Shown here: piece by piece, positions 1-64,000 of the stretch
How the letters are laid out: each line of letters opens with the position of its first letter
How positions within the stretch are numbered: position 1 is the first letter of the stretch
Source of the DNA: an uncultured candidate division Zixibacteria bacterium
GTDB lineage: Bacteria > Zixibacteria > MSB-5A5 > UBA10806
DNA length: 64,000 nucleotides
Reading direction: 5' to 3'
Assembly (NCBI GenBank): GCA_963801605.1
Contig: CAWDFP010000006.1
Span: forward strand, 1,536,001-1,600,000
The notes under the pieces: generated by a model
What the model was told of the DNA's origin: nothing
Database searches by the model: none
Seen by the model: the letters and a program-made list of their open reading frames with translations, nothing else
Program-made: the position numbers and the translations under genes

Positions 1-4
1 ACTT

Positions 5-1528
5 ATGGTCGATGCCACATTGGCCCAGTCGCCCGGCGACACAATTGGGTGGATGCAATTTGATAATCAAAGCTGGGCTTCTATCGGCCATAAAATCGCG
101 ATCGATGACGATGGTGGGGCCCATATTGTCTGGCATCAATCTTACCCCGATACAATTGAATGGAACATCAAATACGCTCATATCAGTAGTTCGGGTTCAA
201 GAGAATATTTCGATCTTGGTGTGGGAGAATGTCCCCAGATTGCTCTTAATTCTCAGAATCAACCGGGCATAACTTTTCATCATGGTGATGACTGGGATAT
301 GACTTATTGGACTCCTCAAGGCCGCTATCTTTTGCCGGATATCGGGATGTGGCCGATGGTGACTATAGACCGTCAGGATCGGGTTCATATCGCTTATTTT
401 TGGTTCGGTGGCGGACGGGAAGGCGTCCGCAATATTGGATACGTTCGTTCCGATGATAGTGGTCAGACCTGGACAGAACCGGTAAAAGTCGATTCCGCCC
501 TTACTCCGTCTTTTATGATCACTTCCAGCCCCGTTTCGGATAAGGTGGCAATAGTTTATTCTAATAATCTGACCTGGGAGCCTGTGGGCGTTTCATATAT
601 TGAATCCCGAGACGGCGAAAACTGGGATTGGCAGGAAGGCGCCATTGATGTCACCAATTATCCGCACGATCCTTTTGTCACGGGGGATGATCTCGATGCC
701 GTCTATGATTACAACGATAATCTGCATATAGTCTGGAACGCCCAGGCATGTTATGGTAACAACGATAACGACTCGGTCTATATTCGCCATTATGATTCCG
801 CCTCGGGGCAGACTAACGTGGTTGCTGTAGTACCGCCCTGGCCGATAGATAATAATTGTATTGTAGGTTGGTGGAATGGCCCCCTCTGTAAAATGTCGAT
901 TGCTCGTTCAATTGGATCGCTTCTGGCAGTCACATATACCAGATTTGATCCCAAGGATTGCTCGCAGGGAGGGAGCGCCGAGGGTGAAATATTCATGCAA
1001 TTATCTCGTGATGGTCAAACCTGGAGCTTCCCCTCAAACCTCACACATTCCCGGACTCCTTTTTGCGCCTCAGGGGACTGCAATTCCGATCACTGGGGTT
1101 CGCTGGCTGAAAGGCTTGACGGCCATGCACATCTGTTTTATGTCAATGACAAGGACGCTGGTGACCGCTATTTTGGTGAGGGTTCATATACCATTAATCC
1201 GATGCTTTACTACCCTATCCTGATTGAGGAGTCAAATATTGCTGATGGAACAGCTGCACTGCCAAAAGAGATGGTAATTTCCTACAACTACCCCAATCCT
1301 TTTAATGCCCAAACAACAATTCTATATTCTCTCGCAAAAGAGTCGCAAATTAAAATTGAGCTGTTCAATGTCTTAGGTGAAAAAGTTAAAACCCTGAAAG
1401 AGGGAAGAGAGATGGCCGGCAGCTATGCTGTTACCTGGGACGCCGAAGATTATCCATCCGGCATCTATTTCTACTGCCTGCAAACGGAATTCGGCGCTCA
1501 AAACGGAAAGATGGTGCTGCTGAAATAG
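5..1528 (+). CDS. Secreted BNR/Asp-box beta-propeller-like protein with C-terminal T9SS-type sorting domain (N-terminus probably lies before the window)
   Basis: Asp-box SDDSGQTW; NYPNPFN...SGIYFY...KMVLLK C-terminal domain; paralogous to the next two ORFs, which carry longer signal peptides. Confidence 0.8.
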   Translation: MVDATLAQSPGDTIGWMQFDNQSWASIGHKIAIDDDGGAHIVWHQSYPDTIEWNIKYAHISSSGSREYFDLGVGECPQIALNSQNQPGITFHHGDDWDMTYWTPQGRYLLPDIGMWPMVTIDRQDRVHIAYFWFGGGREGVRNIGYVRSDDSGQTWTEPVKVDSALTPSFMITSSPVSDKVAIVYSNNLTWEPVGVSYIESRDGENWDWQEGAIDVTNYPHDPFVTGDDLDAVYDYNDNLHIVWNAQACYGNNDNDSVYIRHYDSASGQTNVVAVVPPWPIDNNCIVGWWNGPLCKMSIARSIGSLLAVTYTRFDPKDCSQGGSAEGEIFMQLSRDGQTWSFPSNLTHSRTPFCASGDCNSDHWGSLAERLDGHAHLFYVNDKDAGDRYFGEGSYTINPMLYYPILIEESNIADGTAALPKEMVISYNYPNPFNAQTTILYSLAKESQIKIELFNVLGEKVKTLKEGREMAGSYAVTWDAEDYPSGIYFYCLQTEFGAQNGKMVLLK

Positions 1529-1636
1529 TAAGCATTTTAAAACTTGGTGACCCCTGCGGTCTTGATAAACCCGATTAAATATATCCTCTTTTATTTCCTG
1601 GGTCCTTTGCGCTACCCTTTTCATTTAAGAATTTCA

Positions 1637-1665
1637 TTGACAACCCTCTCCACGCGGCCTATATT
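1637..1665 (+). promoter_or_regulatory. sigma70-type promoter
   Basis: TTGACA-17 nt-TATATT upstream of the ORF at 1749, which has an AAGGAGG SD. Confidence 0.6.
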
Positions 1666-1748
1666 TTTAACATAATTTGTGCCTGCATGAGCGGGAAATT
1701 TTATCACCTATCCTATAATCTGTACAAGCTCCTTCAAGGAGGAAGATT

Positions 1749-3302
1749 ATGCGATGGTTAATTGGTTCCTTTTGTTTAACTGCGATTTTCATAACGATTT
1801 TTGCCTCCACGGATGCCCTGGCCCAAACCCCGGGTGATACTGTTGGATGGACTCAGTATGATTATCAAGCCAGCTACCCAACCGGCCAGCGGATTACAGT
1901 TGATAATCTCGGACGGGTGCATCTGGTCTGGATATCCAGTTATACCTATCCCGCTAATAGACGGGTTCGTTACGTCTATAGCGATTCATTAGGCGCTTTC
2001 CACGGCTACGATCTTGGCTTGGCCGGAGGCCCCCAACTTGCCGTAAACTCTCAAAATCAGGCCGGCATCATATTCAGCGCTAATACGGGTCTCGAATACT
2101 GGACAATAGATAGCCAATCGCACGTTGCCACTGGCGCTAACTGGCCGAGCTTGTCAATCGATCATCAGGATCGAATTCATATCCTTTATTATACTCCCGG
2201 TTTTATTATTACCTATACCCGTTCGGATGACAATGGCCTGACCTGGAACCCTGCTCAGATCGTCGATTCAACTGATATGCCATCTTATATGATTACCTCC
2301 AGTCCGGTTTCGAATAAAACCGCTGTTATCTTCTACCATTTTGACTCATCATTGCAGCTTTGGACGATTAATTATATTCAATCCCTCGATGGTCAGCAGT
2401 GGGATTGGCAAAATGGCAGACAGCAAGTCGTTCCTCTATATGGCGATCTGAATCCCTACGGCGCTGATTTCGATGCTGTCTATGATTACAACGATGATTT
2501 TCACATAATCTGGAATGCCCAGCGCGGAACCCCTTATGACCCGCCCGATACTCTATATTTTTGCCATTTCGACGCCATAAGAAATCAAACCAGTATAATT
2601 TCGAAATGGGACCCGTTACCTGATCCCCTAATCCTGGGCGCCTGGAACAATGTTATTTGCAAAATGTCGATTGCGGCACAAATTATCAGCTCGCTTCTTG
2701 TGGTTACTTATACCAGATTTAATTCCAACGATGTTTCGCTTGCCGGATTTGCCAACGGCGAAATTTATCTGCAATATTCCTATAATGGTCAGAATTGGTC
2801 AATTCCGGCCAATATTACCAATTCGCCTTCACCCGATTGCGCCGCCGGAGATTGTAATTCGGATCACTGGTCGTCCCTGGCGGAAAAAATCGATAATAAC
2901 CTGCATCTTTTCTATGTAAACGATAAAGACGCCGGAGCTATTCCTCAATCCGAGGGTTCGATCACCACTAACCCTTTGCTTTTTCTTCGTTATCCGGTCT
3001 CTCAACTTGGAATAACCGAAGATGAACCTGCCGCTCCTTCTGAATTTTCGCTCTCGCAAAACTACCCCAACCCCTTCAATGCCCGCACTACCATATCATA
3101 TACCCTGGGAAAAGAATCTGACGTCAAACTTGAGATTTACGATCTCCTTGGAAGACGGCTTGAAACGCTTCAAGACGATTGTGTAGCCGCTGGTAGCCAC
3201 TCAATAATCTGGAACGCGGCAGATCGGGCTTCCGGTGTATATTACTATCGCCTTAAAATTGATGAAAAATCGCTTGCCAAACGATGCCTTTTGATGAAAT
3301 AA
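1749..3302 (+). CDS. Secreted BNR/Asp-box protein with T9SS-type sorting domain (paralogue 2)
   Basis: Signal peptide ending ALA-Q; SDDNGLTW; NYPNPFN C-terminal domain. Confidence 0.85.
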   Translation: MRWLIGSFCLTAIFITIFASTDALAQTPGDTVGWTQYDYQASYPTGQRITVDNLGRVHLVWISSYTYPANRRVRYVYSDSLGAFHGYDLGLAGGPQLAVNSQNQAGIIFSANTGLEYWTIDSQSHVATGANWPSLSIDHQDRIHILYYTPGFIITYTRSDDNGLTWNPAQIVDSTDMPSYMITSSPVSNKTAVIFYHFDSSLQLWTINYIQSLDGQQWDWQNGRQQVVPLYGDLNPYGADFDAVYDYNDDFHIIWNAQRGTPYDPPDTLYFCHFDAIRNQTSIISKWDPLPDPLILGAWNNVICKMSIAAQIISSLLVVTYTRFNSNDVSLAGFANGEIYLQYSYNGQNWSIPANITNSPSPDCAAGDCNSDHWSSLAEKIDNNLHLFYVNDKDAGAIPQSEGSITTNPLLFLRYPVSQLGITEDEPAAPSEFSLSQNYPNPFNARTTISYTLGKESDVKLEIYDLLGRRLETLQDDCVAAGSHSIIWNAADRASGVYYYRLKIDEKSLAKRCLLMK

Positions 3303-3404
3303 AAGGCGTGTATGATTGTATTTAATAGATGAAACAAGAATGTAAGGTATTGACGATTAAAATTTTCAAACAATTTTCAGACCTTTTATTAAGGAGGAAA
3401 ACTA

Positions 3405-5183
3405 ATGAAACCTAAAATGCTATTGTTGTTGATTGTGGCAATACTCCTTGCCCTAACCGTCTCGGCTTTAGCGGTCGATATGGTTAAAACCAAACCCTTA
3501 CCGGTAAACCCGGCATATCTCACCGGAGACGAGATTTTGCCGAACGCTTCCTATCATCCCACCACTCCCGGCGTAATCTGCGACTCCCCGGGCGAGATTA
3601 TGGGCTGGACTCAATATGATTACCAGTCTAACGGTTCCACCGGCCGCCGGGTCGTGGTCGATCCCGCTGGCGGATTGCATTTCGCTTGGATGTGTGGTGA
3701 TCCTTTCCCGTCAATTAGAAACATTAAGTATAATTGCTTTACGCCTACTTCCCCGTCTCAATGGCCGGAGGAAGGCATTACGATTTCCTATCGTAACGGG
3801 GCAGGATATACTCAAATCGGCGTTTTGGCCGATGGCCGGGCTGCCGTTGCCTTTCATCAGGCGCCAACTAACGCGGAATCGCTGTTTTGCGCCATAGATC
3901 AGTTCCAGTGCCTCGGTGCTTTTGATGTTCGCCATCCGCCAAGCCGACTGGGAACCCTTAATAAGACAATTTGGCCCTATATTACGGTTGACCGTAGCGG
4001 CCGGATTCACCTCGTTGCCACCACAACTACTACCGGTTTGAGCTACACTTACGAACCCGTGGGATATTCTCGCTCCAACAATGGCGGCACCACCTGGGTA
4101 GCGATGGCCGCAGTTGATACCACGCGGGCAATCTCAACAATTGTCGTTTCCAGCAAGGTGTCCGATAAAGTTGCCATAGTTTATACTCATCCATTCGATA
4201 CCACTGCTGGCAGGGCGGATGTTTACTATATTCAGTCCGCCGATGGTATCACCTGGAATAATTTTACACCCAAAGTGAATGTTACAACCTATCACCGCGG
4301 TGGTGATTCTCTCTATGCCTGGTCCGAGGTTAGTGCTTTATACGATTTCAATGACAATCTGCATATAGTCTGGCCGGGGATATATGTTGCCGGCGCCCCT
4401 AATTCGCCGCCATCATTCTATTATGGCCGTTCGCATATTTACCATTGGGATGCTACCTCTAACTCAATTCATTACTTCGCCGATTTCGATTCAACCTGGC
4501 CCAGCGCCGGTTGCGATATGGCCAGCGGAGGCTTCACTCAAGCCAGGGTTTCTGTAGCTATTGACTCTACGAACAATCTTTTCGTGGCCTATACCAGTTG
4601 GGATACATCGGATTGCTCCCTTACCGGTTTCGCTAATGGCGACATCTATTTGCAAAGTTCGCATGATAACGGCGTCACCTGGTCTCCCAGAGTTAATATG
4701 ACCAGTTCTCCAACTCCGCTTTGCGCCGCAGGCGATTGCGATGCCGATAACTGGTCATCTTTGGCCGAGGTTACCACCACCGGAGGCATGCTCCATCTGT
4801 TTTATGTCAACGATAAAGACGCTGGTGGCGTTGTCAATTCCGAGGGTTCCGCCACTGATAACCCGATGCGTCATATAGAATATCCTACTACTGCCGTTGG
4901 GGATGATATCAGGCAGCCTCTATATTTCTCGCTGGCTCAGAACTACCCCAATCCGTTTAATAGCAAAACAAATCTTGATTTTACCTTGGATAAGCCATCC
5001 CATGTCACCCTGACTGTTTATGATGTTACCGGCGCGCTTATCGCTACTCTGACGGCAGGGGAGATGCAACCCGGCGCCCATTCTGTAACCTGGAACGCTG
5101 ACGGTGTTTCCTCTGGAGTCTACTATTATCGTCTTGCCACAAATACTGGTTCTCAGGTCAGGAAGATGACTCTGCTTAAATAG
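3405..5183 (+). CDS. Secreted BNR/Asp-box protein with T9SS-type sorting domain (paralogue 3)
   Basis: Signal peptide; SNNGGTTW and SHDNGVTW Asp-boxes; NYPNPFN C-terminal domain; AAGGAGG SD. Confidence 0.85.
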   Translation: MKPKMLLLLIVAILLALTVSALAVDMVKTKPLPVNPAYLTGDEILPNASYHPTTPGVICDSPGEIMGWTQYDYQSNGSTGRRVVVDPAGGLHFAWMCGDPFPSIRNIKYNCFTPTSPSQWPEEGITISYRNGAGYTQIGVLADGRAAVAFHQAPTNAESLFCAIDQFQCLGAFDVRHPPSRLGTLNKTIWPYITVDRSGRIHLVATTTTTGLSYTYEPVGYSRSNNGGTTWVAMAAVDTTRAISTIVVSSKVSDKVAIVYTHPFDTTAGRADVYYIQSADGITWNNFTPKVNVTTYHRGGDSLYAWSEVSALYDFNDNLHIVWPGIYVAGAPNSPPSFYYGRSHIYHWDATSNSIHYFADFDSTWPSAGCDMASGGFTQARVSVAIDSTNNLFVAYTSWDTSDCSLTGFANGDIYLQSSHDNGVTWSPRVNMTSSPTPLCAAGDCDADNWSSLAEVTTTGGMLHLFYVNDKDAGGVVNSEGSATDNPMRHIEYPTTAVGDDIRQPLYFSLAQNYPNPFNSKTNLDFTLDKPSHVTLTVYDVTGALIATLTAGEMQPGAHSVTWNADGVSSGVYYYRLATNTGSQVRKMTLLK

Positions 5184-5214
5184 CTGACGCATCATTTCTT
5201 TCGATAATATTTGC

Positions 5215-5249
5215 GGGGCGTACCTTCAACGATACGCCCCCTTTTTATT
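5215..5249 (+). terminator. Intrinsic terminator
   Basis: GGGGCGTA/TACGCCCC stem followed by CTTTTTATT. Confidence 0.7.
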
Positions 5250-5286
5250 CGTAACCCGCCTTTCAGCAAGTCTATTGTAGTTTATT

Positions 5287-5504
5287 ATAGGTCAAGACCC
5301 CCGAGAATCTTGACTCTTTAAATCTAATCCTGTGATAAACAATATTTTGCAATGCCTTAATTTATTCAACCGTAGGTCGGGTTCCGAGTCCTCTTAGGAC
5401 GAGAAACCCGACAAACCCAGTCTCTTTAATTCTTGCCTTGAAATAAATATTATTATTGCCAAGCCTCCATTTACTCAACCGTATGGGCACATCTCGATGT
5501 GCCC
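5287..5504 (+). repeat. Cluster of GTAG-type REP-like hairpins
   Basis: ATAGGTCAAGA..TCTTGAC (5287-5314), GTAGGTCGGGTT..AACCCGAC (5372-5412), GTATGGGCACAT..ATGTGCCC (5481-5504). Confidence 0.75.
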
Positions 5505-5739
5505 TGCTTTTTTTAAAATTCCATATTCGTCGATTTCGCGGCTTTCGTAACCCGCCTTCCAATCGCTCACAAACACCCGTTTTCTAATGTCGCTAATAAT
5601 ATCGACTACCAATATCAATTATAACCGCCCTGCCAAAAGTAATCTTGACACGGACCTGATTTTTAGCTTATTTGAACGTTTGTTTTGGATGAAAATTGGG
5701 TGGTGTTAATACAGGGCCAATCAGTCCGGTCCGGGGAGA

Positions 5740-6888
5740 ATGAGGATGAAAATTCACGAATATCAGGCCAAAGAAATTTTCGGCAAGTTTTTAATACCGA
5801 TTCCCAAGGGTGAGGTCACCGGCTCTGCTGACGATGCCCGTCAATTGGCTGTCCGCTATGAACGGCCTGTGATGGTTAAGGCCCAGGTGCATGTCGGCGG
5901 ACGAGGCAAGGCGGGCGGTATCAAATACTGCAAAGACCCTGATGAAGCTTTTTTCGCCGCTCAGGATGTACTGGGGATGAATATCAAAGGGCTAACCGTT
6001 AAAAAAATTCTGGTTACCGAGGCGCTTGATATCGTCAACGAGGCTTATGTCGGCATAGTCCTTGATAGAATCACCAAAAAAGCGGTTATTATGGTTTCTC
6101 CGGCGGGCGGAATCGATATCGAAGATGTTGCCAAAAACACTCCCGAAAAGATTATGAAATACGCCGTTGATCCCATCATGGGCCTGCAAACTTTTGAGGC
6201 CACCGAGCTGGCCATGTTTGTTTATAAGGATTTCAAACTCGTTCGCCAGTGCGCTGCGATTATCAGCAAACTTTATAATGTATTTATGGGCTGTGACGCC
6301 TCGCTGGCGGAAATCAATCCGCTGGTCGTCACCAAGCAGGGCCAGCTTATCGCTCTTGACGCCAAAATCAATCTCGATGACAACGCCCTCTACCGTCATC
6401 CTGATCTCGAAACGCCTGCGCGATCTCGATGCCGAGGACCCTGACGAGATGGCAGCCAAACGGGCCGATCTCTCCTTCGTCAAACTCGATGGCAACATCG
6501 GCTGTATTGTCAACGGCGCCGGGCTTGCTATGGCTACGATGGATCTCGTCAAGCATTTCGGAGGTGACCCCGCCAACTTTCTCGATATCGGCGGCTCCTC
6601 ATCGCCTGAAAAAGTTATCGCCGCCATGCGGATTATTACCGATGATCCCAAGGTTCGCGTTATCCTCTTCAATATCTTCGGCGGTATCACTCGTTGTGAC
6701 GATGTCGCCAACGGCATCGTGAAGGCAGTGGAGATTCTCAAGCCAAAAGTGCCGATTGTGGTTCGTCTAACCGGTACCAACGAGGATAAAGGCTCGCGAG
6801 ATATCTGAAGAACGTGGGGATGGAGGCTACTTCCTCTATGGAGGATGTGGTCAAGATGGCACTCAAAATGGCGCATCAGCAGGGATAG
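5740..6888 (+). CDS. sucC: Succinyl-CoA synthetase beta subunit (indels near 6415 and 6800)
   Basis: [52 protein letters not shown] spread over successive frames. Confidence 0.95.
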
Positions 6889-6900
6889 GGGATAAAAATC

Positions 6901-7872
6901 ATGGCAATATTCGCAGATAAAAATTCAAAAGTAATCGTCCAGGGTATTACCGGACGAGATGGAGCGTTCCACACTCAACAAATGATTGCTTACGGCACCA
7001 AAGTGGTTGGCGGCGTAACACCCGGTAAGGGCGGCACCGAAATGCACGGCGTACCGGTCTTCGATACGATGGAAGAAGCGGTCAGGAAGACTAAAGCCAA
7101 CACCTCGGTAATATACGTTCCACCGCAATTCGCTATCGATGCCATCTATGAAGCCGCCGCCGCGGGCGTCAAACTGATAGTTTGCATCACCGAGGGTGTA
7201 CCCGCTAACGATATGCTCAAGGTTTATCATTATCTCAAAACCAAAGGCATCCGCCTTATCGGCCCCAACTGCCCCGGGATTATTTCGCCGGGACTTACCA
7301 AAATTGGCATCATGCCCGCCCAGATTCATAAAAAGGGTAACGTTGGCGTTGTCTCCCGTTCTGGCACCTTAACCTACGAGGTAGTTTATCAGCTCACTCA
7401 AAGCGGCATGGGCCAATCAACATGCATCGGCATCGGAGGCGATCCTGTTATCGGCACCAACTTCATCGATTGCCTGGCCGCTTACGAAGCCGATCCCGAC
7501 ACCAAAGCGGTCGTGATGATAGGGGAGATCGGCGGCTCCGATGAGGAGATGGCTGCCGAATTCATCAAAAAGAATATGAAAAAGCCGGTGGTTGGCTTTA
7601 TCGCCGGCCGGACTGCCCCTCCCGGCAAGCGCATGGGACACGCCGGAGCGATCATCTCCGGTTCATCTGGCCTGGCCGCTGACAAAATCGCGGCTCTGAA
7701 CAAAGTCGGCGTGCCGGTGGCGGATATTCCATCGCAAATTCCGGCTCTCGTAGCCGAGCGCTTGAAAGCCAAATCCAAAAAAGCCGCCCCAAAAAAGACT
7801 CAAAAGAAAGTTGCCAAAAAGGCTGTCAAATCAGTAAAAGGAAGTAAGAAAGCAGCTAAGAGGAAAAAATGA
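6901..7872 (+). CDS. sucD: Succinyl-CoA synthetase alpha subunit with Lys/Ala-rich C-terminal tail
   Basis: [27 protein letters not shown] phospho-His motif. Confidence 0.97.
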
Positions 7873-8096
7873 GCGAAGTCGAGGAGAAAAAGAAACTCAA
7901 CAGGCGAACCGACCCGATCCTTATTTACCGGAGATGGTGCAAGGCCTGTGGTATTTGCATAGAGATGTGTCCCAAGACCGTTTTCGATACCGATCCCGAT
8001 GGTTACCCCGTCGTGGCCCGTGGAATGGATTGCACGCAGTGCGCCATCTGCTGGCTGCATTGTCCCGATTTCGCAATAACATCAACTGAGAAATAA
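7869..8096 (+). CDS. korD: 2x[4Fe-4S] ferredoxin-like delta subunit of 2-oxoacid:ferredoxin oxidoreductase
   Basis: [12 protein letters not shown] and [20 protein letters not shown] overlap with sucD. Confidence 0.85.
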
Positions 8097-8111
8097 ATTT
8101 CGAGGTTAGTT

Positions 8112-9285
8112 TTGACTGAAATAAAAACACAACCGACTGCCATCTACAAAGCCAATCAACCGCTTCTGATGCAAGGTAACGAGGCCTGCGGTTGGGGTGC
8201 GTTGGCTGCCGGATGTCGCTTCTTCGGCGGATATCCGATCACGCCATCGACCGAAATAGCCGAGCTTCTGGCGCGAAATTTGCCCAGAGTCGAGGGCCAT
8301 TTCATTCAGATGGAAGATGAAATTGCCTCCATCGCGGCCGTCATCGGCGCCTCGGTTGCCGGAGCCAAAGCGATGACAGCCACTTCCGGCCCCGGATTTT
8401 CGCTCATGCAGGAAAATCTGGGTTATGCCTATATGGCCGAGGTCCCCTGCGTAATAGTTAATGTCCAGCGCGGCGGACCATCGACCGGCCTTCCCACCAA
8501 AGTGGCTCAGGCCGATACCATGCAGGCCAAGTGGGGCACGCATGGCGATTATTATCCAATCGTTTTAGCGCCATCTTCCGTAAAAGAATGCTTTGATTTG
8601 ACGATCCGAGCCTTCAACCTCGCTGAGGTTTACCGCAGCCCGGTCATTATTCTTAGCGATGAAGTCCTCGGTCACATGCGGGAAATCGTCACCCTGCCCG
8701 ATCCATCCGAGGTGAAAGTTGAAATCGCGCGCCAAGCCTATCGATCCTCCGGAATGGTACAAACATTTTGAGGTTACTCCGGATTTTCGTTCGCCCATGG
8801 CCATCTTTGGTGATGGTTATCGCTTCCACCTCACCGGCCTGACTCACGATGAATCCGGATTCCCCACTTCGAAAACCAATGAGATCAAAGCCAAGCTTGA
8901 AAAGCTCAAACTTAAAATCATGAGACACACCGAGGAAATAACGCAAATCCGAACTGATCTCATGGAAGATGCTCATATTATGGTCTTCGCTTACGGCTCC
9001 ACCGCCAGAGCGGCCCGTCAGGCGATCCGTATCGCCCGTAAGAAACGCTTCAAAGTTGGCATGGTGCAGCCGCTCACCATCTGGCCGTTCCCCGATGATA
9101 AAATTGGACCCTTTTTAGAGCAGGTTGATACTGTAGTCGTGCCTGAGCTAAACCAGGGACAGATCATCGGCGAGATAGAACGCTTGAGCCGCAAAAGCGT
9201 CCGGATTGTGCCGCTTCAAAGATACGATGGCGAATTGATTACGCCTTCGCAGATCGTAGATGTTATAAAAGAGGAGCATGCCTGA
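8112..9285 (+). CDS. korA: 2-oxoacid (probably 2-oxoglutarate):ferredoxin oxidoreductase alpha subunit (indel near 8730)
   Basis: GNEA, GYPITPSTE, QMEDEIAS, ATSGPG, VQRGGPSTGLPT; C-terminal half in the next frame. Confidence 0.92.
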
Positions 9286-10151
9286 TATGGAACAGTCATC
9301 GAATATCACTCATAAATATCTGCGGTCGAAAAAGAAATTCCCCAATGTCTGGTGCCCCGGATGTGGCATCGGGATCGCTATGGGTGCGCTGATCCGCGCC
9401 ATCGATAGCCTGAGCCTTAAGAAAGACGATGTCGCTGTTGTCTCCGGTATCGGCTGCACGGCCAGAATTCCGGTTTATCTCGATTTCAATACCTTGCATA
9501 CTACTCACGGCAGACCGCTGGCTTTTGCTACCGGCGTCAAGCTCGCCAATCCCAAACTCAAGGTTATCGTCGTCTCTGGTGACGGTGATCTTCTGGCGAT
9601 CGGCGGCAATCACTTCATCCACGCCGCCCGCCGCAACATGGATATCACCTGCATTCTGGTTAATAATTATATCTACGGGATGACCGGTGGTCAATATTCT
9701 CCGACAACGCCGCTCACCAAGCTGGCCTCGACCGCGCCCTATGGTATGATCGAGCAATCGTTCGATCCCGCCGAGCTTGCCAAAGCCGCTGGCGCAACTT
9801 TCGTAGCACGGGGCACGGTTTATCATGCCTCCCAGCTTTCGCGTCTGATGGCCCAGGCCATCGAACGTCCCGGCTTTTCGCTTGTCGAAGTGATGTCCAA
9901 CTGCCACACTCAGTATGGCCGTATGAACCGCGAGGGTAGTGCCGTCAAGATGATCCAATGGCAAAAAGATCACGCCGTTCCTGCTACGGTGGCATCCAAA
10001 ATGACCAAAGAACAGCTTGATGGTAAATTCGTAGTCGGCGTCCTGCATGAAACTCAGAAAGCCGGGCTACGTCGAGGAGTATCAGAAGATAATCGATCGC
10101 TTCCGCGCAGTCCCGGTGGATAAACTTGAGGAAGCACCAACCTCCGGATAA
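9278..10151 (+). CDS. korB: 2-oxoacid:ferredoxin oxidoreductase beta subunit (indel near 10060)
   Basis: WCPGCG, SGIGC, TPP motif GDGD...NN, YGMTGGQYSPT. Confidence 0.92.
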
Positions 10152-10164
10152 ATCAAACTGGGGT

Positions 10165-10391
10165 GGCATGCTTCCCGAGGTCCTTTGGACGAGGAAAGCA
10201 TGTGTAGCCGTAGCTCAAACCCCTTCGGTCTTGACTATGTAGGTCGGGTTCCGAACGAACCTTGTGAGTGAGAAACCCGACAGCAAGAATTGACATCCCG
10301 GGGTAGGTCGGGTTCCGAACGAACCTTGGAGTGAGAAACCCGACTTCAATAAAATGAATAATTGTAGGTCAAATCTCTTCGGAGATTTGAC
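10165..10391 (+). repeat. Mosaic of five REP-like hairpins inside the kor operon
   Basis: Hairpins at about 10167-10202, 10210-10235, 10239-10281, 10303-10344 and 10364-10391; four begin with GTAG. Confidence 0.8.
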
Positions 10392-10422
10392 AACCCGATT
10401 TCCAAATAGGACGTGAAACTTG

Positions 10423-10989
10423 ATGAAAGACCAAAAATTCGAACGTTATGAAATCCGGCTCTCCGGTTCCGGTGGTCAGGGGCTGGTGCTTGGCGGAGTC
10501 ATTCTGGCCGAGGCTATGGGCGTCTACGAGGGCAAGAACGTCACTCAAACGCAGTCTTATGGCCCCGAAGCCCGCGGTGGCGCCTCGCGTTCCGATGTGG
10601 TTGTCTCCGATGGCGAGATCTACTACCCTAAGGCCACCGAACCCGATCTGCTGTTTTGCTTGACTCAGGAATCCTGCGATCAATACTATCCGCAGATGAA
10701 AGAGGGCGGCATCCTGGTGGTCGATAGCGAAAAGGTGCGCCAACTGCCATCGACGAAAGCTTATTCATTGCCGTTTATTAAGACCGCTAAGGAGCAGGTG
10801 GGCACTCCCGTTGTTGCCAACGTCGTCTCCATCGCGGCGGTCGCCGGGCTGACCGGACTCTGTTCAAAGGAATCGGTTCTCAAAGCCGTATTGGCTCGGG
10901 CGCCGCGCGGCACCGAGGATAAAAATAAACTCGCCTGTGAATTGGGATATGATATGGGTGTCAAAGCGAGAGAGGGTGAAAATGGCTAA
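10423..10989 (+). CDS. korC: 2-oxoacid:ferredoxin oxidoreductase gamma subunit
   Basis: EIRLSGSGGQG, QSYGPEARGGASRSDV. Confidence 0.92.
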   Translation: MKDQKFERYEIRLSGSGGQGLVLGGVILAEAMGVYEGKNVTQTQSYGPEARGGASRSDVVVSDGEIYYPKATEPDLLFCLTQESCDQYYPQMKEGGILVVDSEKVRQLPSTKAYSLPFIKTAKEQVGTPVVANVVSIAAVAGLTGLCSKESVLKAVLARAPRGTEDKNKLACELGYDMGVKAREGENG

Positions 10990-11389
10990 TCGAACACTAC
11001 TGATAATAAAACCCGATGCCGTTGAGCGTAACCTCATCGGCCAGATCATTGAACGGCTTGAACGTGCCCGCTTCAAAATTGTCGATATGAAAATGGTACA
11101 TCTGACTTATGATCAGGCGCGCAAATTCTACGCTGTCCACGAGGGCCGTCCTTTTTTGGATGAGCTTTGCAAATTCATGTCATCGGGCCCGATCGTGCCG
11201 ATGATCGTGGAATCTGACGGTGATACCATTAGCGGTATTCGCGCTCTCATCGGAGCTACCGACCCGTCTAAAGCCGCTCCCGGCACGGTTCGTCACGATC
11301 TCGCAGTTAGTCTGACCAAAAACTCAGTCCACGCTTCCGATGGCGAGGGCACTGCCAAAACAGAAATCGCCTTTTACTTCTCTCGATAG
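10982..11389 (+). CDS. ndk: Nucleoside diphosphate kinase
   Basis: RTLLIIKPDAV, FYAVHEGRPF, GATDP, NSVHASD catalytic His. Confidence 0.97.
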   Translation: MANRTLLIIKPDAVERNLIGQIIERLERARFKIVDMKMVHLTYDQARKFYAVHEGRPFLDELCKFMSSGPIVPMIVESDGDTISGIRALIGATDPSKAAPGTVRHDLAVSLTKNSVHASDGEGTAKTEIAFYFSR

Positions 11390-11398
11390 AGAGGAATA

Positions 11399-12653
11399 AT
11401 GCGGCAGAAAATTCCTTATGACGGCGCTTTGGTGGATATCAATTTCCCCAAGAGCGCCGTTGTTTTGAGAGCCCAAAAAATTTCCTCTCTTAAGCGATGA
11501 TGCCGTCAGGGACAAAATTGCCGCCGGTATTATTGACTTTCCCCATTCAGCCAAAGGCCAAAAAACATCTATTGTTATAAATGATGCCACCCGGCGCCTG
11601 CCAACTCCTAAGATACTCCGCTTCTTGTCGGAAATGATTCCGCTTTCGGATGCCGAAATTATTATCGCCACCGGCACCCATCGCGCTCCCTTAAGCGATG
11701 AATATCGATATTATGCTGGGCGATATGCGCCCCTTTTTCGAGGGCAGAATCATCGTTCATGACAGCAAAAATAAATCTTCGCTCGATTATCTGGGGGAGA
11801 CCTCGCGCGGAACGCCGGTCTGGATAAATAAAAAACTGAGTCTATCTGAGAGAATCATCTGCATCAACTCCGTCGAACCTCATTTTTTCGCAGGTTTTAC
11901 CGGAGGACGAAAATCGCTGATACCGGGCTTGGCGGGTTTCGATACCACCGTTGCCAATCACAGTCATGCCAAGCATGAGGATGCTAAAAGCTTGAATCTC
12001 GCCTCGAATCCGGTGCACCTCGATCTCGAGGAAGCCGTTTCTTTTATTAAAGGTAAGAATATATTTTCGATTCAACTTGTTACTTCGCGCCAGGGAGAAA
12101 TCGTCGATTTGTTCTGCGGAATCTTGTCTCAGAGTTTCCGTGATGCCTGCGATAAAGCCCGCGATGTTTATACAGTTGATATTGAGAATAAATACGATAT
12201 TGTTTTCGCCATCGGCGAACCCCCGCTGGATATTAATTTATATCAGCTTCAAAAAGGTCAGGAGCATGGCGCCGAGGCTGTCAAAGATGATGGAATTTTA
12301 ATCGTTGTCGGTGCCTGTAATGAGGGAAGTGGCTCAGATTATTTTATTAATCTGGCCTCAGGATTATCCCGACACCGAACTCGGCTCTTTCAGCTAAAGC
12401 CTTGGCAGACAATCGCTTCGGGATACACAAATTGGTCAAGACCGCCCGACGGTTGCGTCAACATAAAAATCTGGTATGTTACGAAATTAGATGACAGCCT
12501 TATCTCCAAAGTGTATTTTAGTCCCAAGAGTTCGATGCAAGCGGCATTAGATGAGGCGCTTGAAATAAAGGGGCCGAGGCGCCAAAATTGCGATACTTAA
12601 GGGATGCATGTTTCATTGTACCTATTTTAAATAATTCTAAAGGAGGCAATTGA
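11399..12653 (+). CDS. LarA-family nickel-pincer-dependent 2-hydroxyacid racemase/epimerase (several indels)
   Basis: Reconstructed IVINDATR and [29 protein letters not shown]...ANHS and PLDINLYQ..K motifs; GAGG SD before ATG 11399. Confidence 0.85.
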
Positions 12654-13582
12654 TGAGAAAGAAAGTTGCGATCATTGGCGCGGGTCATGTCGGCGAGAGC
12701 ACTGCCATGTATCTGGCCGAAAAAAATATCTGCGATATCGTAATGGTTGATATCATCGAAGATATGCCCAAGGGGAAGGCCCTTGATCTGGCTCAGGCCG
12801 GTCCGATTCGCGGCTATGATGTCTCGATTCGTTGGTACCAATAATTTCGCCGATATCAAAGGCTCCGAATTAGTGGTGGTCACATCCGGGATTGCGCGCA
12901 AACCCGGCATGACACGCGAAGATCTCAGCAAAACCAACGCCGCCATTATCGACTCTGTCGCCGACGAAATTAAAAAGAATTGTCCCAAGGCCATGGTTCT
13001 CATGGTAGCCAATCCACTCGATATCATGACCTATCATTGCTGGAAGAAACTTGGTTTCGATAACAAAGTCGTATTCGGACAGGCCGGCGTTCTCGATTCC
13101 GTTCGTTTCCGCACATTTGTCGGCTGGGAACTCGGCGTTTCTCCCAATGATGTTCAGGCGATGGTTCTCGGCGGCCATGGCGATACTATGGTCCCGCTGC
13201 CTCGTTATACTACGGTCGGCGGCGTGCCAATTACCGAGCTTATTGCTCCCGATCGAATTAAAGCCCTTTCAGATCGCACCAGAAACGGCGGTGGCGAGAT
13301 TGTAAAGCTGCTCAAGAGCGGCTCTGCCTATTACGCTCCCGCGGCGGCCACCGTTGAAATGGTCGATGCCGTTATGAACGATCACAAGCGCATCATGCCT
13401 TGCTCGGCTTATCTGACAGGCCAATACGGTATCAAGGATCTCTATATTGGCGTACCTGTTGTTCTTGGCGCCAATGGCGTGGAAAAGATTATCGAACTCA
13501 AACTCGACAAAGACGGAACTTGCCGCGCTCCAGGCCTCTGCTAAGACGTATAAGGAAATGTTGTCTGATATTAGGATATTAG
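12653..13582 (+). CDS. mdh: LDH-like malate dehydrogenase (indels near 12830 and 13515)
   Basis: [50 protein letters not shown]. Confidence 0.95.
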
Positions 13583-13639
13583 AATGTTAGCGTGCAGTCG
13601 GCAATTGCCGGACTGCCCAATAAATCAAGGAGAGATAAA

Positions 13640-15292
13640 ATGGGTAAAACCCTGGCTGAAAAAATTCTGAGCAGCCATTCGGGCGGGATGTACCGCCGGC
13701 GAGATTACGATCGCCAAAGTCGATCTCTGCCTGCTGCAGGATGGCACCGGGCCTCTGACTATCCGCCAGGTGGAGAAGTTGGGGGTAACGAAACTGGCCA
13801 ATCCTCAAACGTACGGTTTTCTTTTTGGATCACGCCTCGCCCGCGCCGCGCAAGGAGCTTTCCAACGATCACATGTTCATCCGGCAATTTGCCGCCAAAA
13901 TGGGTGCGCATCTCGTCGATGTCGGCAGAGGAATCTGCCATGTGGTCATTAATGAAAAATTTGTCAATCCCGGCGAGATCCTGATCGGCGCCGATAGCCA
14001 TACCTGCACCGGTGGCGCGCTGGCTTGTTTCGCGACCGGAATGGGTTCCACCGATGTCGGTATCGGAATGGCCTATGGTAAAACCTGGTTCCGCGTACCG
14101 GAGACATTTAAAATTTATGTGACCGGCGAATTTCCGCTGGGCGTATTCCCCAAGGATTTGATTCTGCATCTTATCGGCCTGATCGGTGCCGATGGCGCAA
14201 CCTACAAATCGTTGGAATTCTGCGGACCGACTATCGATAAGATGGATATGTCGGGACGGTTTACGCTTTCGAATATGGCGGTCGAGGCCGGCGCCAAGGT
14301 CGGACTTATTGCCTCCGATGAAACCACTCGCGCCTATCTTGAGAATATGGGTCGCGGCGATAAATATATCCCGCTTAAGGGCGACGATAACGCCGAATTT
14401 GAACGCGTGATCGAAATCGATGTTTCCAAGCTTACGCCCACGGTCAGCTTCCCGCATACCGTCGATAATACTCGCACCATCGAGGAGGCGGTCGGCACCA
14501 AAATCGATCAGGTTTTCCTCGGTACCTGTACCAATTCCCGAATTGAGGATTGGGAAGTTGTCGCCAAAATGATTAAAGGGAAAGAAAAAAGCGCGCGAAT
14601 ATCCGCTTCATCGCTGTGCCCGGTTCTGAGGATGTCTTAAAGGAAGCAATTTCCAGAGGGTACTATCAAACCTTAATCGAATTTGGCGCCGTAATGGTCA
14701 CACCCGGCTGCGGTCCTTGCGTAGGAATCCACGAGGGCGTGCCCGGTGACGGTGAAGTCCGTACTTTCGACTCAGAATCGTAATTTCCAGGGACGAATGG
14801 GCAATCCTGAATCTTCGATTTATCTGGCTTCACCGGCAACCATTGCGGCTACCGCTATCGAGGGCAAACTCGCCGATCCCGAAAATATGTCAAGGAGCTT
14901 CAGAGTATCGGACATCCGGATGTGATCGACACCGAGGCCTTGAAAGCCCTGGCTAAATCCGCTCAGAAAACAGTCGAACGCGTTGCGATGGATACCGCCG
15001 CATATCTGGGCCCGGCCGCCAAAGATGCTTCCGTGAAAGTTGAGGGCATGGCCAGGAAGGCGATTAGCGATTATGCTCCCAAAGCGCAGCAGGCCGCCAA
15101 AGAGTTTGAATCCAAACTTATCCAAACTAACTTCGGACGTTTCTAAAGCGGTAAAGGATGCCTTAAAATCCAAATCTGCCCCGAAAGCCGGGAAAAAGCT
15201 AGCCCGTAAAAAGATAACTGCCAGCACCAAAAAAAGCGCATCAACCAAAACGCCGCAAGGCCGTCAAAGCCAAGCGTGTGACGAAAAGGTAG
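13640..15292 (+). CDS. LeuC/homoaconitase-type aconitase-family large subunit, probably with a long C-terminal extension (multiple indels)
   Basis: [51 protein letters not shown]...ADP(RKY); the end at 15292 is reconstructed across indels. Confidence 0.85.
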
Positions 15293-15302
15293 GAGGTGAA
15301 AT

Positions 15303-15802
15303 ATGCTTAAGGGAAAAGCCTGGAAATTCGGCGATGGAATTTCGACTGATCATATCGCTCCCGGACGGTATTTTCATCTTCGTTCCAATATGCCGGAATT
15401 GGCCAAACATGTTTTGGAGGATGCCGATCCTGAATTCGCCTCCAAAATGACTCCCGGCGATTTTGTTGTCGGCGGCAAGAACTTTCGGATTGGGATCATC
15501 GACGTGAGCATGCTCCGACCATCATCAAAATGGCTGGGGTATCGGCCGTACTGGCGAAATCGTTTGCGCGGATTTTCTTCCGTAATGCGGTCAATGTTGG
15601 CTTGCCGGTTCTCATCTGCGATACGGATAAAATCAACGCCGGCGATCAGCTCGAGGTTAATCTTGAATCCGGCGAGATTCACGATCTCACCAACGGCCAG
15701 AAACTTGATTTCAAACCGTTGCCAAAATCGATGATCAGAATTTTGAACGATGGCGGCCTGATCGCCCATTTACAAAAACACGGCGATTTTAAGCTGGATT
15801 GA
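15303..15802 (+). CDS. LeuD/homoaconitase-type small subunit (indels near 15490-15530)
   Basis: GKAWKFGDGISTDHIAPGRY, GKNF, AKSFARIFFRNAVNVGLP, GGLIAHL; AGGAGG SD. Confidence 0.9.
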
Positions 15803-15813
15803 TTAGTTATTTC

Positions 15814-15923
15814 GTAACCGGGGGACCACTATGGTCCCCGGTCATTTAGGCTGTCACCTTTGTAGGTCAAAACCCCTTGGCGGTTTTGACAAACCTGTGT
15901 GGGTCGGATTCCGAAAATTCGAC
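15814..15923 (+). repeat. REP-like hairpin cluster
   Basis: ACCGGGG..CCCCGGT (15814-15842), GTAGGTCAAAACC..GGTTTTGAC (15862-15890), degenerate GTGGGTCGGATT..AATTCGAC (15899-15923). Confidence 0.7.
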
Positions 15924-15955
15924 AAAAAACTAAAACCAAATACTTGCAAACAACT

Positions 15956-16147
15956 ATGTTCAAAAATTTTTCACGAATTCTCTGGGGCCTGGTTTTTATC
16001 GCTATAGGCATTGCCTTGCTGATGGATCGATTCGGATATATCGTATTTGATCTGGGCAACTTCCTGCATAACTGGTGGCCCTTGATCCTGGTCATTATCG
16101 GCTTGGGAATGATACTCGATAAAGCGCCTGAAAAACGGACGAAGTAA
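15956..16147 (+). CDS. Small two-TM LiaI/LiaF-like (DUF5668-like) membrane protein
   Basis: ILWGLVFIAIGIALL...NWWPLILVIIGL. Confidence 0.7.
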   Translation: MFKNFSRILWGLVFIAIGIALLMDRFGYIVFDLGNFLHNWWPLILVIIGLGMILDKAPEKRTK

Positions 16148-16149
16148 TC

Positions 16150-16732
16150 ATGCCTGTTGGCCGGGATTATCGATTTGGCGGCAGACTCCTTGCCGGGATT
16201 ATCATCATCTTTCTCGGCTTGCTTTTTCTTCTGGGCAATATCTATCCCGAATTCGATGCCGCGCGCTACCTTGGAAAACTCTGGCCGCTTATCATAATCG
16301 TTATCGGACTTTATCTGATTTTCCACCAGGCGCGCCGACAGACATCATATTTTTATAGGGGGATCATCAGGCCGCAACCGGGTTGTCGGTGATATCGATC
16401 TTGATTATTCTAATAAAGAAATCGGTAATGCCGATGCTTCCCAGATCGTGGGTGATCTTAAAATCAATTATTCCGGCGGCCATCTCAAACCTGGCATAAA
16501 TCATTTTACCATCTCCATGATTGTCGGAGATACTCTCCTGATAGTCCCGGCGGCGTTTCCCTTGAGAATTTCCGCCAGAACTATACTTGGAGATATTCAA
16601 ATCGATGGTCAACGCCAGGAGGGCTTTCTGCCCCGATTGGAACACCTGGATAGCAATTACCAAACCGCCGAGAGCAAACTATTTATCACCATAAATAGTA
16701 TCATCGGCGATATGACCGTCAGGAGATCATGA
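16150..16732 (+). CDS. LiaF-related membrane protein with C-terminal beta-rich domain (indel near 16360)
   Basis: GIIIIFLGLLFLL...KLWPLIIIVIG followed by repeated xGDxxI strands (VGDLKI, IVGDTLL, LGDIQI, IIGDMTV). Confidence 0.7.
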
Positions 16733-16739
16733 ATTCGGT

Positions 16740-16778
16740 GTAGGTCGGGTTCCGAGTCCCTTGGACGAGAAACCCGAC
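16740..16778 (+). repeat. GTAG REP-like hairpin
   Basis: GTAGGTCGGGTTCCGAGTCCCTTGGACGAGAAACCCGAC, near-identical to the copies at 5372, 23123 and 32057. Confidence 0.85.
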
Positions 16779-16834
16779 AATGAAACTTGAATATAATCGA
16801 TAATTAACACAACTCGCATCACATTGGAGGAGAA

Positions 16835-18078
16835 TTGAAATTCAAAAAACTTGAAATCCCTGCGGAGGGTACGCCAATAAAAATCGTCGGTAATAAAATT
16901 AAGGTACCTGACGATCCCATCATTCCTGTTATCGAGGGCGATGGCATCGGCCCCGATATCATGCGCGCCACCCGACGAGTGGTGGATTCTGCGGTGGAGA
17001 AAATGCTATGGCGGCAAAAAACGTATCGTTTGGTTTGATATCTATGCCGGTGATGCCGCTAACGAACGCTATGGCGAATACCTGCCAAAAGACACTCTCG
17101 ATGCTATCAAAACTTATATCGTGGCTCTCAAAGGCCCGTTGACTACTCCAATCGGAGGCGGCTTTCGTTCCCTTAACGTCACCCTGCGACAGGTGCTTGA
17201 TCTCTATGCTTGCGTCCGGCCGGTTCGCTACTTCACTGGCGTTCCTGCGCCGGTAACTCATCCCGAACGAATGAATGTCGTCATCTTCAGGGAAAATACT
17301 GAGGACGTTTACGCCGGTATTGAATGGCGCAAGGGAACTAAGGAAGCCCGAAAAATAATCAGCTTCATTAAAAGTGAGATGGGGATTAAGATTCGCACCG
17401 ATTCAGGCATCGGCATCAAACCAATGTCGGACTTCGGCACCAAACGTCTGGTGCGCAAAGCCATTAACTATGCTCTGGAAAATAACCGCAAATCGGTGAC
17501 CCTGGTACACAAGGGTAATATCATGAAATATACCGAGGGCGCTTTCCGCGACTGGGGTTATGAATTGGCTAAAGAGGAGTTCGCTAAGAAAACCATCACC
17601 GAAACCGAGCTTGACTGAAAAATATAATGGCGAAATTCCGGCAGGTCGCATCGTAATCAAGGATCGTATCGCCGATTCCATGTTCCAACAGATTCTCACC
17701 CGCACCGATGAGTACGAAGTTCTGGCCACTCCCAATCTAAACGGCGATTATCTTTCTGACGCTTGTGCCGCTCAGGTTGGCGGTCTCGGAATGGCTCCGG
17801 GCGCCAATATCGGCGATTTTATAGGGTTGTTCGAGGCTACTCACGGCACCGCGCCCAAGTATGCCAACAAAGATATGATTAATCCTGGTTCGTTGCTGCT
17901 TTCGGCGGTTTTGATGCTTGAATATCTTGGCTGGAACGAGGCTGGCCATGCTATTGAAAATGCGATTGAAAAAACGATCATGCAAAAAACCGTAACCTAC
18001 GATCTCGAACGTCAAATGGCCGGAGCCACCAAGGTTTCAACCTCGCAATTTGGAACCCACATCATCGCAAATTTATAG
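16835..18078 (+). CDS. icd: NADP-dependent isocitrate dehydrogenase (indels near 17000 and 17610)
   Basis: [65 protein letters not shown]. Confidence 0.96.
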
Positions 18079-18107
18079 AAAAGTTATAAAATTGAATTCC
18101 GTTTTTC

Positions 18108-18138
18108 GCCGGGGACGACTTCGCTCCCCGGTTTTTAT
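18108..18138 (+). terminator. Intrinsic terminator after icd
   Basis: CCGGGGA/TCCCCGG stem followed by TTTTTAT. Confidence 0.75.
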
Positions 18139-18153
18139 ATGGGTTGTAAGCCC

Positions 18154-18297
18154 ATTGCGAGGTCGCTTCGACCGTGGCAAACTAAGTCTATTGTAGGTCA
18201 AGACTGAGCTTTACCCGATAAATTGGGTGTCATAATTTATTATGACCCCAATTTGTTTGTGGTGTCGGGTCCCCGAACCCGACACATACAGCGGTCA
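18154..18297. repeat. Hairpin mosaic including copy 1 of a roughly 74-bp direct repeat (18224-18297)
   Basis: TGGGTGTCATAATTTATTATGACCCCAATT followed by GTGTCGGGT..ACCCGACAC; repeated at 19029-19101. Confidence 0.8.
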
Positions 18298-18759
18298 ACT
18301 ATCCTTTTTTGATTCTAAATGCGATAGAATCCTCAGCATCAGCTCATTCTGATTTTCGAGGTGCAGCAGGATCGCCTCGATTTCTCGTTCTGCTTTCACG
18401 TTTACCTCAAAATCGGTCTCGGCCCGGATTTCCGCGTGACGTCCCTGTAAATTCTGGCCAATCATTATCAGCGGCATCAGGAAAATCTGTAACATATTGG
18501 ATATAAACAGCCAGAGTACAAACGCCGGGAACGGGTCGAATCGCAGCCCTTGAGGCGCTAACGTGTTCCAGCCCAGCCAGAGTGCGGTCCAGGCGAAAAT
18601 CACAAAGAAAAATCCCATTGTGCCGATATGCTCGGTGACGACCAGCGAGAATTTCTCAAGTCTGGTGAGAGTCTCCTGATGCGCGATATTGGCGTTCTTT
18701 ATGGGCGTACGCAGTTTGATTAGTTCCGCATGTGACAGCCTCTGCGGTTTGGTATCCAT
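18295..18759 (-). CDS. DUF1003-like membrane protein
   Basis: IGTMGFFFVIFAW..W, FDPFPAFVLWLF, PLIMIGQN, DFEVNVKAE; GGAGGAG SD before ATG 18759. Confidence 0.85.
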   Translation of the reverse strand: MDTKPQRLSHAELIKLRTPIKNANIAHQETLTRLEKFSLVVTEHIGTMGFFFVIFAWTALWLGWNTLAPQGLRFDPFPAFVLWLFISNMLQIFLMPLIMIGQNLQGRHAEIRAETDFEVNVKAEREIEAILLHLENQNELMLRILSHLESKKDS

Positions 18760-18908
18760 TTCTCCTCCAGCGATTAGGCGGCAATCCAAGCAAGCGTTAT
18801 CAATCATTTCAGATATTGTGATTCATTACTTAAGATATAGATTGCCATATTGCAACCGCTTTTTGACAGGCCGCCGCACCCGCCCTACCCGTGGACACTC
18901 CGTGTGCC

Positions 18909-19124
18909 GTTGTTCGTGGTGACGGGTCCCCGAACCCGACACATACAGCAGTAGGTCAGGTGCCCCGGCACCTGACAAACAGGTAAAAAGAGTCAGGTCG
19001 CAGGCGACCTGACCTACGTAGGCTAAACTGGGTGTCATAATTTATTATGACCCCAATTGTTCGTGCTGTCGGGTCTCCGTACCCGACACCTATAGTGGTC
19101 AGGTTCGGGGACCTAACCGCACAG
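18909..19124. repeat. Dense REP mosaic containing an inverted GTAG pair (REPIN-like) and direct-repeat copy 2
   Basis: GTAGGTCAGGTGCC..GGCACCTGAC (18951-18976) facing GTCAGGTCGC..GCGACCTGACCTAC (18992-19017); repeat copy at 19029-19101; GGTCAGGTT..ACCTAACCGC. Confidence 0.8.
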
Positions 19125-19140
19125 AATTAAGTTTATTTAA

Positions 19141-21218
19141 TTATTTCTGCTTAGTAAAGAGCGCCTTTAGAGGCTGGACTAGGATTAATCTTTCCTTTTC
19201 GTTCGTTATGAAACGAAATAATATAGATACTCCAATAAATATGGCCGTAAAATATTCCCAGAAATTTGCGGCTTTCTGAAGCAAATTACTTCCTTCAGCA
19301 TAAATATTTGTAATATACAGCATTAATAATTCTATAATAATTAATAATGTAATAGAAAATGCCAATTTATTTTGGCCTGAACGTTTAGAATCTTCGTATT
19401 CTTGCTTTGTTTCCAAATCCTTTAACTTTTGATTAAGATGATCGATTTCAGATCCCTTAATATTAATTTGTTCTTGTAACTTGTTCTCTCGTGATGAAAA
19501 TTCTACCGCTGCTTCTCCTAGGAGCTTTTCATAATAGGCCCTAATTTCTGATTTTTCGCCTTCTAACTTTAATATATCTTGCTTATACTGCCTATCAGAA
19601 CTTGCAAAAAACTTAGAAACTTCATACATGAGTTTTTCTCGATCCCTTGGATCGTGGGGATTCAACTTAGGCGCTTTCGTTTTAATATATTTTATACATT
19701 GCTCTACATCCTTTGCGGGCAAATTTTTACAGGTCATATGCATATCGTGAAAGATTTCAAAATCCTCCAGCACAAAAAATCTATCTTGGGGTAACAATTT
19801 AAATTTTAGTAATTCCGAAAATATTGCCGATACTTCGCAGTCGTCTTCGTCCGGTAGGAAGAGCGGAGATACCCATTGAATGAAGGTATCAAGGCTCAGC
19901 GCAGGAGAAGTTTCTAATGAGTTGATTAAAACTCCTGTTAAAGAAGTATCTGCCGTTATTACCCAAGCATTGCCCTTGATACTCTTTTTAAATTTAGCTG
20001 CCCAAAGCAATAGTTTGGAATCATGAATTGCACTTCCGCTCCTTTTTGGGAAATTTCCCTAATTGGAAATTTCGATGCTGCAAGACTGCCGCGAACTTTT
20101 TTATTTCATTAGATTTATCAGCATCTATAAACCATTTGTCATCATCCAACTCAATTGCACAGCCATTTTTAAGAATTTCCATTGGGTTTTCAAAATTTTT
20201 AAATAAATCTTCAATTTCAGGTTGTTCACCTTTTTCGATTTTCGATAAATAAATTTCGTAAAAAAGGGATCTTATTTCTTTTGATAATTCTTTGGGTATT
20301 TGATCTAAAGCATTAATTAAAAGAGTCCGCTGATGTTGTATCCATCCCCTTAGTTCATCCAATGAAATTTGGCATATTTTTATTTTAATTCCTAACTGCT
20401 TGCAGGCTTTAGCAAAAAGGCAATAACTATAATAATTCCGGTGGGTAGGTTCTAGTGCAGAAATTATAATATTTGTATCTAGATATAATGTTGATTTCTG
20501 GAATATTTCTTTAGAAATTAAATCGGTAGCTGAATCCATGCCAATTATTTTTGATACGAAATAATTTTGCGCGATTCTCCATTTTAATTCGTCATATGCC
20601 GGATCTACGGTTTCAAAAAATAGCAAAACTGCTTTTTCCAATATTTTAATGTCTATCAATTCATATTTAACTTTAACCTTTTCCAAGGCAGATTGGATCA
20701 AGGCCATTCCCACTAATTGATTTTTATTTATTTCTCCTGTAATTAGGTACGCACTATCTTCTCCTAATTTACTAAAAATATGGCAGATACTTAAAAGAAA
20801 TGGTTCATTATATGAATAATGATTTTCTACTGACTCTCCAAATAATCGTTTAACCACCCCATTCAAGTGGGTTTCTGCTTGATGCTCTATTGCTGTAATT
20901 TGGGTCCTTCTCTGTTCTGTCAATCGATATGCTTTGTTCCCATTAAGCGACTGGGGCGCTATGCAATTCTTGGCGACAAGTCTGTCAACTACCAGCTTAA
21001 TGGTCATTTGATCGATGTGATATCCTCCGGTTTGTTTCGCGAATTCCTTTTTGCATTTCAACAATATCAATCGGATTTGGATTAGCTAAAGCAAAAAGGA
21101 TATGTTCTATAGCTCTTTCTAAAGCAGTTTCCTTGATAGCTTGCGTTTCGGGAGAAAATCTGAATTTGGTTGATAAAAGCATTGCCTTTGTTTTGTCATT
21201 TTCAGATGAAGGGGGCAT
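19141..21218 (-). CDS. AT-rich large protein with PIN-like nuclease motifs, a coiled coil and two C-terminal TM helices (indels near 21060 and 20030)
   Basis: Three consecutive minus-strand ORFs join; LYLDTNIII...SLDEL...IHD...WVITADTSL acidic pattern; hydrophobic C-terminal segments. Confidence 0.65.
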
Positions 21219-21423
21219 TTAAACCTCAAATAAAAATTAATTTTATTTACAAATAAACACAAATTTATTCTTAAGCAAGATGCGATAAAAGAAATAATCC
21301 CCCCATTATGCCATATATTATTGGATAATTGAAAAGTCGTGTCAAGCAATTTCTTTGCTTATAATAATCATTATGGCGCAAAAATAATACCCTTCGCCAA
21401 GAAAACAAGTACTGAATAAACCG

Positions 21424-21552
21424 GCAGCGGTCAGGTTCGGAGACCTGACCGCACAGTTAGGCATAGGATACATGATTATCTCGGTCCAATGGACTTCGGA
21501 AAGAATGCCACCCCATGCAATAGGGGCGAGGGATTCGAACCCCCTCGCCTTC
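21424..21552 (+). repeat. Two REP-like hairpins
   Basis: GCGGTCAGGT..ACCTGACCGC (21427-21452) and TAGGGGCGAGGG..CCCTCGCC (21521-21549). Confidence 0.65.
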
Positions 21553-21600
21553 CCACAAACCCCTTGACTTACCCGCCCCAAATCTTTATCTATCCACGTT

Positions 21601-22194
21601 ATGGAGGATAATCTCGCCCCCCGGATTGCGGCCATTATAGGCTTGGGTAACCCGGGACGAGATTACGAGAAGACCCGGCATAACCTCGGTTTCGAGGTGG
21701 TCGATCTTCTGGCGGGCAACGCGCCATTCGTTGCCGGTAAAGGCAGTTACTACATCTGCCAGACAACCGTGGCCTCCATGGAAATCGTTCTTTTAAAACC
21801 GACCACGTACATGAATCGCTCCGGGTTGGCTGTCGCATCTTTCGCCGAAACGCTCGGCCTGACACCATCGCAGATACTGGTTATCGCCGATGATTTCAAT
21901 CTCCCCTTTGGGCAGATCAGGCTTCGCAAAGACGGCACCGATGGCGGCCACAAGGGTTTGGCCTCGATCATCTACTACTTAGCCTCCACCGATTTCCCGC
22001 GTATAAGATTGGGAGTCGGCCCGGTGCCGGAGGATACGCCGGCAGTGGATTTTGTCCTGGAGCGCTTCTCCGATAGCGACCGTCCCACCGCCGATGAGAT
22101 GATCAAACGATCAGCGGAGGCGAGCCTTACGTGGTTAAAAGAAGGCTATGATGTTGCCGCGGCCCGCTTCAATCGGGCCATAGAAGAAAACTAA
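21601..22194 (+). CDS. pth: Peptidyl-tRNA hydrolase
   Basis: GLGNPG..YEKTRHNLGF, KPTTYMNRSG, GGHKGLASI. Confidence 0.97.
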   Translation: MEDNLAPRIAAIIGLGNPGRDYEKTRHNLGFEVVDLLAGNAPFVAGKGSYYICQTTVASMEIVLLKPTTYMNRSGLAVASFAETLGLTPSQILVIADDFNLPFGQIRLRKDGTDGGHKGLASIIYYLASTDFPRIRLGVGPVPEDTPAVDFVLERFSDSDRPTADEMIKRSAEASLTWLKEGYDVAAARFNRAIEEN

Positions 22195-22207
22195 AGATGC
22201 GCAAGCA

Positions 22208-22281
22208 GCGCGTCTCCCTACTCCGTCGCAATTAGAGTTAACGCGAACGGGGTCGAGTTTAACAGTCCAGAGGGAGGTTTC
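22208..22281 (+). ncRNA. Probable S6:S18 ribosomal protein leader (autogenous regulatory RNA)
   Basis: In the 5' UTR of rpsF; CTCCCT can pair with the SD-containing AGGGAGG and a CTCCGT/ACGGGG inner stem follows, matching the known architecture. Confidence 0.6.
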
Positions 22282-22644
22282 ATGAGGCTCTACGAGCTTA
22301 CTGTAATCATCAATCCTACGCTCGACGATACCACCGTCCAAAGCGAAATCGACAAAATCGAAAAACAGATAACCGGCGGCGGCGGACAGATCGAAAAGAT
22401 CGACCGCTGGGGCATGCGGCGTTTCACCTACCGCATCCAGGGCCACCATCAGGGCCTCTATGTCCTGTTTATCTACAAGGCTAATTCCAGCCTTAATCTG
22501 GAGATTGAGCGCGCTATCAGACTCAATGAGAATATCCTGAGATATCTAACCATCCTGTCGCCGGGGATCGCCCCGCCCAAGCCGATTAAGGTAGTCGATG
22601 ATGATGATGGGCGTTTTGAGGATTTTCCGCGTGATCGTGAGTAA
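22282..22644 (+). CDS. rpsF: 30S ribosomal protein S6
   Basis: MRLYELTVIINP, DRWGMRRFTYRI, NENILRYL. Confidence 0.96.
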   Translation: MRLYELTVIINPTLDDTTVQSEIDKIEKQITGGGGQIEKIDRWGMRRFTYRIQGHHQGLYVLFIYKANSSLNLEIERAIRLNENILRYLTILSPGIAPPKPIKVVDDDDGRFEDFPRDRE

Positions 22645-22674
22645 GATTCCTCAATATTAAACGTGAGAGGGATT

Positions 22675-23088
22675 ATGACGTTGACGAGATTGCCGAATTT
22701 AAATCGCGTGATGATCGTGGGTAATCTGACCAAAGACCCGGAGCTCAGGTCCACCACCACCGGTGTGCCCGTAGTCAATTTCCGGATTGCATCCAATCGC
22801 CGTTTCAAGGATAACTCCGGGGAATGGAAAGAGGATGTGTGTTATGTCGGAGTAGTCGCCTGGCAAAAGCTGGCCGAATCCTGCTCCACCAGGCTCAAGA
22901 AGGGAAGCGCCGTCTATGTCGAGGGCGAACTGCGCTCGCGCACCATGGATCACGACGATGGTTCCCGTCACAGCTTGGTTGAAATTCGCGCTCATCACAT
23001 TCAGTTTCTGGATAAATCCGAGCGCTTCGATGAGATTAAAGGTTTCGAGGACGGCGATGAGCTGCTCGAAGCCAATGGGTTGGACTAA
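22675..23088 (+). CDS. ssb: Single-stranded DNA-binding protein (short form)
   Basis: LNRVMIVGNLTKDPELR, VVAWQKLAE, KKGSAVYVEGELR; located between rpsF and rpsR. Confidence 0.92.
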   Translation: MTLTRLPNLNRVMIVGNLTKDPELRSTTTGVPVVNFRIASNRRFKDNSGEWKEDVCYVGVVAWQKLAESCSTRLKKGSAVYVEGELRSRTMDHDDGSRHSLVEIRAHHIQFLDKSERFDEIKGFEDGDELLEANGLD

Positions 23089-23122
23089 AGAGTTGCGAGT
23101 TACGAGTTATTAAAGCGCAACT

Positions 23123-23161
23123 GTAGGTCGGGTTCCGAGTCCCCGGGACGAGAAACCCGAC
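23123..23161 (+). repeat. GTAG REP-like hairpin within the r-protein operon
   Basis: GTAGGTCGGGTTCCGAGTCCCCGGGACGAGAAACCCGAC. Confidence 0.85.
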
Positions 23162-23207
23162 AAAACGTGATTAGCAGATGAATTATTACTTTCTTGAAGG
23201 AGAATAA

Positions 23208-23432
23208 ATGGAAAGACGTAGAAGAAAAGTATGCCGGTTTTGCGAAAGCAAAGCCACCTTTATCGATTATAAGGACGATCGCCTGCTGCGCAGGTTCATC
23301 TCCGAACGCGGCAAGATCATCCCCCGTCGGGTAACAGGAAATTGCGCCAAGCATCAGAGACAGCTTACCACCGCCATCAAGCGCGGACGTATCCTGGCGC
23401 TGCTGCCGTACACCTCGGAATCCCGCGACTAA
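23208..23432 (+). CDS. rpsR: 30S ribosomal protein S18 (Zn-ligand form)
   Basis: [30 protein letters not shown]. Confidence 0.97.
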
Positions 23433-23448
23433 GGTCACCATACGGCTG

Positions 23449-24445
23449 ATGTCATCCGTTGAATCCAGAATATTTCTCTGGGGCGGAGTTGCCGTAGGCG
23501 GCTCCGGCCTGCTGTGGATCGTTCCCGGTATTAATGCGGTCTTCTCCGTGGGCGCCATTGCCGCGCTGGTGCTGATCGTTTCGCGATTGGGCTACCTGCG
23601 CGCCTTGTGGGCCGCGCTGGGAGGATTAATCATGGTCATGGCTACCACTACGTTTGCCATGGGTGAGGCTGTCGGAATGCTCAACGCCGCAGTCTTTGCC
23701 ATAGCGGTATTGGCTCCGGGATTCATGATGGGCATGGCCTCCCGAGGACTGTTCTCAGCGGTTAAGACAATCTGGTACGGTTCCATCCCGATTTTAATTC
23801 TCTTCGGTTTACTTCTGACATTCTATTCGACTCTGATAAGCAGCGTTCCATCGATTACCCGTCAGGTCAATACAATCATGGAAACGAGCCTCGATCAAAG
23901 TCCGGTGGCATCAAAGATGCTGATCGATAAATACGGAGCAGAGGGAGGCAAAGAGAAATTTCTGGCAGATCTGGACCAGTATATTGTCTTTTTTATCAAG
24001 GTAATACCAGGAACAATCGTAATCGGATTTTTGACGATCATAATCATCAGCCTGTACGCTGGCGGGAAATATCGGTACGAGGATAAGCCTGATGATTCCT
24101 CGGCTGCAGCCGTTTTATCTCTGGCATGCCAGCGATTGGTGGCTGATACCTACCGCCCTTGGACTGGCCCTGACTATTTTCGTCACGAACGATTTCTGGC
24201 GCTATTTTGGCATAAATATTCTGGTCGTAACAGGCAATGTTTACGCCATAGCCGGGTTGGCAGTGGCGGCGGCTTTTATGCGGCGCCTGGCAATCCCGAT
24301 GCCATTGCGGGTGGCATTCTATTTGGTTTTGTTTTTCATGTCTTTTGTGGGTCTGCTCTCGCTGGCAATCCTGGGATTGGCAGACAGCAGATTTCGCTTC
24401 CGGCGCGAAACTCCGGAAGAAAAAGATGATTCGCAAGAAAATTGA
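23449..24445 (+). CDS. YybS/DUF2232-like membrane protein (indel near 24065)
   Basis: Polytopic hydrophobic protein between rpsR and rplI; ends LGLADSRFRFR. Confidence 0.75.
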
Positions 24446-24463
24446 TAGTATAAAGGAGCAAGT

Positions 24464-24925
24464 ATGAAGGTTATTCTCAGAGATGATGTTGAGAAATTAG
24501 GGACGACGGGCAATATCGTCACCGTGGCTGACGGTTACGCCCGCAATTTTCTGTTCCCGCGAAACCTGGCGGTGCCCGCCACTAAAGGCAATGTCAGGTC
24601 TATCGATGAAATCAAAAAACAAAAGCAGTTCCGTGAGAATAAAAAGAAGAAAGACGCCCAGCGTCTCAAAGACCGCCTCGAAAAGCTGTCGCTGACCGCC
24701 GAGGTCCAGACCGGTGAGGAAGATAAGGTCTTTGGATCGGTCACGGCCGCCAATATCGCCACCCTTCTGGAAAAGCAGGAGTTCGCGATTGACCGCCGGA
24801 AGATCATGCTGGAAGAACCACTCAAAGCTCTCGGTGTTTATACCATCGAAATTAAACTGGCGCCGGACGTGGTTGCCAGCGTAAAACTATGGGTGGTTAA
24901 AAAGGAAGAACCGGAGCAGTCTTAA
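24464..24925 (+). CDS. rplI: 50S ribosomal protein L9
   Basis: MKVILRDDVEKLG..VADGYARNFLFP, KVFGSVT. Confidence 0.97.
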   Translation: MKVILRDDVEKLGTTGNIVTVADGYARNFLFPRNLAVPATKGNVRSIDEIKKQKQFRENKKKKDAQRLKDRLEKLSLTAEVQTGEEDKVFGSVTAANIATLLEKQEFAIDRRKIMLEEPLKALGVYTIEIKLAPDVVASVKLWVVKKEEPEQS

Positions 24926-24938
24926 AAAGGAGTAGTAT

Positions 24939-26729
24939 CTGCGTTATCTCGATGGCAAAAGGCTTCGCAAGGCGGTTAACGCCGGTTGGCAGTGGCTCAA
25001 TCATCATCGGGAAAGGTTGGATGCCATTAATGTCTTCCCGGTAGCCGACGGCGATACCGGTACCAATATGTCCCAGACCCTGCGTTCTGCGGCGCTGGGC
25101 GCCAATTCGGCTAAATCGAACTCCTTAGCCGACGTGGCCGATTCGATCGCGCTTTATTCGCTTCGCGGCGCTCAGGGTAATTCGGGAGTTATACTCTCGC
25201 AATACTTCAAGGGTGTCGCCGAATATATCGGCAATCGCAAGCGCCTGTATGCTGAGGACCTGGCTGCAACTTTCGCCGCCGGAGCCGAATCGGCATACAA
25301 GGCGGTCAGAGAACCCCGCGAGGGCACCATACTCACAGTCCTGCGCGAGATGGCCGTGCATACCGAAGAAACCAAGACTCGTCATAAAGGCATGAGCCAG
25401 ATGCTTGAATCCGCTATCGAGCATGGCAAGCGCACTCTGGCATCGACCAAATACAAACTGAAAGCTTTATCCGATGCCAACGTTGTCGATGCCGGCGGCC
25501 TGGGGTTTGTGCATTTTATGGAAGGCATCCATCACCTTATTAAAAAAGGTGAATACGAAAAGGATGTATCGCTGGAATCATCCGAACCCAACATTCCGGA
25601 AAAAATCGAAAAGTACACTCGTTATAGATTCTGTTCGGAGTTTTTGGTTAAAGGGTTTGACTATGATATCGACGCCATCCGGCAGAGTCTCGAGGGCGCC
25701 GGTGATTCCCTGATCGTGGCCGGAACCGCTTTTGGAAACGATTCGTATCTCAGGATTCATATCCACACCGACCGTCCGGATGATGTTGAGGCGCTGGCAA
25801 AATCTATAGGCGTGCTCGAAAAGCGCAAAGTCGAGGATATGCTTGCTCAGAATGAGGCGATGCGCAGTTGGCGCGCCCGTTATCGCGGGAATGCCGTCCG
25901 AACCATCAGGATAGTATCCGATTCGACTTGCGATCTCCCCGCCGAGGTGGCTGCCTTTCACGATATCGAGATCGTGCCGCTTAAGGTAGCTTTCGGCGAT
26001 GAAATCTATCGGGATGGTGTCGATCTGGACAATCATTCCTTCTACGAAAAATTGACCCTTTCGAAAATTACACCCAAGACATCGCAGGCCACACCATCGG
26101 AATTTGAAGAGCGATATACTGAAATGCTCGATAGGGGAGACTGCGATCAGATTTTATCGATTCACATTTCGTCTAAATTATCAGGCACCTATAATTCGGC
26201 GTTATCAGGCGCCAAAGGGCTTAAGGTTACTTGCTTTGATTCCGGTACAGTCTCTCTCGGTTTGGGATTAATGGCCATCGCCGCGTCGGAACTTGCCAGG
26301 GAGGGAAAAAGTCTTGATGAAATTCTCGCCCGGCTTGAGCTGATGAAAAAAAATCAGGGATTGTTTTTTACCCTGGGAACCATCGATTATCTCATCAAAG
26401 GCGGTCGGGTTGGCAAGGCGCGCGGCTATCTGGGACGGTTTCTGGGTTTGAAACCAATACTGACTTTACAGGATGCCGAGGTCAAACCGGTAGCCAGAGT
26501 CAGAAGCGAAGAAAAAGCGCTGGCGAAAATTATTTCGCTTTTGCCGGAAAATGGGCATGGTTACCGGTGGGCAGTGGCCCACGCCAGTTACCCGTCGGAA
26601 ATAGAGCTAATCAAGGAGATTTTAAGGGAACGATTTGGCGCTAATGACGTTTTAGCAGGTGAAATAGGCCCCACGGTCGGGACTCATATCGGCCCGGGTT
26701 CATGGGGAATATTCTACATGAGAGGTTGA
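24939..26729 (+). CDS. DAK2/DegV fusion (fatty acid kinase FakA-like plus FakB-like)
   Basis: INVFPVADGDTGTNM, GNSGVILSQ, VDAGG; then DSTCDLP, SSKLSGTY, GGRVG, VGTHIGPG; the frame is open upstream to CTG 24939. Confidence 0.9.
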   Translation: MRYLDGKRLRKAVNAGWQWLNHHRERLDAINVFPVADGDTGTNMSQTLRSAALGANSAKSNSLADVADSIALYSLRGAQGNSGVILSQYFKGVAEYIGNRKRLYAEDLAATFAAGAESAYKAVREPREGTILTVLREMAVHTEETKTRHKGMSQMLESAIEHGKRTLASTKYKLKALSDANVVDAGGLGFVHFMEGIHHLIKKGEYEKDVSLESSEPNIPEKIEKYTRYRFCSEFLVKGFDYDIDAIRQSLEGAGDSLIVAGTAFGNDSYLRIHIHTDRPDDVEALAKSIGVLEKRKVEDMLAQNEAMRSWRARYRGNAVRTIRIVSDSTCDLPAEVAAFHDIEIVPLKVAFGDEIYRDGVDLDNHSFYEKLTLSKITPKTSQATPSEFEERYTEMLDRGDCDQILSIHISSKLSGTYNSALSGAKGLKVTCFDSGTVSLGLGLMAIAASELAREGKSLDEILARLELMKKNQGLFFTLGTIDYLIKGGRVGKARGYLGRFLGLKPILTLQDAEVKPVARVRSEEKALAKIISLLPENGHGYRWAVAHASYPSEIELIKEILRERFGANDVLAGEIGPTVGTHIGPGSWGIFYMRG

Positions 26730-26731
26730 CT

Positions 26732-27230
26732 ATGGACGAAGGCAAGATGGTAAAATCACAGATCGGGGGGTTGGCCCTGGATGTTACCACCAATTCTCCT
26801 GTCATTACGATATCGCCAATAGGATCGGAAAAGATTTTGCCGATATGGATCGGGCACTACGAGGCCTGGGCAATCGGTATGGAAATCTCCGGCATCGCCT
26901 CCAAGCGCCCCTTGACCCACGATCTCATGTATAGCGTAATTAAGGCTATGGGGGGCACCGTAGAAAAAATCGAAATAACTGATCTTCGGGAACAGACATT
27001 TTTCGCGGTCATTACAGTGAAAGCTCGATGGCAAATCGATCGGTATCGATGCCAGGCCATCGGATTCACTGGCTCTGGCGCTTAAAGCTAAAGCCCCGAT
27101 ATTTGTCAATGAGAACCTCTTCAATCTGAAAAAGGAAGAGAGGGAAAGCTCAGGCATGCCCGATCAGGAAACACTGCGGGATCGGTTGCGAAAAATTAAT
27201 CCAGAGGATTTCGGCAATTATAAATTATGA
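26732..27230 (+). CDS. Bifunctional nuclease family protein (DUF151) (indel near 27030)
   Basis: LPIWIGHYEA, RPLTHDL, reconstructed IDARPSDSLALAL. Confidence 0.88.
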
Positions 27231-27733
27231 TAATCCCTTATAATGGGAAAAGTCCGGTTATCGCAGAGGGATGCTTCATTGCTCCCGATAGCGTGATTAT
27301 CGGTGATGTCGCCATAGCGTCAGAATGCTCAATTTGGTTCGGAGCGGTTATACGAGGCGATATCAACTGGATTAAAATCGGAAGTTATACAAATATTCAG
27401 GATAACTGCGTGATTCATGTCACCGGCGGGACAGCGCCGACCGATATTGCCGATCATGTCACAGTTGGACATGGCGCTATACTTCATGGCTGCACCATTG
27501 AATCAGGTTGCCTGATCGGGATGGGCTCCATCGTTCTCGATAAAGCCGTTGTTGGCGAGGGTTCTCTGGTGGCGGCCGGCTCTGTGGTTAAATCCGGAAT
27601 GATTATTCCTCCTCACACTCTGGTGGCCGGAAATCCGGCAGTGATAAAGCGCAAAATCTCGAGCGATGAGAGGGAATATTTTATCGAATGGGCCAATAAT
27701 TATCGCGGTTATTCGAAAGGATTTCAGTTTTGA
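27227..27733 (+). CDS. Gamma-carbonic-anhydrase-family hexapeptide repeat protein
   Basis: IGDV..SIWFGAVIRGD, NIQDNCVIH, TVGHGAILHGC. Confidence 0.92.
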   Translation: MIIPYNGKSPVIAEGCFIAPDSVIIGDVAIASECSIWFGAVIRGDINWIKIGSYTNIQDNCVIHVTGGTAPTDIADHVTVGHGAILHGCTIESGCLIGMGSIVLDKAVVGEGSLVAAGSVVKSGMIIPPHTLVAGNPAVIKRKISSDEREYFIEWANNYRGYSKGFQF

Positions 27734-29520
27734 AAGCGGCACTTTATATTGCCCTGTTTTTTATCGGTTTTGTTGCCATTTCGGTTTCAGCCCAGGATTA
27801 CCTGGCCGATCCTGTCTCAGGCCTTAATATCGCTATGGAAAATTTCCATAATGGGGAATATGATCTTGCCTATAATAAATTCAAGGCCTTAAATGAGAAA
27901 TTTCCCGATGACAGCCGCAACAGCATCTTCAGATTCATGGCGGCTAAATCGTTATACGAAGCCGGTACTTATGCTCTTTCGGATTCCCTTTGGGATGATT
28001 TTATACGGACTTTCTCCGGTTCGCTGCTTCTTCCTGAAGCACATCTTTTCAAGGGGCATTGCTTATATAAACTCGGGCGTTATTCCGATGCAGCCGGCGA
28101 ATATCTGACATCGATTGAAATTGATCCTAAATCGAAAACCGCCCTGATCGCCAACGATAATTTCATGCCATTAGCGCTCCGCGGTCTTACCCCGGAGGAG
28201 CAACGGGAACTCGTTAAAAATCGTCCAGCATCGGCCGCTATCGAGCCTCTTGAATTCGAGATCGCCAAAAAGGAAATTAATTCCGGGCATTATCGGCAAG
28301 GTATCGCGGCTTTGCAGGTTTTTATGAGCCGCTATCCGGGAAGTCGGGAATTCAAACAGGCCAGGCTTCTCATGGAGGAATCGCAGGATAAGGCAGATAG
28401 ACAAATTTCAATTGGGCTATTAGCTCCGGCCAGCGGCAGCTATCAGGATTTCGGACGTTCGATGATCGAAGGCGCTCGGTTAGCAATGAAAGAATTTGAT
28501 AGCGATGAATACAAAGTTGATCTCGAAATAAAAGATACCGGAAGCGATCCCATTGACGCCGCCAAGAAAGCGCTCGAAATGGCCGATGAGGAACCTTTGG
28601 CGGTTGTGGGTCCGCTGAGCTCCGAATCTGCTATCAGCTCGGCGGTCATTTTCAATGAACGTAAAATTCCGATGATTACACCGACAGCATCTGAATCCGG
28701 CTTATCGAGTATCGGGCCGTATGTATTTCAAATATCATCATCGATAGAGCATATCGGCGAGGCATTGGCGCGTTATGCCATAAAGAATCTGAAATTATCT
28801 GAGTTTGCAATTATTGCTCCCGATGAACCTGACGCAATCAAAGTAACCAATGCATTTGCCGAGGCGGTTTACAGACAGGGCGGAGAGGTAATTTTCACCA
28901 CTTATTATGAATCGGGCGCCACTGATTTCAAGCCGCAGATAATGCCGCTTCACGATATCTTGGTTGCCAGGACTGAAGCAATGCTAGCGGCGGGCAAACT
29001 CGATAGCAGTATCATTTTCGATCCTAAGACACATGAAATGCTGACCAAAGACGAGTGGCCGGTGAATCTCGATGGTCTTTTTCTGCCTGGTTACGCCGAC
29101 GAACTTAAGATGCTGATTCCGCAGGTGCGTTATCATGTTATCCGCACCCGTTTTCTCGGCTCGGATAGCTGGGATTCGCCGGAACTCCTTCGCGAAGTTA
29201 AATCGTACGTGGAAAACGCTATCTTCGGCGCCGATTTTCACGCTGATCAAAATAATATCCAGTGGCGCAAGTTTTCGGATTCATACAAATTAACCTATGG
29301 CCAGTCGCCCGATAAGGCCGCCGCCACTACTTATGACGCGGTGCGCTTGATTCTTGATGGTATCAGTGCCGGCAACAAAAGCCCCGAAAAACTTCAGGAC
29401 TATTTAAGCCAGATCGAGGATTACAAAGGGGTATCGACGAATATAACGTTCAAGGAAACTAATCGCGCCAATGATGCGGTCGGCATATACTCTGTCGATG
29501 GCAAGAGGCTGAATAAATAG
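27730..29520 (+). CDS. Periplasmic TPR plus type-1 periplasmic-binding-fold protein (LpoA/LppC-like)
   Basis: Signal peptide; TPR-like helices; IGLLAPASG...AVVGPLSS...PMITPTAS; DFKPQI; AATTYDAV. Confidence 0.75.
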   Translation: MKAALYIALFFIGFVAISVSAQDYLADPVSGLNIAMENFHNGEYDLAYNKFKALNEKFPDDSRNSIFRFMAAKSLYEAGTYALSDSLWDDFIRTFSGSLLLPEAHLFKGHCLYKLGRYSDAAGEYLTSIEIDPKSKTALIANDNFMPLALRGLTPEEQRELVKNRPASAAIEPLEFEIAKKEINSGHYRQGIAALQVFMSRYPGSREFKQARLLMEESQDKADRQISIGLLAPASGSYQDFGRSMIEGARLAMKEFDSDEYKVDLEIKDTGSDPIDAAKKALEMADEEPLAVVGPLSSESAISSAVIFNERKIPMITPTASESGLSSIGPYVFQISSSIEHIGEALARYAIKNLKLSEFAIIAPDEPDAIKVTNAFAEAVYRQGGEVIFTTYYESGATDFKPQIMPLHDILVARTEAMLAAGKLDSSIIFDPKTHEMLTKDEWPVNLDGLFLPGYADELKMLIPQVRYHVIRTRFLGSDSWDSPELLREVKSYVENAIFGADFHADQNNIQWRKFSDSYKLTYGQSPDKAAATTYDAVRLILDGISAGNKSPEKLQDYLSQIEDYKGVSTNITFKETNRANDAVGIYSVDGKRLNK

Positions 29521-29522
29521 AA

Positions 29523-30359
29523 ATGAATACAACGGTTGTCAATAAATTCGATAAACTTTCATCTCGTTTACGTGAGCTAAAAAAAGTTGTCATCGGTTTT
29601 TCGGGCGGAATCGATTCTACTTTAATTCTCAAAGTGGCGGTTGATATACTCGGTAAAGAAAATGTCTGGGCGGTTACCGGAGATTCGGAATCTCTGCTTC
29701 CCGAAGAGCTGGAATCATGCCGCAATCTGGGCAAGGTGATAGGTCTGGCGCCTGAAAATTTCATCGAAATAAAAACCAATGAGTTATCTGACCCCGATTA
29801 TAAAGCTAATCCGATCGACCGCTGTTTCTATTGCAAACGGGAATTATTCACTCGCTTGCAGCAGGTCGCCAAAGAAGTCGGAGCGCAATATGTTCTGGAC
29901 GGCTCCAATGCCGATGACCAAAACGATTGGCGTCCCGGGCGGCGGGCCGCCGGGGAGCTATCCGTTGTCTCGCCATTAGCCGAGGCCGGAATAACGAAAG
30001 CCGAAATTCGCGATATCGCCAAAAGCCTGGGTCTTCCCAATTGGGATAAACCGGCCTTGGCCTGCCTTTCATCGCGTATCCCGTATGGCTCCGAAGTGAC
30101 GGTCGAAAAGCTTACTCAGATTGCGCAGGCTGAACGGTTTCTGCGCTCGCTGGGATTTACGCAATTACGGGTACGCCATCATGATAAAATTGCGCGGATC
30201 GAATTACTCAAGGATGAAATTCCAAAATTATATAAGGACGGTCTGGCCGAGAAGATCGCAACCAGATTTAAGGAGATCGGTTTTGTTTATATTGCGGTGG
30301 ATCTCGAGGGATATCGCAGCGGCAGCATGAACGAAAACCTAAAGAAAGAAGGAAATTGA
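29523..30359 (+). CDS. larE: ATP-dependent sulfur insertase for the nickel-pincer cofactor
   Basis: PP-loop FSGGIDS, DRCFYCK, DGSNADD..DWRPG, WDKPALACLSSRIPYG, RVRHH. Confidence 0.92.
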   Translation: MNTTVVNKFDKLSSRLRELKKVVIGFSGGIDSTLILKVAVDILGKENVWAVTGDSESLLPEELESCRNLGKVIGLAPENFIEIKTNELSDPDYKANPIDRCFYCKRELFTRLQQVAKEVGAQYVLDGSNADDQNDWRPGRRAAGELSVVSPLAEAGITKAEIRDIAKSLGLPNWDKPALACLSSRIPYGSEVTVEKLTQIAQAERFLRSLGFTQLRVRHHDKIARIELLKDEIPKLYKDGLAEKIATRFKEIGFVYIAVDLEGYRSGSMNENLKKEGN

Positions 30360-30571
30360 TGACCGACGATCCATCCAAACGCGTGGCGCTGAAGGTTAGT
30401 ATCGGCGATAAGGTTCATGATGTAACATTTGATGAACTAACATTATCAAACAATCTGGGATTGGAAGCCATAGTAACTTTGCTTGTCCAAAAGAGCGTTT
30501 TTACGGCAGAGGAGCTTCAAACGATAATGGAACGAATCCGTCACGATAGATATCAGGAACCAGAGAAATAA
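30359..30571 (+). CDS. Small hypothetical protein
   Basis: ORF overlapping the larE stop and the next start. Confidence 0.6.
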   Translation: MTDDPSKRVALKVSIGDKVHDVTFDELTLSNNLGLEAIVTLLVQKSVFTAEELQTIMERIRHDRYQEPEK

Positions 30572-31029
30572 TGGAATCATTAACATGGGTATCACATCCC
30601 GCCCGCGAGCGTCCGCTGACCGCCGTTCTGGTCACGATATTTATCATTCTGATAATGACCATTGTTTATTTCTTCATGGATCACAGCCTATTTATGATGA
30701 TAATCGCGGGGATGATATTTACCATATCGCTTTCGGCATTTTATTTTCCCACGACTTATACAATTGACGAGAAAAAGGTAACAATCAAATATCGATTCTC
30801 GATCAAAGAACGGAATTTATCGGCTTTCCGTCAATATTATCCGGAAACAAGAGGCATTCTGTTGTCGCCGTTTTTATCGCCGTCGCGGCTGGAAAACTTT
30901 CGAGGGTTCTATTTGAGATATGGCAAAGATAATAAAGCCGAAATCGACGCCATGGTAAAAAAGCTGATCGATATGCAAAAGGCAAATACTAATGCCAATC
31001 GAGATGAGGTGAAACCGGATGCAGCCTAA
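30571..31029 (+). CDS. Two-TM membrane protein with soluble C-terminal domain
   Basis: Hydrophobic N-terminal hairpin; coupled start/stop overlaps. Confidence 0.7.
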   Translation: MESLTWVSHPARERPLTAVLVTIFIILIMTIVYFFMDHSLFMMIIAGMIFTISLSAFYFPTTYTIDEKKVTIKYRFSIKERNLSAFRQYYPETRGILLSPFLSPSRLENFRGFYLRYGKDNKAEIDAMVKKLIDMQKANTNANRDEVKPDAA

Positions 31030-31504
31030 TACGCCGCTGGGAAATCAGGATCTGCCGCCTGAGGAAAAAGCACTGACCGAAGAAGAGCAGGAATTACTCA
31101 ACAGGGTCGCCGCCAAGATTGTCCAAAAGCAGATGACGGTTCCGGCGATCATGTTTTTGGAATCGGTCAAACCGCTCAACTGGATCGGCAGCCAGGTTAT
31201 GGTTTTTTTGGATCCATTCGTCGGCGCCATTGTCGGCGAAAGATCGTCAATTCTTTTCAGTTATAAAGATTATAATCTACTTCGACAGATGATGGAGCGC
31301 CGCGAAAATACCGAACGCCTGCTTCAAAAGATCGAGGAGCTTGACGCTATCCAGGATGTGAAAGAACGCGAGGAGAAAAGAAAGCGCAAAGCTGAGAAAA
31401 AGGCTAAAGGCGGCGGTGGAATCACGCGTCTGTGGCGGAAGCTATTCGGCAGGGAAGGTCCAACCAAAGTAAATCCTCCGGCAGATAACGATACCAAGCA
31501 GTGA
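31019..31504 (+). CDS. Hypothetical protein
   Basis: GAGGTG SD; 161-aa ORF ending the operon. Confidence 0.7.
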   Translation: MQPNTPLGNQDLPPEEKALTEEEQELLNRVAAKIVQKQMTVPAIMFLESVKPLNWIGSQVMVFLDPFVGAIVGERSSILFSYKDYNLLRQMMERRENTERLLQKIEELDAIQDVKEREEKRKRKAEKKAKGGGGITRLWRKLFGREGPTKVNPPADNDTKQ

Positions 31505-31510
31505 TATTTG

Positions 31511-31616
31511 GTCAGGTCGCCAGCGATCTGACTTATTAATTTGGGCTAAATTTCATTTCATATTCAACTCCTTTTTGGTGATTAATCTGTCAAATCTCCG
31601 AGGAGATTTGACCTAC
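31511..31616 (-). repeat. Two REP-like hairpins on the minus strand
   Basis: 31589-31616 is the reverse complement of GTAGGTCAAATCTCC..GGAGATTTGAC (compare 10364); a degenerate copy lies at 31511-31536. Confidence 0.75.
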
Positions 31617-31624
31617 TATCTTCA

Positions 31625-31882
31625 GTCCCCTTGCGGTATTGTAAGGGGGAGGTCCCGGGACCGATAATCCCGCCAGAAAGAAGGCGGGTAAACCCTTTAC
31701 AAGATGGGACCTGTCCTGACCTGCCTCCAGTTTCTCCTCTCTTTGGGGAGTCAAACTGACCTCCTGTGGGAGAAGCGATCCTGGCTGCCGGTTGAATCGA
31801 CGGCGATTCCGGGGGACCCCTGTGGATCCCGAGAGGACAGCCATCTGTAGGGAAGGTCTTGTGGCCACAATTGTCCTTCCAC
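31625..31882. other. GC-rich, highly self-complementary non-coding element (candidate ncRNA or degenerate REP mosaic)
   Basis: Several hairpins plus long-range pairing TACAAGATGG..CTGTCCT / AGGACAG.CCATCTGTA; no credible ORF. Confidence 0.45.
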
Positions 31883-32056
31883 TTATAAGCCTCTATAAAT
31901 CAAAATGCACTTTGAACGCGTTTTGGAGGATTTCAAGAGCGTGGAGGAAATTAGAGAAATCGGCGTTCACGGAGAGAGAGTTTTTTTCGAATTGGGCAAA
32001 AAGGGGAAGATGGCACTTAGAAAGAGACTAAATAACGTGTTTAGTATTAGATCGGT

Positions 32057-32095
32057 GTCGGTTTTCTCGTCCAAGGGACTCGGAACCCGACCTAC
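32057..32095 (-). repeat. GTAG REP-like hairpin
   Basis: Reverse complement reads GTAGGTCGGGTTCCGAGTCCCTTGGACGAGAAAACCGAC. Confidence 0.85.
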
Positions 32096-32241
32096 AGGGT
32101 TCTTTATATTAATTGAAAATCGATTTACTGAGAGTATGGAGGAATGTCTATAATTTAGCGTTCACGGAGAGAGAGTTTTTTTTGAACTTTGGAAAAAGTG
32201 CAGGATGGCTCACGGGAATTGACAAAATTTCGGGTTGAAAT

Positions 32242-32274
32242 AAAAAAGGCGACTATCCCCGAAGTCGCCTTTTT
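32242..32274. terminator. Bidirectional intrinsic terminator
   Basis: AAAAAAGGCGACT/AGTCGCCTTTTT, just downstream of the minus-strand ABC operon. Confidence 0.8.
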
Positions 32275-32299
32275 GTATTACCCCTTTAGAGAGAAATTA

Positions 32300-33330
32300 T
32301 CATTTAGGTTTTACAGCTGTCGGCGGTTTTGGCGCTTTGGGAATTTCGAACGGTGTAACAAATACGCGCTCGAAAACGCCTTTATTTACCTTATATACAG
32401 TGTTTTCGCCGCTGACCGTTACGTATCGATTGTCCAGCGTATCAATCTTATCGCTGAAATTAATAAGCGTGGCGTCGCCTAAAGAATCGCTAACCCAAAC
32501 GCTATAGGGCGGTTTATCGAGATTATGCAATGTGGCGTTGGCCGGATCAACTACGCCCTGGGCCATCAGACCGCTGATGGTGCTCTGTAATCCACGGATT
32601 TTACCATCATCAAGGATCGTGCCCTTTTTAGGCGCCACTTGCTCCCATGTTTTCGAGGGGGGACTCATACTATCGATCGGGGGCTGGCTCATCGAAGCGA
32701 ATTCGTAGTCAACCTTGGGAGTATGTACCTTGAAAGACGAGAGGTTATCGCGGTTTTTCTTAATGAGATAGAGGTTTATCCAGCGATCATTGGGAAGTTT
32801 CTTTTCCGGCGAGGCACCCCAGGCAGAAAATCGTGAGATGAAATTATTATCGGCCAGATAGACTTTAGGCGATCCCGGTACCCGAATAAAACAGCTTTTA
32901 CCGTCCGGGCCGCCCTTGCCGATATAAACATGCGCCAGAGTCGAATTATCCGCTCCCATTAGTTTTATCTGCAAGGCGCTCTGATCGGTTATCGCGAAAT
33001 CAGGATAGAGATCCTCGGTTTCCCCGCGAAGGGTTCCGCCGACCGTTGATAAATCGGTAATATCTGTTCGACATCCTTTGTTCTGGCCAGAGCGTTATAA
33101 GCGTTGGTCACCACCCAGTTGGTATCCCGTCTTGTGAATAGGAAACCCGAATCCGGATAGTCCTGTTTGAATACCTGAATTGCCTGCACCGCCTGCGGAT
33201 CGAAGGTGACTTTAAGTTCGGAGAAGCTTTTGAGGTCTTTCGAGGGATGGCTCAGGTTTTTCTGCAAGAAGAAAACGCCAACCAGTACGACAAATACTAT
33301 CAGCAGAATTAGAATCGTCTTTTGACTCAT
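32300..33330 (-). CDS. DUF4340-like membrane-anchored periplasmic protein (indel near 33040)
   Basis: N-terminal TM helix; YIGK.GPDGKSCFIR and RYVTVSGENTVYKV motifs; typical partner of GldG-like ABC systems. Confidence 0.75.
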
Positions 33331-33333
33331 GGC

Positions 33334-35814
33334 TTAGTTTCCTCCACCTGATTGTTCCAGCATGGCACGATAGAGTTGACGTCTCTTCTGTCTCATAAAC
33401 ATCCTGGTAATACCCAGAGTAATGATAACGGCCGGGGCCAACAGGATTGTGAAAAGCCTCCAGAATATCTTGCCGATAGGTGATGTTTCCTTGAGAAAGC
33501 GTACCTGGACCGATTTGCTGCTTATTTGAAGCAGGTCCTCGCTTAATGTCAGGCCCTCGACGGCCTTAAGGAGCAAATCCTCATGTGAAGGTTTCTGACC
33601 CTGATAATCGCCACCGGGAATAAACTGGTCGGAAAATATCTCGCTGGCGCCAATAAGCAGCAATTTGCCGGGCGCTTTTGAAATAGATGTTGCCATCGAA
33701 GGGGCCGGCACAGAATCAGGCTCATCCTGCCACTTGGGGGGCGCCTGGTTCTCATAGGGATCGGGGAATTGCCCCGTGACCATGACTGCCAGCGGCTGCT
33801 TGCCAATAAAGCTTCCGGGTTTGGAGTTTTCGGCATTCAGAGGCCCTCCACCGGAAAATTCGGATTCCCAGCTTTTGGAGCTGGAGGTAAACAGAACGGT
33901 TGAAGTCAATCCGAGGCTGTTTAGTTTGCCGGAATCAATCCTGAGCGGGGAACCCCAGAGATAGACCATCGGCCCCAGGTTGGAGGTAAAGGCGTAACTG
34001 GAATTCATATTTTCGGGTACGACTTTAATCTGTACCGGTGATTGAACATCGATATTGACCGGCAGGCTTATAAAACCGAGCGATTTCTGAGTTTGCATGC
34101 TAACGATCTGGTTTTGCTCATCCATCAGGATTTTATCGCCGATACCGAGTCCGTAGCGTGACAGCAAATCATTAACGGCCGGGTCTTCTTTACCGGGCAT
34201 AATCATGATATCGGTGCCTTTAAGAGGACTGTAATTGAACTTGTATTCCTGAGCGGCAATGATGACGTTCTTACCCGATGCCAGGGTTTTGGCAATTTCA
34301 TACTTTTGTCTCTCGGAGAGCGGGTCGGATGCAAAGACCACCAACGTTTTTAAATTGCCCGGCAATTTTTCCTTGGCGGAAAGATCTACTCGGGAAACAT
34401 TATAGCCGAGCTTTTTCAACGTTTCGGTCACATTCTTGAAGCGGTCAGTCTTGTCCGGGACCTGCTGTCCCATCTGCTGCATATAAGCGCGCATGCGCGG
34501 ATCGTTGTAACGTTGATCTACAGGATCATAGGGAGCGACTACCGCTACGCCGGCCTGGCCGGGCTGGGTCATGCGGAAAATGCGGGAGCAGATATCGTAT
34601 TCCAGTGTCGGCAGACTACCGGGCATCACCTGAGGAATCACATCGTCAGGCTTATCGAGATAGGCAATTGCCAACGATGAGTAAACTTTTTTTATGCCCA
34701 CCGCGTCTTTTTCAGTGGTTCGCAGAGTAAAGGGAGTGATTCCCTTTTGCTCCAATGTTTTGGTCATTTCCTCGTCGGCGGTAGGATCAATAACCTCGAA
34801 TTTTATTTTATCCGATATCTGGGCAAATTCGCCGAGTTTATCGGAGATGTCTCGCTGAAGGTCTTTCATGCCGGCCGGCATTTTTTCTTCAGGGGTCACA
34901 TAGTATCGCAATGTAACCTTGGTTTTTAAGCCTCTGAGAATATTTTTTGCCGACTTGCTGACAGTGTAGATTTTGCCCTGGGTCGTATCCAGCCGTCCCA
35001 GAGGCATGCGGAACAGCACCAGGTTGAGCATGGCCGCCACCGCTATCAGGATTATCGCCGAGGTGGCAAACTTGATATCGGCTTTACGGCGCATTCGCTG
35101 TTCTACGGTCAAGGCGTTTAGCACCAGGAAAACAGCAATCAACGCCAGGAAATAGATGATATCGTTGGGGGTGATAATACCCTTGTACATATTCTCGAAA
35201 CGATCCAGGGAGCCGAGCGATCTTTGCAGGATCGTTCCGAATCCGCCTACCCAGGAATCGAGTTGGGCTGCTACCGGGAGCCATCCCAGTAGATGGATTA
35301 TCAGGCAGCCGATTACCGCCATCACCCATGATGTTATTTGGTCTTTAAACAGTCCTGAGAAGAAAAGGCCGATAGCCGAATAAAGCCCTCCCAGGAAGAA
35401 CAACCCGAGATAGCCTCCAAAGATCGGTCCCCAGTCGGGACGGCCCAGGAATGAGATTGCAATCGGGATTGGCAGCGTGCCGACCAGGTAGAGTACATAA
35501 AAACCAAGTCCTGCCAGATATTTTCCCGCCACCAACTCGTAGGGTTTCATGGGAAGAGATTGCAGTAATGCTATCGATCCTGATTTCTGCTCGTCGGCCC
35601 AGAGCCTCATGGTTATGGCAGGCAGGAAGAAAAGCATCAGCCAGGAGTTGATCGTAAAGAAATCGCGCATCTCAGCCACTCCGGACGAGAAAAAGAAAAA
35701 GAACATATAGAAGCCGGAGCAGACTGCCAATATGGCGATAATGAAAATGTAGGCAATAGGGGAATTAAAATAGGATAAGAATTCCCGTTTGAAAATTGTT
35801 CCGATATTCTTCAT
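33334..35814 (-). CDS. Fused GldF-like ABC permease and GldG-like auxiliary domain
   Basis: REFLSYFNSPIAY, PAITMRLWADEQKSG; RLDTTQGKIYTVS, LEYDICSRI; C-terminal TM helix. Confidence 0.85.
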   Translation of the reverse strand: MKNIGTIFKREFLSYFNSPIAYIFIIAILAVCSGFYMFFFFFSSGVAEMRDFFTINSWLMLFFLPAITMRLWADEQKSGSIALLQSLPMKPYELVAGKYLAGLGFYVLYLVGTLPIPIAISFLGRPDWGPIFGGYLGLFFLGGLYSAIGLFFSGLFKDQITSWVMAVIGCLIIHLLGWLPVAAQLDSWVGGFGTILQRSLGSLDRFENMYKGIITPNDIIYFLALIAVFLVLNALTVEQRMRRKADIKFATSAIILIAVAAMLNLVLFRMPLGRLDTTQGKIYTVSKSAKNILRGLKTKVTLRYYVTPEEKMPAGMKDLQRDISDKLGEFAQISDKIKFEVIDPTADEEMTKTLEQKGITPFTLRTTEKDAVGIKKVYSSLAIAYLDKPDDVIPQVMPGSLPTLEYDICSRIFRMTQPGQAGVAVVAPYDPVDQRYNDPRMRAYMQQMGQQVPDKTDRFKNVTETLKKLGYNVSRVDLSAKEKLPGNLKTLVVFASDPLSERQKYEIAKTLASGKNVIIAAQEYKFNYSPLKGTDIMIMPGKEDPAVNDLLSRYGLGIGDKILMDEQNQIVSMQTQKSLGFISLPVNIDVQSPVQIKVVPENMNSSYAFTSNLGPMVYLWGSPLRIDSGKLNSLGLTSTVLFTSSSKSWESEFSGGGPLNAENSKPGSFIGKQPLAVMVTGQFPDPYENQAPPKWQDEPDSVPAPSMATSISKAPGKLLLIGASEIFSDQFIPGGDYQGQKPSHEDLLLKAVEGLTLSEDLLQISSKSVQVRFLKETSPIGKIFWRLFTILLAPAVIITLGITRMFMRQKRRQLYRAMLEQSGGGN

Positions 35815-35824
35815 CTGTGATCTC

Positions 35825-36793
35825 CTATGCCGCTTTCTCTTTAAGTGGGGATTTGGACACTCCCGATTTCACATAATATCGGAAAGCTTCTTCAAGCGAG
35901 GCGCGCTCGCGAGTGAACTCTTTGACCGGCCATTTGTTTTTGTAGATGAGATCGGTTAACTGTTCCCAAAGGCCGTCGCCTGACGGTGATTCTATCATGG
36001 CTTTGGCATAGCCGCTGAGTTCCGTGATATTAAAGTCAAAATCGGAATGGCTTTTTAAGCCGGTAAGGGCCTGTTTGAGGTCTGATGATCCCGTTTTGAC
36101 GGTAAGGGTAAAGCGTTGGCCCCGCGAAACCTTGGCCTCAAGCTGTTCGACTGTGCCGTCAGCAACGATATTACCCTCGGTGATAATTACGATGCGATCC
36201 GAAATAGCCTGGGCTTCCTGCAAAATATGAGTCGAAAATAAAATAGTTTTATCTTTGGCAATGGCCCTGATCAGTTCTCTGATTCCCATGATCTGAATCG
36301 GGTCCAAACCCGACGTCGGCTCATCGAGAATTAAAACCTCGGGATCATGGATTAGCGCCTGGGCCAGTCCGGTTCTTTGACCATATCCGCGGGAAAGGGT
36401 GCCAACCGGCGTGCGGTAAACCGATCTGAGACTGCAGGCATGCACGACATAATCAACCCTTTGCTTCAGGGCCGGACCGTCCAGACCGCGGGCTTTTCCC
36501 ACGAAATCAAGATATTCGGCAACCTCCATTTCGGGATAAAGCGGAGGACTTTCGGGGAGATACCCGACTCTGCGCCTGACTTCAATCGGTTCTTTCAGGA
36601 TATCGAATCCGGCCACCTTAGCTTGTCCCGCGGTGGGTACAATCTGGGTGGTGAGGATTTTCATAGTGGTGGTTTTGCCGGCGCCGTTGGGGCCAAGCAG
36701 ACCCAATACTTCGCCTCTCTTGGCCTTGAAGGAGGCGTCTGCCAATGCGACCACCGGACCGTAGCTCATGCATAAACCGTCGGCTTCGACCAT
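35825..36793 (-). CDS. GldA-like ABC transporter ATP-binding protein
   Basis: GPNGAGKTT, LSRGYGQR, LILDEPTSGLDP, STH. Confidence 0.93.
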   Translation of the reverse strand: MVEADGLCMSYGPVVALADASFKAKRGEVLGLLGPNGAGKTTTMKILTTQIVPTAGQAKVAGFDILKEPIEVRRRVGYLPESPPLYPEMEVAEYLDFVGKARGLDGPALKQRVDYVVHACSLRSVYRTPVGTLSRGYGQRTGLAQALIHDPEVLILDEPTSGLDPIQIMGIRELIRAIAKDKTILFSTHILQEAQAISDRIVIITEGNIVADGTVEQLEAKVSRGQRFTLTVKTGSSDLKQALTGLKSHSDFDFNITELSGYAKAMIESPSGDGLWEQLTDLIYKNKWPVKEFTRERASLEEAFRYYVKSGVSKSPLKEKAA

Positions 36794-36945
36794 AATGCTA
36801 TACCCTCTTGTTCAATTGTGAATGGTTTTCCATCTTTATCCGCATCATAACATATCAGAATTAAGTATACCGCTAAGGATATTCAAAGTTCGTCAAAATA
36901 TTAAATAAACCAAAAAAAATCCACTATTAAATGGGAGCTAATTCC

Positions 36946-37022
36946 GTATGCCTCAGGATGTCACTTTGTTTCCATCCTGAGGCATAATATAAGTTAGCGG
37001 TCGGGTGAAGGCACCCGACCGC
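36946..37022 (+). repeat. Two REP-like hairpins
   Basis: GTATGCCTCAGGATG..CATCCTGAGGCAT and TAGCGGTCGGGTG..CACCCGACCGC. Confidence 0.65.
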
Positions 37023-37045
37023 ATTTAATTAGCATATATTAGAAT

Positions 37046-37320
37046 CTAATCCTTAACGCAGCGAACCGAAAACCCGGATCGCATATTGTCATAGCCTCGG
37101 TAAGCTTCTGAACGATTGGACTGCAGGGCTTGGTTCCATGCATTGCTACTATAGCTATGGTTCTCAGTAGAAGACCAAAAGAAAGCGTATCCACCCATAT
37201 CGTGGCAACCCCCATCGACGTGACGGCAGCCGCCGGGCAACGCGGAAAAACCGCTTTCGTTGGTGGCTCCGTAATTTGGAGCTTGCCAAAAAGTGGTTCC
37301 CGTTATTCATGCCGCCATGC
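37046..37320 (-). pseudogene. C-terminal remnant of a Fibrobacter succinogenes major paralogous (FISUMP) domain gene
   Basis: TGTTFWQAPNYGATNESGFSALPGG.R...FFWSSTE...AW...GFSVRCVKD; the upstream part is missing and a stop precedes it in frame. Confidence 0.8.
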
Positions 37321-37461
37321 ACCCCAATTGCTTGAGATTACTGCCAATCGAACCACATTACTGCGCATTCTCCATTGCGCATTCGCTCTGCAATCGATAT
37401 ATTTTTGCCCCTGGCGATGCAATTAATGTGTTGGAATTGAAATATTCGAAAAGAGGTAAAT

Positions 37462-38739
37462 GTGCACGGCGAAAATAAGAAGAACTGGTGGAAATCGGCC
37501 CTGCCGAACTGTAAACCCCAAACGAGGGTCCTGACCGTCGGATACGATCCGGGCCTGTCCGAAATGTCGGCCAAGGTCCCGATCTTTCCAACCTCGACAT
37601 TCCTATTCAAAACCGCGGAGGACGGCGAGCGCTTTTTCCATCTGCAAAACCACCCCGAGGATAGGGGTCCCGATGACGATCTCGGCCTGATCTATTCCCG
37701 CATGAACAATCCCAATATGGAGATTGTCGAGGATAAGATGCTGGTTCTCGAACCGGGCGCCGAAGCCGCCGCCGTGCTGCCATCGGGTATGTCGGCCATA
37801 TCGACCATGTGTTTGGCTCTCCTCAAACCGGGCGACCTTATTATCTACTCCGCCCCCGTTTACGGCGGCACCGAGCATTTTTTCCATGATATTCTTTCAA
37901 AATTCGGCATAAAGGCTGTTCCCGTTTATGGCCCTGATCCCGCCGAATATAAATTAGCGTTGGATGCTAATAAAGACAGTGTCGCTATGGTATTTTTGGA
38001 AACCCCGGCTAACCCCACCATGGCCCAGACCGATATCGAGGCAATCGTAAAACTAACAGGCCAATATAAAGGCGCAAACGGACATATTCTGGTGGTTGCC
38101 GATAACACCTTCCTGGGGCCGGTTTTCCAGCATTGTTTCCCTCTGGGAGTCGATTTGGTAGTCTACTCGGCCACCAAGTTTTTAGGCGGCCACTCCGATC
38201 TCATTGGGGGATTTGTTTTGGGCCGTAAGGCAGAGCTTATTAAAGTCAAATCGTTCCGCTCGGTTTTAGGAGCGACCACCGATCCTTTCTGCTGCTGGCT
38301 GATGTCACGTTCTCTGGAGACGGTCGAGCTTCGCATGCGTCAATGCGCCGAAAACGCCAAGGAAGTAGCGGGATTTCTGAACACTCATCCCAATATCACC
38401 AAAGTTATTTATCCGGGTCTCCTTAAAGAATGTGATCCGGAATACAAAATTTATAAAAAGCAATCCAGCGGACCGGGTTCGCTGATTTCCTTCTATGTTA
38501 AGGGCGGCAAGAAGGAGGCATTCGAGGTCCTGAACAATGTCAAAATTTGCCGGTTGGCGGTCAGCCTGGGCGGAACAGAGACCCTGATCGAGCATCCACG
38601 CAGGCATACCCATGCCAGTGTACCGGAGGAAATGTGCCAGAAGGTTGGTTTGACTGATTCAATGATCAGGATTTCTATCGGCCTTGAGGCACCCTGCGAT
38701 TTGATCGATGATCTTAAGCAGGCTTTGGATAGAATTTAA
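37462..38739 (+). CDS. Cys/Met metabolism PLP enzyme (methionine gamma-lyase / cystathionine gamma-synthase family)
   Basis: YSRMNNPN, SGMSAI, LETPANP, DNTF, SATKFLGGHSD (PLP Lys), AVSLGGTETL. Confidence 0.92.
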   Translation: MHGENKKNWWKSALPNCKPQTRVLTVGYDPGLSEMSAKVPIFPTSTFLFKTAEDGERFFHLQNHPEDRGPDDDLGLIYSRMNNPNMEIVEDKMLVLEPGAEAAAVLPSGMSAISTMCLALLKPGDLIIYSAPVYGGTEHFFHDILSKFGIKAVPVYGPDPAEYKLALDANKDSVAMVFLETPANPTMAQTDIEAIVKLTGQYKGANGHILVVADNTFLGPVFQHCFPLGVDLVVYSATKFLGGHSDLIGGFVLGRKAELIKVKSFRSVLGATTDPFCCWLMSRSLETVELRMRQCAENAKEVAGFLNTHPNITKVIYPGLLKECDPEYKIYKKQSSGPGSLISFYVKGGKKEAFEVLNNVKICRLAVSLGGTETLIEHPRRHTHASVPEEMCQKVGLTDSMIRISIGLEAPCDLIDDLKQALDRI

Positions 38740-38760
38740 TAGAATAAGCAGCATTTATAG

Positions 38761-38786
38761 AGGGCTCGTCGGAGCCCTTTTTTTAT
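38761..38786 (+). terminator. Intrinsic terminator
   Basis: AGGGCTC/GAGCCCT stem followed by a T-run. Confidence 0.8.
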
Positions 38787-38890
38787 TTCGCAGGAAAAAA
38801 CTCTTTGATTTTCAGGGGATTTTGGCTAAACTATCGGATACTGTTTGACACAATTTAATAGACGATGATCGAACCGGGGGAGGGAGCATC

Positions 38891-40222
38891 ATGAGTATCA
38901 ACAGACTTACGCTGATTTTGGCGGCTGGAGCATTGATTATTTTATCACCTCTGAATTCCTACGCCGTTCCAAGTTATGCCCGTCAAACAAACTTAGCCTG
39001 CAAGACGTGCCATTATCTTTTTCCGGAGTTGAATTCGTTTGGACGATTGTTCAAGCTTCACGGCTATACCCAGGTTGGAACCGATGTTATTGAAGCTAAG
39101 AATAGCAAAGACAAAACCTCGCTGAGCCTTCTGAAAATTCCTCCTCTTTCCGGAATGCTGCAGGCGACTTTCAATCATTTGAATACCGGAATTCCCGGCA
39201 CTCAGAATAATGACGTTAATTTTCCGGAGCAGTTGAGTTTCTTTTTCGCGGGGCAGGTAACGCCAAATTTCGGGGCATTCGTACAGTATACATACGCGGT
39301 TGAGGGCGCCTCGTTCAATCTCGATCTGGTGGATATTCGTTTTGCCAATGAAACGGAGCTTGGCTCAAAAGATTTGGTTTACGGAGCGACTTTAAATGAT
39401 AATCCCACTATTCAGGATGTATGGAATAGCACCCCTATCTGGGGTTTCCCTTACGCGGCCTCATCGATTACCCCAGGGCCATCGGCATCAACCATAATCG
39501 AGGGAGGTTTGGAGCGCCAGGTGGCCGGACTGGGTGTTTATGCTCTCTGGAACAGACTGATTTACGGCGAGTTTGATCTGTATCGGTCAGCGCCGCAAGG
39601 AGGCGATCATCCGCCGGATTCAACGTCGGAGCGAATCATTAAGAAATTGGCTCCGTATTGGCGAATAGCTCTTCAAAAACAGTGGCCGGGACAATATTTG
39701 TCGGTGGGCGCTTATGGAATCTCTGCCAGGTTATTTCCCACCGGGGTTAGCGGCCTGACCGACCGCTTTAACGATCTGGCGTTTGATTGTCAATATGAGC
39801 GCATGGTTGGCGACGGCAATTTTACGGCGCATGGCACATATATTCACGAGAAGCAGAATCTGACGGCCACATTTTCGGATGACGGTTCTACAAATAAGAT
39901 AATCAAATTGAACACGTTAAGGCTCAACGCCAATTATTATTTCGAAAGTTACGTCGGAGTTTCCCTGGGATACTTTTCAACGACCGGCACCAAGGACCAA
40001 ATATTATATGCATCTGCGCCGGTTTTCGGGAGCCGGTTGGGCAGCCCCAATAGCGATGGAGTCATAGCCGAACTTGATTTTGTCCCCTGGCTAAACACGA
40101 AATTTTCCATTCAATACGCAATTTATGATAAATTTAACGGCGCCAAGAAAAACTATGACGGTTTCGGAAGAAACGCATCCGATAACAACACGCTGTACCT
40201 GCTGTCATGGTTCGCTATGTAA
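38891..40222 (+). CDS. cyc2: Cyc2-like fused monoheme cytochrome c / outer-membrane porin
   Basis: Signal peptide then AVPSYARQTNLACKTCHYLFPELNSFGRLFKLHGY, matching the Cyc2 N-terminal signature; the remainder is beta-strand-like and ends LYLLSWFAM. Confidence 0.85.
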   Translation: MSINRLTLILAAGALIILSPLNSYAVPSYARQTNLACKTCHYLFPELNSFGRLFKLHGYTQVGTDVIEAKNSKDKTSLSLLKIPPLSGMLQATFNHLNTGIPGTQNNDVNFPEQLSFFFAGQVTPNFGAFVQYTYAVEGASFNLDLVDIRFANETELGSKDLVYGATLNDNPTIQDVWNSTPIWGFPYAASSITPGPSASTIIEGGLERQVAGLGVYALWNRLIYGEFDLYRSAPQGGDHPPDSTSERIIKKLAPYWRIALQKQWPGQYLSVGAYGISARLFPTGVSGLTDRFNDLAFDCQYERMVGDGNFTAHGTYIHEKQNLTATFSDDGSTNKIIKLNTLRLNANYYFESYVGVSLGYFSTTGTKDQILYASAPVFGSRLGSPNSDGVIAELDFVPWLNTKFSIQYAIYDKFNGAKKNYDGFGRNASDNNTLYLLSWFAM

Positions 40223-40249
40223 TCGATATTAATAAAGAAGGAGAATGAA

Positions 40250-40813
40250 ATGAAAAAATCAGTACTTATCATGGTGATATTGCTGGCCATCGTGCCGGTT
40301 TACTTGTCGTCACAATTGCTGGCGCAAGAAAAAATGGGCTCATCCGAAAAAAAGATGGCCAAACTTGATACATCAAAGGTTAAGGCCGAAACTAAGAAGG
40401 ATGATATGGCCATGCCCGCCATGAAAGATTCAACCAAGGCCGGTGAAAAATCCTCGCATAAATCCGATGACAAAGGGATAGGTCCCATCAAGGAGCTAAA
40501 GTTGGGTCCGATTGATACGTCGATGGTTTCCAAGGGACAGGCGCTGTTCCAAAGTCAGTGCGTAACCTGTCATCAATTAGATAAGAAAAAGATAGGCCCG
40601 CCGCTTCGCAACGTAACCGATCAAATGACTCCCGAATTTATCATGAATATGATCCTGAATACTGACATCATGGAAAAGAAAGATCCCGAGGTTAAAAAGC
40701 TGATCTCGGAATATGGCACCTATATGTCGGTATTGGATATCAAGCCGGATCAGGCTCGTCAACTGTTGGAATTTTTGAGATGGGCAGGCAAACAACCGCC
40801 AAATAAAAAGTAG
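40250..40813 (+). CDS. Periplasmic monoheme class I cytochrome c with Lys/Met-rich linker
   Basis: Signal peptide; KGQALFQSQCVTCH..IGPPL; distal Met region YGTYM; 27 nt after the cyc2-like gene. Confidence 0.88.
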   Translation: MKKSVLIMVILLAIVPVYLSSQLLAQEKMGSSEKKMAKLDTSKVKAETKKDDMAMPAMKDSTKAGEKSSHKSDDKGIGPIKELKLGPIDTSMVSKGQALFQSQCVTCHQLDKKKIGPPLRNVTDQMTPEFIMNMILNTDIMEKKDPEVKKLISEYGTYMSVLDIKPDQARQLLEFLRWAGKQPPNKK

Positions 40814-40944
40814 TTATTTTATCTATTTTTAATATTAATTCAGAGCGTAGTCGAGGCGGCATCCGATTATGGCGCAATTTTCCTTGAAAATGCGTTCAGG
40901 ATCGCTATTTTGACTAATCTGAACATATCGAAGGGAGATATCGC

Positions 40945-41800
40945 ATGCTGTTAGGCGCGCACATGTCTATTGCAGGAGGGGTATATAACGCCCTTTTAGA
41001 TGGTGAAAAGGTTGGCTGTACCACAATTCAAATCTTTACCAAATCGAGTAACCAGTGGCGGGCAAAGGAGCTTGGCGACGATGAAGTTAGCCCGCTATCA
41101 CGCCGAACAAAAAAGGACAGGTATTTCCCCGGTTGTAGCGCATGATTCATATCTGATAAATCTCTGCTCGCCGGACGATACCCTGCTTGAAAAATCACGC
41201 CAGGCATTTTTGATCGAGATGACCAGGTGCGAAAAGCTGAAGATTCCGTATTTGGTTACTCATCCCGGCGGCCACATGGGACAAGGCGAAGAAGAGGGCC
41301 TGAAGAAGATCGCCGAATCTCTCAATTGGCTCCATGAGAAATCGCCTAATTTCAAAGTCAAGGTTGCGCTGGAAAGCACCGCCGGCCAGGGGACAGGTCT
41401 CGGTTACCGATTCGAACAATTAGCGCGGATGATCGAGCTTTGCTCTCAACCGGAGCGGGTCATGGTATGTCTCGATACCTGCCATATTTTCGCGGCCGGT
41501 TATGATATCACAACTCAGGAGAGTTACAATAAAACGTTTTCGGAGTTCGACCGTATAATAGGCCTGAAGCGCCTGGCGGCAATTCACCTAAACGACTCCA
41601 AAAAGGGTCTCGGTTCGCGGGTGGATCGTCACGAGCATATCGGCAAGGGGACTATCGGAGAAAAGCCTTTCGGATTCATTATGAAAGATAAGCGGCTTGA
41701 TAAGATCCCCAAACTTTTGGAAACCCCCAAGGAAAATGAAATGGATTCAGTCAATCTGGGTATCCTCCGAAAGTTAGCGGGGGCAAGCGGCAAAAAATGA
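40945..41800 (+). CDS. nfo: Endonuclease IV (indel near 41090)
   Basis: LGAHMSIAGG, AHDSYLINL, HPG, LESTAGQG, CLDTCH, HLNDSK, DRHEHIG, LETP. Confidence 0.95.
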
Positions 41801-41934
41801 ATACCTCGATTATTTGTGAAAACCGTAAGTTTAAAATCAGAATGTCGAATAATAAATCATCATTAAATTCATGTAAGATAGTATCGCGATACGCCCCCGC
41901 ATTGACATTAAAATTCCAGAAGATTCACCGCTCT

Positions 41935-43779
41935 GTGCTATTTTTACCATCCTTTATTTTATTGTTCATAGTCTTTCTATTCATACCTTCATTTGGACAA
42001 ACGCTCGATATTCGTTTGACAGGAATTCTTCAGGATAGCCTGACGAAAAACGAAATCCCCGGTCATAAGTTTCTGATTCCACAAAATCAGACGGTTGAAA
42101 TTTTTACGGGGCCTTATACAATCGGTTTTTCCGCGTTAAGGGATTCATCCGGAATCTATGACATTGCCGCCGAATTATTCGGGCTTGGTCCTGATTATCA
42201 TCACGCCACTTATAATTTGAAAATCGCGACAGGTGATTCATTGCCAATACCGTCTCAACCTGTCAGGGATGGCGAAATAGTCAAATATATGATTACGCTA
42301 TTGGATGATACTTCCAGTGTCCCAACGGTCGAGGAGGCTCTTGACGATACCACCGCCTGGTCGGTCACCGAAACAATTCATTATCGCACCCACTGGCTAA
42401 AAGGCTCCTACGCCGATTTTCTGTGGGCCTTGAAAATGGGATACCTGGAAAATGTTTATAACAGATATCGCAGCAGCTTTCAATTATCGTCGTTTGATAA
42501 GATCGATTATTATATGCATCCGGATACGCGTACCGCGGCCTATCTCGATCCTCGGCTAAATTACTCAATCCAGCCTCGCAAACGCCAAATCGATTTGGTA
42601 TTCGGTCGCGATATCGATGTCGCCACTCCTCGACCGGCAGCCGAGCTTTTGATGTATCGCATGTGGGGTTACGGCCCGCGCTGGATGGTGACGGGTTTCG
42701 CAGGTTTTTACGAGGATAATTTTCTGCAACTGAGAAAGTTTGCGGGCGATTTTGGGCCTGAGCAATTGGCAGAGAGGTTCATCGATGAGGCTTGGGTTGA
42801 TTCCGATACTGGCCGGATAGTCAGCGGCGCTTTCTGTCGTTGGTTAACGGATAATCGAGATATTGCCAATTTTAAGAATTTATACGACCGTTCGACGGTA
42901 CTAAATTTCCAACGGCAGTTCGAGAATATTTATAAACAAAGTTTTACGAAAACTGCAGAGGAATTTCTTGGCTATGTCAAATCATACAAGCCCAGAGAAA
43001 AAGAGCTGACATATTACGCCTCTGAATATCTTGGCCGGGGAAATTACAAGCGGGCCGAGGAATACTATGAAGAAACGCTTAAAACATACGGCGCCAGATC
43101 GCTTGCCAGTATCAGGCCTTATGCCGTGTGCGAGTACTGGTCAGGCAATTATGAAAAAGCGGCCGAACTGCTGAAACGGGAGCCAACGCCTCTTAAATCC
43201 GAAGATGAATTTTTCAGAACCGATATGGAACTTGCACTGGGAAAAGTCGATCAGGCGATAAAAAGTTATCGGAAATTATATTTCGATTCCAAATTCGATC
43301 AGGCTGGCCTGCAACTGGCCTCCATATATCTGGATCGCGGCGAAATCAAGGAATGCGGCGCCATTCTCGATAGTATGAGTAATTCGATGAAAGCAAGTTC
43401 GGACTATCAACTTGCCGTCGGCCGTTTGAAATTATCTCAGGGTATGCCGGCAGATACCGCTCTGGCGACAGTGGTGGCATTGGCATTAGGACAAGCGCAA
43501 ACGACCACAAACGAACCGGTTAATTATCTGCTGGCCGGACAAGCACTTCTTCTGATGAAAAAATTCGATAAGGCTCGCGAGTATCTCGATATCGCCGAAT
43601 TTTTGGAAAAGCGCCCTTATTTTCAGGGCTGCATTTATCTGGAGTATGGAAAGCTTGCCGATCTCCAGGGCCAGCGTGAGGATGCCAATGAGTACTACAA
43701 GCGGGTTATCGAAATAAAATCAGGTGAGTACCAGAAATCTTTGGCCAGGAATTATTTAAAGAATAAATATGAGCTATAG
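41935..43779 (+). CDS. Secreted protein with C-terminal TPR repeats (start uncertain; the ORF is open from 41797)
   Basis: Hydrophobic signal-like segment after GTG 41935; TPR-like helices at the C-terminus. Confidence 0.65.
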   Translation: MLFLPSFILLFIVFLFIPSFGQTLDIRLTGILQDSLTKNEIPGHKFLIPQNQTVEIFTGPYTIGFSALRDSSGIYDIAAELFGLGPDYHHATYNLKIATGDSLPIPSQPVRDGEIVKYMITLLDDTSSVPTVEEALDDTTAWSVTETIHYRTHWLKGSYADFLWALKMGYLENVYNRYRSSFQLSSFDKIDYYMHPDTRTAAYLDPRLNYSIQPRKRQIDLVFGRDIDVATPRPAAELLMYRMWGYGPRWMVTGFAGFYEDNFLQLRKFAGDFGPEQLAERFIDEAWVDSDTGRIVSGAFCRWLTDNRDIANFKNLYDRSTVLNFQRQFENIYKQSFTKTAEEFLGYVKSYKPREKELTYYASEYLGRGNYKRAEEYYEETLKTYGARSLASIRPYAVCEYWSGNYEKAAELLKREPTPLKSEDEFFRTDMELALGKVDQAIKSYRKLYFDSKFDQAGLQLASIYLDRGEIKECGAILDSMSNSMKASSDYQLAVGRLKLSQGMPADTALATVVALALGQAQTTTNEPVNYLLAGQALLLMKKFDKAREYLDIAEFLEKRPYFQGCIYLEYGKLADLQGQREDANEYYKRVIEIKSGEYQKSLARNYLKNKYEL

Positions 43780-43866
43780 AATTGAAGATATCCTTTGTTT
43801 CTTGAATCAAGTTGGAGAGGCGATCTGTAGAGGCGTATTGAAATAGATCCCTGCACAAAAGAATAA

Positions 43867-45936
43867 ATGACATTTCTAAATAATGCTTTTCTTTTTTTAC
43901 TTTCGGCGATATCGATACCGCTTATTATTCATTTTCTCTCTAAAAGGCGAATCAAGACCGTCGAATTTTCATCGCTCAAATTTTTGGAGCAGATGCAGAA
44001 AAGCCGGATGCGCTGGCTCAAAATTAAGGAGTTAGTGCTGCTTCTGCTTCGGATGTTGATAATAGCTCTGATAGTATTGGCATTTGCCAGGCCCACGTTG
44101 CGAGGCTTCGCGGGTTCATCACGGGCCTCATCGTCGGTGGCGATTATCGTCGACAGGTCGGTATCAATGGACGCCGAAGGCGAAACCGGCAGCCTTTTCG
44201 ACGAGGCTAAACGTCTCGCTACCCGCCTGATCGATTCTTTCGAGCCGGGGGATAAAATTACTGTCATCTCTTATCCCGGCGATGGCGTTTTGGATGTTAT
44301 CGGACCTACGAATCCCGGCGATAAGCTGAAAGAAAAGGTAGCTGCAATCGATCTCAGTTACCAGGCGGGAAATATCGGAGAAGCCCTGAAGCAGGCTCGC
44401 GAAATACTATCTCAAAGCCCGGATTTGAATCATGAAATTTATATTTTTTCCGATCTTAAAGCTCAAAATTTCCGCGATCTTCCGTCCGATCTTTTCAGCC
44501 GCGATGCCTGGAAAAATATTCATCTGTTTACAATCTCGCCAAAGCCAACCGGCGCCGATAATATCGGGATCAGCGATATTATCATGCCCGCTCAGCTTCT
44601 GGTTCCCGGAGAGAATTTCGATGTTGAAGCCGAATTGACCAACTATGGGCAGGGCACTTTGGAAAATATCCTGGTAGGAGTTGTTGTAGACGGTGAACGA
44701 AAGGCTCAGACCACGCTGGCGCTGCCTCCCAATCAACCAACTAAATTCCGTTTCAATCTCAAACTCGATACGCCCGGTGATCACGGCGGATATGTGGAAA
44801 TCGACCATGACAGTTTTGAGCCGGATAACCGACGCTATTTCAGCCTGCATATCCCCGATAAAATTAACCTTCTGGTAGTCAGCCAGGGGCTATCGGATAA
44901 CGACCCCGTCAAGCTCGCTCTTGACAGGCCTGAGGCCGGCCAGATTGAATTTACCGGAATTACCGTATCGGATTTGCTGAGGGAAGACCTGGCCAAATAC
45001 GACGTGATTCTGCTCGATGATATTCCGTCGCTGGACGCCTCCCGTGAAAGCGCTATCGCCAAATTTGTCGCCGGTAACGGCGGACTATTCGTTTCTCTGG
45101 GAAAGGCAGCCAATGCAGCATATTGGAAAAAATTTCTACCATCGATTTCAAGCATCAGCCCCGGCGATCTTTCCGGCGCCGATAATGAATATCTCAACTG
45201 GAATAACTTCGATTATGAACATCCGATTTTTACAATTTACTCGCCTGATTCCACAAACAGCGCCCGGCCATCGATACCAGATATCAAGATGGTGTATTAT
45301 CATAATCTTTCCGGGGGCCGAAGCCTCGGTTCAAGTTCCACAGGGATAAACCTGTTGGCCGAATCGGAGAATAAGCATGTCATCATATTTGGAAGCGGGC
45401 TGGATTTGACATCGAGCGATCTGGTGGCCCACAGCTTTTTTATCCCGCTATTGGTCCGAAGCGTGGAGTACCTCGGTACTCAAAACAGCGGAAGCGGCGC
45501 GAACGGCATTATAGGCGAACCGGTGCAATGGAGGCTTCCATCAGGGAATACCACCGCATTGAGCCTGCAATCGCCATCGGGAACATTTGAGGATTTGCAG
45601 GCCGTGGCCGAGGGAAACGGTTCGATGGCCAAATTTACAGAGTATGGCGCACCGGGGACTTATCTAATGAAAGAAGGCGATAAAACGGTCGGGCTGTTGG
45701 CTTTCAATATAAATAGCGTCGAATCCGAGAAAGAGACTATCTCGGCGGACGAGATCGGTCAGCGACTGGGAATCGGAGTTAAAGCCGTTGCGCCGGATTC
45801 AGATCTCAAATCGACAGTTCTTCAAGCGCGATTTGGCCGTGAGCTATGGAAGGAATTTTTAATTCTGGCCCTGCTTCTTTTGATTGCCGAATCAATTATC
45901 GGACGAACCTTTCCACCGAAAGTCGAGGCTAAATGA
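43867..45936 (+). CDS. BatA-like N-terminal double-TM plus von Willebrand A domain protein
   Basis: MTFLN..PLIIHFL..FSSLKFL..LLLLRML..FARP; MIDAS DRSVSM; FSDL; C-terminal ELWKEFL TM segment. Confidence 0.88.
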   Translation: MTFLNNAFLFLLSAISIPLIIHFLSKRRIKTVEFSSLKFLEQMQKSRMRWLKIKELVLLLLRMLIIALIVLAFARPTLRGFAGSSRASSSVAIIVDRSVSMDAEGETGSLFDEAKRLATRLIDSFEPGDKITVISYPGDGVLDVIGPTNPGDKLKEKVAAIDLSYQAGNIGEALKQAREILSQSPDLNHEIYIFSDLKAQNFRDLPSDLFSRDAWKNIHLFTISPKPTGADNIGISDIIMPAQLLVPGENFDVEAELTNYGQGTLENILVGVVVDGERKAQTTLALPPNQPTKFRFNLKLDTPGDHGGYVEIDHDSFEPDNRRYFSLHIPDKINLLVVSQGLSDNDPVKLALDRPEAGQIEFTGITVSDLLREDLAKYDVILLDDIPSLDASRESAIAKFVAGNGGLFVSLGKAANAAYWKKFLPSISSISPGDLSGADNEYLNWNNFDYEHPIFTIYSPDSTNSARPSIPDIKMVYYHNLSGGRSLGSSSTGINLLAESENKHVIIFGSGLDLTSSDLVAHSFFIPLLVRSVEYLGTQNSGSGANGIIGEPVQWRLPSGNTTALSLQSPSGTFEDLQAVAEGNGSMAKFTEYGAPGTYLMKEGDKTVGLLAFNINSVESEKETISADEIGQRLGIGVKAVAPDSDLKSTVLQARFGRELWKEFLILALLLLIAESIIGRTFPPKVEAK

Positions 45937-46310
45937 TACGAAAATTGTTCGTAGTCGCATTGATATTTACGGCCCTGGTTTCATGTAAGGAGTTACCTGT
46001 GCTGAAAAACCAGACTGAGCCGGTCGGATATGCCCTGGGAGAAAAGGTTGGTTTCAGTTTTGCTGCCAGTAATATTAAGAATCCGCCCGATTCGATTGCG
46101 GTATTCGTACTCGAAAAAAAAAGCGGATATGAATATCTGCTCTGGGCCAAGAAAGCCGACAGCAATGAAGTTTGCCGTTATTCCACGCTCTGGGATGGCC
46201 GTAAGCCCGATGGCAGTTGGCCGATGGGCGGACGGTACTTAGTCCATGCCAGATTAAGCGAACAAGAGGGCGTTTATTCCGACACGATACAGATTGGCCT
46301 GGGAGATTAA
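45933..46310 (+). CDS. Small lipoprotein
   Basis: Lipobox ALVS-C; WDGRKPDG..GRY Ig-like motif. Confidence 0.7.
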   Translation: MIRKLFVVALIFTALVSCKELPVLKNQTEPVGYALGEKVGFSFAASNIKNPPDSIAVFVLEKKSGYEYLLWAKKADSNEVCRYSTLWDGRKPDGSWPMGGRYLVHARLSEQEGVYSDTIQIGLGD

Positions 46311-46396
46311 ATTGGATGTCGACATTATTGTGACAGTAAATCACAAACTATCCGGTGCATTAATAAAAATCATAATGAAATAAATTGGAAAAAACC

Positions 46397-46939
46397 ATGA
46401 CTGACAAAAAGACCCGTCTCAAAGAAATCCTATTGGAAAAGGCGATTAAATTCGGCGACTTCACTCTCGCCTCCGGAAAAAAATCAACCTACTACATCAA
46501 TGGCAAGATGGCGACGCTCGATTCCGAAGGTTTATATCTCATGGCCGAGATCATGCTCGATAAGCTCGATGGTATCGACTGCGATGCAGTTGGAGGATTA
46601 ACATTAGGCGCTGACCCCATGATAGGAGCCGTTACCGCCCTGGCGCATAAACGCGGGCGGAAGATGATCGGATTTATCGTGCGCAAAGAGACCAAAGATC
46701 ATGGCACCAAAAGCCTGGTCGAGGGGCCGCTTCAGGAGATGATGAAGGTCGCGATCATCGAGGACGTTGCCACCACCGGCGGCTCGGCCTTAAAAGCTAT
46801 TGACGCCGCTAAAGCTTTCGGATGCGAGATCGTAAAAATCCTCGTGCTCGTGGATCGCCGCCAGGGCGCCGAGGAGAAATTTCGCGAGATGAATATTCCG
46901 TTCGATCCGATATTTCGGAAAGAAGAGCTGGGGCTGTAA
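46397..46939 (+). CDS. pyrE: Orotate phosphoribosyltransferase
   Basis: FTLASGKKSTYY, RKETKDHG, IEDVATTGGS. Confidence 0.96.
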   Translation: MTDKKTRLKEILLEKAIKFGDFTLASGKKSTYYINGKMATLDSEGLYLMAEIMLDKLDGIDCDAVGGLTLGADPMIGAVTALAHKRGRKMIGFIVRKETKDHGTKSLVEGPLQEMMKVAIIEDVATTGGSALKAIDAAKAFGCEIVKILVLVDRRQGAEEKFREMNIPFDPIFRKEELGL

Positions 46940-46990
46940 TCCGATAATTTTATGCCGTTAGGCGATATTGCCTGACGGTATATTTATTCA

Positions 46991-47018
46991 TTGACAAATC
47001 AATCATATTAAATATAGT
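46991..47018 (+). promoter_or_regulatory. sigma70-type promoter
   Basis: TTGACA-16 nt-TATAGT upstream of the ORF at 47088. Confidence 0.55.
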
Positions 47019-47087
47019 TTAATTAGTTCACGGCCCCGTTTATCCTTGAGGCGAAATTTCTTTGCTGCCTGATTAGGGAGGTTCTTT

Positions 47088-49205
47088 ATGAATCGTAGCA
47101 TTTTTGCCTGGGCTACCACTCTGACGATTATAATTTTCGCAAACTCGAAGGCTCAGTATATCAATTTTTTGGGATCTACTCTGTGGCATCAGGCAAACGG
47201 CGTTCAGGTTGTGGGGAATTATGCTTATTGCGCATTCAAGTATGGGATCGTCATCCTCGATATATCTGACCGCACGGCTCCTCAATTTTTAGGCCAATGC
47301 CCGCTTACAGGCGAAGGTAAGGAGATTGCGGTTTGGGGAAATTATGCCTATCTGGCCGAGGGAAACGGCGGCCTGAAGGTTGTCGATATCTACGATCCTC
47401 AGAATCCTGTCAGAATCGCCGAGATTAATCGGGCCGGATATGTCGAAGATGTTGCCACTGATGGACAATACCTTTACATGGCCTGCGGAGAAAGTTTTTA
47501 TGACGGGGATAATATCCTGATAGTCGATATTGCCGATCCGACACAGCCAAATGTAGTTGGACACTGTTTCGTTTCCTCGGAGGCTACGGGCATTTCAGTA
47601 CAAGGGGCTTATGCTTATGCAACATCTGATGCTGGGTTGAGCGTCATTGCCATCCGGCCTCCCGAAAGTCCCCATATAGTGGCTACTCTCGGGTTCCAAC
47701 AGGATTTCCCTTACGGGTTGTGTGTATCCGGCAACTATGCATATGTAGCGTCATACTTGACGAATCTGCGAATTATTAATATCTCCAATCCAGCATTGCC
47801 CTCAATAACCGGCTCGATTGATCTTTATGACGTTAGTTGGGATGTTGCCGTATCCGGCCAGTACGCTTATTTGGCATCCGGTTATCAGGGGCTGTATGTT
47901 GTGAATGTCGCCAATGCATCTGCCCCTGTTCTTGTCGATAGCCTCGATACTGCCGACCTATGCTGGGGTTTATTTGTGGATGATAACTATGCTTACCTTG
48001 CTGATCGTAATAACGGTTTTTTGGCGGTAAATATAACCAATCCCCATATTCCAGTAGTTAGCGGAACATACGCATCGGCTTGGTATCCGAACAGCATACA
48101 GATATCAGGACAATATGCCTTTATAGCAGATGCTTACGATTGTCTTTGGGTCGTCGATATCGATGACCTGCTCGAACCGAGACTCGCCTATAGGTACAAT
48201 TGCGGGGCATCTATTTATACTATGGCTCTGAGTGATACCCTCATCTTTGCAGCTTGCGGCTATCAGGGTTTCAGGGCCTATGATATTTCAGATCCGATAA
48301 ATCCGTCCCAGATCGGCAGCTATTCCGGAGTATACGCGCTGGATTTGGCTGTATCGGGAAGGTACGCTTACGTTTCGGATGCCACCTCCCGGAGGTTAGC
48401 CGTATTTGATATTGCCAATCCGCGCAATCTTCATATCGATGGGCAGCTTGCTTTGAGCATCAGTGTCAGAGGGATTTGTCTTCTGGGAAATACTCTGGCT
48501 ATCAACGATCTTTACGACATTAAGACAATTGATATTTCTGATCCCATACATCCTGCCTTGCTGGGAACTTATAACGTAAATTCCATTCCAAATGATATGG
48601 CGGCTTTTGGGTGGCGTTATATATTGGTTTTGGGAAACAGTGCTGTTACTATTTTGGATATTGCCGATCCCGCCAACCCTGAGTTGGTCACGACCATTCA
48701 ATTGAATTCCTTTTCTGAGAAATTCTGCGTGACAGGAAATCTGGTTTATATCTGCACCGACGAGTACATGGCAGTTTATGACATCAGTAATCCACGAGCC
48801 CCTGTTTCCCGAGGTACATATGGAAATGAATGTCACACTGTTACTGCTACTAACGATTATATCTATTTGGGGGAACCCTATTCCTTTACCATATTGACAG
48901 CCTTGAGGCAGCCGGATGCAACTGAATCTTACCAAATTGGGAAATCGTATTTTCTTGGATTGAACTACCCCAACCCCTTCAACGCCCAAACGACGATAAG
49001 CTATTCTTTGTTTACGCGCTCAAATGTCTCGATAGAGATATTTGATATCGCAGGCAGAAAACTGGAAACGCTTCAAGGGGGATATCAGGAAGCCGGGGAG
49101 CATTCGATTGTATGGAATGCGAAGGATAGGGCATCCGGCGTATATTTCTATCGGCTCAGGGCGGGGGAGACCTCTCAAACCCAGAAGTGCATCTTATTAA
49201 AATAA
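47088..49205 (+). CDS. LVIVD-repeat secreted protein with T9SS-type sorting domain
   Basis: Many GNYAY..GL.(I/V)(V/I)DI.(D/N)P repeats; NYPNPFN C-terminal domain. Confidence 0.9.
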   Translation: MNRSIFAWATTLTIIIFANSKAQYINFLGSTLWHQANGVQVVGNYAYCAFKYGIVILDISDRTAPQFLGQCPLTGEGKEIAVWGNYAYLAEGNGGLKVVDIYDPQNPVRIAEINRAGYVEDVATDGQYLYMACGESFYDGDNILIVDIADPTQPNVVGHCFVSSEATGISVQGAYAYATSDAGLSVIAIRPPESPHIVATLGFQQDFPYGLCVSGNYAYVASYLTNLRIINISNPALPSITGSIDLYDVSWDVAVSGQYAYLASGYQGLYVVNVANASAPVLVDSLDTADLCWGLFVDDNYAYLADRNNGFLAVNITNPHIPVVSGTYASAWYPNSIQISGQYAFIADAYDCLWVVDIDDLLEPRLAYRYNCGASIYTMALSDTLIFAACGYQGFRAYDISDPINPSQIGSYSGVYALDLAVSGRYAYVSDATSRRLAVFDIANPRNLHIDGQLALSISVRGICLLGNTLAINDLYDIKTIDISDPIHPALLGTYNVNSIPNDMAAFGWRYILVLGNSAVTILDIADPANPELVTTIQLNSFSEKFCVTGNLVYICTDEYMAVYDISNPRAPVSRGTYGNECHTVTATNDYIYLGEPYSFTILTALRQPDATESYQIGKSYFLGLNYPNPFNAQTTISYSLFTRSNVSIEIFDIAGRKLETLQGGYQEAGEHSIVWNAKDRASGVYFYRLRAGETSQTQKCILLK

Positions 49206-49397
49206 TTGCCTATATATAATTTACAGCCGGGGTCCCTAAGGACCCCGGTTTCTGTAATAGGGCTTACCCTAACCGTCCCTGCCAGATATTGGAACTAATT
49301 AAACCCGGTAAACTGTTAATGCCATAGATTGACCGATACAAGCTGCAGTCAGTATTCGGGGTTATCCGGAATACTATTTTATTCAAATCGAGGAAAT

Positions 49398-51842
49398 ATG
49401 AAAATTCTTGTTTCCACGCTATTTCTGATACTGGTTACATTAGATGCTTATGCTTTTGAGCCGCTATTTGATACCAGGGTAGATTACACCTTATCGGAAC
49501 CTGCCAACCACTTGGTGACATGTGACCTGAACGGTGACGACTGTCTGGATATCGCAGTTGCGCCTTATTATGGCGACAGCCTGTCAATTTTACTTGGCAA
49601 TTGCGATGGCACATTCCAAACTCCAGTAACCTACGGCGGCCTTGATTCAGCACTTTCCCTTTTTGCAATCGATCTCGAAAATGACGGCTTTCCGGACCTG
49701 GCGGTCATCGATGTCCATAGAACAAAGGTAACAATATTTAAAAACATTGGTAATGCATTTCAACTGGATACCAGTTATAGTGTTGGTTTGCGGTTATCAT
49801 CTATATGGTGCGCGGATATCAACAACGATGGTTACACTGATATTATAATAGCGGATTATTATGGTACCTCGCCCCTCACGATCCTTTTTAATAATGGCTA
49901 TGGGGTATTTTCTACCAGAAGACAGATACAGCTAATCTCACAAGCCGTATCGATTATTGCCGATGATTTTAATAATGATGAAATTCCAGATATTGCAGCG
50001 GTTGGTTATTCCAGCCAACCACAATCTGCTTTGGGAATTCTCATTAATAACGGCCATGGGCAATTCAGCGATACAACTAAATTTATTTCTAATGGATATT
50101 ATACCTTGAGAGCAGGCGATATTAATGGTGATGGCTTCGATGATATTGTCGCAGCAAGCATAATGGACAGCCTTGCAATTTATCTAAATAATGGCAATGG
50201 TTCATTTCAGTTATCAACCGAATTGCCCGCCGGCATGGAATCCAGGTCTATTGCAATCGATGATCTGAATGGTGATGAATCAAACGATCTTACCATAGTT
50301 GAACATTACAATTCGCATATAACTACATATCTCAATAATGGCAATGGATCATTTGCTGTGACAGATACTTACTTCGTCCCAGCTCATCCCCGGTGGGTTT
50401 CAGGCGGAGATTTCAATTTAGACGGGCATATTGACATGGCGGTGGCAAGTAACGATGGGAAAGCCGTTTCAGTATTGAATAATGACGGAACAGGTAAGTT
50501 CATTATGCCTTCACTTTACGATTTTCCCGTTAACCCAACAAGAGTCTACTGCGCCAATCTTGACGGGAATCGGCTTAGCGATCTTGTTGTGAAAACAAGT
50601 AACAATTTATTGGCTTTACTTATTAATCAATCTGACATGCATTTTACACAATCATTTATAACTCCTGCGCCACTCGAAGATAACACAATACTAATTGGCG
50701 ATTTCAACGGAAATTCCACCGACGATTTCGCGATTATTCATCACCCCCCCATCGATTCGTTGGAAATAAGGATATTTTATAATGATGGAACGGGCAATAT
50801 TATTGGCGGTACACGCGTAAATATCCCGTATTATGATTCACCAAAGTATTATGTGTCTGAATTGAACGGAGATGGAATAGATGATATTATTGTGGGAGGC
50901 ATTCCTGATAGCATAAGCGTAATCCTGAGTAATCAAAGCGGATCGTTTAATCGGCCGGTACAATATCATATCCCCGGCTTGATGACCACCTTGCTTCTGG
51001 CATGCGACTTCGATTCGGATGGCCTAAATGATATTATTGCTGGGAGAGACACCCTTACGATTTTTCGAAATACCGGTAACGGTGTTCTCGAACAAGCAAC
51101 GTCATTTGTGTTGTCGTCCACCCAATACAATAAGATATTCGGAATTGATTTTGATAATGATTCAAATAATGATTTGATACTCTTGCGCGATTATTCGAAC
51201 CAGTTTCAGTTGCTAAGAAATATAGGTAATTTGAATTTTCAGAATGCGGGCTTCATTAGGATAGTGAATGCATCCACTAATGCAATTGCAGCTGACATTA
51301 ATAATGATAATTTGGTAGATATAATCCCATATTTTCAAGATTATGGCATAAGCCCTTATCTAAATCAGGGAAATAGTACTTTTACGACACCATTTCGATA
51401 TGGCACAAGGCGTAAAACGCCGGGATATGATGGCATGTTCGCTGCCGGAGATATAGACGGCGATAGAGCACTGGATATTATAGAGGCGGGATTTCCGGAA
51501 TTTCCGAATAAGATATCCGTCATGCTAAATAAAACCATGGTACAAGACGTGCTTGAAAACCCAAATATTAATTTGCCCAATCATACTTCATTGTTGTGCA
51601 ACTACCCCAACCCTTTCAACGCCCAGACCACAATTAGCTATTCTTTGTTTACGCGCTCAAATGTTTCGATAGAGATATTTGATATTGCAGGCAGAAAAGT
51701 GGAAACGCTTCAAGGAGGATACCAGGAAGCCGGGGAGCATTCGATAGTCTGGAATGCGAGGGATAGGGCATCAGGAGTGTATTTCTACCGGGTTAAGGCG
51801 GGGGATGTATCAAAAGCGGAGAAATGCGTATTGCTGAAGTAA
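49398..51842 (+). CDS. FG-GAP/VCBS-repeat secreted protein with T9SS-type sorting domain
   Basis: Repeated DLNGD..DI and NNGNGSF motifs; GAGG SD before ATG 49398; NYPNPFN C-terminal domain. Confidence 0.9.
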   Translation: MKILVSTLFLILVTLDAYAFEPLFDTRVDYTLSEPANHLVTCDLNGDDCLDIAVAPYYGDSLSILLGNCDGTFQTPVTYGGLDSALSLFAIDLENDGFPDLAVIDVHRTKVTIFKNIGNAFQLDTSYSVGLRLSSIWCADINNDGYTDIIIADYYGTSPLTILFNNGYGVFSTRRQIQLISQAVSIIADDFNNDEIPDIAAVGYSSQPQSALGILINNGHGQFSDTTKFISNGYYTLRAGDINGDGFDDIVAASIMDSLAIYLNNGNGSFQLSTELPAGMESRSIAIDDLNGDESNDLTIVEHYNSHITTYLNNGNGSFAVTDTYFVPAHPRWVSGGDFNLDGHIDMAVASNDGKAVSVLNNDGTGKFIMPSLYDFPVNPTRVYCANLDGNRLSDLVVKTSNNLLALLINQSDMHFTQSFITPAPLEDNTILIGDFNGNSTDDFAIIHHPPIDSLEIRIFYNDGTGNIIGGTRVNIPYYDSPKYYVSELNGDGIDDIIVGGIPDSISVILSNQSGSFNRPVQYHIPGLMTTLLLACDFDSDGLNDIIAGRDTLTIFRNTGNGVLEQATSFVLSSTQYNKIFGIDFDNDSNNDLILLRDYSNQFQLLRNIGNLNFQNAGFIRIVNASTNAIAADINNDNLVDIIPYFQDYGISPYLNQGNSTFTTPFRYGTRRKTPGYDGMFAAGDIDGDRALDIIEAGFPEFPNKISVMLNKTMVQDVLENPNINLPNHTSLLCNYPNPFNAQTTISYSLFTRSNVSIEIFDIAGRKVETLQGGYQEAGEHSIVWNARDRASGVYFYRVKAGDVSKAEKCVLLK

Positions 51843-51860
51843 GCACCTTAGGCGCTTAAT

Positions 51861-51935
51861 GTCAAAACTACCAAGGAGTTTTGACCTACGAATAGGCCGC
51901 GGTTCGGGCCGCAGGTCCCAGGGGACCTGCGCTAC
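51861..51935 (-). repeat. Two GTAG REP-like hairpins on the minus strand
   Basis: Reverse complements read GTAGGTCAAAACT..AGTTTTGAC and GTAGCGCAGGTCCC..GGGACCTGC. Confidence 0.75.
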
Positions 51936-51964
51936 GAGAGATTAATTTGGTGTAATCAAACAAT

Positions 51965-51990
51965 AAAAAAGGCGGGATAACCCGCCTTTT
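51965..51990. terminator. Bidirectional intrinsic terminator
   Basis: AAAAAAGGCGGG/CCCGCCTTTT between convergent genes. Confidence 0.8.
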
Positions 51991-52010
51991 CGGTTGTTAT
52001 TATATGTCCC

Positions 52011-52870
52011 CTAATTCAGATAGGCTCGGAGCGCCTTTGATCGTGAGGCATGTCTTAATCTGCGAATCGCCTTCTCCTTGATCTGACGAACCCTCTCCCT
52101 GGTCAGACGAGAACCGCGCGCCTATCTCCTCGAGGGTCAACGGCTTCTCGTGATTGAGGCCGAAATAGAGGTTGATGACCTCCGCCTCCCGGGGGGTCAG
52201 CGTATCGAGCGCCTTCTCGATTTCAACCCGCAGCGATTCGCTTAACAGCGACTCATCGGGCGAGGGCTGCATCTCGTCTTCAAGGATATCGATGAGGCTG
52301 TTGTCCTCGGATGCCGAGAACGGCGCATCCAGCGACAGATGCGAGTTGGATATCTTCAGCGTATCGGAAACCTCACCCTCGGTTAACGAAAGCTCTACGG
52401 CAATCTCATTGGGCGATGGTTCCCGTCCGAGATCCTGCTGCAGAGATGATGATACCTTGCCTATTTTGTGCAGAGTCCCGACTCTGTTTAGCGGCAGATC
52501 TGACAATACGCGATTGCTCCGCTAATGCCTGCAAGATAGCTTGTCGAATCCACCAGACCGCATAGGAAATGAACTTGAAACCCCTGGTCTCATCGAAACG
52601 CTTGGCGGCCTTTATCAGGCCGATATTCCCCTCGTTGATGAGATCCGCCAGCGATAGTCCCTGGTTTTGATACTGCTTGGCTACCGAGACCACGAATCGG
52701 AGATTGGCCTTGGTTAGTTTCTCAAGGGCCTTTTGATCGCCCTTCCTGATTCTTTTGGCCAGCTCAACTTCTTCGGCGGCGGTAATTAACGGGGTTTCAC
52801 CGATTTCCCGAAGATAGAGATCTAGGGATCTATCCTCGTCACGGTACCTTCTGGTCGATTTTGTTAACAG
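52011..52870 (-). CDS. Short RpoD/SigA-family sigma70 factor lacking region 1.1 (indels near 52500 and 52105)
   Basis: [72 protein letters not shown]. Confidence 0.93.
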
Positions 52871-52959
52871 ATTAGACTCCTTTGTTAAACCTATTACTCC
52901 AGGTCTATTGACCGGGACACGAATACAACCTAATTACAATTTTATTAGTTCCAAATTCC

Positions 52960-54494
52960 CTATTGTTCCGGAGTTACCGCAACAAATATGTTGGCCTTAC
53001 CTCGTTTGATGTAAAATGAAACCGGCTTCGTGCTCTTTTTCAGGCTTCGCCGCGATTTTATAAAAATCATCCGCAGCATTTGAATATCCTTGGCCGCCAA
53101 CCTTAAGGACTATATCCCCAGCCACTAAACCGGCATCGTCAGCCGGGCTGCCAGGTTCCACATCGACAATAATGGCGCCCGGATCGTATTCGACACCGTA
53201 CTGGCTGGCGTTATCCTGCGGTAAGAGTTTCAACCGAAAACCCGAGCCATCGGTCTTGCTCCTTATCCTCGGCGGGCTGTCTCCTGTTTGGAACTGTACA
53301 AAGTCGGTCCGATCACCAAGCTTCAGATCGATATTTTTTGTGGAGCCGTTACGCCAGACCTCGAGATTAACAGTTGCGATCCCGGGCCAGCATTGGCTAC
53401 CAGGAAACGGAACTGCTGAGCATCGCTAACCGTCTTGCCATTAAACCTAGTGACCACATCTCCCACCTTAAGACCAGCTTTCTCGGCGGGAGTATCTTTA
53501 TCGACCTGGGCAACCAAGAGCGCCCTGAGTCGATGGCAGGCTGTTGGCGTTCTTAAGATCCTCGGTAATATCCTGAGGATAAACGCCCAAATAGCCACGG
53601 ACCACCTTGCCGCTTTTCATAAGCTGCTCGGCTACATCCTTGGCCATATTGATAGGAATAGCAAAGCCTATGCCGACATTGCCGCCGGTCGGAGTGGCGA
53701 TAGCAGAGTTAATCCCGATAGCCTCACCCTGCAAATTAACCAGCGGTCCGCCGGAATTGCCAGGATTAATGGAAGCATCGGTTTGAATATAATTTTGATA
53801 GGAGGGATTGTCGCCTCCGAAGGTCAAGCCCTGCCGTCCCTTAGCGGAAACGACGCCGACTGTGACAGTACGATCTAAGCCTAAGTTGGGGAATGGATTT
53901 CCGACCGCCATGACCCAATCACCCACCAGGATGGAATCTGAGTCTCCTAACTTGATGGCTGGTAAATCGTTACCGGCATCAATCTTGAGAACGGCAACAT
54001 CGGTTTCTTTATCAGCGCCGATAATTTCGGCTTTATAGCGATGTTGGTCGCTAAGGGTCACGGTGACTTTCTCGGCTCCCTCGACAACGTGATTATTCGT
54101 TAAAATATATCCATCGTGGCTGATGATGAATCCCGATCCCAGGGATTCCGAGCGCCTCATGCGCGGCTGACTGGGAGTTCTGACCCTGGGGAAGCCCGAA
54201 AAATCTCCTGAAAAAATCGTCATCCATAAAATTATGGAATTTATCTTCGGTGACCGACTCGGCAGAAATGTTAACAACGGCCGGTCTGACTATTTCGGCA
54301 ACAGCCACAAAAGGCGAATGCCCATTCATTGGTGCGATATCGGCTGTACTTGCAACCTGCCCTGAGCGCTGAGGTTCAGCCTTGAGCTTATCGGGTATGG
54401 ATAAATTCGAGCCAATGATCATCCCGACAAGAGCGAAGACTACCCCAACCAAGAGCACCAGCACCACACCTCGAAACTGCGCCCAGTACCTCAT
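52960..54494 (-). CDS. DegP/HtrA serine protease with two PDZ domains (several indels)
   Basis: [36 protein letters not shown] motifs PAEKAGL and PADDAGL. Confidence 0.92.
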
Positions 54495-54525
54495 TTTCTA
54501 TTCCTCCTAATTTTGTTAAACCCGT

Positions 54526-54554
54526 ATCCTAATGATTAAAATTGCATTTGTCAA
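54526..54554 (-). promoter_or_regulatory. sigma70-type promoter for the minus-strand htrA gene
   Basis: Minus strand reads TTGACA-17 nt-TAGGAT. Confidence 0.55.
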
Positions 54555-54944
54555 TTTTTTTCTAATACTATAATTGGGTAAAAATGTTCCAGTTTTTAAC
54601 GACTGCTTGCCAAATGAGCAGGTTTTTCTATTTCTTTAGCGTGAATACCAACAATCTATCCTCACCTTTGACGCCAATTGCGCTCATATCTGCCAAAGAG
54701 GTTTCAATCAATTAAACGGTAAGAATTCCTATTAAGTTCGATAAAATTATCTAATTTCACTAAAAATAAATAATGGCAGAAAGGGAACGTCGGGGCACTC
54801 TATCATTATAATAATTAAATGTTTATCGTGGCACTAATTGCTGGCAAAAACCGGCGCAATAAGGTATAATTGGTCCTAATAGTGGAGAGATAAAGGAGCA
54901 AAATTAATGAATAAATCAATTTCGATTTCAGGGGGAAGCCTCAA

Positions 54945-56310
54945 ATGAAAAAAGGCTGGCTTATATTCTTGTGCTTTTCGGTAATTTCATTCGGAAGCGC
55001 CCAGGCCCAAAACAAAGGGCTGGAAATTTTCGATGAGTTAAAATCGTTGATTATTTCGGTCTCCGATTCCATTACTCCGGCAGTGGTTCATATCGAGGTA
55101 ATTAAAAAGCAGGATACCCAGAGATATCAATCGCTGGGGTCAGGATTGATTATTGATGCGAGCGGCTATATTCTGACAAACGATCATGTGGTTGATAAAT
55201 ACGTGGAAGTTACTGTTACTCCGGAATCGAACCGCGAATACCGCGCCAAAGTGATTGGCACTGATAAGCTCACCGACCTGGCATTGCTTAAAATCGAGGT
55301 TCCTCCGGATGTACATCTGCATGTAGCCAAACTTGGAAATTCCGACTCCCTGCAAGTAGGGGAATGGGTGATCGCTGTAGGCAATCCTTATGGATTCGAC
55401 CGGACGGTATCGTTTGGCATAGTATCCGGTAAAGGACGGGTTTTGAGCGCGCAATCGAGTACTCCGCTATTGAACGATTTTATCCAAACTGACGCAGCTA
55501 TTGCGCCGGGATCATCGGGGGGCCCGCTGGTGAATTTGAAGGGCGAGGTTATAGGTATCAATTCGCGCGGAGTGGGGCAAACCCAGGGATTCACCATTCC
55601 GATCAATATCGCTATTGAGGTCAAAGACAAGCTGCTTAAAAGCGGCGGTATAGAGCGGGGATGGCTGGGAATCGTAACGCAGCCCTTGAATCGAAGTTTC
55701 GCCAAATATCTGGGGAAGCCCGATATGGAAGGAATCGTGATTTCGGATATAATCGAAAACTCCCCGGCCGATAAAGCGGGACTCAAACCGGGCGACGTTT
55801 TACTTAATTACGGCACTGAAAAACTGAGCGCCGAAAAAGTTGATGATCTTAACAAGCTTTCGCTGATGATTTCACAGAGTTCGATTGGCTCCAAGCAGGC
55901 AGTCACAATTTATCGCAATGGCGACAGCAAAAAGATTACCGTTGTAATCGGTGAGCAGCCTAAGATCAACGCCGATGAGTACGAAACCAATTTTGGGTTC
56001 ACGGTTAAGGAAATTACCGATGATATGTTCCGGTCTCTTCTGCTGGAAACCAAGGAGGGCGTTTACGTCTCATTCGTTGATGTCGGCACTATCGCGGATA
56101 AGGGCAATTTATTCGATGGCGATGTTATCACCGAGGTCAATCATCAACCAACCCCCGATTTTAAGAGCTTTCAAAGCCGCTATAATCAAGAATGCCAACA
56201 AAAATTATATTTTACTTTCGGTCCTGCGCGGCAAGGAACACAGGCTGGCCTTATTGGATAAATCCAGCGTTCCCAGCGACTCTTTAAGCAATAATAAAAT
56301 CGAACAATAG
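54945..56310 (+). CDS. Second HtrA/DegP-family protease with PDZ domains (indel near 56175)
   Basis: Signal peptide; GSGLII..LTNDHV, LTDLA, QTDAAIAPGSSGGPL; PADKAGL. Confidence 0.9.
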
Positions 56311-56337
56311 AAATTTCAGTTAATAATTTGATTGTTG

Positions 56338-56370
56338 AATAGGGCGTCTGAACGGCGCCCTATTTGTTTT
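56338..56370 (+). terminator. Intrinsic terminator
   Basis: AATAGGGCG/CGCCCTATT stem followed by TGTTTT. Confidence 0.7.
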
Positions 56371-56494
56371 CCGGTAATTTAAAGATCTAAAGTTCAGCGA
56401 TTGCGGAATTACAACTGATATTGACTATCAAGGCAGGGCAATCTAAATTATAGAATGACAATTGAAATGAGAAAACGCGGGATTACGAAAAGCA

Positions 56495-57736
56495 ATGGAT
56501 AATTCATATTTAATTCTTCTGATATTCATTCTTACCTATATATTTATCGCGATCCAGAATTTTCCCGGGTTAAAGATCGATCGTCCGGCGGGAGTGGTAA
56601 TTGGCAGTACTCTACTTATTCTGACTGGCTTATTTACAATCCGCGAAGCATACAGCTTTATAGATTGGGATGTCATCACATTTCTGCTGGGTATGATGGT
56701 GATGATAGCCTACCTGGAATTTGCAGGCTTTTTCGGATATATCGCTTACTGGCTGGTTAGGGTATCGCATTCGACGTCAGGACTATTGTGGGCGACGATA
56801 CTGTGTTCAGCTTTACTTTCGGCGTTTTTTGTCAACGATACAATCTGTCTTCTTTTTACGCCGATTATTCTCAAAGCGACAAGATTCCTGAAGCTTAATC
56901 CGATTCCATATTTAATCGCAATTGCGACAGCATCCAACGTTGGTTCAGCGCTGACGATAACTGGCAATCCCCAGAATATGTATATCGGAATTCAGTCAGC
57001 GATACCGTTCTTGAGATTTTCGCTGGTCATGTTCATTCCGGTTGCTATCGGGATTGGCTTGATCTATGTGGTTATCAGGCTGATTTACAGCAAAGAGATC
57101 AGCCGCGAGCAATTACCGATATTCGAATCGCTTCCGCCGGTATTGAAACGAATTCTTACATTCAAGACACTTGGGGCTCTGGCCGTTACGCTGATACTTT
57201 TTATTATCGGAATTGGATATCCGCTGGCAGCCCTGGTAGGGGCATCCATAATATTTTTAATCGGCAGGGTTCCACATCGCTATGTGCTCAAGGAATTGGA
57301 TTGGAGCGTGCTGCTATTTTTTGCAGGATTATTTATTGTGATGGGTGCCTTTGAAAAAGCAGGGTATTTAGCAAAAATGCTTGGATTCGCCAGCCAGTAT
57401 GTATCTCAAAGCAACTTGAGTGGATTTTTGGGATTGTCGGCCCTGACGGCGGTGCTTTCTAATATCGTTAGTAATGTTCCGGCCGTAATTCTGATGAAGC
57501 CGCTAATGGCGCATCTGGGCGGAGGAACCAGGCTCTGGCTGCTTCTGGCGATGGCGTCGACATTTGCCGGTAATCTGACATTGATAGGCTCGGTGGCCAA
57601 TCTGATTGTGGCCGAGAAGGCACAGACGCAGCATGTTCGGCTGGGCTTTATTGATTATTTAAAGGCCGGTCTGCCGATAACAATTATAACTATAGTAATA
57701 GGCACCGTCTGGATTTACTGGGTTGTCGCGGGCTGA
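56495..57736 (+). CDS. ArsB/NhaD/CitM-superfamily anion permease
   Basis: IDRP, LSAFFVND, SNVGSALTITGNPQN, SNIVSNVPAV, STFAGNLTLIGSVANLIV. Confidence 0.88.
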   Translation: MDNSYLILLIFILTYIFIAIQNFPGLKIDRPAGVVIGSTLLILTGLFTIREAYSFIDWDVITFLLGMMVMIAYLEFAGFFGYIAYWLVRVSHSTSGLLWATILCSALLSAFFVNDTICLLFTPIILKATRFLKLNPIPYLIAIATASNVGSALTITGNPQNMYIGIQSAIPFLRFSLVMFIPVAIGIGLIYVVIRLIYSKEISREQLPIFESLPPVLKRILTFKTLGALAVTLILFIIGIGYPLAALVGASIIFLIGRVPHRYVLKELDWSVLLFFAGLFIVMGAFEKAGYLAKMLGFASQYVSQSNLSGFLGLSALTAVLSNIVSNVPAVILMKPLMAHLGGGTRLWLLLAMASTFAGNLTLIGSVANLIVAEKAQTQHVRLGFIDYLKAGLPITIITIVIGTVWIYWVVAG

Positions 57737-57806
57737 GATTTATCGATGGCGAGATAGACAACCTTTTAAGTTGCATTTCCGGGTGCTATGAAATAGATTC
57801 CAAATC

Positions 57807-58492
57807 ATGAAAAAGATTATGATAATATTGATAGTTGCCGCGTTAGCAGTGCCGGCGCTGGCGCAACATCGGCAGCGCGGCGCAGGACGGTACAGTTCCG
57901 ACGGATGCTACTTTTTGTTAGGCGGGACCGTAGGACCGTCGTTCTCGAATTTCTTCGATCATCTCAACAATACCTATCCCACGAGCAAGATGAAGAATTT
58001 CGGCGGCAATGTTTCATTTGCATTAGGTTATATTTCCGATTTCATCGCAATTTCGCAATCGATGCCGGCTTTTCGATCTACAGCCTTAAATCCAAAGGCG
58101 TATTTTATGATACGGGGGGATTTAGCCAGGGGAGAATTAATCGCGAGATCGATTACCAGGCCGCAATTTTTACCGGCACAATTCCGATTTATTTCGAATT
58201 CAGCCCCACTCAGCCGGTGGTGCCGTATGTCGGGGTGGGACTATCGATCTTTTCGATGCGTCTCGATGATTATTTCAACAGCGATGCCTTGCGTGATTCC
58301 CGCACGGCGGTTGGCGGCCATTTCGAGGCCGGCCTGGGGGTCAAGCTGACGCCTACGATCTGGCTGGATTTGCGCGGGAGATGGCATGGGGGCAGCGGTC
58401 ATTTTATGACCTTTGAAAATAATTTCAAAGATTTTACTATCAAGCAAAACGTTTCGCAGTACAGCCTGGGAGTAGATTATTTCTTCCGTTAG
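57807..58492 (+). CDS. Small outer-membrane beta-barrel protein (indel near 58035)
   Basis: Signal peptide; PYVGVGLS, GGHFEAGLG; C-terminal LGVDYFF aromatic signal. Confidence 0.75.
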
Positions 58493-59280
58493 ATTTTATC
58501 TCGGGCTTATCATAATTTTTGCCGCGATTTTAATTAACTGCGCTCCGAAGCCTCCGGCGCCAATTATTGTGCCATCTATCAAACCTTTACCGGCGCCGTT
58601 TAATCTCAATGTCCAAGCTGAAAGCCGCAAGGCAACATTATACTGGTCAATAGATCGTTCACAGGCGCAGGTGATATCGGGCTATAATATTTATCTCGGC
58701 GACGATTCGGCGGTGAGCGATACTGCCGCGTGGAAGAAAATGCCGGGAACGCCATATAACCCGACTCCTTATCCGGGCGATACCGATGGCGACAACAGCA
58801 AAGAATCGATGCCGCTGGATCGTTTGACAAACGGCCGAACCTATTACGTTATGGTGCGGACAGTGGGGCCGGACGGCAGAGAATCGGAGTCCTCGAATTT
58901 GACGGTATTCAGACCGCTGGCGCAGGGAAGTTTTATTATCTCATCCAATCACGAGGCATCAGATGGCGGTTTTAATTTCGAGGATGAATCATCGGCGCCG
59001 GGGCGCGGGCCTCGAAGCGATATTTATCTTTACGACAATGGCGCCAAAGTGGGGTTATCATCACCAAGCAGGTTAGGGGCCGGGATGCGCAGGAGTTTGA
59101 TTTTTGAATCAGGCAGTGATCAAGAGCGGCGATGAGACCGTTCAAATCTCGACAGGGGAGAAGTTGATCGTAAAGACTAAGGCGGGACGAGCCGAAATTA
59201 CAATAGAAGAGATTATTGGGAAATATCCGGAGACGAAAGCGCGAATAGATTATAAATACTTTCCCGATAATCCGAAATAA
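58479..59280 (+). CDS. Lipoprotein with fibronectin type III domain (start uncertain, indel near 59130)
   Basis: In-frame LGLIIIFAAILIN-C lipobox; PAPFNL..LYW..GYNIY..LTNGRTYYVMVRTV..ESESS. Confidence 0.65.
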
Positions 59281-59284
59281 GGGC

Positions 59285-59313
59285 TTGACCGTCAATAGCG
59301 CTCTGGCTATATT
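59285..59313 (+). promoter_or_regulatory. sigma70-type promoter for tRNA-Phe
   Basis: TTGACC-17 nt-TATATT. Confidence 0.65.
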
Positions 59314-59329
59314 CACCGAAACTTAAGAT

Positions 59330-59402
<73 letters not shown>

Positions 59403-59455
59403 TTTTTGTTTTTTAGGAAAGTAAATCTAATATTATTTAAAATTCGATATTAGCC

Positions 59456-59860
59456 CTACGGTTTGATTTTATCCAGGGTCATCTCGCTTAGGGTTTCTTT
59501 CAGTTTATATTGAAGCGGTACCCAGAAAACCTGAGCGGTGCAATATTTACGTTTCGGTTTGCCGGCTTTCGAATGATGATCGTCAACGCAAGATACAATT
59601 TTAAGCGTACCGTCCATAGCCTCGATAATATCCAGGAAAGAAATTTTATTGGCGGGTTTAGCCAGCTTATAGCCTCCAAAATAACCGCGATGGCTTTTTA
59701 GCAGGCCGGTCATCACCAATTCCCGCAATATTTTGGCAAGATATTCTCTGGGGATACTCTCCTGTTCGGCAATTTCATTGATCGAACTGACCTTGTCCCT
59801 CATCGCCGCTACATATAACATGGCATGAATGGCATGCTCAGCCTTAACGGAAACTTTCAT
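59456..59860 (-). CDS. Rrf2-family transcriptional regulator
   Basis: EIAEQESIPREYLAKIL..GLLKSHRG..GGYKLA..ISFLDIIEAMDG; two Cys in the C-terminal loop. Confidence 0.92.
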   Translation of the reverse strand: MKVSVKAEHAIHAMLYVAAMRDKVSSINEIAEQESIPREYLAKILRELVMTGLLKSHRGYFGGYKLAKPANKISFLDIIEAMDGTLKIVSCVDDHHSKAGKPKRKYCTAQVFWVPLQYKLKETLSEMTLDKIKP

Positions 59861-60007
59861 AATGTATCCTTTCCCTTAGGATTGTATTGCTTCCCATAGA
59901 ACCTCTATCCCGCTGCTATCAGTATTATAGCATTTATAATTAATACATTCAACCAAAAATATCAAAATCAGAAAATTAAATAGGGCTGTCAGAATGGCAG
60001 TTTTTAT

Positions 60008-60036
60008 TTGAATAATTAGACATCTACGCATATAAT
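60008..60036 (+). promoter_or_regulatory. sigma70-type promoter, probably producing a leaderless rnr mRNA
   Basis: TTGAAT-17 nt-TATAAT ending 7 nt before ATG 60044; no SD. Confidence 0.6.
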
Positions 60037-60043
60037 AAGACAA

Positions 60044-62191
60044 ATGTACAAGATAACATTAGAAGATATTAAAAAGAATCTCAAGGATGACTCCAAGCCT
60101 CTGAAGATTCGTGATCTGGCCAAGCGGATGGGAGTTCCACAGGAGGATTACCCGAATTTCCGACGCTTGATCAAAGATGCTATTTCGTCCGGCCAGTTGC
60201 TCAAGGCGCGCGGGGGACGGTTGGTCGCCGAACCGAAAAAGGGGTTTACCCAGGGCAAACTATACATGGCGCGAAGCGGTCACGGATTTGTGATCCCCGA
60301 TAATAAGAGCGGCGAGATATATATCGCTCCTCGCGATCTCGGAGGGGCGCTGCATGGCGAACAGGTGAGACTCATTATAAAAGATACCAGGGCCGGCAAA
60401 AATCGAGAGGGAAAAATCGTTGGAGTAATAGATCGGGAAAAGGGGCGGCTGGTCGGACATCTTTATAAAAGCCGGTATGGAATGTATATCGTCGCGGACG
60501 ATCCTCATTATAAAGGAAATATAGAAATCGATAATCCCCGCGGATTGAACTTGAGCGAAGACTTGATGGTCACGGTCAGGCTGGCGCCGTGGGAGGCGCC
60601 ATATCTGCCGCCCAGGGGCTCTGTCGAGGAGGTTCTCGGTAAGGCAGGTTCACCGGGAGTGGATATCGATTCGCTGATCGTTTCACGCGGGCTGCCGCGG
60701 GAGTTTGATCAATCTGTCAAACCGGAACTGGCCAAGATAAGACGAGCCATTCCCAAAGCAGAACTTGCGCACCGTCGGGATTTGCGGGATTTGTTGATAT
60801 TCACTATCGACCCCGCTGATGCCAAGGATCATGATGATGCCATCAGCTTAGAGCCGCTCAAAGGCGGAAAGATGAGGCTGGGAGTGCATATCGCCGATGT
60901 ATCCCATTACGTGCGCGAGGGATCGATGCTGGATCATGAGGCGCATGTCAGGGGCAATTCGGTTTATCTGGTCGATAGAGTTATCCCGATGTTGCCCGAA
61001 AAGCTTTCGAGCGATATCTGTAGTTTGATCGAAAATGAAGATCGTTTGACAATCTCCTTTATCGCCGAACTCGATGCAGAGGCCAAAGTCCTGAGCTGGG
61101 AGTTTGTGGAAAGCGTTATCAAAAGCAAAGCGTCACTAAATTACGATGAAGTCCAGCATTATTATGACGCCCGCGCCAAAAGCAAAATAGATAGCGTCGC
61201 GGGAAAGGCGCTCGATCAGATGCTAAAGCTATCTCAAACTCTTCGTAAAAAGCGTTTGGAAAAGGGGAGCCTCGATTTTGACCTTCCAGAACCTAAGATA
61301 CATCTCGATGCTGAAGGGCATGTGATCGATATCTTCGTGCAGGCCCGGATACCGTCCTACCAGGTTGTAGAGGAATTCATGCTTTTGGCCAACCGTTATG
61401 CGGCCAGCTTTTTGGGAACGCATGGCGCCCCAATACTCTATCGAGTGCATGACAAACCAGATAAAGAAAAGATCGAAAATTTCGGCGCCCTTCTTCGAGA
61501 GATGGGATATGATTTCAGTTTCCGGGGGGAGATTACTCCCAAGAAGCTGCAGCGAGTTTTAGAAACGGTCAAAGATAAACCCGAGGAGCCGTTTGTAGAG
61601 GAGATATTGCTGCGATCGCTGGCAAAGGCCGTTTATCAGCCGGATAATATTGGCCATTTCGGGCTGGCGTTTCCGATTTATACGCATTTTACATCACCCA
61701 TTCGCCGCTATCCCGATCTACTGGTTCATCGCATGTTAAGGCTGGTACTGAATCACAAGCTGACATCGCTAATAGCATCTGAGGTAGCATCCGTGCTTAA
61801 GGCTACCGGCGCGCATTGCACCGCGACCGAGATAGCGGCCGACGAAGCCGAACGCGATTCGGTTAAAATCAAGCAACTCGAATATCTTTATGAACGAGTC
61901 GGCGGAGTGTTCGACGGTATTATCTCCGGGGTGGTCAGGGCAGGCTTTTTTGTGGAGTTGATGGCGACTATGGTAGAAGGATTTGTGCCGTTTAATACAA
62001 TTCGGGATGATTATTTTATTTTCGAGGAAGGCAAGCATCGCGCTTATGGCCGTCGCTCCGGCCGGGTCTTCAAGCTGGGGGATAAGGTCCGGGTCCTGGT
62101 AGTCAAAGTAGAAATGGAGAACAAACGGGCCGAATTTAATCTCGTAAGTAATGAACCAGTTGCTAAGACAAAGAAAGCTACAAAAAGATGA
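60044..62191 (+). CDS. rnr: Ribonuclease R
   Basis: N-terminal HTH and CSD; FTIDPADAKDHDDA, HIADVS, HFGLA..YTHFTSPIRRYPDL; C-terminal S1 domain. Confidence 0.96.
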   Translation: MYKITLEDIKKNLKDDSKPLKIRDLAKRMGVPQEDYPNFRRLIKDAISSGQLLKARGGRLVAEPKKGFTQGKLYMARSGHGFVIPDNKSGEIYIAPRDLGGALHGEQVRLIIKDTRAGKNREGKIVGVIDREKGRLVGHLYKSRYGMYIVADDPHYKGNIEIDNPRGLNLSEDLMVTVRLAPWEAPYLPPRGSVEEVLGKAGSPGVDIDSLIVSRGLPREFDQSVKPELAKIRRAIPKAELAHRRDLRDLLIFTIDPADAKDHDDAISLEPLKGGKMRLGVHIADVSHYVREGSMLDHEAHVRGNSVYLVDRVIPMLPEKLSSDICSLIENEDRLTISFIAELDAEAKVLSWEFVESVIKSKASLNYDEVQHYYDARAKSKIDSVAGKALDQMLKLSQTLRKKRLEKGSLDFDLPEPKIHLDAEGHVIDIFVQARIPSYQVVEEFMLLANRYAASFLGTHGAPILYRVHDKPDKEKIENFGALLREMGYDFSFRGEITPKKLQRVLETVKDKPEEPFVEEILLRSLAKAVYQPDNIGHFGLAFPIYTHFTSPIRRYPDLLVHRMLRLVLNHKLTSLIASEVASVLKATGAHCTATEIAADEAERDSVKIKQLEYLYERVGGVFDGIISGVVRAGFFVELMATMVEGFVPFNTIRDDYFIFEEGKHRAYGRRSGRVFKLGDKVRVLVVKVEMENKRAEFNLVSNEPVAKTKKATKR

Positions 62192-63615
62192 TCTATATAT
62201 TCAGTCGGGATAAGGGACTTGCGGATAATATCACGCCTGCTTTTTCGGGGAATCAGGTGGAGATGATAACTGACGAAGCCAGGCTGGCGGCCTCGATTGG
62301 TAAAGCCGATGGTATCATCTTTGATTTACGCAGCGAGCCTTTTCCGATTAAGTTGATGGAGCGGGTATACTTTGAATCGCCTGCCATTCCAGTTATCGTG
62401 CTATATCAATATAGTAATATCCCCGAGGAGAATCTCTATGACCGCAGCCTGAGCTGGCCTGTTGAACCATCCGAAATGGCGCGCGCATTCGATGAAGTTA
62501 AAAACGACAGAGCAGCTATCGAATCATGCGGGCTGGTCGGCCGTTCAAAGGAATTGGCCTCCGCCGCGAGAACGGTATTGCAAGTAGCTCCGTCCGATGT
62601 TAACGTGCTTATCACCGGGCCATCGGGGGCGGGCAAGGAGATGATAGCCAGGGCTATTCATGATAAATCGAATAAGCCCCAAAGCCCTTTTGTCGCTGTA
62701 AATGTAGCCGCGATGGCACCCGGAATTATTGAATCAGAACTATTCGGCCATGAAAAAGGATCATTTACCGGCGCTAATACCCGGCGAGTCGGGGTTTTCG
62801 AACAAGCTTCAGGAGGAGTGATATTCCTCGATGAGATAGGGGAGATACCGCTTGAAATTCAAGCCAAACTGCTAAGAGTATTAGAGCAGCGCAGTTTTAC
62901 AAGAGTTGGCGGCAATATCTCCATAAAAGCAGATTTCCGTCTGGTGGCCGCCACTAATCGAGAGTTGGCAGAGGATGTATCCACCGGGCGATTCCGAGAG
63001 GATCTCTTTTACCGTCTCAGGGTCGTTTCGATTGATTTGCCGGCGCTTTCCCAGCGCAAAGCCGATATATCGCCTCTGGCGTTTTATTTTCTAAATTTAC
63101 GAAAACGCGAACTTGGTAACGATATTTTGGGAATAGAACCGGGAGCTATGAAACTTTTTCATCGTTACAATTGGCCGGGTAACGTGCGCGAGCTCAAAAA
63201 CGTGATCGATTCATTTACCATAACAAATATATCCGGCAGGATTTCGGGCGCGGATTTCGAAAAGTATATGATGGAAAATGCGCCTCGCTCAAATTATCTT
63301 CCGGTGATAACCAAGCGAACGCCGGAAGCGGCGGAACATCAATTGCTGTTTCAGGCTCTGGTGGCTTTGACTAATGAAGTCATGTCGCTGAAGCAGCTAA
63401 TCGAGCGGGAATTGAATCGTACTCATGTTGCCGAAACAACTCTGTCTGAACCCATTTCCCCGTCATATAATTCGGTCAATGTCGAGGATATGGAAAAGAT
63501 ACTGGTAACGAGAGCCTTATCGGAGGCTCATGGCAATAGAAAGAAGGCTGCTGAGCTATTGGGTATCGGCGAACGCACTCTATATCGGAAACTCGATAAA
63601 TTTGGCCTCAAGTGA
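62188..63615 (+). CDS. sigma54-interacting (NtrC-like) AAA+ regulator with Fis HTH
   Basis: [63 protein letters not shown]. Confidence 0.92.
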
Positions 63616-64000
63616 GATTTCAAAAAATCGCTCTGGCGGCAATTGCGCCGCTATTCCTTTTATCATATCACGCTAATGCCCAATGGATCGGTCAGATTCA
63701 AACCGAATCCGATTGGGATTTTCTTCTGGAACAAGGATATTTCGATTTTGGCAGCTATCAACTCTATCGCGATTTGGCGGAAGGGGCATCCGTTAAAGAT
63801 ACGATAGAATATATCCAGTCGGCGCTGGGCAACAATCCGGCGGATTTGATCTCGCCACTGGGAAATGCTGATGCTATTCAATCCCTGCAAGAAACATCAT
63901 CTCGACGAGGCTATCTGCGCTCCGGGCAGAGAGTCAGGGAAGGCCAAAACTCCGGCTATTTGCTGCTCTCGAATGCATATCAGAACATTGGAGTCGTATT
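63612..64000 (+). CDS. Probable start of a secreted protein, broken by indels and truncated by the window edge
   Basis: GTGA overlap with the previous stop; signal-like KIALAAIAPLFL segment. Confidence 0.35.
   Translation, partial: MRFQKIALAAIAPLFLLSYHANAQWIGQIQTESDWDFLLEQGYFDFGSYQLYRDLAEGASVKDTIEYIQSALGNNPADLISPLGNADAIQSLQETSSRRGYLRSGQRVREGQNSGYLLLSNAYQNIGVV

What the first reader, a model, noticed from the sequence alone, without database searches (positions are those of the whole stretch)
18154..21552. Two accessory genes each bracketed by direct copies of hairpin repeats: possible REP-mediated cargo capture
Seen: the DUF1003-like gene lies between two copies of a roughly 74-bp composite repeat (18224-18297 and 19029-19101), with a partial third copy at 18909-18950. 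Its TGA stop coincides with the point where copy 1 breaks off (CAGCGGTCA). The AT-rich PIN-like gene lies between direct copies of G(T/C)GGTCAGGTTCGG.GACCT.ACCGCACAG (about 19095-19124 and 21427-21456). Both genes run opposite to the flanking housekeeping genes icd and pth, and no integrase or transposase is present. Inferred: a cassette-like insertion hotspot where hairpin repeats act as recombination or HUH-nuclease (RAYT) sites.
Basis: partly seen in the sequence, partly recalled or inferred. Interest (0 to 1): 0.7.

Follow-up and report, generated by a model that had tools for sequence, protein, structure and literature searches.

The report
REP hairpins framing acquired genes
The hairpin repeats around these two patchily distributed genes are copies of short palindromes scattered through this bacterium's genome, of a kind that flanks a tyrosine-transposase gene in related genomes, and they likely served as entry points for the genes, although no movement of a gene-plus-repeat cassette has been shown.

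Summary
The repeats are not local. They belong to genome-wide REP/REPIN families, and the main family flanks RAYT genes in two relatives; this genome's three RAYT-like genes carry other repeats or none.

Both genes are accessory. DUF1003 has close orthologs in 4 of 285 genomes of the phylum. The PIN gene (one ~690-codon frameshifted gene, likely anti-phage) was found in 0 of 13 family relatives.

For REP-linked gene entry: a 645-bp repeat-plus-DUF1003 unit is duplicated elsewhere in the genome. Another foreign gene sits between a duplicated REP-plus-spacer. The main family borders AT-rich genes at 10 of 23 other sites, against 0 of 37 for five other families.

Against a dedicated cassette system: icd-pth is a rearrangement junction, not a conserved empty site. 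An IS3 end remnant marks the left border. Only 2 of 63 AT-rich islets are bracketed on both sides. The enrichment failed in one of two relatives. None of 18 PIN homologs elsewhere is hairpin-bracketed. No reads or strain-level empty sites were available.

The scan noted similar repeat-bracketed cargo in other genomes. Verdict: REP-rich gene-turnover site; RAYT-driven cassette mobility is plausible but unshown.

The parts
17560..18078 (+). 3' part of icd (isocitrate dehydrogenase), split from the 5' part by a likely assembly frameshift
   Evidence: PF00180; single 413-414 aa ORF in relatives
18109..18137 (+). Terminator-like hairpin plus T-run after icd
   Evidence: Fold z -2.7; function inferred
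18153..18180 (+). Degenerate palindrome of a minor repeat family (one more copy on C13)
18193..18204 (+). Left half of a GTAG-footed REP, cut at the IS insertion point
   Evidence: Whole copies at C6:1679471, C11:24847 and others
18205..18226 (+). Remnant of the left end of an IS3-family element, fused to the composite repeat over a short microhomology
   Evidence: 20 of 22 nt match the left end of the only full copy (C11:112681-113927, NF033516 E 2e-93), itself inserted in a REP stem with a 3-bp duplication; 0 matches in the reversed-genome control
18224..18297 (+). Composite copy 1: AT-loop hairpin (family B) + family-A REP + first 8-9 nt of the inverted partner REP, broken off at the DUF1003 stop
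18295..18759 (-). DUF1003 membrane-protein gene (154 aa from the ATG with a ribosome-binding site; ORF can extend to 18807)
   Evidence: PF06210; close orthologs in 4 of 285 phylum genomes
18224..18866 (.). 643-645-bp unit (composite repeat + DUF1003 + upstream region) duplicated at C13:29-673, 94% identical
   Evidence: 4/71 differences in the repeat, 31/465 in the gene (23 at third codon positions), 0/107 upstream
18867..18888 (-). Degenerate GTAG-footed sequence whose 3' end abuts the end of the duplicated unit
   Evidence: Read from sequence; REP identity inferred
18904..18950 (+). Copy 3: single family-A REP, 38 of 40 nt like copy 1
18951..19017 (.). Inverted doublet (REPIN) of GTAG-footed family C
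   Evidence: a similar family flanks a RAYT and a small gene in G006 (L071)
19029..19124 (.). Composite copy 2: family-B hairpin + complete inverted family-A doublet (19063-19089 plus; 19095-19122 minus)
19141..21218 (-). AT-rich (33-35% GC) gene of about 690 codons in three frames: winged-helix, PIN domain, coiled coil, C-terminal hydrophobic segments; likely stand-alone defence gene
   Evidence: model of homolog P0001 matches VapC/PIN and PadR folds weakly, E >= 0.025
21426..21456 (-). Single family-A REP, foot towards pth, tail towards the PIN gene
   Evidence: identical over 31 nt to C6:655765-655795
21525..21549 (+). Further degenerate hairpin upstream of pth; not called as tRNA or an Rfam family
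21601..22194 (+). pth (peptidyl-tRNA hydrolase)
   Evidence: PF01195

Best explanation
The interval is a cluster of genome-wide REP hairpins and REP doublets of RAYT-associated families around two accessory genes, and the genes likely entered by recombination at or beside these hairpins, likely started by RAYT nicking in trans. Shown: several REP families, the link of family A to RAYT genes in relatives, patchy distribution of both genes, a second copy of the repeat-plus-DUF1003 unit, and enrichment of family A beside AT-rich genes in this genome. Inferred: a RAYT cuts single-stranded REP DNA and joins it to other DNA, or leaves a break that is repaired with incoming DNA. This would copy one REP plus spacer on either side of the new gene, as around the gene after gyrB and as in the repeat-RAYT-repeat layout common in this family. 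The DUF1003 unit fits this pattern. The PIN gene fits it less well and may sit between two independently placed REPs. An IS3 insertion and a rearrangement also touched the site.
For: Family A flanks RAYT genes in G003 (L092, direct doublets) and G004 (L375, RAYT inside one doublet, while empty doublets of the same type occur elsewhere in G004). 18 of 30 RAYT loci (L071-L100) lie between direct repeats, 6 between inverted repeats only, 6 had no pair (my count). The unit is duplicated on C13 with the same composite at the gene's 3' end. The G004 ortholog, at an unrelated locus, lies between direct copies of a different REP family; only 3 of 547 ordinary-GC genes sampled in G004 have hairpins on both sides. 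After gyrB a 239-aa, 35%-GC gene lies between 48-bp direct repeats made of a REP plus a spacer found in no other copy of that family. G004 has a tandem doublet-gene-doublet-gene duplication of 876-bp period. Family A: 12 of 26 intergenic sites border a gene under 40% GC against 1.7 expected; outside this locus 10 of 23, against 0 of 37 for families D, E, F, H, I (Fisher p 1.5e-5). A scan not built on this locus gives 19 of 89 boundary spacers against 4.9 expected, and 9 of 31 against 2.7 in 800 kb of G008. TnpA-REP cleaves at C|T and joins a 3' C in vitro (PMC8266576, passages); in the C13 copy the gene/REP join reads C|T inside the REP arm, a weak fit.
Against: No RAYT flanked by families A, B or C was found in this 87%-complete genome; of 3 RAYT-like matches two carry other repeats and one none. 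No enrichment in 800 kb of G004 (0 of 33 against 2.3), and in G008 some low-GC positives are RAYT genes themselves. Two-sided bracketing is rare: 2 of 63 low-GC islets, 11 one-sided; 2 of 129 low-GC against 9 of 2536 other genes, p 0.10. 70 of 89 boundaries have no footed hairpin. 0 of 18 PIN-homolog loci examined are bracketed, and 2 of 2 DUF1003 orthologs outside the family have no hairpins. The PIN pair differs at 3 of 31 nt while the right copy equals an unlinked copy. Hairpins follow icd in 8 of 8 relatives shown, with or without extra genes (read by eye). Orientation bias did not replicate (4 of 11, 7 of 16). Published REPtrons do not appear to move as units (PMC3333891, PMC6006769, passages).
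Confidence: 0.47

Rival explanations
1. Passive co-location. REPs and foreign genes both pile up in tolerant spacers at operon ends. The genes came by ordinary recombination and REPs landed or spread locally around them afterwards.
For: REP clusters follow icd in relatives with and without extra genes. Family-A sites cluster (7 neighbour pairs within 4.5 kb against 1.2 expected), which local spread alone would give. PIN homologs move across phyla without hairpins. No enrichment in G004. Housekeeping genes such as a carboxyltransferase are also bracketed, by unlike families.
Against: Five other REP families in spacers of similar length never border AT-rich genes (0 of 37). The 48-bp duplication after gyrB includes a non-palindromic spacer found only in that pair, which two independent landings would not give. 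The composite travels with the duplicated DUF1003 gene.
Confidence: 0.28
2. An IS3-family element that targets REP stems made this site. It inserted after icd, drove the icd-pth rearrangement or brought the cargo, and was then deleted, leaving one end. The REPs are only its targets.
For: IS3 left-end remnant at the exact left border, inside a cut REP; the full element also sits in a REP stem. icd-pth is a junction not seen in relatives. IS3-family elements that target REPs are known (PMC1525189, passages).
Against: Only one end remains and no right end or other half of the cut REP was found beside pth. It does not explain the C13 copy, the gyrB-adjacent duplication or the G004 and G006 brackets, where no IS end was looked for or seen.
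Confidence: 0.17
3. RecA-type or microhomology recombination between dispersed REP copies, without any RAYT step, inserted and duplicated the genes.
For: Shared stretches of 31-79 bp; mosaic differences among the four composite copies; short microhomologies at the IS/B and gene/REP joins; no cognate RAYT found in this genome.
Against: Incoming foreign genes would need a matching REP already; the layout copies that of RAYT loci.
Confidence: 0.07
4. Integron cassette array, with the hairpins as attC sites.
For: Small genes between hairpins; one GTTRRRY-like word next to the last repeat (consensus recalled).
Against: No integron integrase over the cut-off (best 80.9 bits against 265); repeats are dispersed singly over the genome and flank RAYT genes in relatives.
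Confidence: 0.01

Closest known systems
REP/REPIN (BIME) elements with RAYT/TnpA-REP, REPtrons (PMC3333891, PMC6006769, PMC8266576, PMC3733652; passages read)
   Same: 20-30-nt palindromes with a GTAG- or GTGG-like 5' foot, inverted doublets, intergenic and dispersed, several families per genome, each tied to its own HUH-Y1 gene.
   Different: Low copy number (about 30 family-A sites against hundreds); feet include GTGC and GTGT; 2-21 RAYT-like matches per genome; in two of three genomes tested REPs are enriched at edges of AT-rich genes, whereas in Pseudomonas acquired regions are REP deserts (PMC3390384, passages); accessory genes sit in the layout usually seen for the RAYT gene.
REP-targeting IS3-family elements such as IS1397 and ISKpn1 (PMC1525189, passages)
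   Same: An IS3-family element inserted in a REP stem on C11, and its end remnant in a cut REP at this locus.
   Different: One full copy only, so target preference rests on two sites.
Non-autonomous passenger-carrying derivatives of insertion sequences (transporter IS, MICs, PATEs; recalled, no call)
   Same: A gene between transposase-recognition ends, moved in trans.
   Different: No fixed left and right ends, only two copies of one unit, and one end of that unit is not a shared repeat.
PIN-domain (VapC-like) nucleases, Pfam PIN_12
   Same: Conserved YLDTN motif and later aspartates; PF16289 in 15 of 30 homologs below the curated cut-off; weak fold matches to VapC.
   Different: About 680 aa with winged-helix, coiled coil and hydrophobic C-terminus; no PADLOC or NCBIfam family; activity untested.

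Membership tests
REP/REPIN | Short palindrome forming a ssDNA hairpin | tested here: met
REP/REPIN | Conserved 5' tetranucleotide foot (GTAG/GTGG) | tested here: met
   GTAG in family C; GTGG, with GTGC and GTGT variants, in family A
REP/REPIN | Multiple dispersed extragenic copies, often as inverted doublets | tested here: met
   20 exact core matches in G000, 0 in the reversed control; 26 intergenic sites; doublets
REP/REPIN | Same family flanks a RAYT gene | tested here: met
   In relatives G003 and G004; not found in G000 itself
REP/REPIN | Bound and cleaved by the cognate RAYT | not testable with these tools
   Needs in vitro assay
REPtron | RAYT gene between the REPs | tested here: not met
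   The enclosed genes are DUF1003 and a PIN protein
   No conspecific sequence; icd and pth have other neighbours in relatives
   DUF1003 unit at two loci shares the repeat end; the other end lies 28 bp from the end of contig C13. PIN gene single copy
   No run was listed
Integron | IntI integrase | tested here: not met
   genome 87% complete
Integron | attC sites by covariance model | not tested
   IntegronFinder not available; Rfam scan of 16000-24000 gave 0 matches
tRNA-targeted island | tRNA or att duplication at the border | tested here: not met
   Only tRNA in the window is at 59329

The most novel reading that the evidence does not exclude
In this lineage RAYT nucleases and their REP doublets form an integrase-free cassette system. 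Single accessory and anti-phage genes are inserted into REP doublets with duplication of one REP plus spacer, and can be copied or excised again, in the same layout as the RAYT gene itself. This would supply the host benefit that RAYTs are predicted to have but that has not been identified.
Probability: 0.22. Interest if true: 0.82.

Novelty: new variant of a known kind. Interest (0 to 1): 0.42.

Why it matters
Why hosts keep RAYT genes is stated as an open question (PMC5581495 and bioRxiv 10.1101/2021.07.10.451892, passages). If REP doublets are entry points for single foreign and defence genes, that gives a testable answer and an integrase-free route of gene capture. The G003 and G004 RAYT-REP pairs and the duplication after gyrB are ready substrates for an assay. 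If the link is passive, this is an ordinary REP-rich spacer in a little-studied phylum.

Tried and rejected
tRNA or known RNA in the interval: none. Integron: no integrase over the cut-off. A conserved icd-pth empty site: not found in family relatives. Closer relatives in metagenomes: best pth match 60%. Sequencing runs: none was listed, no RNA holder listed, so circles and frameshifts could not be checked. A general orientation rule (REP foot towards core DNA, tail towards foreign DNA): seen in G000 (18 of 23 single family-A matches, a set that still held two spurious matches and this locus's copies, p 0.002; 47 of 73 unbiased spacers, p 0.006), weak in relatives' family-A copies (20 of 31, p 0.03; singles 16 of 27, p 0.14; 5 of 36 dropped for short flanks), absent in G004 and G008 samples and not significant for the nearest hairpin (12 against 6); not claimed. 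PIN gene as a habitual REP cassette: 0 of 18 best loci bracketed (18 of 27 examined); a RAYT-like gene lies within 1 kb in 2 of them, with repeats around the RAYT only. Known defence family for the PIN protein: none. Reciprocal REP at the old pth position on C7: no footed hairpin. Literature: searches listed no paper on REP-bounded accessory cassettes or on REPs in Zixibacteria; the library lacks most subscription papers and I read no supplements, where REPtron lists (PMC3733652, PMC6006769) could hold such cases.
Full report
Observation. The DUF1003 gene (PF06210) ends with its TGA where copy 1 breaks off. The AT-rich gene is one gene of about 690 codons, 21218-19141, read in three frames. 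Its middle piece finds 46 full-length homologs of 644-707 aa at 29-43% identity, and an intact homolog maps across both large pieces. icd is also split, so the breaks are likely assembly errors; no reads were listed to check. The window is G000:C6:1536001-1600000 of an 87%-complete genome. Earlier scan notes call the organism Zixibacteria (not tested here).

What the repeats are. They are dispersed families, not a local feature. Family A (core GTCRGGTYYCCGWACCYGAC) has 20 exact matches in G000 and occurs in 9 of 13 family relatives, with 0 matches for the reversed control. Copies carry a GTGG, GTGC or GTGT foot and often pair as inverted doublets. The '74-bp composite' is a family-B hairpin, a family-A REP and the start of its inverted partner. 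The interval also holds a family-C doublet and other REP remnants. Family A flanks a RAYT gene in G003 as direct doublets and in G004, where the RAYT sits inside one doublet. These are therefore REP/REPIN elements in the sense of PMC6006769 and PMC3333891 (passages). G000 has 3 RAYT-like matches, one over the cut-off; two carry other repeat families and one has none. No integron integrase passes the cut-off, and no tRNA or Rfam family lies in the interval.

The genes are accessory. Close DUF1003 orthologs occur in 4 of 285 phylum genomes. The PIN gene was not found in 13 of 13 family relatives. Its relatives are spread over many phyla (27 loci). In some loci they neighbour DNA methyltransferases, DrmD-like helicases, a DUF1156 protein or transposases; in others they neighbour housekeeping genes (50 of 84 neighbours scanned). 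Homologs show PIN_12 below the curated cut-off in 15 of 30 and a conserved YLDTN motif. A model of one homolog (pLDDT 81) matches VapC and PadR folds only weakly (E >= 0.025). A stand-alone defence nuclease is my inference; no PADLOC family fits.

The site. icd and pth are not neighbours in relatives. In the 7 family loci visible (output partly cut) and in G006, pth follows a two-component operon that lies on C7 in G000. In G008 the pth block lies 27 kb upstream of icd. After icd, relatives have either the same convergent gene directly (G005, G008, G009) or one to three other genes first (G003, G004, G006, G007). Hairpin repeats follow icd in 8 of 8 relatives shown, read by eye, with or without extra genes. 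The same-genus genomes are only partly informative: G002's icd is not followed by pth within 17 kb, and contigs end beside G001's icd and G002's pth. So this is a variable spacer that became a rearrangement junction, not a conserved landing pad with a visible empty form. It sits inside a cut GTAG REP, and the only full copy of the IS is also inside a REP stem. REP-targeting IS3 elements are known (PMC1525189, passages).

Evidence that genes enter or move with REPs. First, 18224-18866 is repeated on C13 at 94% identity, composite included; 23 of 31 coding differences are at third positions. Second, the G004 ortholog lies at an unrelated locus between direct copies of another REP family, a state seen for 3 of 547 ordinary genes in the G004 sample. 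Third, after gyrB a 35%-GC gene lies between 48-bp direct repeats that include a spacer unique to that pair, the pattern expected when a gene is inserted into a doublet with duplication. Fourth, G004 has a doublet-plus-gene tandem duplication and G006 a doublet-gene-doublet-RAYT-doublet array. Fifth, 18 of 30 RAYT loci have this direct-repeat layout. Sixth, family A borders genes under 40% GC at 12 of 26 spacers against 1.7 expected; without this locus 10 of 23, against 0 of 37 for five other families; families B, C and G gave 3 of 9, 4 of 8 and 1 of 11. A scan for footed hairpins not built on this locus gave 19 of 89 against 4.9 and 9 of 31 against 2.7 in G008. Several of these neighbours resemble defence genes. 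In Pseudomonas, by contrast, acquired regions are REP deserts (PMC3390384, passages).

Evidence against a dedicated system. The enrichment was absent in G004 (0 of 33 against 2.3), and RAYT genes inflate the G008 count. Only 2 of 63 low-GC islets are bracketed on both sides and 50 have no repeat of the defined families. Bracketing of low-GC against other genes is 2 of 129 against 9 of 2536, p 0.10 (the split PIN gene is not counted there). The PIN pair is 90% alike while its right copy equals an unlinked copy. 0 of 18 PIN-homolog loci and 0 of 2 out-of-family DUF1003 orthologs are bracketed. The orientation bias seen in G000 did not replicate. These counts rest on my own simple gene caller, on GC as a proxy for foreign origin and on motif scans that miss some families, and spacers are not fully independent.

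Mechanism. Shown: REP identity by sequence and RAYT linkage, accessory status, one duplicated unit, local duplications, the IS remnant. Inferred: RAYT cleavage of single-stranded REP DNA and strand transfer, as shown in vitro for other TnpA-REP enzymes, which cut at C|T and accept a 3' C (PMC8266576, passages), or repair of such nicks with incoming DNA. In the C13 copy the gene/REP join reads C|T and shares four bases with the REP arm, and the G004 ortholog has its stop at the same codon without this REP. That fits either RAYT joining or microhomology repair. I give REP-sited entry 0.47, passive co-location 0.28, IS3-driven history 0.17, RAYT-independent recombination between REPs 0.07 and an integron 0.01.

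Novelty. The parts are known kinds. Published REPtrons do not appear to move as units, and RAYT's host benefit is left open (PMC3333891, PMC5581495, bioRxiv 10.1101/2021.07.10.451892; passages); a mobilome study found no circles from E. coli REP regions (bioRxiv 10.1101/2024.07.17.603846, passages). Searches listed no paper on REP-bounded accessory genes or on REPs in this phylum; supplements were not read. Earlier scan notes report similar repeat-bracketed cargo in other genomes and REP doublets in this one; they are unchecked leads, and two of them prompted the orientation test. I rate this a new variant of a known kind, interest 0.42, with a 0.22 chance of a true RAYT-driven cassette system.

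Noticed in passing
G000:C11:112681-113927 (L141:3182-4428): Complete 1247-bp IS3-family element inserted in the stem of a GTAG REP with a 3-bp duplication; the only full copy in the assembly.
   Followed up: yes
G000:C6:1070597-1071635 (L137:2098-3136): 239-aa, 35%-GC gene after gyrB between a duplicated REP plus spacer (48 bp), followed by a dense REP cluster. Cleanest example of a gene inside a REP doublet.
   Followed up: partly
G000:C6:1054717-1057161 and 1069371-1070522: gyrA (minus) and gyrB (plus) are about 12 kb apart and divergent, each with REPs at its 3' end; possibly an inversion.
   Followed up: no
window 31640-31930; also C2:122-410, C7:87262-87505, C7:368605-368800: A roughly 300-bp non-coding-looking element in four copies, lying among REPs; a diverged copy is at C11 near 44600-44900. 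Unexplained.
   Followed up: no
G000:C8:781-3007 and C11:110675-111553: PD-Lambda-5 A and B homologs (E 2e-87, 3e-110) and a PDC-S31 homolog (E 4e-59) in AT-rich islets that end at REPs; a TIR-domain gene at C6:654510-655559 likewise.
   Followed up: partly
L155:2203-3900 (G004:C7): Tandem duplication of a family-A doublet plus a 233-aa gene, period 876 bp.
   Followed up: partly
L071:898-2070 (G006:C4): Doublet, 144-aa AT-rich gene, doublet, RAYT, doublet, all doublets in direct orientation.
   Followed up: partly
family f1 genomes: All 14 genomes have RAYT-like genes, 2 to 21 matches each, most with their own REP family; far more than the one to four per genome reported for Pseudomonas and Stenotrophomonas (PMC3686654, passages).
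   Followed up: partly
window 18760-18866 against C13:29-135: The 107 bp upstream of DUF1003 are identical in the two copies while the gene differs at 31 of 465 sites; recent conversion or an assembly effect at the contig end.
   Followed up: no
window 12000-28000: Several core genes (icd, leu genes, the DUF2232 gene) are split by frameshifts, as expected from indel errors in the assembly.
   Followed up: partly
window 16739-16780 and 23122-23163: Two copies of another GTAG REP family (D, about 25 matches genome-wide) that never borders low-GC genes (0 of 13).
   Followed up: yes

Follow-up and report, generated by a model that had tools for sequence, protein, structure and literature searches.

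A gene pair in the window (the whole 64,000-nt stretch of DNA analysed, from the genome of an uncultured Zixibacteria bacterium) encodes ORF1, a fused cytochrome-porin that by its sequence and modelled fold belongs to the Cyc2 family, and ORF2, a secreted cytochrome c whose type recurs directly behind Cyc2 in every Zixibacteria genome found to carry an ORF1-type copy. An electron route from dissolved Fe(II) through Cyc2 and the cytochrome c to a caa3 oxidase and O2, serving as an energy supplement for a heterotroph, is proposed as a reading with about an even chance of being right. As a system the locus is ordinary, being another Cyc2 of known family and layout from a heterotrophic candidate phylum; what the pair provides is a named electron acceptor, the Rhodothermus-type cytochrome c, and with it a complete putative route to O2. 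Papers are cited by PMC accession for the parts of them that were drawn on here.

A Cyc2-family cytochrome-porin and its surroundings

The features of the locus are listed by their positions in the window.

37462-38739: upstream gene, Cys/Met-metabolism PLP-enzyme
38759..38780, + strand: terminator-like hairpin and T-run, 9 pairs, closing the upstream PLP-enzyme gene
38891..40222, + strand: ORF1, Cyc2-family fused monohaem cytochrome c-porin, RQT type, 443 aa
38891..38965, + strand: predicted Sec signal peptide of ORF1, residues 1-25, with a Ser-Tyr-Ala end (pattern-based)
38966..39076, + strand: haem plug domain of ORF1, residues 26-62, with signature motif, CXXCH and PEL
38999-39013, + strand: CXXCH of ORF1 (Cys37, Cys40, His41)
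39146..40216, + strand: predicted 16-strand beta-barrel of ORF1, residues 86-442 (AlphaFold2 model)
40238..40243, + strand: Shine-Dalgarno-like AAGGAG, 6 nt before the ORF2 start and inside the 27-nt gap
40250..40813, + strand: ORF2, secreted monohaem class I cytochrome c, Rhodothermus marinus type, 187 aa
40559-40573, + strand: CXXCH of ORF2
40724-40726, + strand: Met159 of ORF2, at the Rhodothermus Met100 position (3CP5 alignment)

Both genes are intact and each carries one CXXCH. An earlier note on this DNA had reported the 27-nt gap and the single-CXXCH second ORF, both of which are confirmed by the coordinates, and an N-terminal motif that proved exact (PSYARQT-NL-ACKTCH-YL-FPEL-NS-FGRLFKL-H-GY). 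The aromatic C-terminal motif that it described holds for Trp440 and Phe441 and fails at the last residue of ORF1, which is Met; among 128 relatives (those of 400-530 aa with an N-terminal CXXCH among the 150 representatives listed), the C-terminal residue is F/Y/W in 112/128 and M in 4/128. The upstream terminator said to insulate the pair stood in part: a hairpin with a T-run does begin 20 nt past the stop of the PLP-enzyme gene, but the region holds 9 terminator-like sites against 9.8 in shuffles, i.e., no excess, so that this one is credible only by its position and T-run. Upstream of ORF1 no sigma-70 site was called, and four aligned promoter regions showed no motif in common; no rusticyanin, cox or iron genes adjoin the pair. 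A frameshifted endonuclease IV gene lies downstream of ORF2.

Published criteria for Cyc2 comprise a signal peptide, one CXXCH, the signature AXPXFAR[Q/K][T/Y], a PXL motif, a length of at least 365 aa and an OprO/OprP-like 16-strand porin (PMC8406198), and ORF1 shows every sequence feature of this list that was checked. Residues 7-19 are hydrophobic and are followed by the Ser-Tyr-Ala site, giving a predicted mature N-terminus at Val26; the CXXCH is invariant in the homologue alignment (A1); the signature reads AVPSYARQT, with Tyr replacing Phe as in 16% of the 128 relatives; the PXL motif is Pro45-Glu-Leu47, four residues past the CXXCH; and the 443 aa of ORF1 exceed the 365-aa minimum. Homologues at E<=0.001 make up 4003 of the 7998 scored candidates (5076 representatives at the same threshold), and 683 representatives (50% identity) match at E<=1e-30, so the likeness is not due to chance. 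Searches of Pfam and NCBIfam returned no family for ORF1, a PDB sequence search returned no solved relative, and a profile search gave a single non-significant and unrelated match. In the ESM Atlas, only unnamed or "cytochrome c" clusters were found, the nearest named family being Porin_O_P (20% of members).

The AlphaFold2 model of ORF1 (input, 70 of the 120 homologues listed, alignment A1) has 16 strands over residues 86-442, with a mean pLDDT of 81.7 and a pTM of 0.80; the haem domain was modelled poorly, with pLDDT <50 at residues 24-28 and 34-46. OprO/OprP, which are published templates for Cyc2 (PMC8406198), gave the best query-normalised TM-scores among the Foldseek rows listed (0.51-0.53). 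Alignment of ORF1 to OprP with VIA-align covered 325 residues (Z 21.5, rmsd 3.7) and was tied with other 16-strand porins; those matched by both Foldseek and VIA-align include 2O4V and 4RJW. The region first described as beta-strand-like is therefore predicted to form a 16-strand barrel, and assignment to the Cyc2 family is borne out by the published criteria, the predicted barrel and the porin matches together. A multihaem conduit of the MtoAB, MtrAB or PCC kind was ruled out by the presence of one haem per protein and by the fused 16-strand barrel of the model.

Conservation of 79-100% was observed in the 128 relatives for Asp145, Asp148, Arg150, Asp176, Glu227, Tyr256, Arg258, Asp295, Asp299 and Glu320, and strand parity puts Asp148, Arg150, Glu227, Tyr256, Arg258, Asp295 and Asp299 on polar strand faces. 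The barrel lumen is predicted to be acidic and conserved, with the haem plug at the periplasmic end. Asp and Tyr sites are reported to be needed in A. ferrooxidans Cyc2 (2026 review, PMC13741234 section 19) and may, as we infer, be equivalent to conserved residues of ORF1.

In a quick tree of 68 rows, built from a hand-picked subset of loci that includes no published or characterised Cyc2 reference, ORF1 falls in a clade of Bacteroidota, Ignavibacteria, Calditrichota and Zixibacteria (SH-aLRT 96), within which its named relatives are 46-60% identical to it. The larger RQT group around this clade (SH-aLRT 100, 33-44% identity) contains Proteobacteria and plasmid-borne homologues (Ralstonia, Caballeronia, Paraburkholderia, Ideonella, Methylocystis and Acidithiobacillus), and its identities to ORF1 are at or above the 26-35% given for members of one cluster (PMC8406198 Fig. 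S7). Eight Zixibacteria proteins of the RKY type stand apart in a clade of their own, at 18-21% identity to ORF1, and the second Cyc2-like gene of the host genome falls among them. The N-terminus of Cyt572 (Cluster 3) is of the RKY type (PMC13741234); with RKY type as the proxy and Cyt572 itself outside the tree, ORF1 does not group with Cluster 3. Cluster 1 comprises the Cyc2 proteins of Zetaproteobacteria, Gallionellaceae and Chlorobium (PMC8406198), and no record from Zetaproteobacteria or Gallionellaceae occurs among the 80 best named loci for ORF1. Since ORF1 groups with RQT types, Cyt572 is RKY-type and Bacteroidota Cyc2 have been placed in Cluster II (PMC9769843), ORF1, itself of the RQT type, probably belongs to Cluster 2, an assignment made with the reference sequences outside the tree; this cluster holds the Cyc2 of A. 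ferrooxidans, Ferrovum, Thiomonas and Burkholderiales (PMC8406198). One relative of ORF1 comes from a Bacteroidota MAG of the PMC9769843 study, and its cells in the supplement table are blank. The nearest homologues of ORF1 come from Ignavibacteria, Bacteroidota, Calditrichota, Gemmatimonadota and Burkholderiaceae. These lineages are mostly not known as iron oxidisers.

The Cyc2 of A. ferrooxidans (Cluster 2, 485 aa, 560 mV at pH 4.8; PMC13741234 section 19, PMC8406198) shares with ORF1 a signal peptide, a single N-terminal CXXCH, a 16-strand OprO/P-like barrel and a cytochrome c partner, and in both proteins the haem His is residue 16 of the mature chain (His47 behind a 31-aa signal in A. ferrooxidans, His41 behind 25 residues in ORF1). 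In contrast, the partner here is a monohaem Rhodothermus-type cytochrome and there the dihaem Cyc1, and the host here is no known iron oxidiser. Cyc2PV-1 of Mariprofundus ferrooxydans (Cluster 1, 208 mV; PMC8406198) resembles ORF1 in architecture, signature motif and proposed dissolved-Fe2+ mechanism, whereas the present host has an A-type oxidase and no carbon-fixation marker was found in it.

The partner cytochrome and conservation of the pair

ORF2 is, on sequence, a class I monohaem cytochrome c of the R. marinus type and is likely periplasmic. It matches PF00034 (E 1.5e-10), and its closest solved relative is the R. marinus cytochrome c (PDB 3CP5, E 3.7e-25, residues 76-180 aligned). Both the CXXCH and the equivalent of Met100, which we take to be an axial haem ligand in the Rhodothermus protein, are kept in ORF2, a Met lies 45-56 residues past the CXXCH in 120/120 ORF2 homologues, and ACIII-caa3 is present in both hosts. 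Only ORF2, in contrast, has a charged N-terminal linker of ~50 aa, which follows a signal peptide devoid of a lipobox, and only ORF2 is encoded directly behind an outer-membrane cytochrome gene. The R. marinus cytochrome c also donates electrons to oxygen reductases. In that organism, soluble cytochrome c is reduced by ACIII, which works with caa3 (PMC5928083).

A barrel-only query found ORF1-type Cyc2 in 6 of 285 Zixibacteria genomes, one copy being cut by a contig end. In all six carriers, which span three families and have unrelated surroundings at the locus, the same type of cytochrome lies directly downstream of Cyc2, and a functional link between the two genes, as the earlier note had supposed, is supported by this recurrence across genomes. 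ORF2-type cytochromes occur more widely (52/285 Zixibacteria genomes), mostly in genomes that have no ORF1-type Cyc2; among these 52 genomes, the five linked copies are five of the six best non-self matches to ORF2. Foreign composition was ruled out for the pair (GC 0.47 / 0.44 and GC3 0.52 / 0.54 versus genome means of 0.48 / 0.51), and because the composition is host-like, the patchy distribution of Cyc2 points to old transfer or loss.

Among 590 named loci, the 80 best were considered, of which 14 were dropped for <800 nt of flank, leaving 66 evaluable; this set may overlap with the 285 Zixibacteria genomes. A same-strand cytochrome c lies within 250 nt of cyc2 at 34/66 evaluable loci, 13 of them with the ORF2 type (raw count), and the 32/66 loci with no adjacent same-strand cytochrome are mostly from Gemmatimonadota. 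In other lineages, the neighbour of cyc2 is a different cytochrome c, monohaem or dihaem, or a HiPIP. Among the plasmid homologues, six of 15 records were opened: an annotated c-type cytochrome stands directly behind cyc2 in three and 0.5-2 kb away in two, and the remaining record is unannotated. Calling the pair a minimal module consequently overstated the case, as the layout is common and is neither new nor minimal.

Cyc2 together with iron oxidation/reduction genes has already been reported from Zixibacteria and Ignavibacteriales (PMC8478452), and Cyc2 homologues from heterotrophic candidate phyla are in print (PMC9769843, PMC7005843, PMC7914226, PMC7029218). A fixed pairing with a Rhodothermus-type cytochrome, as seen here, is not described for the MAG Cyc2 in the parts of PMC9769843 and PMC8478452 drawn on, and the M. 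roseus paper does not mention Cyc2. DeMMO communities have mostly Cluster 3, as far as the source was drawn on, and the RQT type is rare in Zixibacteria, as the six carriers among 285 genomes indicate.

Respiration of the host and the direction of electron flow

The earlier note had placed the pair in an organism whose central metabolism looked anaerobic, with a ferredoxin-linked oxidoreductase. This premise fails, since the host encodes an ACIII-caa3 cluster and since RBG-1, a published Zixibacteria with aerobic capacity, has the same mix of 2-oxoglutarate:ferredoxin oxidoreductase, ACIII and aa3 (PMC3903129). Genes for ACIII, SCO, CoxB, CoxA, CoxC, caa3 subunit IV and haem A synthase (CtaA) lie together on contig C6 at 430-444 kb, and the CoxB carries a CXXCH. 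The host coxA is split by one frameshift that leaves the His motifs in place; core genes in the window are broken likewise (korA and icd in two pieces; sucC, mdh and aconitase partial), so the split is probably an assembly error. The other five Cyc2-carrying Zixibacteria genomes also have CoxA, intact in these relatives, which amounts to a weak enrichment because CoxA is common in the phylum (over the cut-off in 137/285 genomes) and kin are not independent. Also encoded are qNOR, NuoF and a NuoG-like subunit (NADH-type complex I) and CcmA/C-like maturation genes, and a weak bd-oxidase-family match was found in a CXXCH-bearing protein. Ribosomal protein L9 of the host is 92% identical to a protein named as Zixibacteria, and among its listed matches those with a taxon name all belong to this phylum. 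In this genome, which is 86.9% complete, RuBisCO, acetyl-CoA synthase and NirK were not found, nor was a nitrate reductase, the only molybdopterin-family match being NuoG-like.

Along the proposed route, Fe2+ would enter the acidic pore of ORF1 and reduce the haem plug, the presumably His/Met-ligated ORF2 would hand the electron to caa3 subunit II at its cytochrome c domain, and caa3 would reduce O2, with proton motive force being made. A single haem at the predicted periplasmic end suits dissolved Fe2+ in the pore and not a wire to solids (PMC8406198). The host would be a heterotroph, facultatively aerobic and living at a redox boundary, and iron is regarded as an energy supplement because no carbon-fixation marker was found. 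Two features of the host speak against the Fe(II)-to-O2 route, namely the split coxA and multihaem clusters typical of electron export, which are large and include proteins with up to 58 motifs. The nearest homologues, from lineages mostly not known for iron oxidation, and the 32/66 loci with no cytochrome adjacent to cyc2 also count against it. The caution in the earlier note that not every Cyc2 homologue is a proven iron oxidase also stands, as many members of Clusters 2 and 3 stand far from the characterised enzymes and are described as unverified (PMC8406198). The two genes would allow a test of whether Cluster 2 proteins of non-acidophiles oxidise iron, and hence bear on how thousands of metagenomic cyc2 calls are read.

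The same inward route could serve another dissolved donor (Mn(II), reduced humics or quinones, or a metal chelate) or a protective removal of Fe(II), which we consider rather unlikely. ORF1-type Cyc2 occurs widely, in heterotrophs of soil and sediment as well as on plasmids, the pair has different neighbours from genome to genome, none of them an iron gene in the case of ORF1 and ORF2, and additional functions of Cyc2 are allowed for in PMC8406198; conversely, the three family members that have been characterised are all Fe(II) oxidases (PMC8406198, PMC13741234) and the acidic lumen suits a cation. Oxidation of Fe(II) with O2 as the final acceptor is preferred over an outward route as well, in which ACIII or a bc complex would reduce the small cytochrome and Cyc2 would pass electrons to soluble Fe(III) chelates in respiration or iron uptake. 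This direction is improbable in our view, even if soluble cytochrome c is reduced by ACIII in R. marinus (PMC5928083), a cytochrome b/c fusion and a Rieske protein lie near cyc2 in 6/81 and 8/81 loci, respectively, the host is rich in export-type multihaem clusters and iron reducers such as Geobacter carry Cluster 3 cyc2 homologues (PMC7005843). Reverse electron flow, as in iron oxidisers, would likewise account for linkage to bc or ACIII (PMC7029218), the host has other and better candidates for export, and the parts of PMC8406198 and PMC13741234 drawn on describe no Cyc2 that acts as a reductase. That the linkage is incidental, with ORF2 a general respiratory carrier and ORF1 working alone or little used, is very improbable: the frequent occurrence of ORF2-type cytochromes apart from Cyc2 and the roughly half of evaluable loci with no adjacent cytochrome favour it, but the 6/6 adjacency over three families, the greater likeness among linked than unlinked copies and the filling of the same slot by several unrelated cytochrome types do not.

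The N-terminal amine as a candidate sixth haem ligand

In Cyc2, the signature starts where the predicted mature chain does, 11 residues ahead of the first haem cysteine. In 124/128 relatives, a peptidase site of the small-x-small type precedes that cysteine by exactly 12 residues, and x-Pro comes directly after the site in 122/128. These site calls are pattern-based and come from relatives collected with a profile that covers the N-terminal region; 86/128 fit a weaker candidate site three residues further on. RKY types and plasmid homologues keep the same register, and the spacing between the hydrophobic stretch and the Cys shows an interquartile range of 17-20 in Cyc2 versus 56-78 in the partner family. 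Cleavage at the same position was confirmed for Cyt572 by Edman sequencing (PMC13741234).

The mature N-terminus of cytochrome f, x-Pro-x-Phe-Ala-Gln-Gln (PMC2291561), parallels the x-Pro-x-Phe/Tyr-Ala-Arg-Gln/Lys of Cyc2, and its Tyr1 ligates the haem (PMC8044140). Because the mature Cyc2 chain opens with the signature, and this resembles the N-terminus of cytochrome f, the freed amine is a candidate sixth haem ligand for the whole Cyc2 family, a reading to which we give slightly less than an even chance. The parallel concerns haem ligation only, as the two proteins differ in fold and in spacing (His25 in cytochrome f, His16 in Cyc2), and no sequence homology was seen between them (0/31 PDB matches at E<=10, and no such Pfam family listed). 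A whole-word search, with subscription studies of Cyt572/Cyc2 modelling outside its scope, found no paper that has Cyc2 and cytochrome f together.

Resolved alpha and beta bands imply a low-spin, six-coordinate haem. Such bands are reported for A. ferrooxidans Cyc2, and AlphaFold 3 models of Cyc2 have His as the only ligand (PMC13741234); an amine ligand would explain the latter result, as the models numbered residues with the signal peptide included and left backbone nitrogens out of consideration. If it is true, amine ligation would resolve how the haem is coordinated in the marker of iron oxidation that is in widest use, and an N-terminal tag or a shifted signal peptide would ruin a Cyc2 construct. 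Within the clade of ORF1, Met89 (73% conserved, on the polar face of strand 1) and Lys55 (98% conserved) are rival candidates for the sixth ligand, but neither is kept in the RKY type.

Respiratory and multihaem gene clusters of the host

The host genome (G000, 86.9% complete) carries the following features on its contigs C6, C7 and C9:

C6:429972-443921 (locus L097), cluster of alternative complex III, SCO, caa3 oxygen reductase and the haem A synthase CtaA
C9:51284-53548 (L100:3284-5548), minus strand, quinol-type nitric oxide reductase
C6:304876-314625, C6:773354-788176, C6:861617-866203 and C7:3698-9697, large multihaem cytochrome clusters with putative porins
C6:415891-418280 (L096:1892-4281), second Cyc2-like gene (RKY type) and the di-haem gene preceding it

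In the alternative complex III-caa3 cluster, a single frameshift near 440020 divides coxA, which contains a YSHP motif of the A2 type. NirK and nitrate reductase were also sought in this 87%-complete genome alongside the nitric oxide reductase, and neither was found. The large multihaem clusters contain up to 58 and 42 CXXCH motifs.

Cyc2 relatives and the haem domain

The second Cyc2-like protein shares 18% identity with ORF1, its gene is directly adjoined upstream by the di-haem CCP/MauG/MbnH-like gene, and a close RKY homologue is encoded in another genome (G004). Among relatives, cyc2 is tandemly duplicated at two loci (L034 and L089), and at six (L017, L022, L035, L038, L062 and L073) its neighbours are a gene for a Rieske protein and one for a cytochrome b that carries fused c-type haem domains. 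When a cytochrome c7 (PDB 3H34) was compared with the Cyc2 haem-domain alignment (A2), a weak, non-significant match (E 0.36) covered CXXCH-x3-P...FG, possibly a haem-binding element common to both.

Broken genes and secreted proteins in the window

At 5740-18078 and 40946-41800, splits or truncations affect many core genes, namely korA, icd, sucC, larA, mdh, aconitase and nfo, which suggests indel errors in the assembly. Several secreted proteins with C-terminal sorting domains of T9SS-type or similar are encoded at 5-5183 and 47088-51842, three of them in tandem and with BNR repeats.
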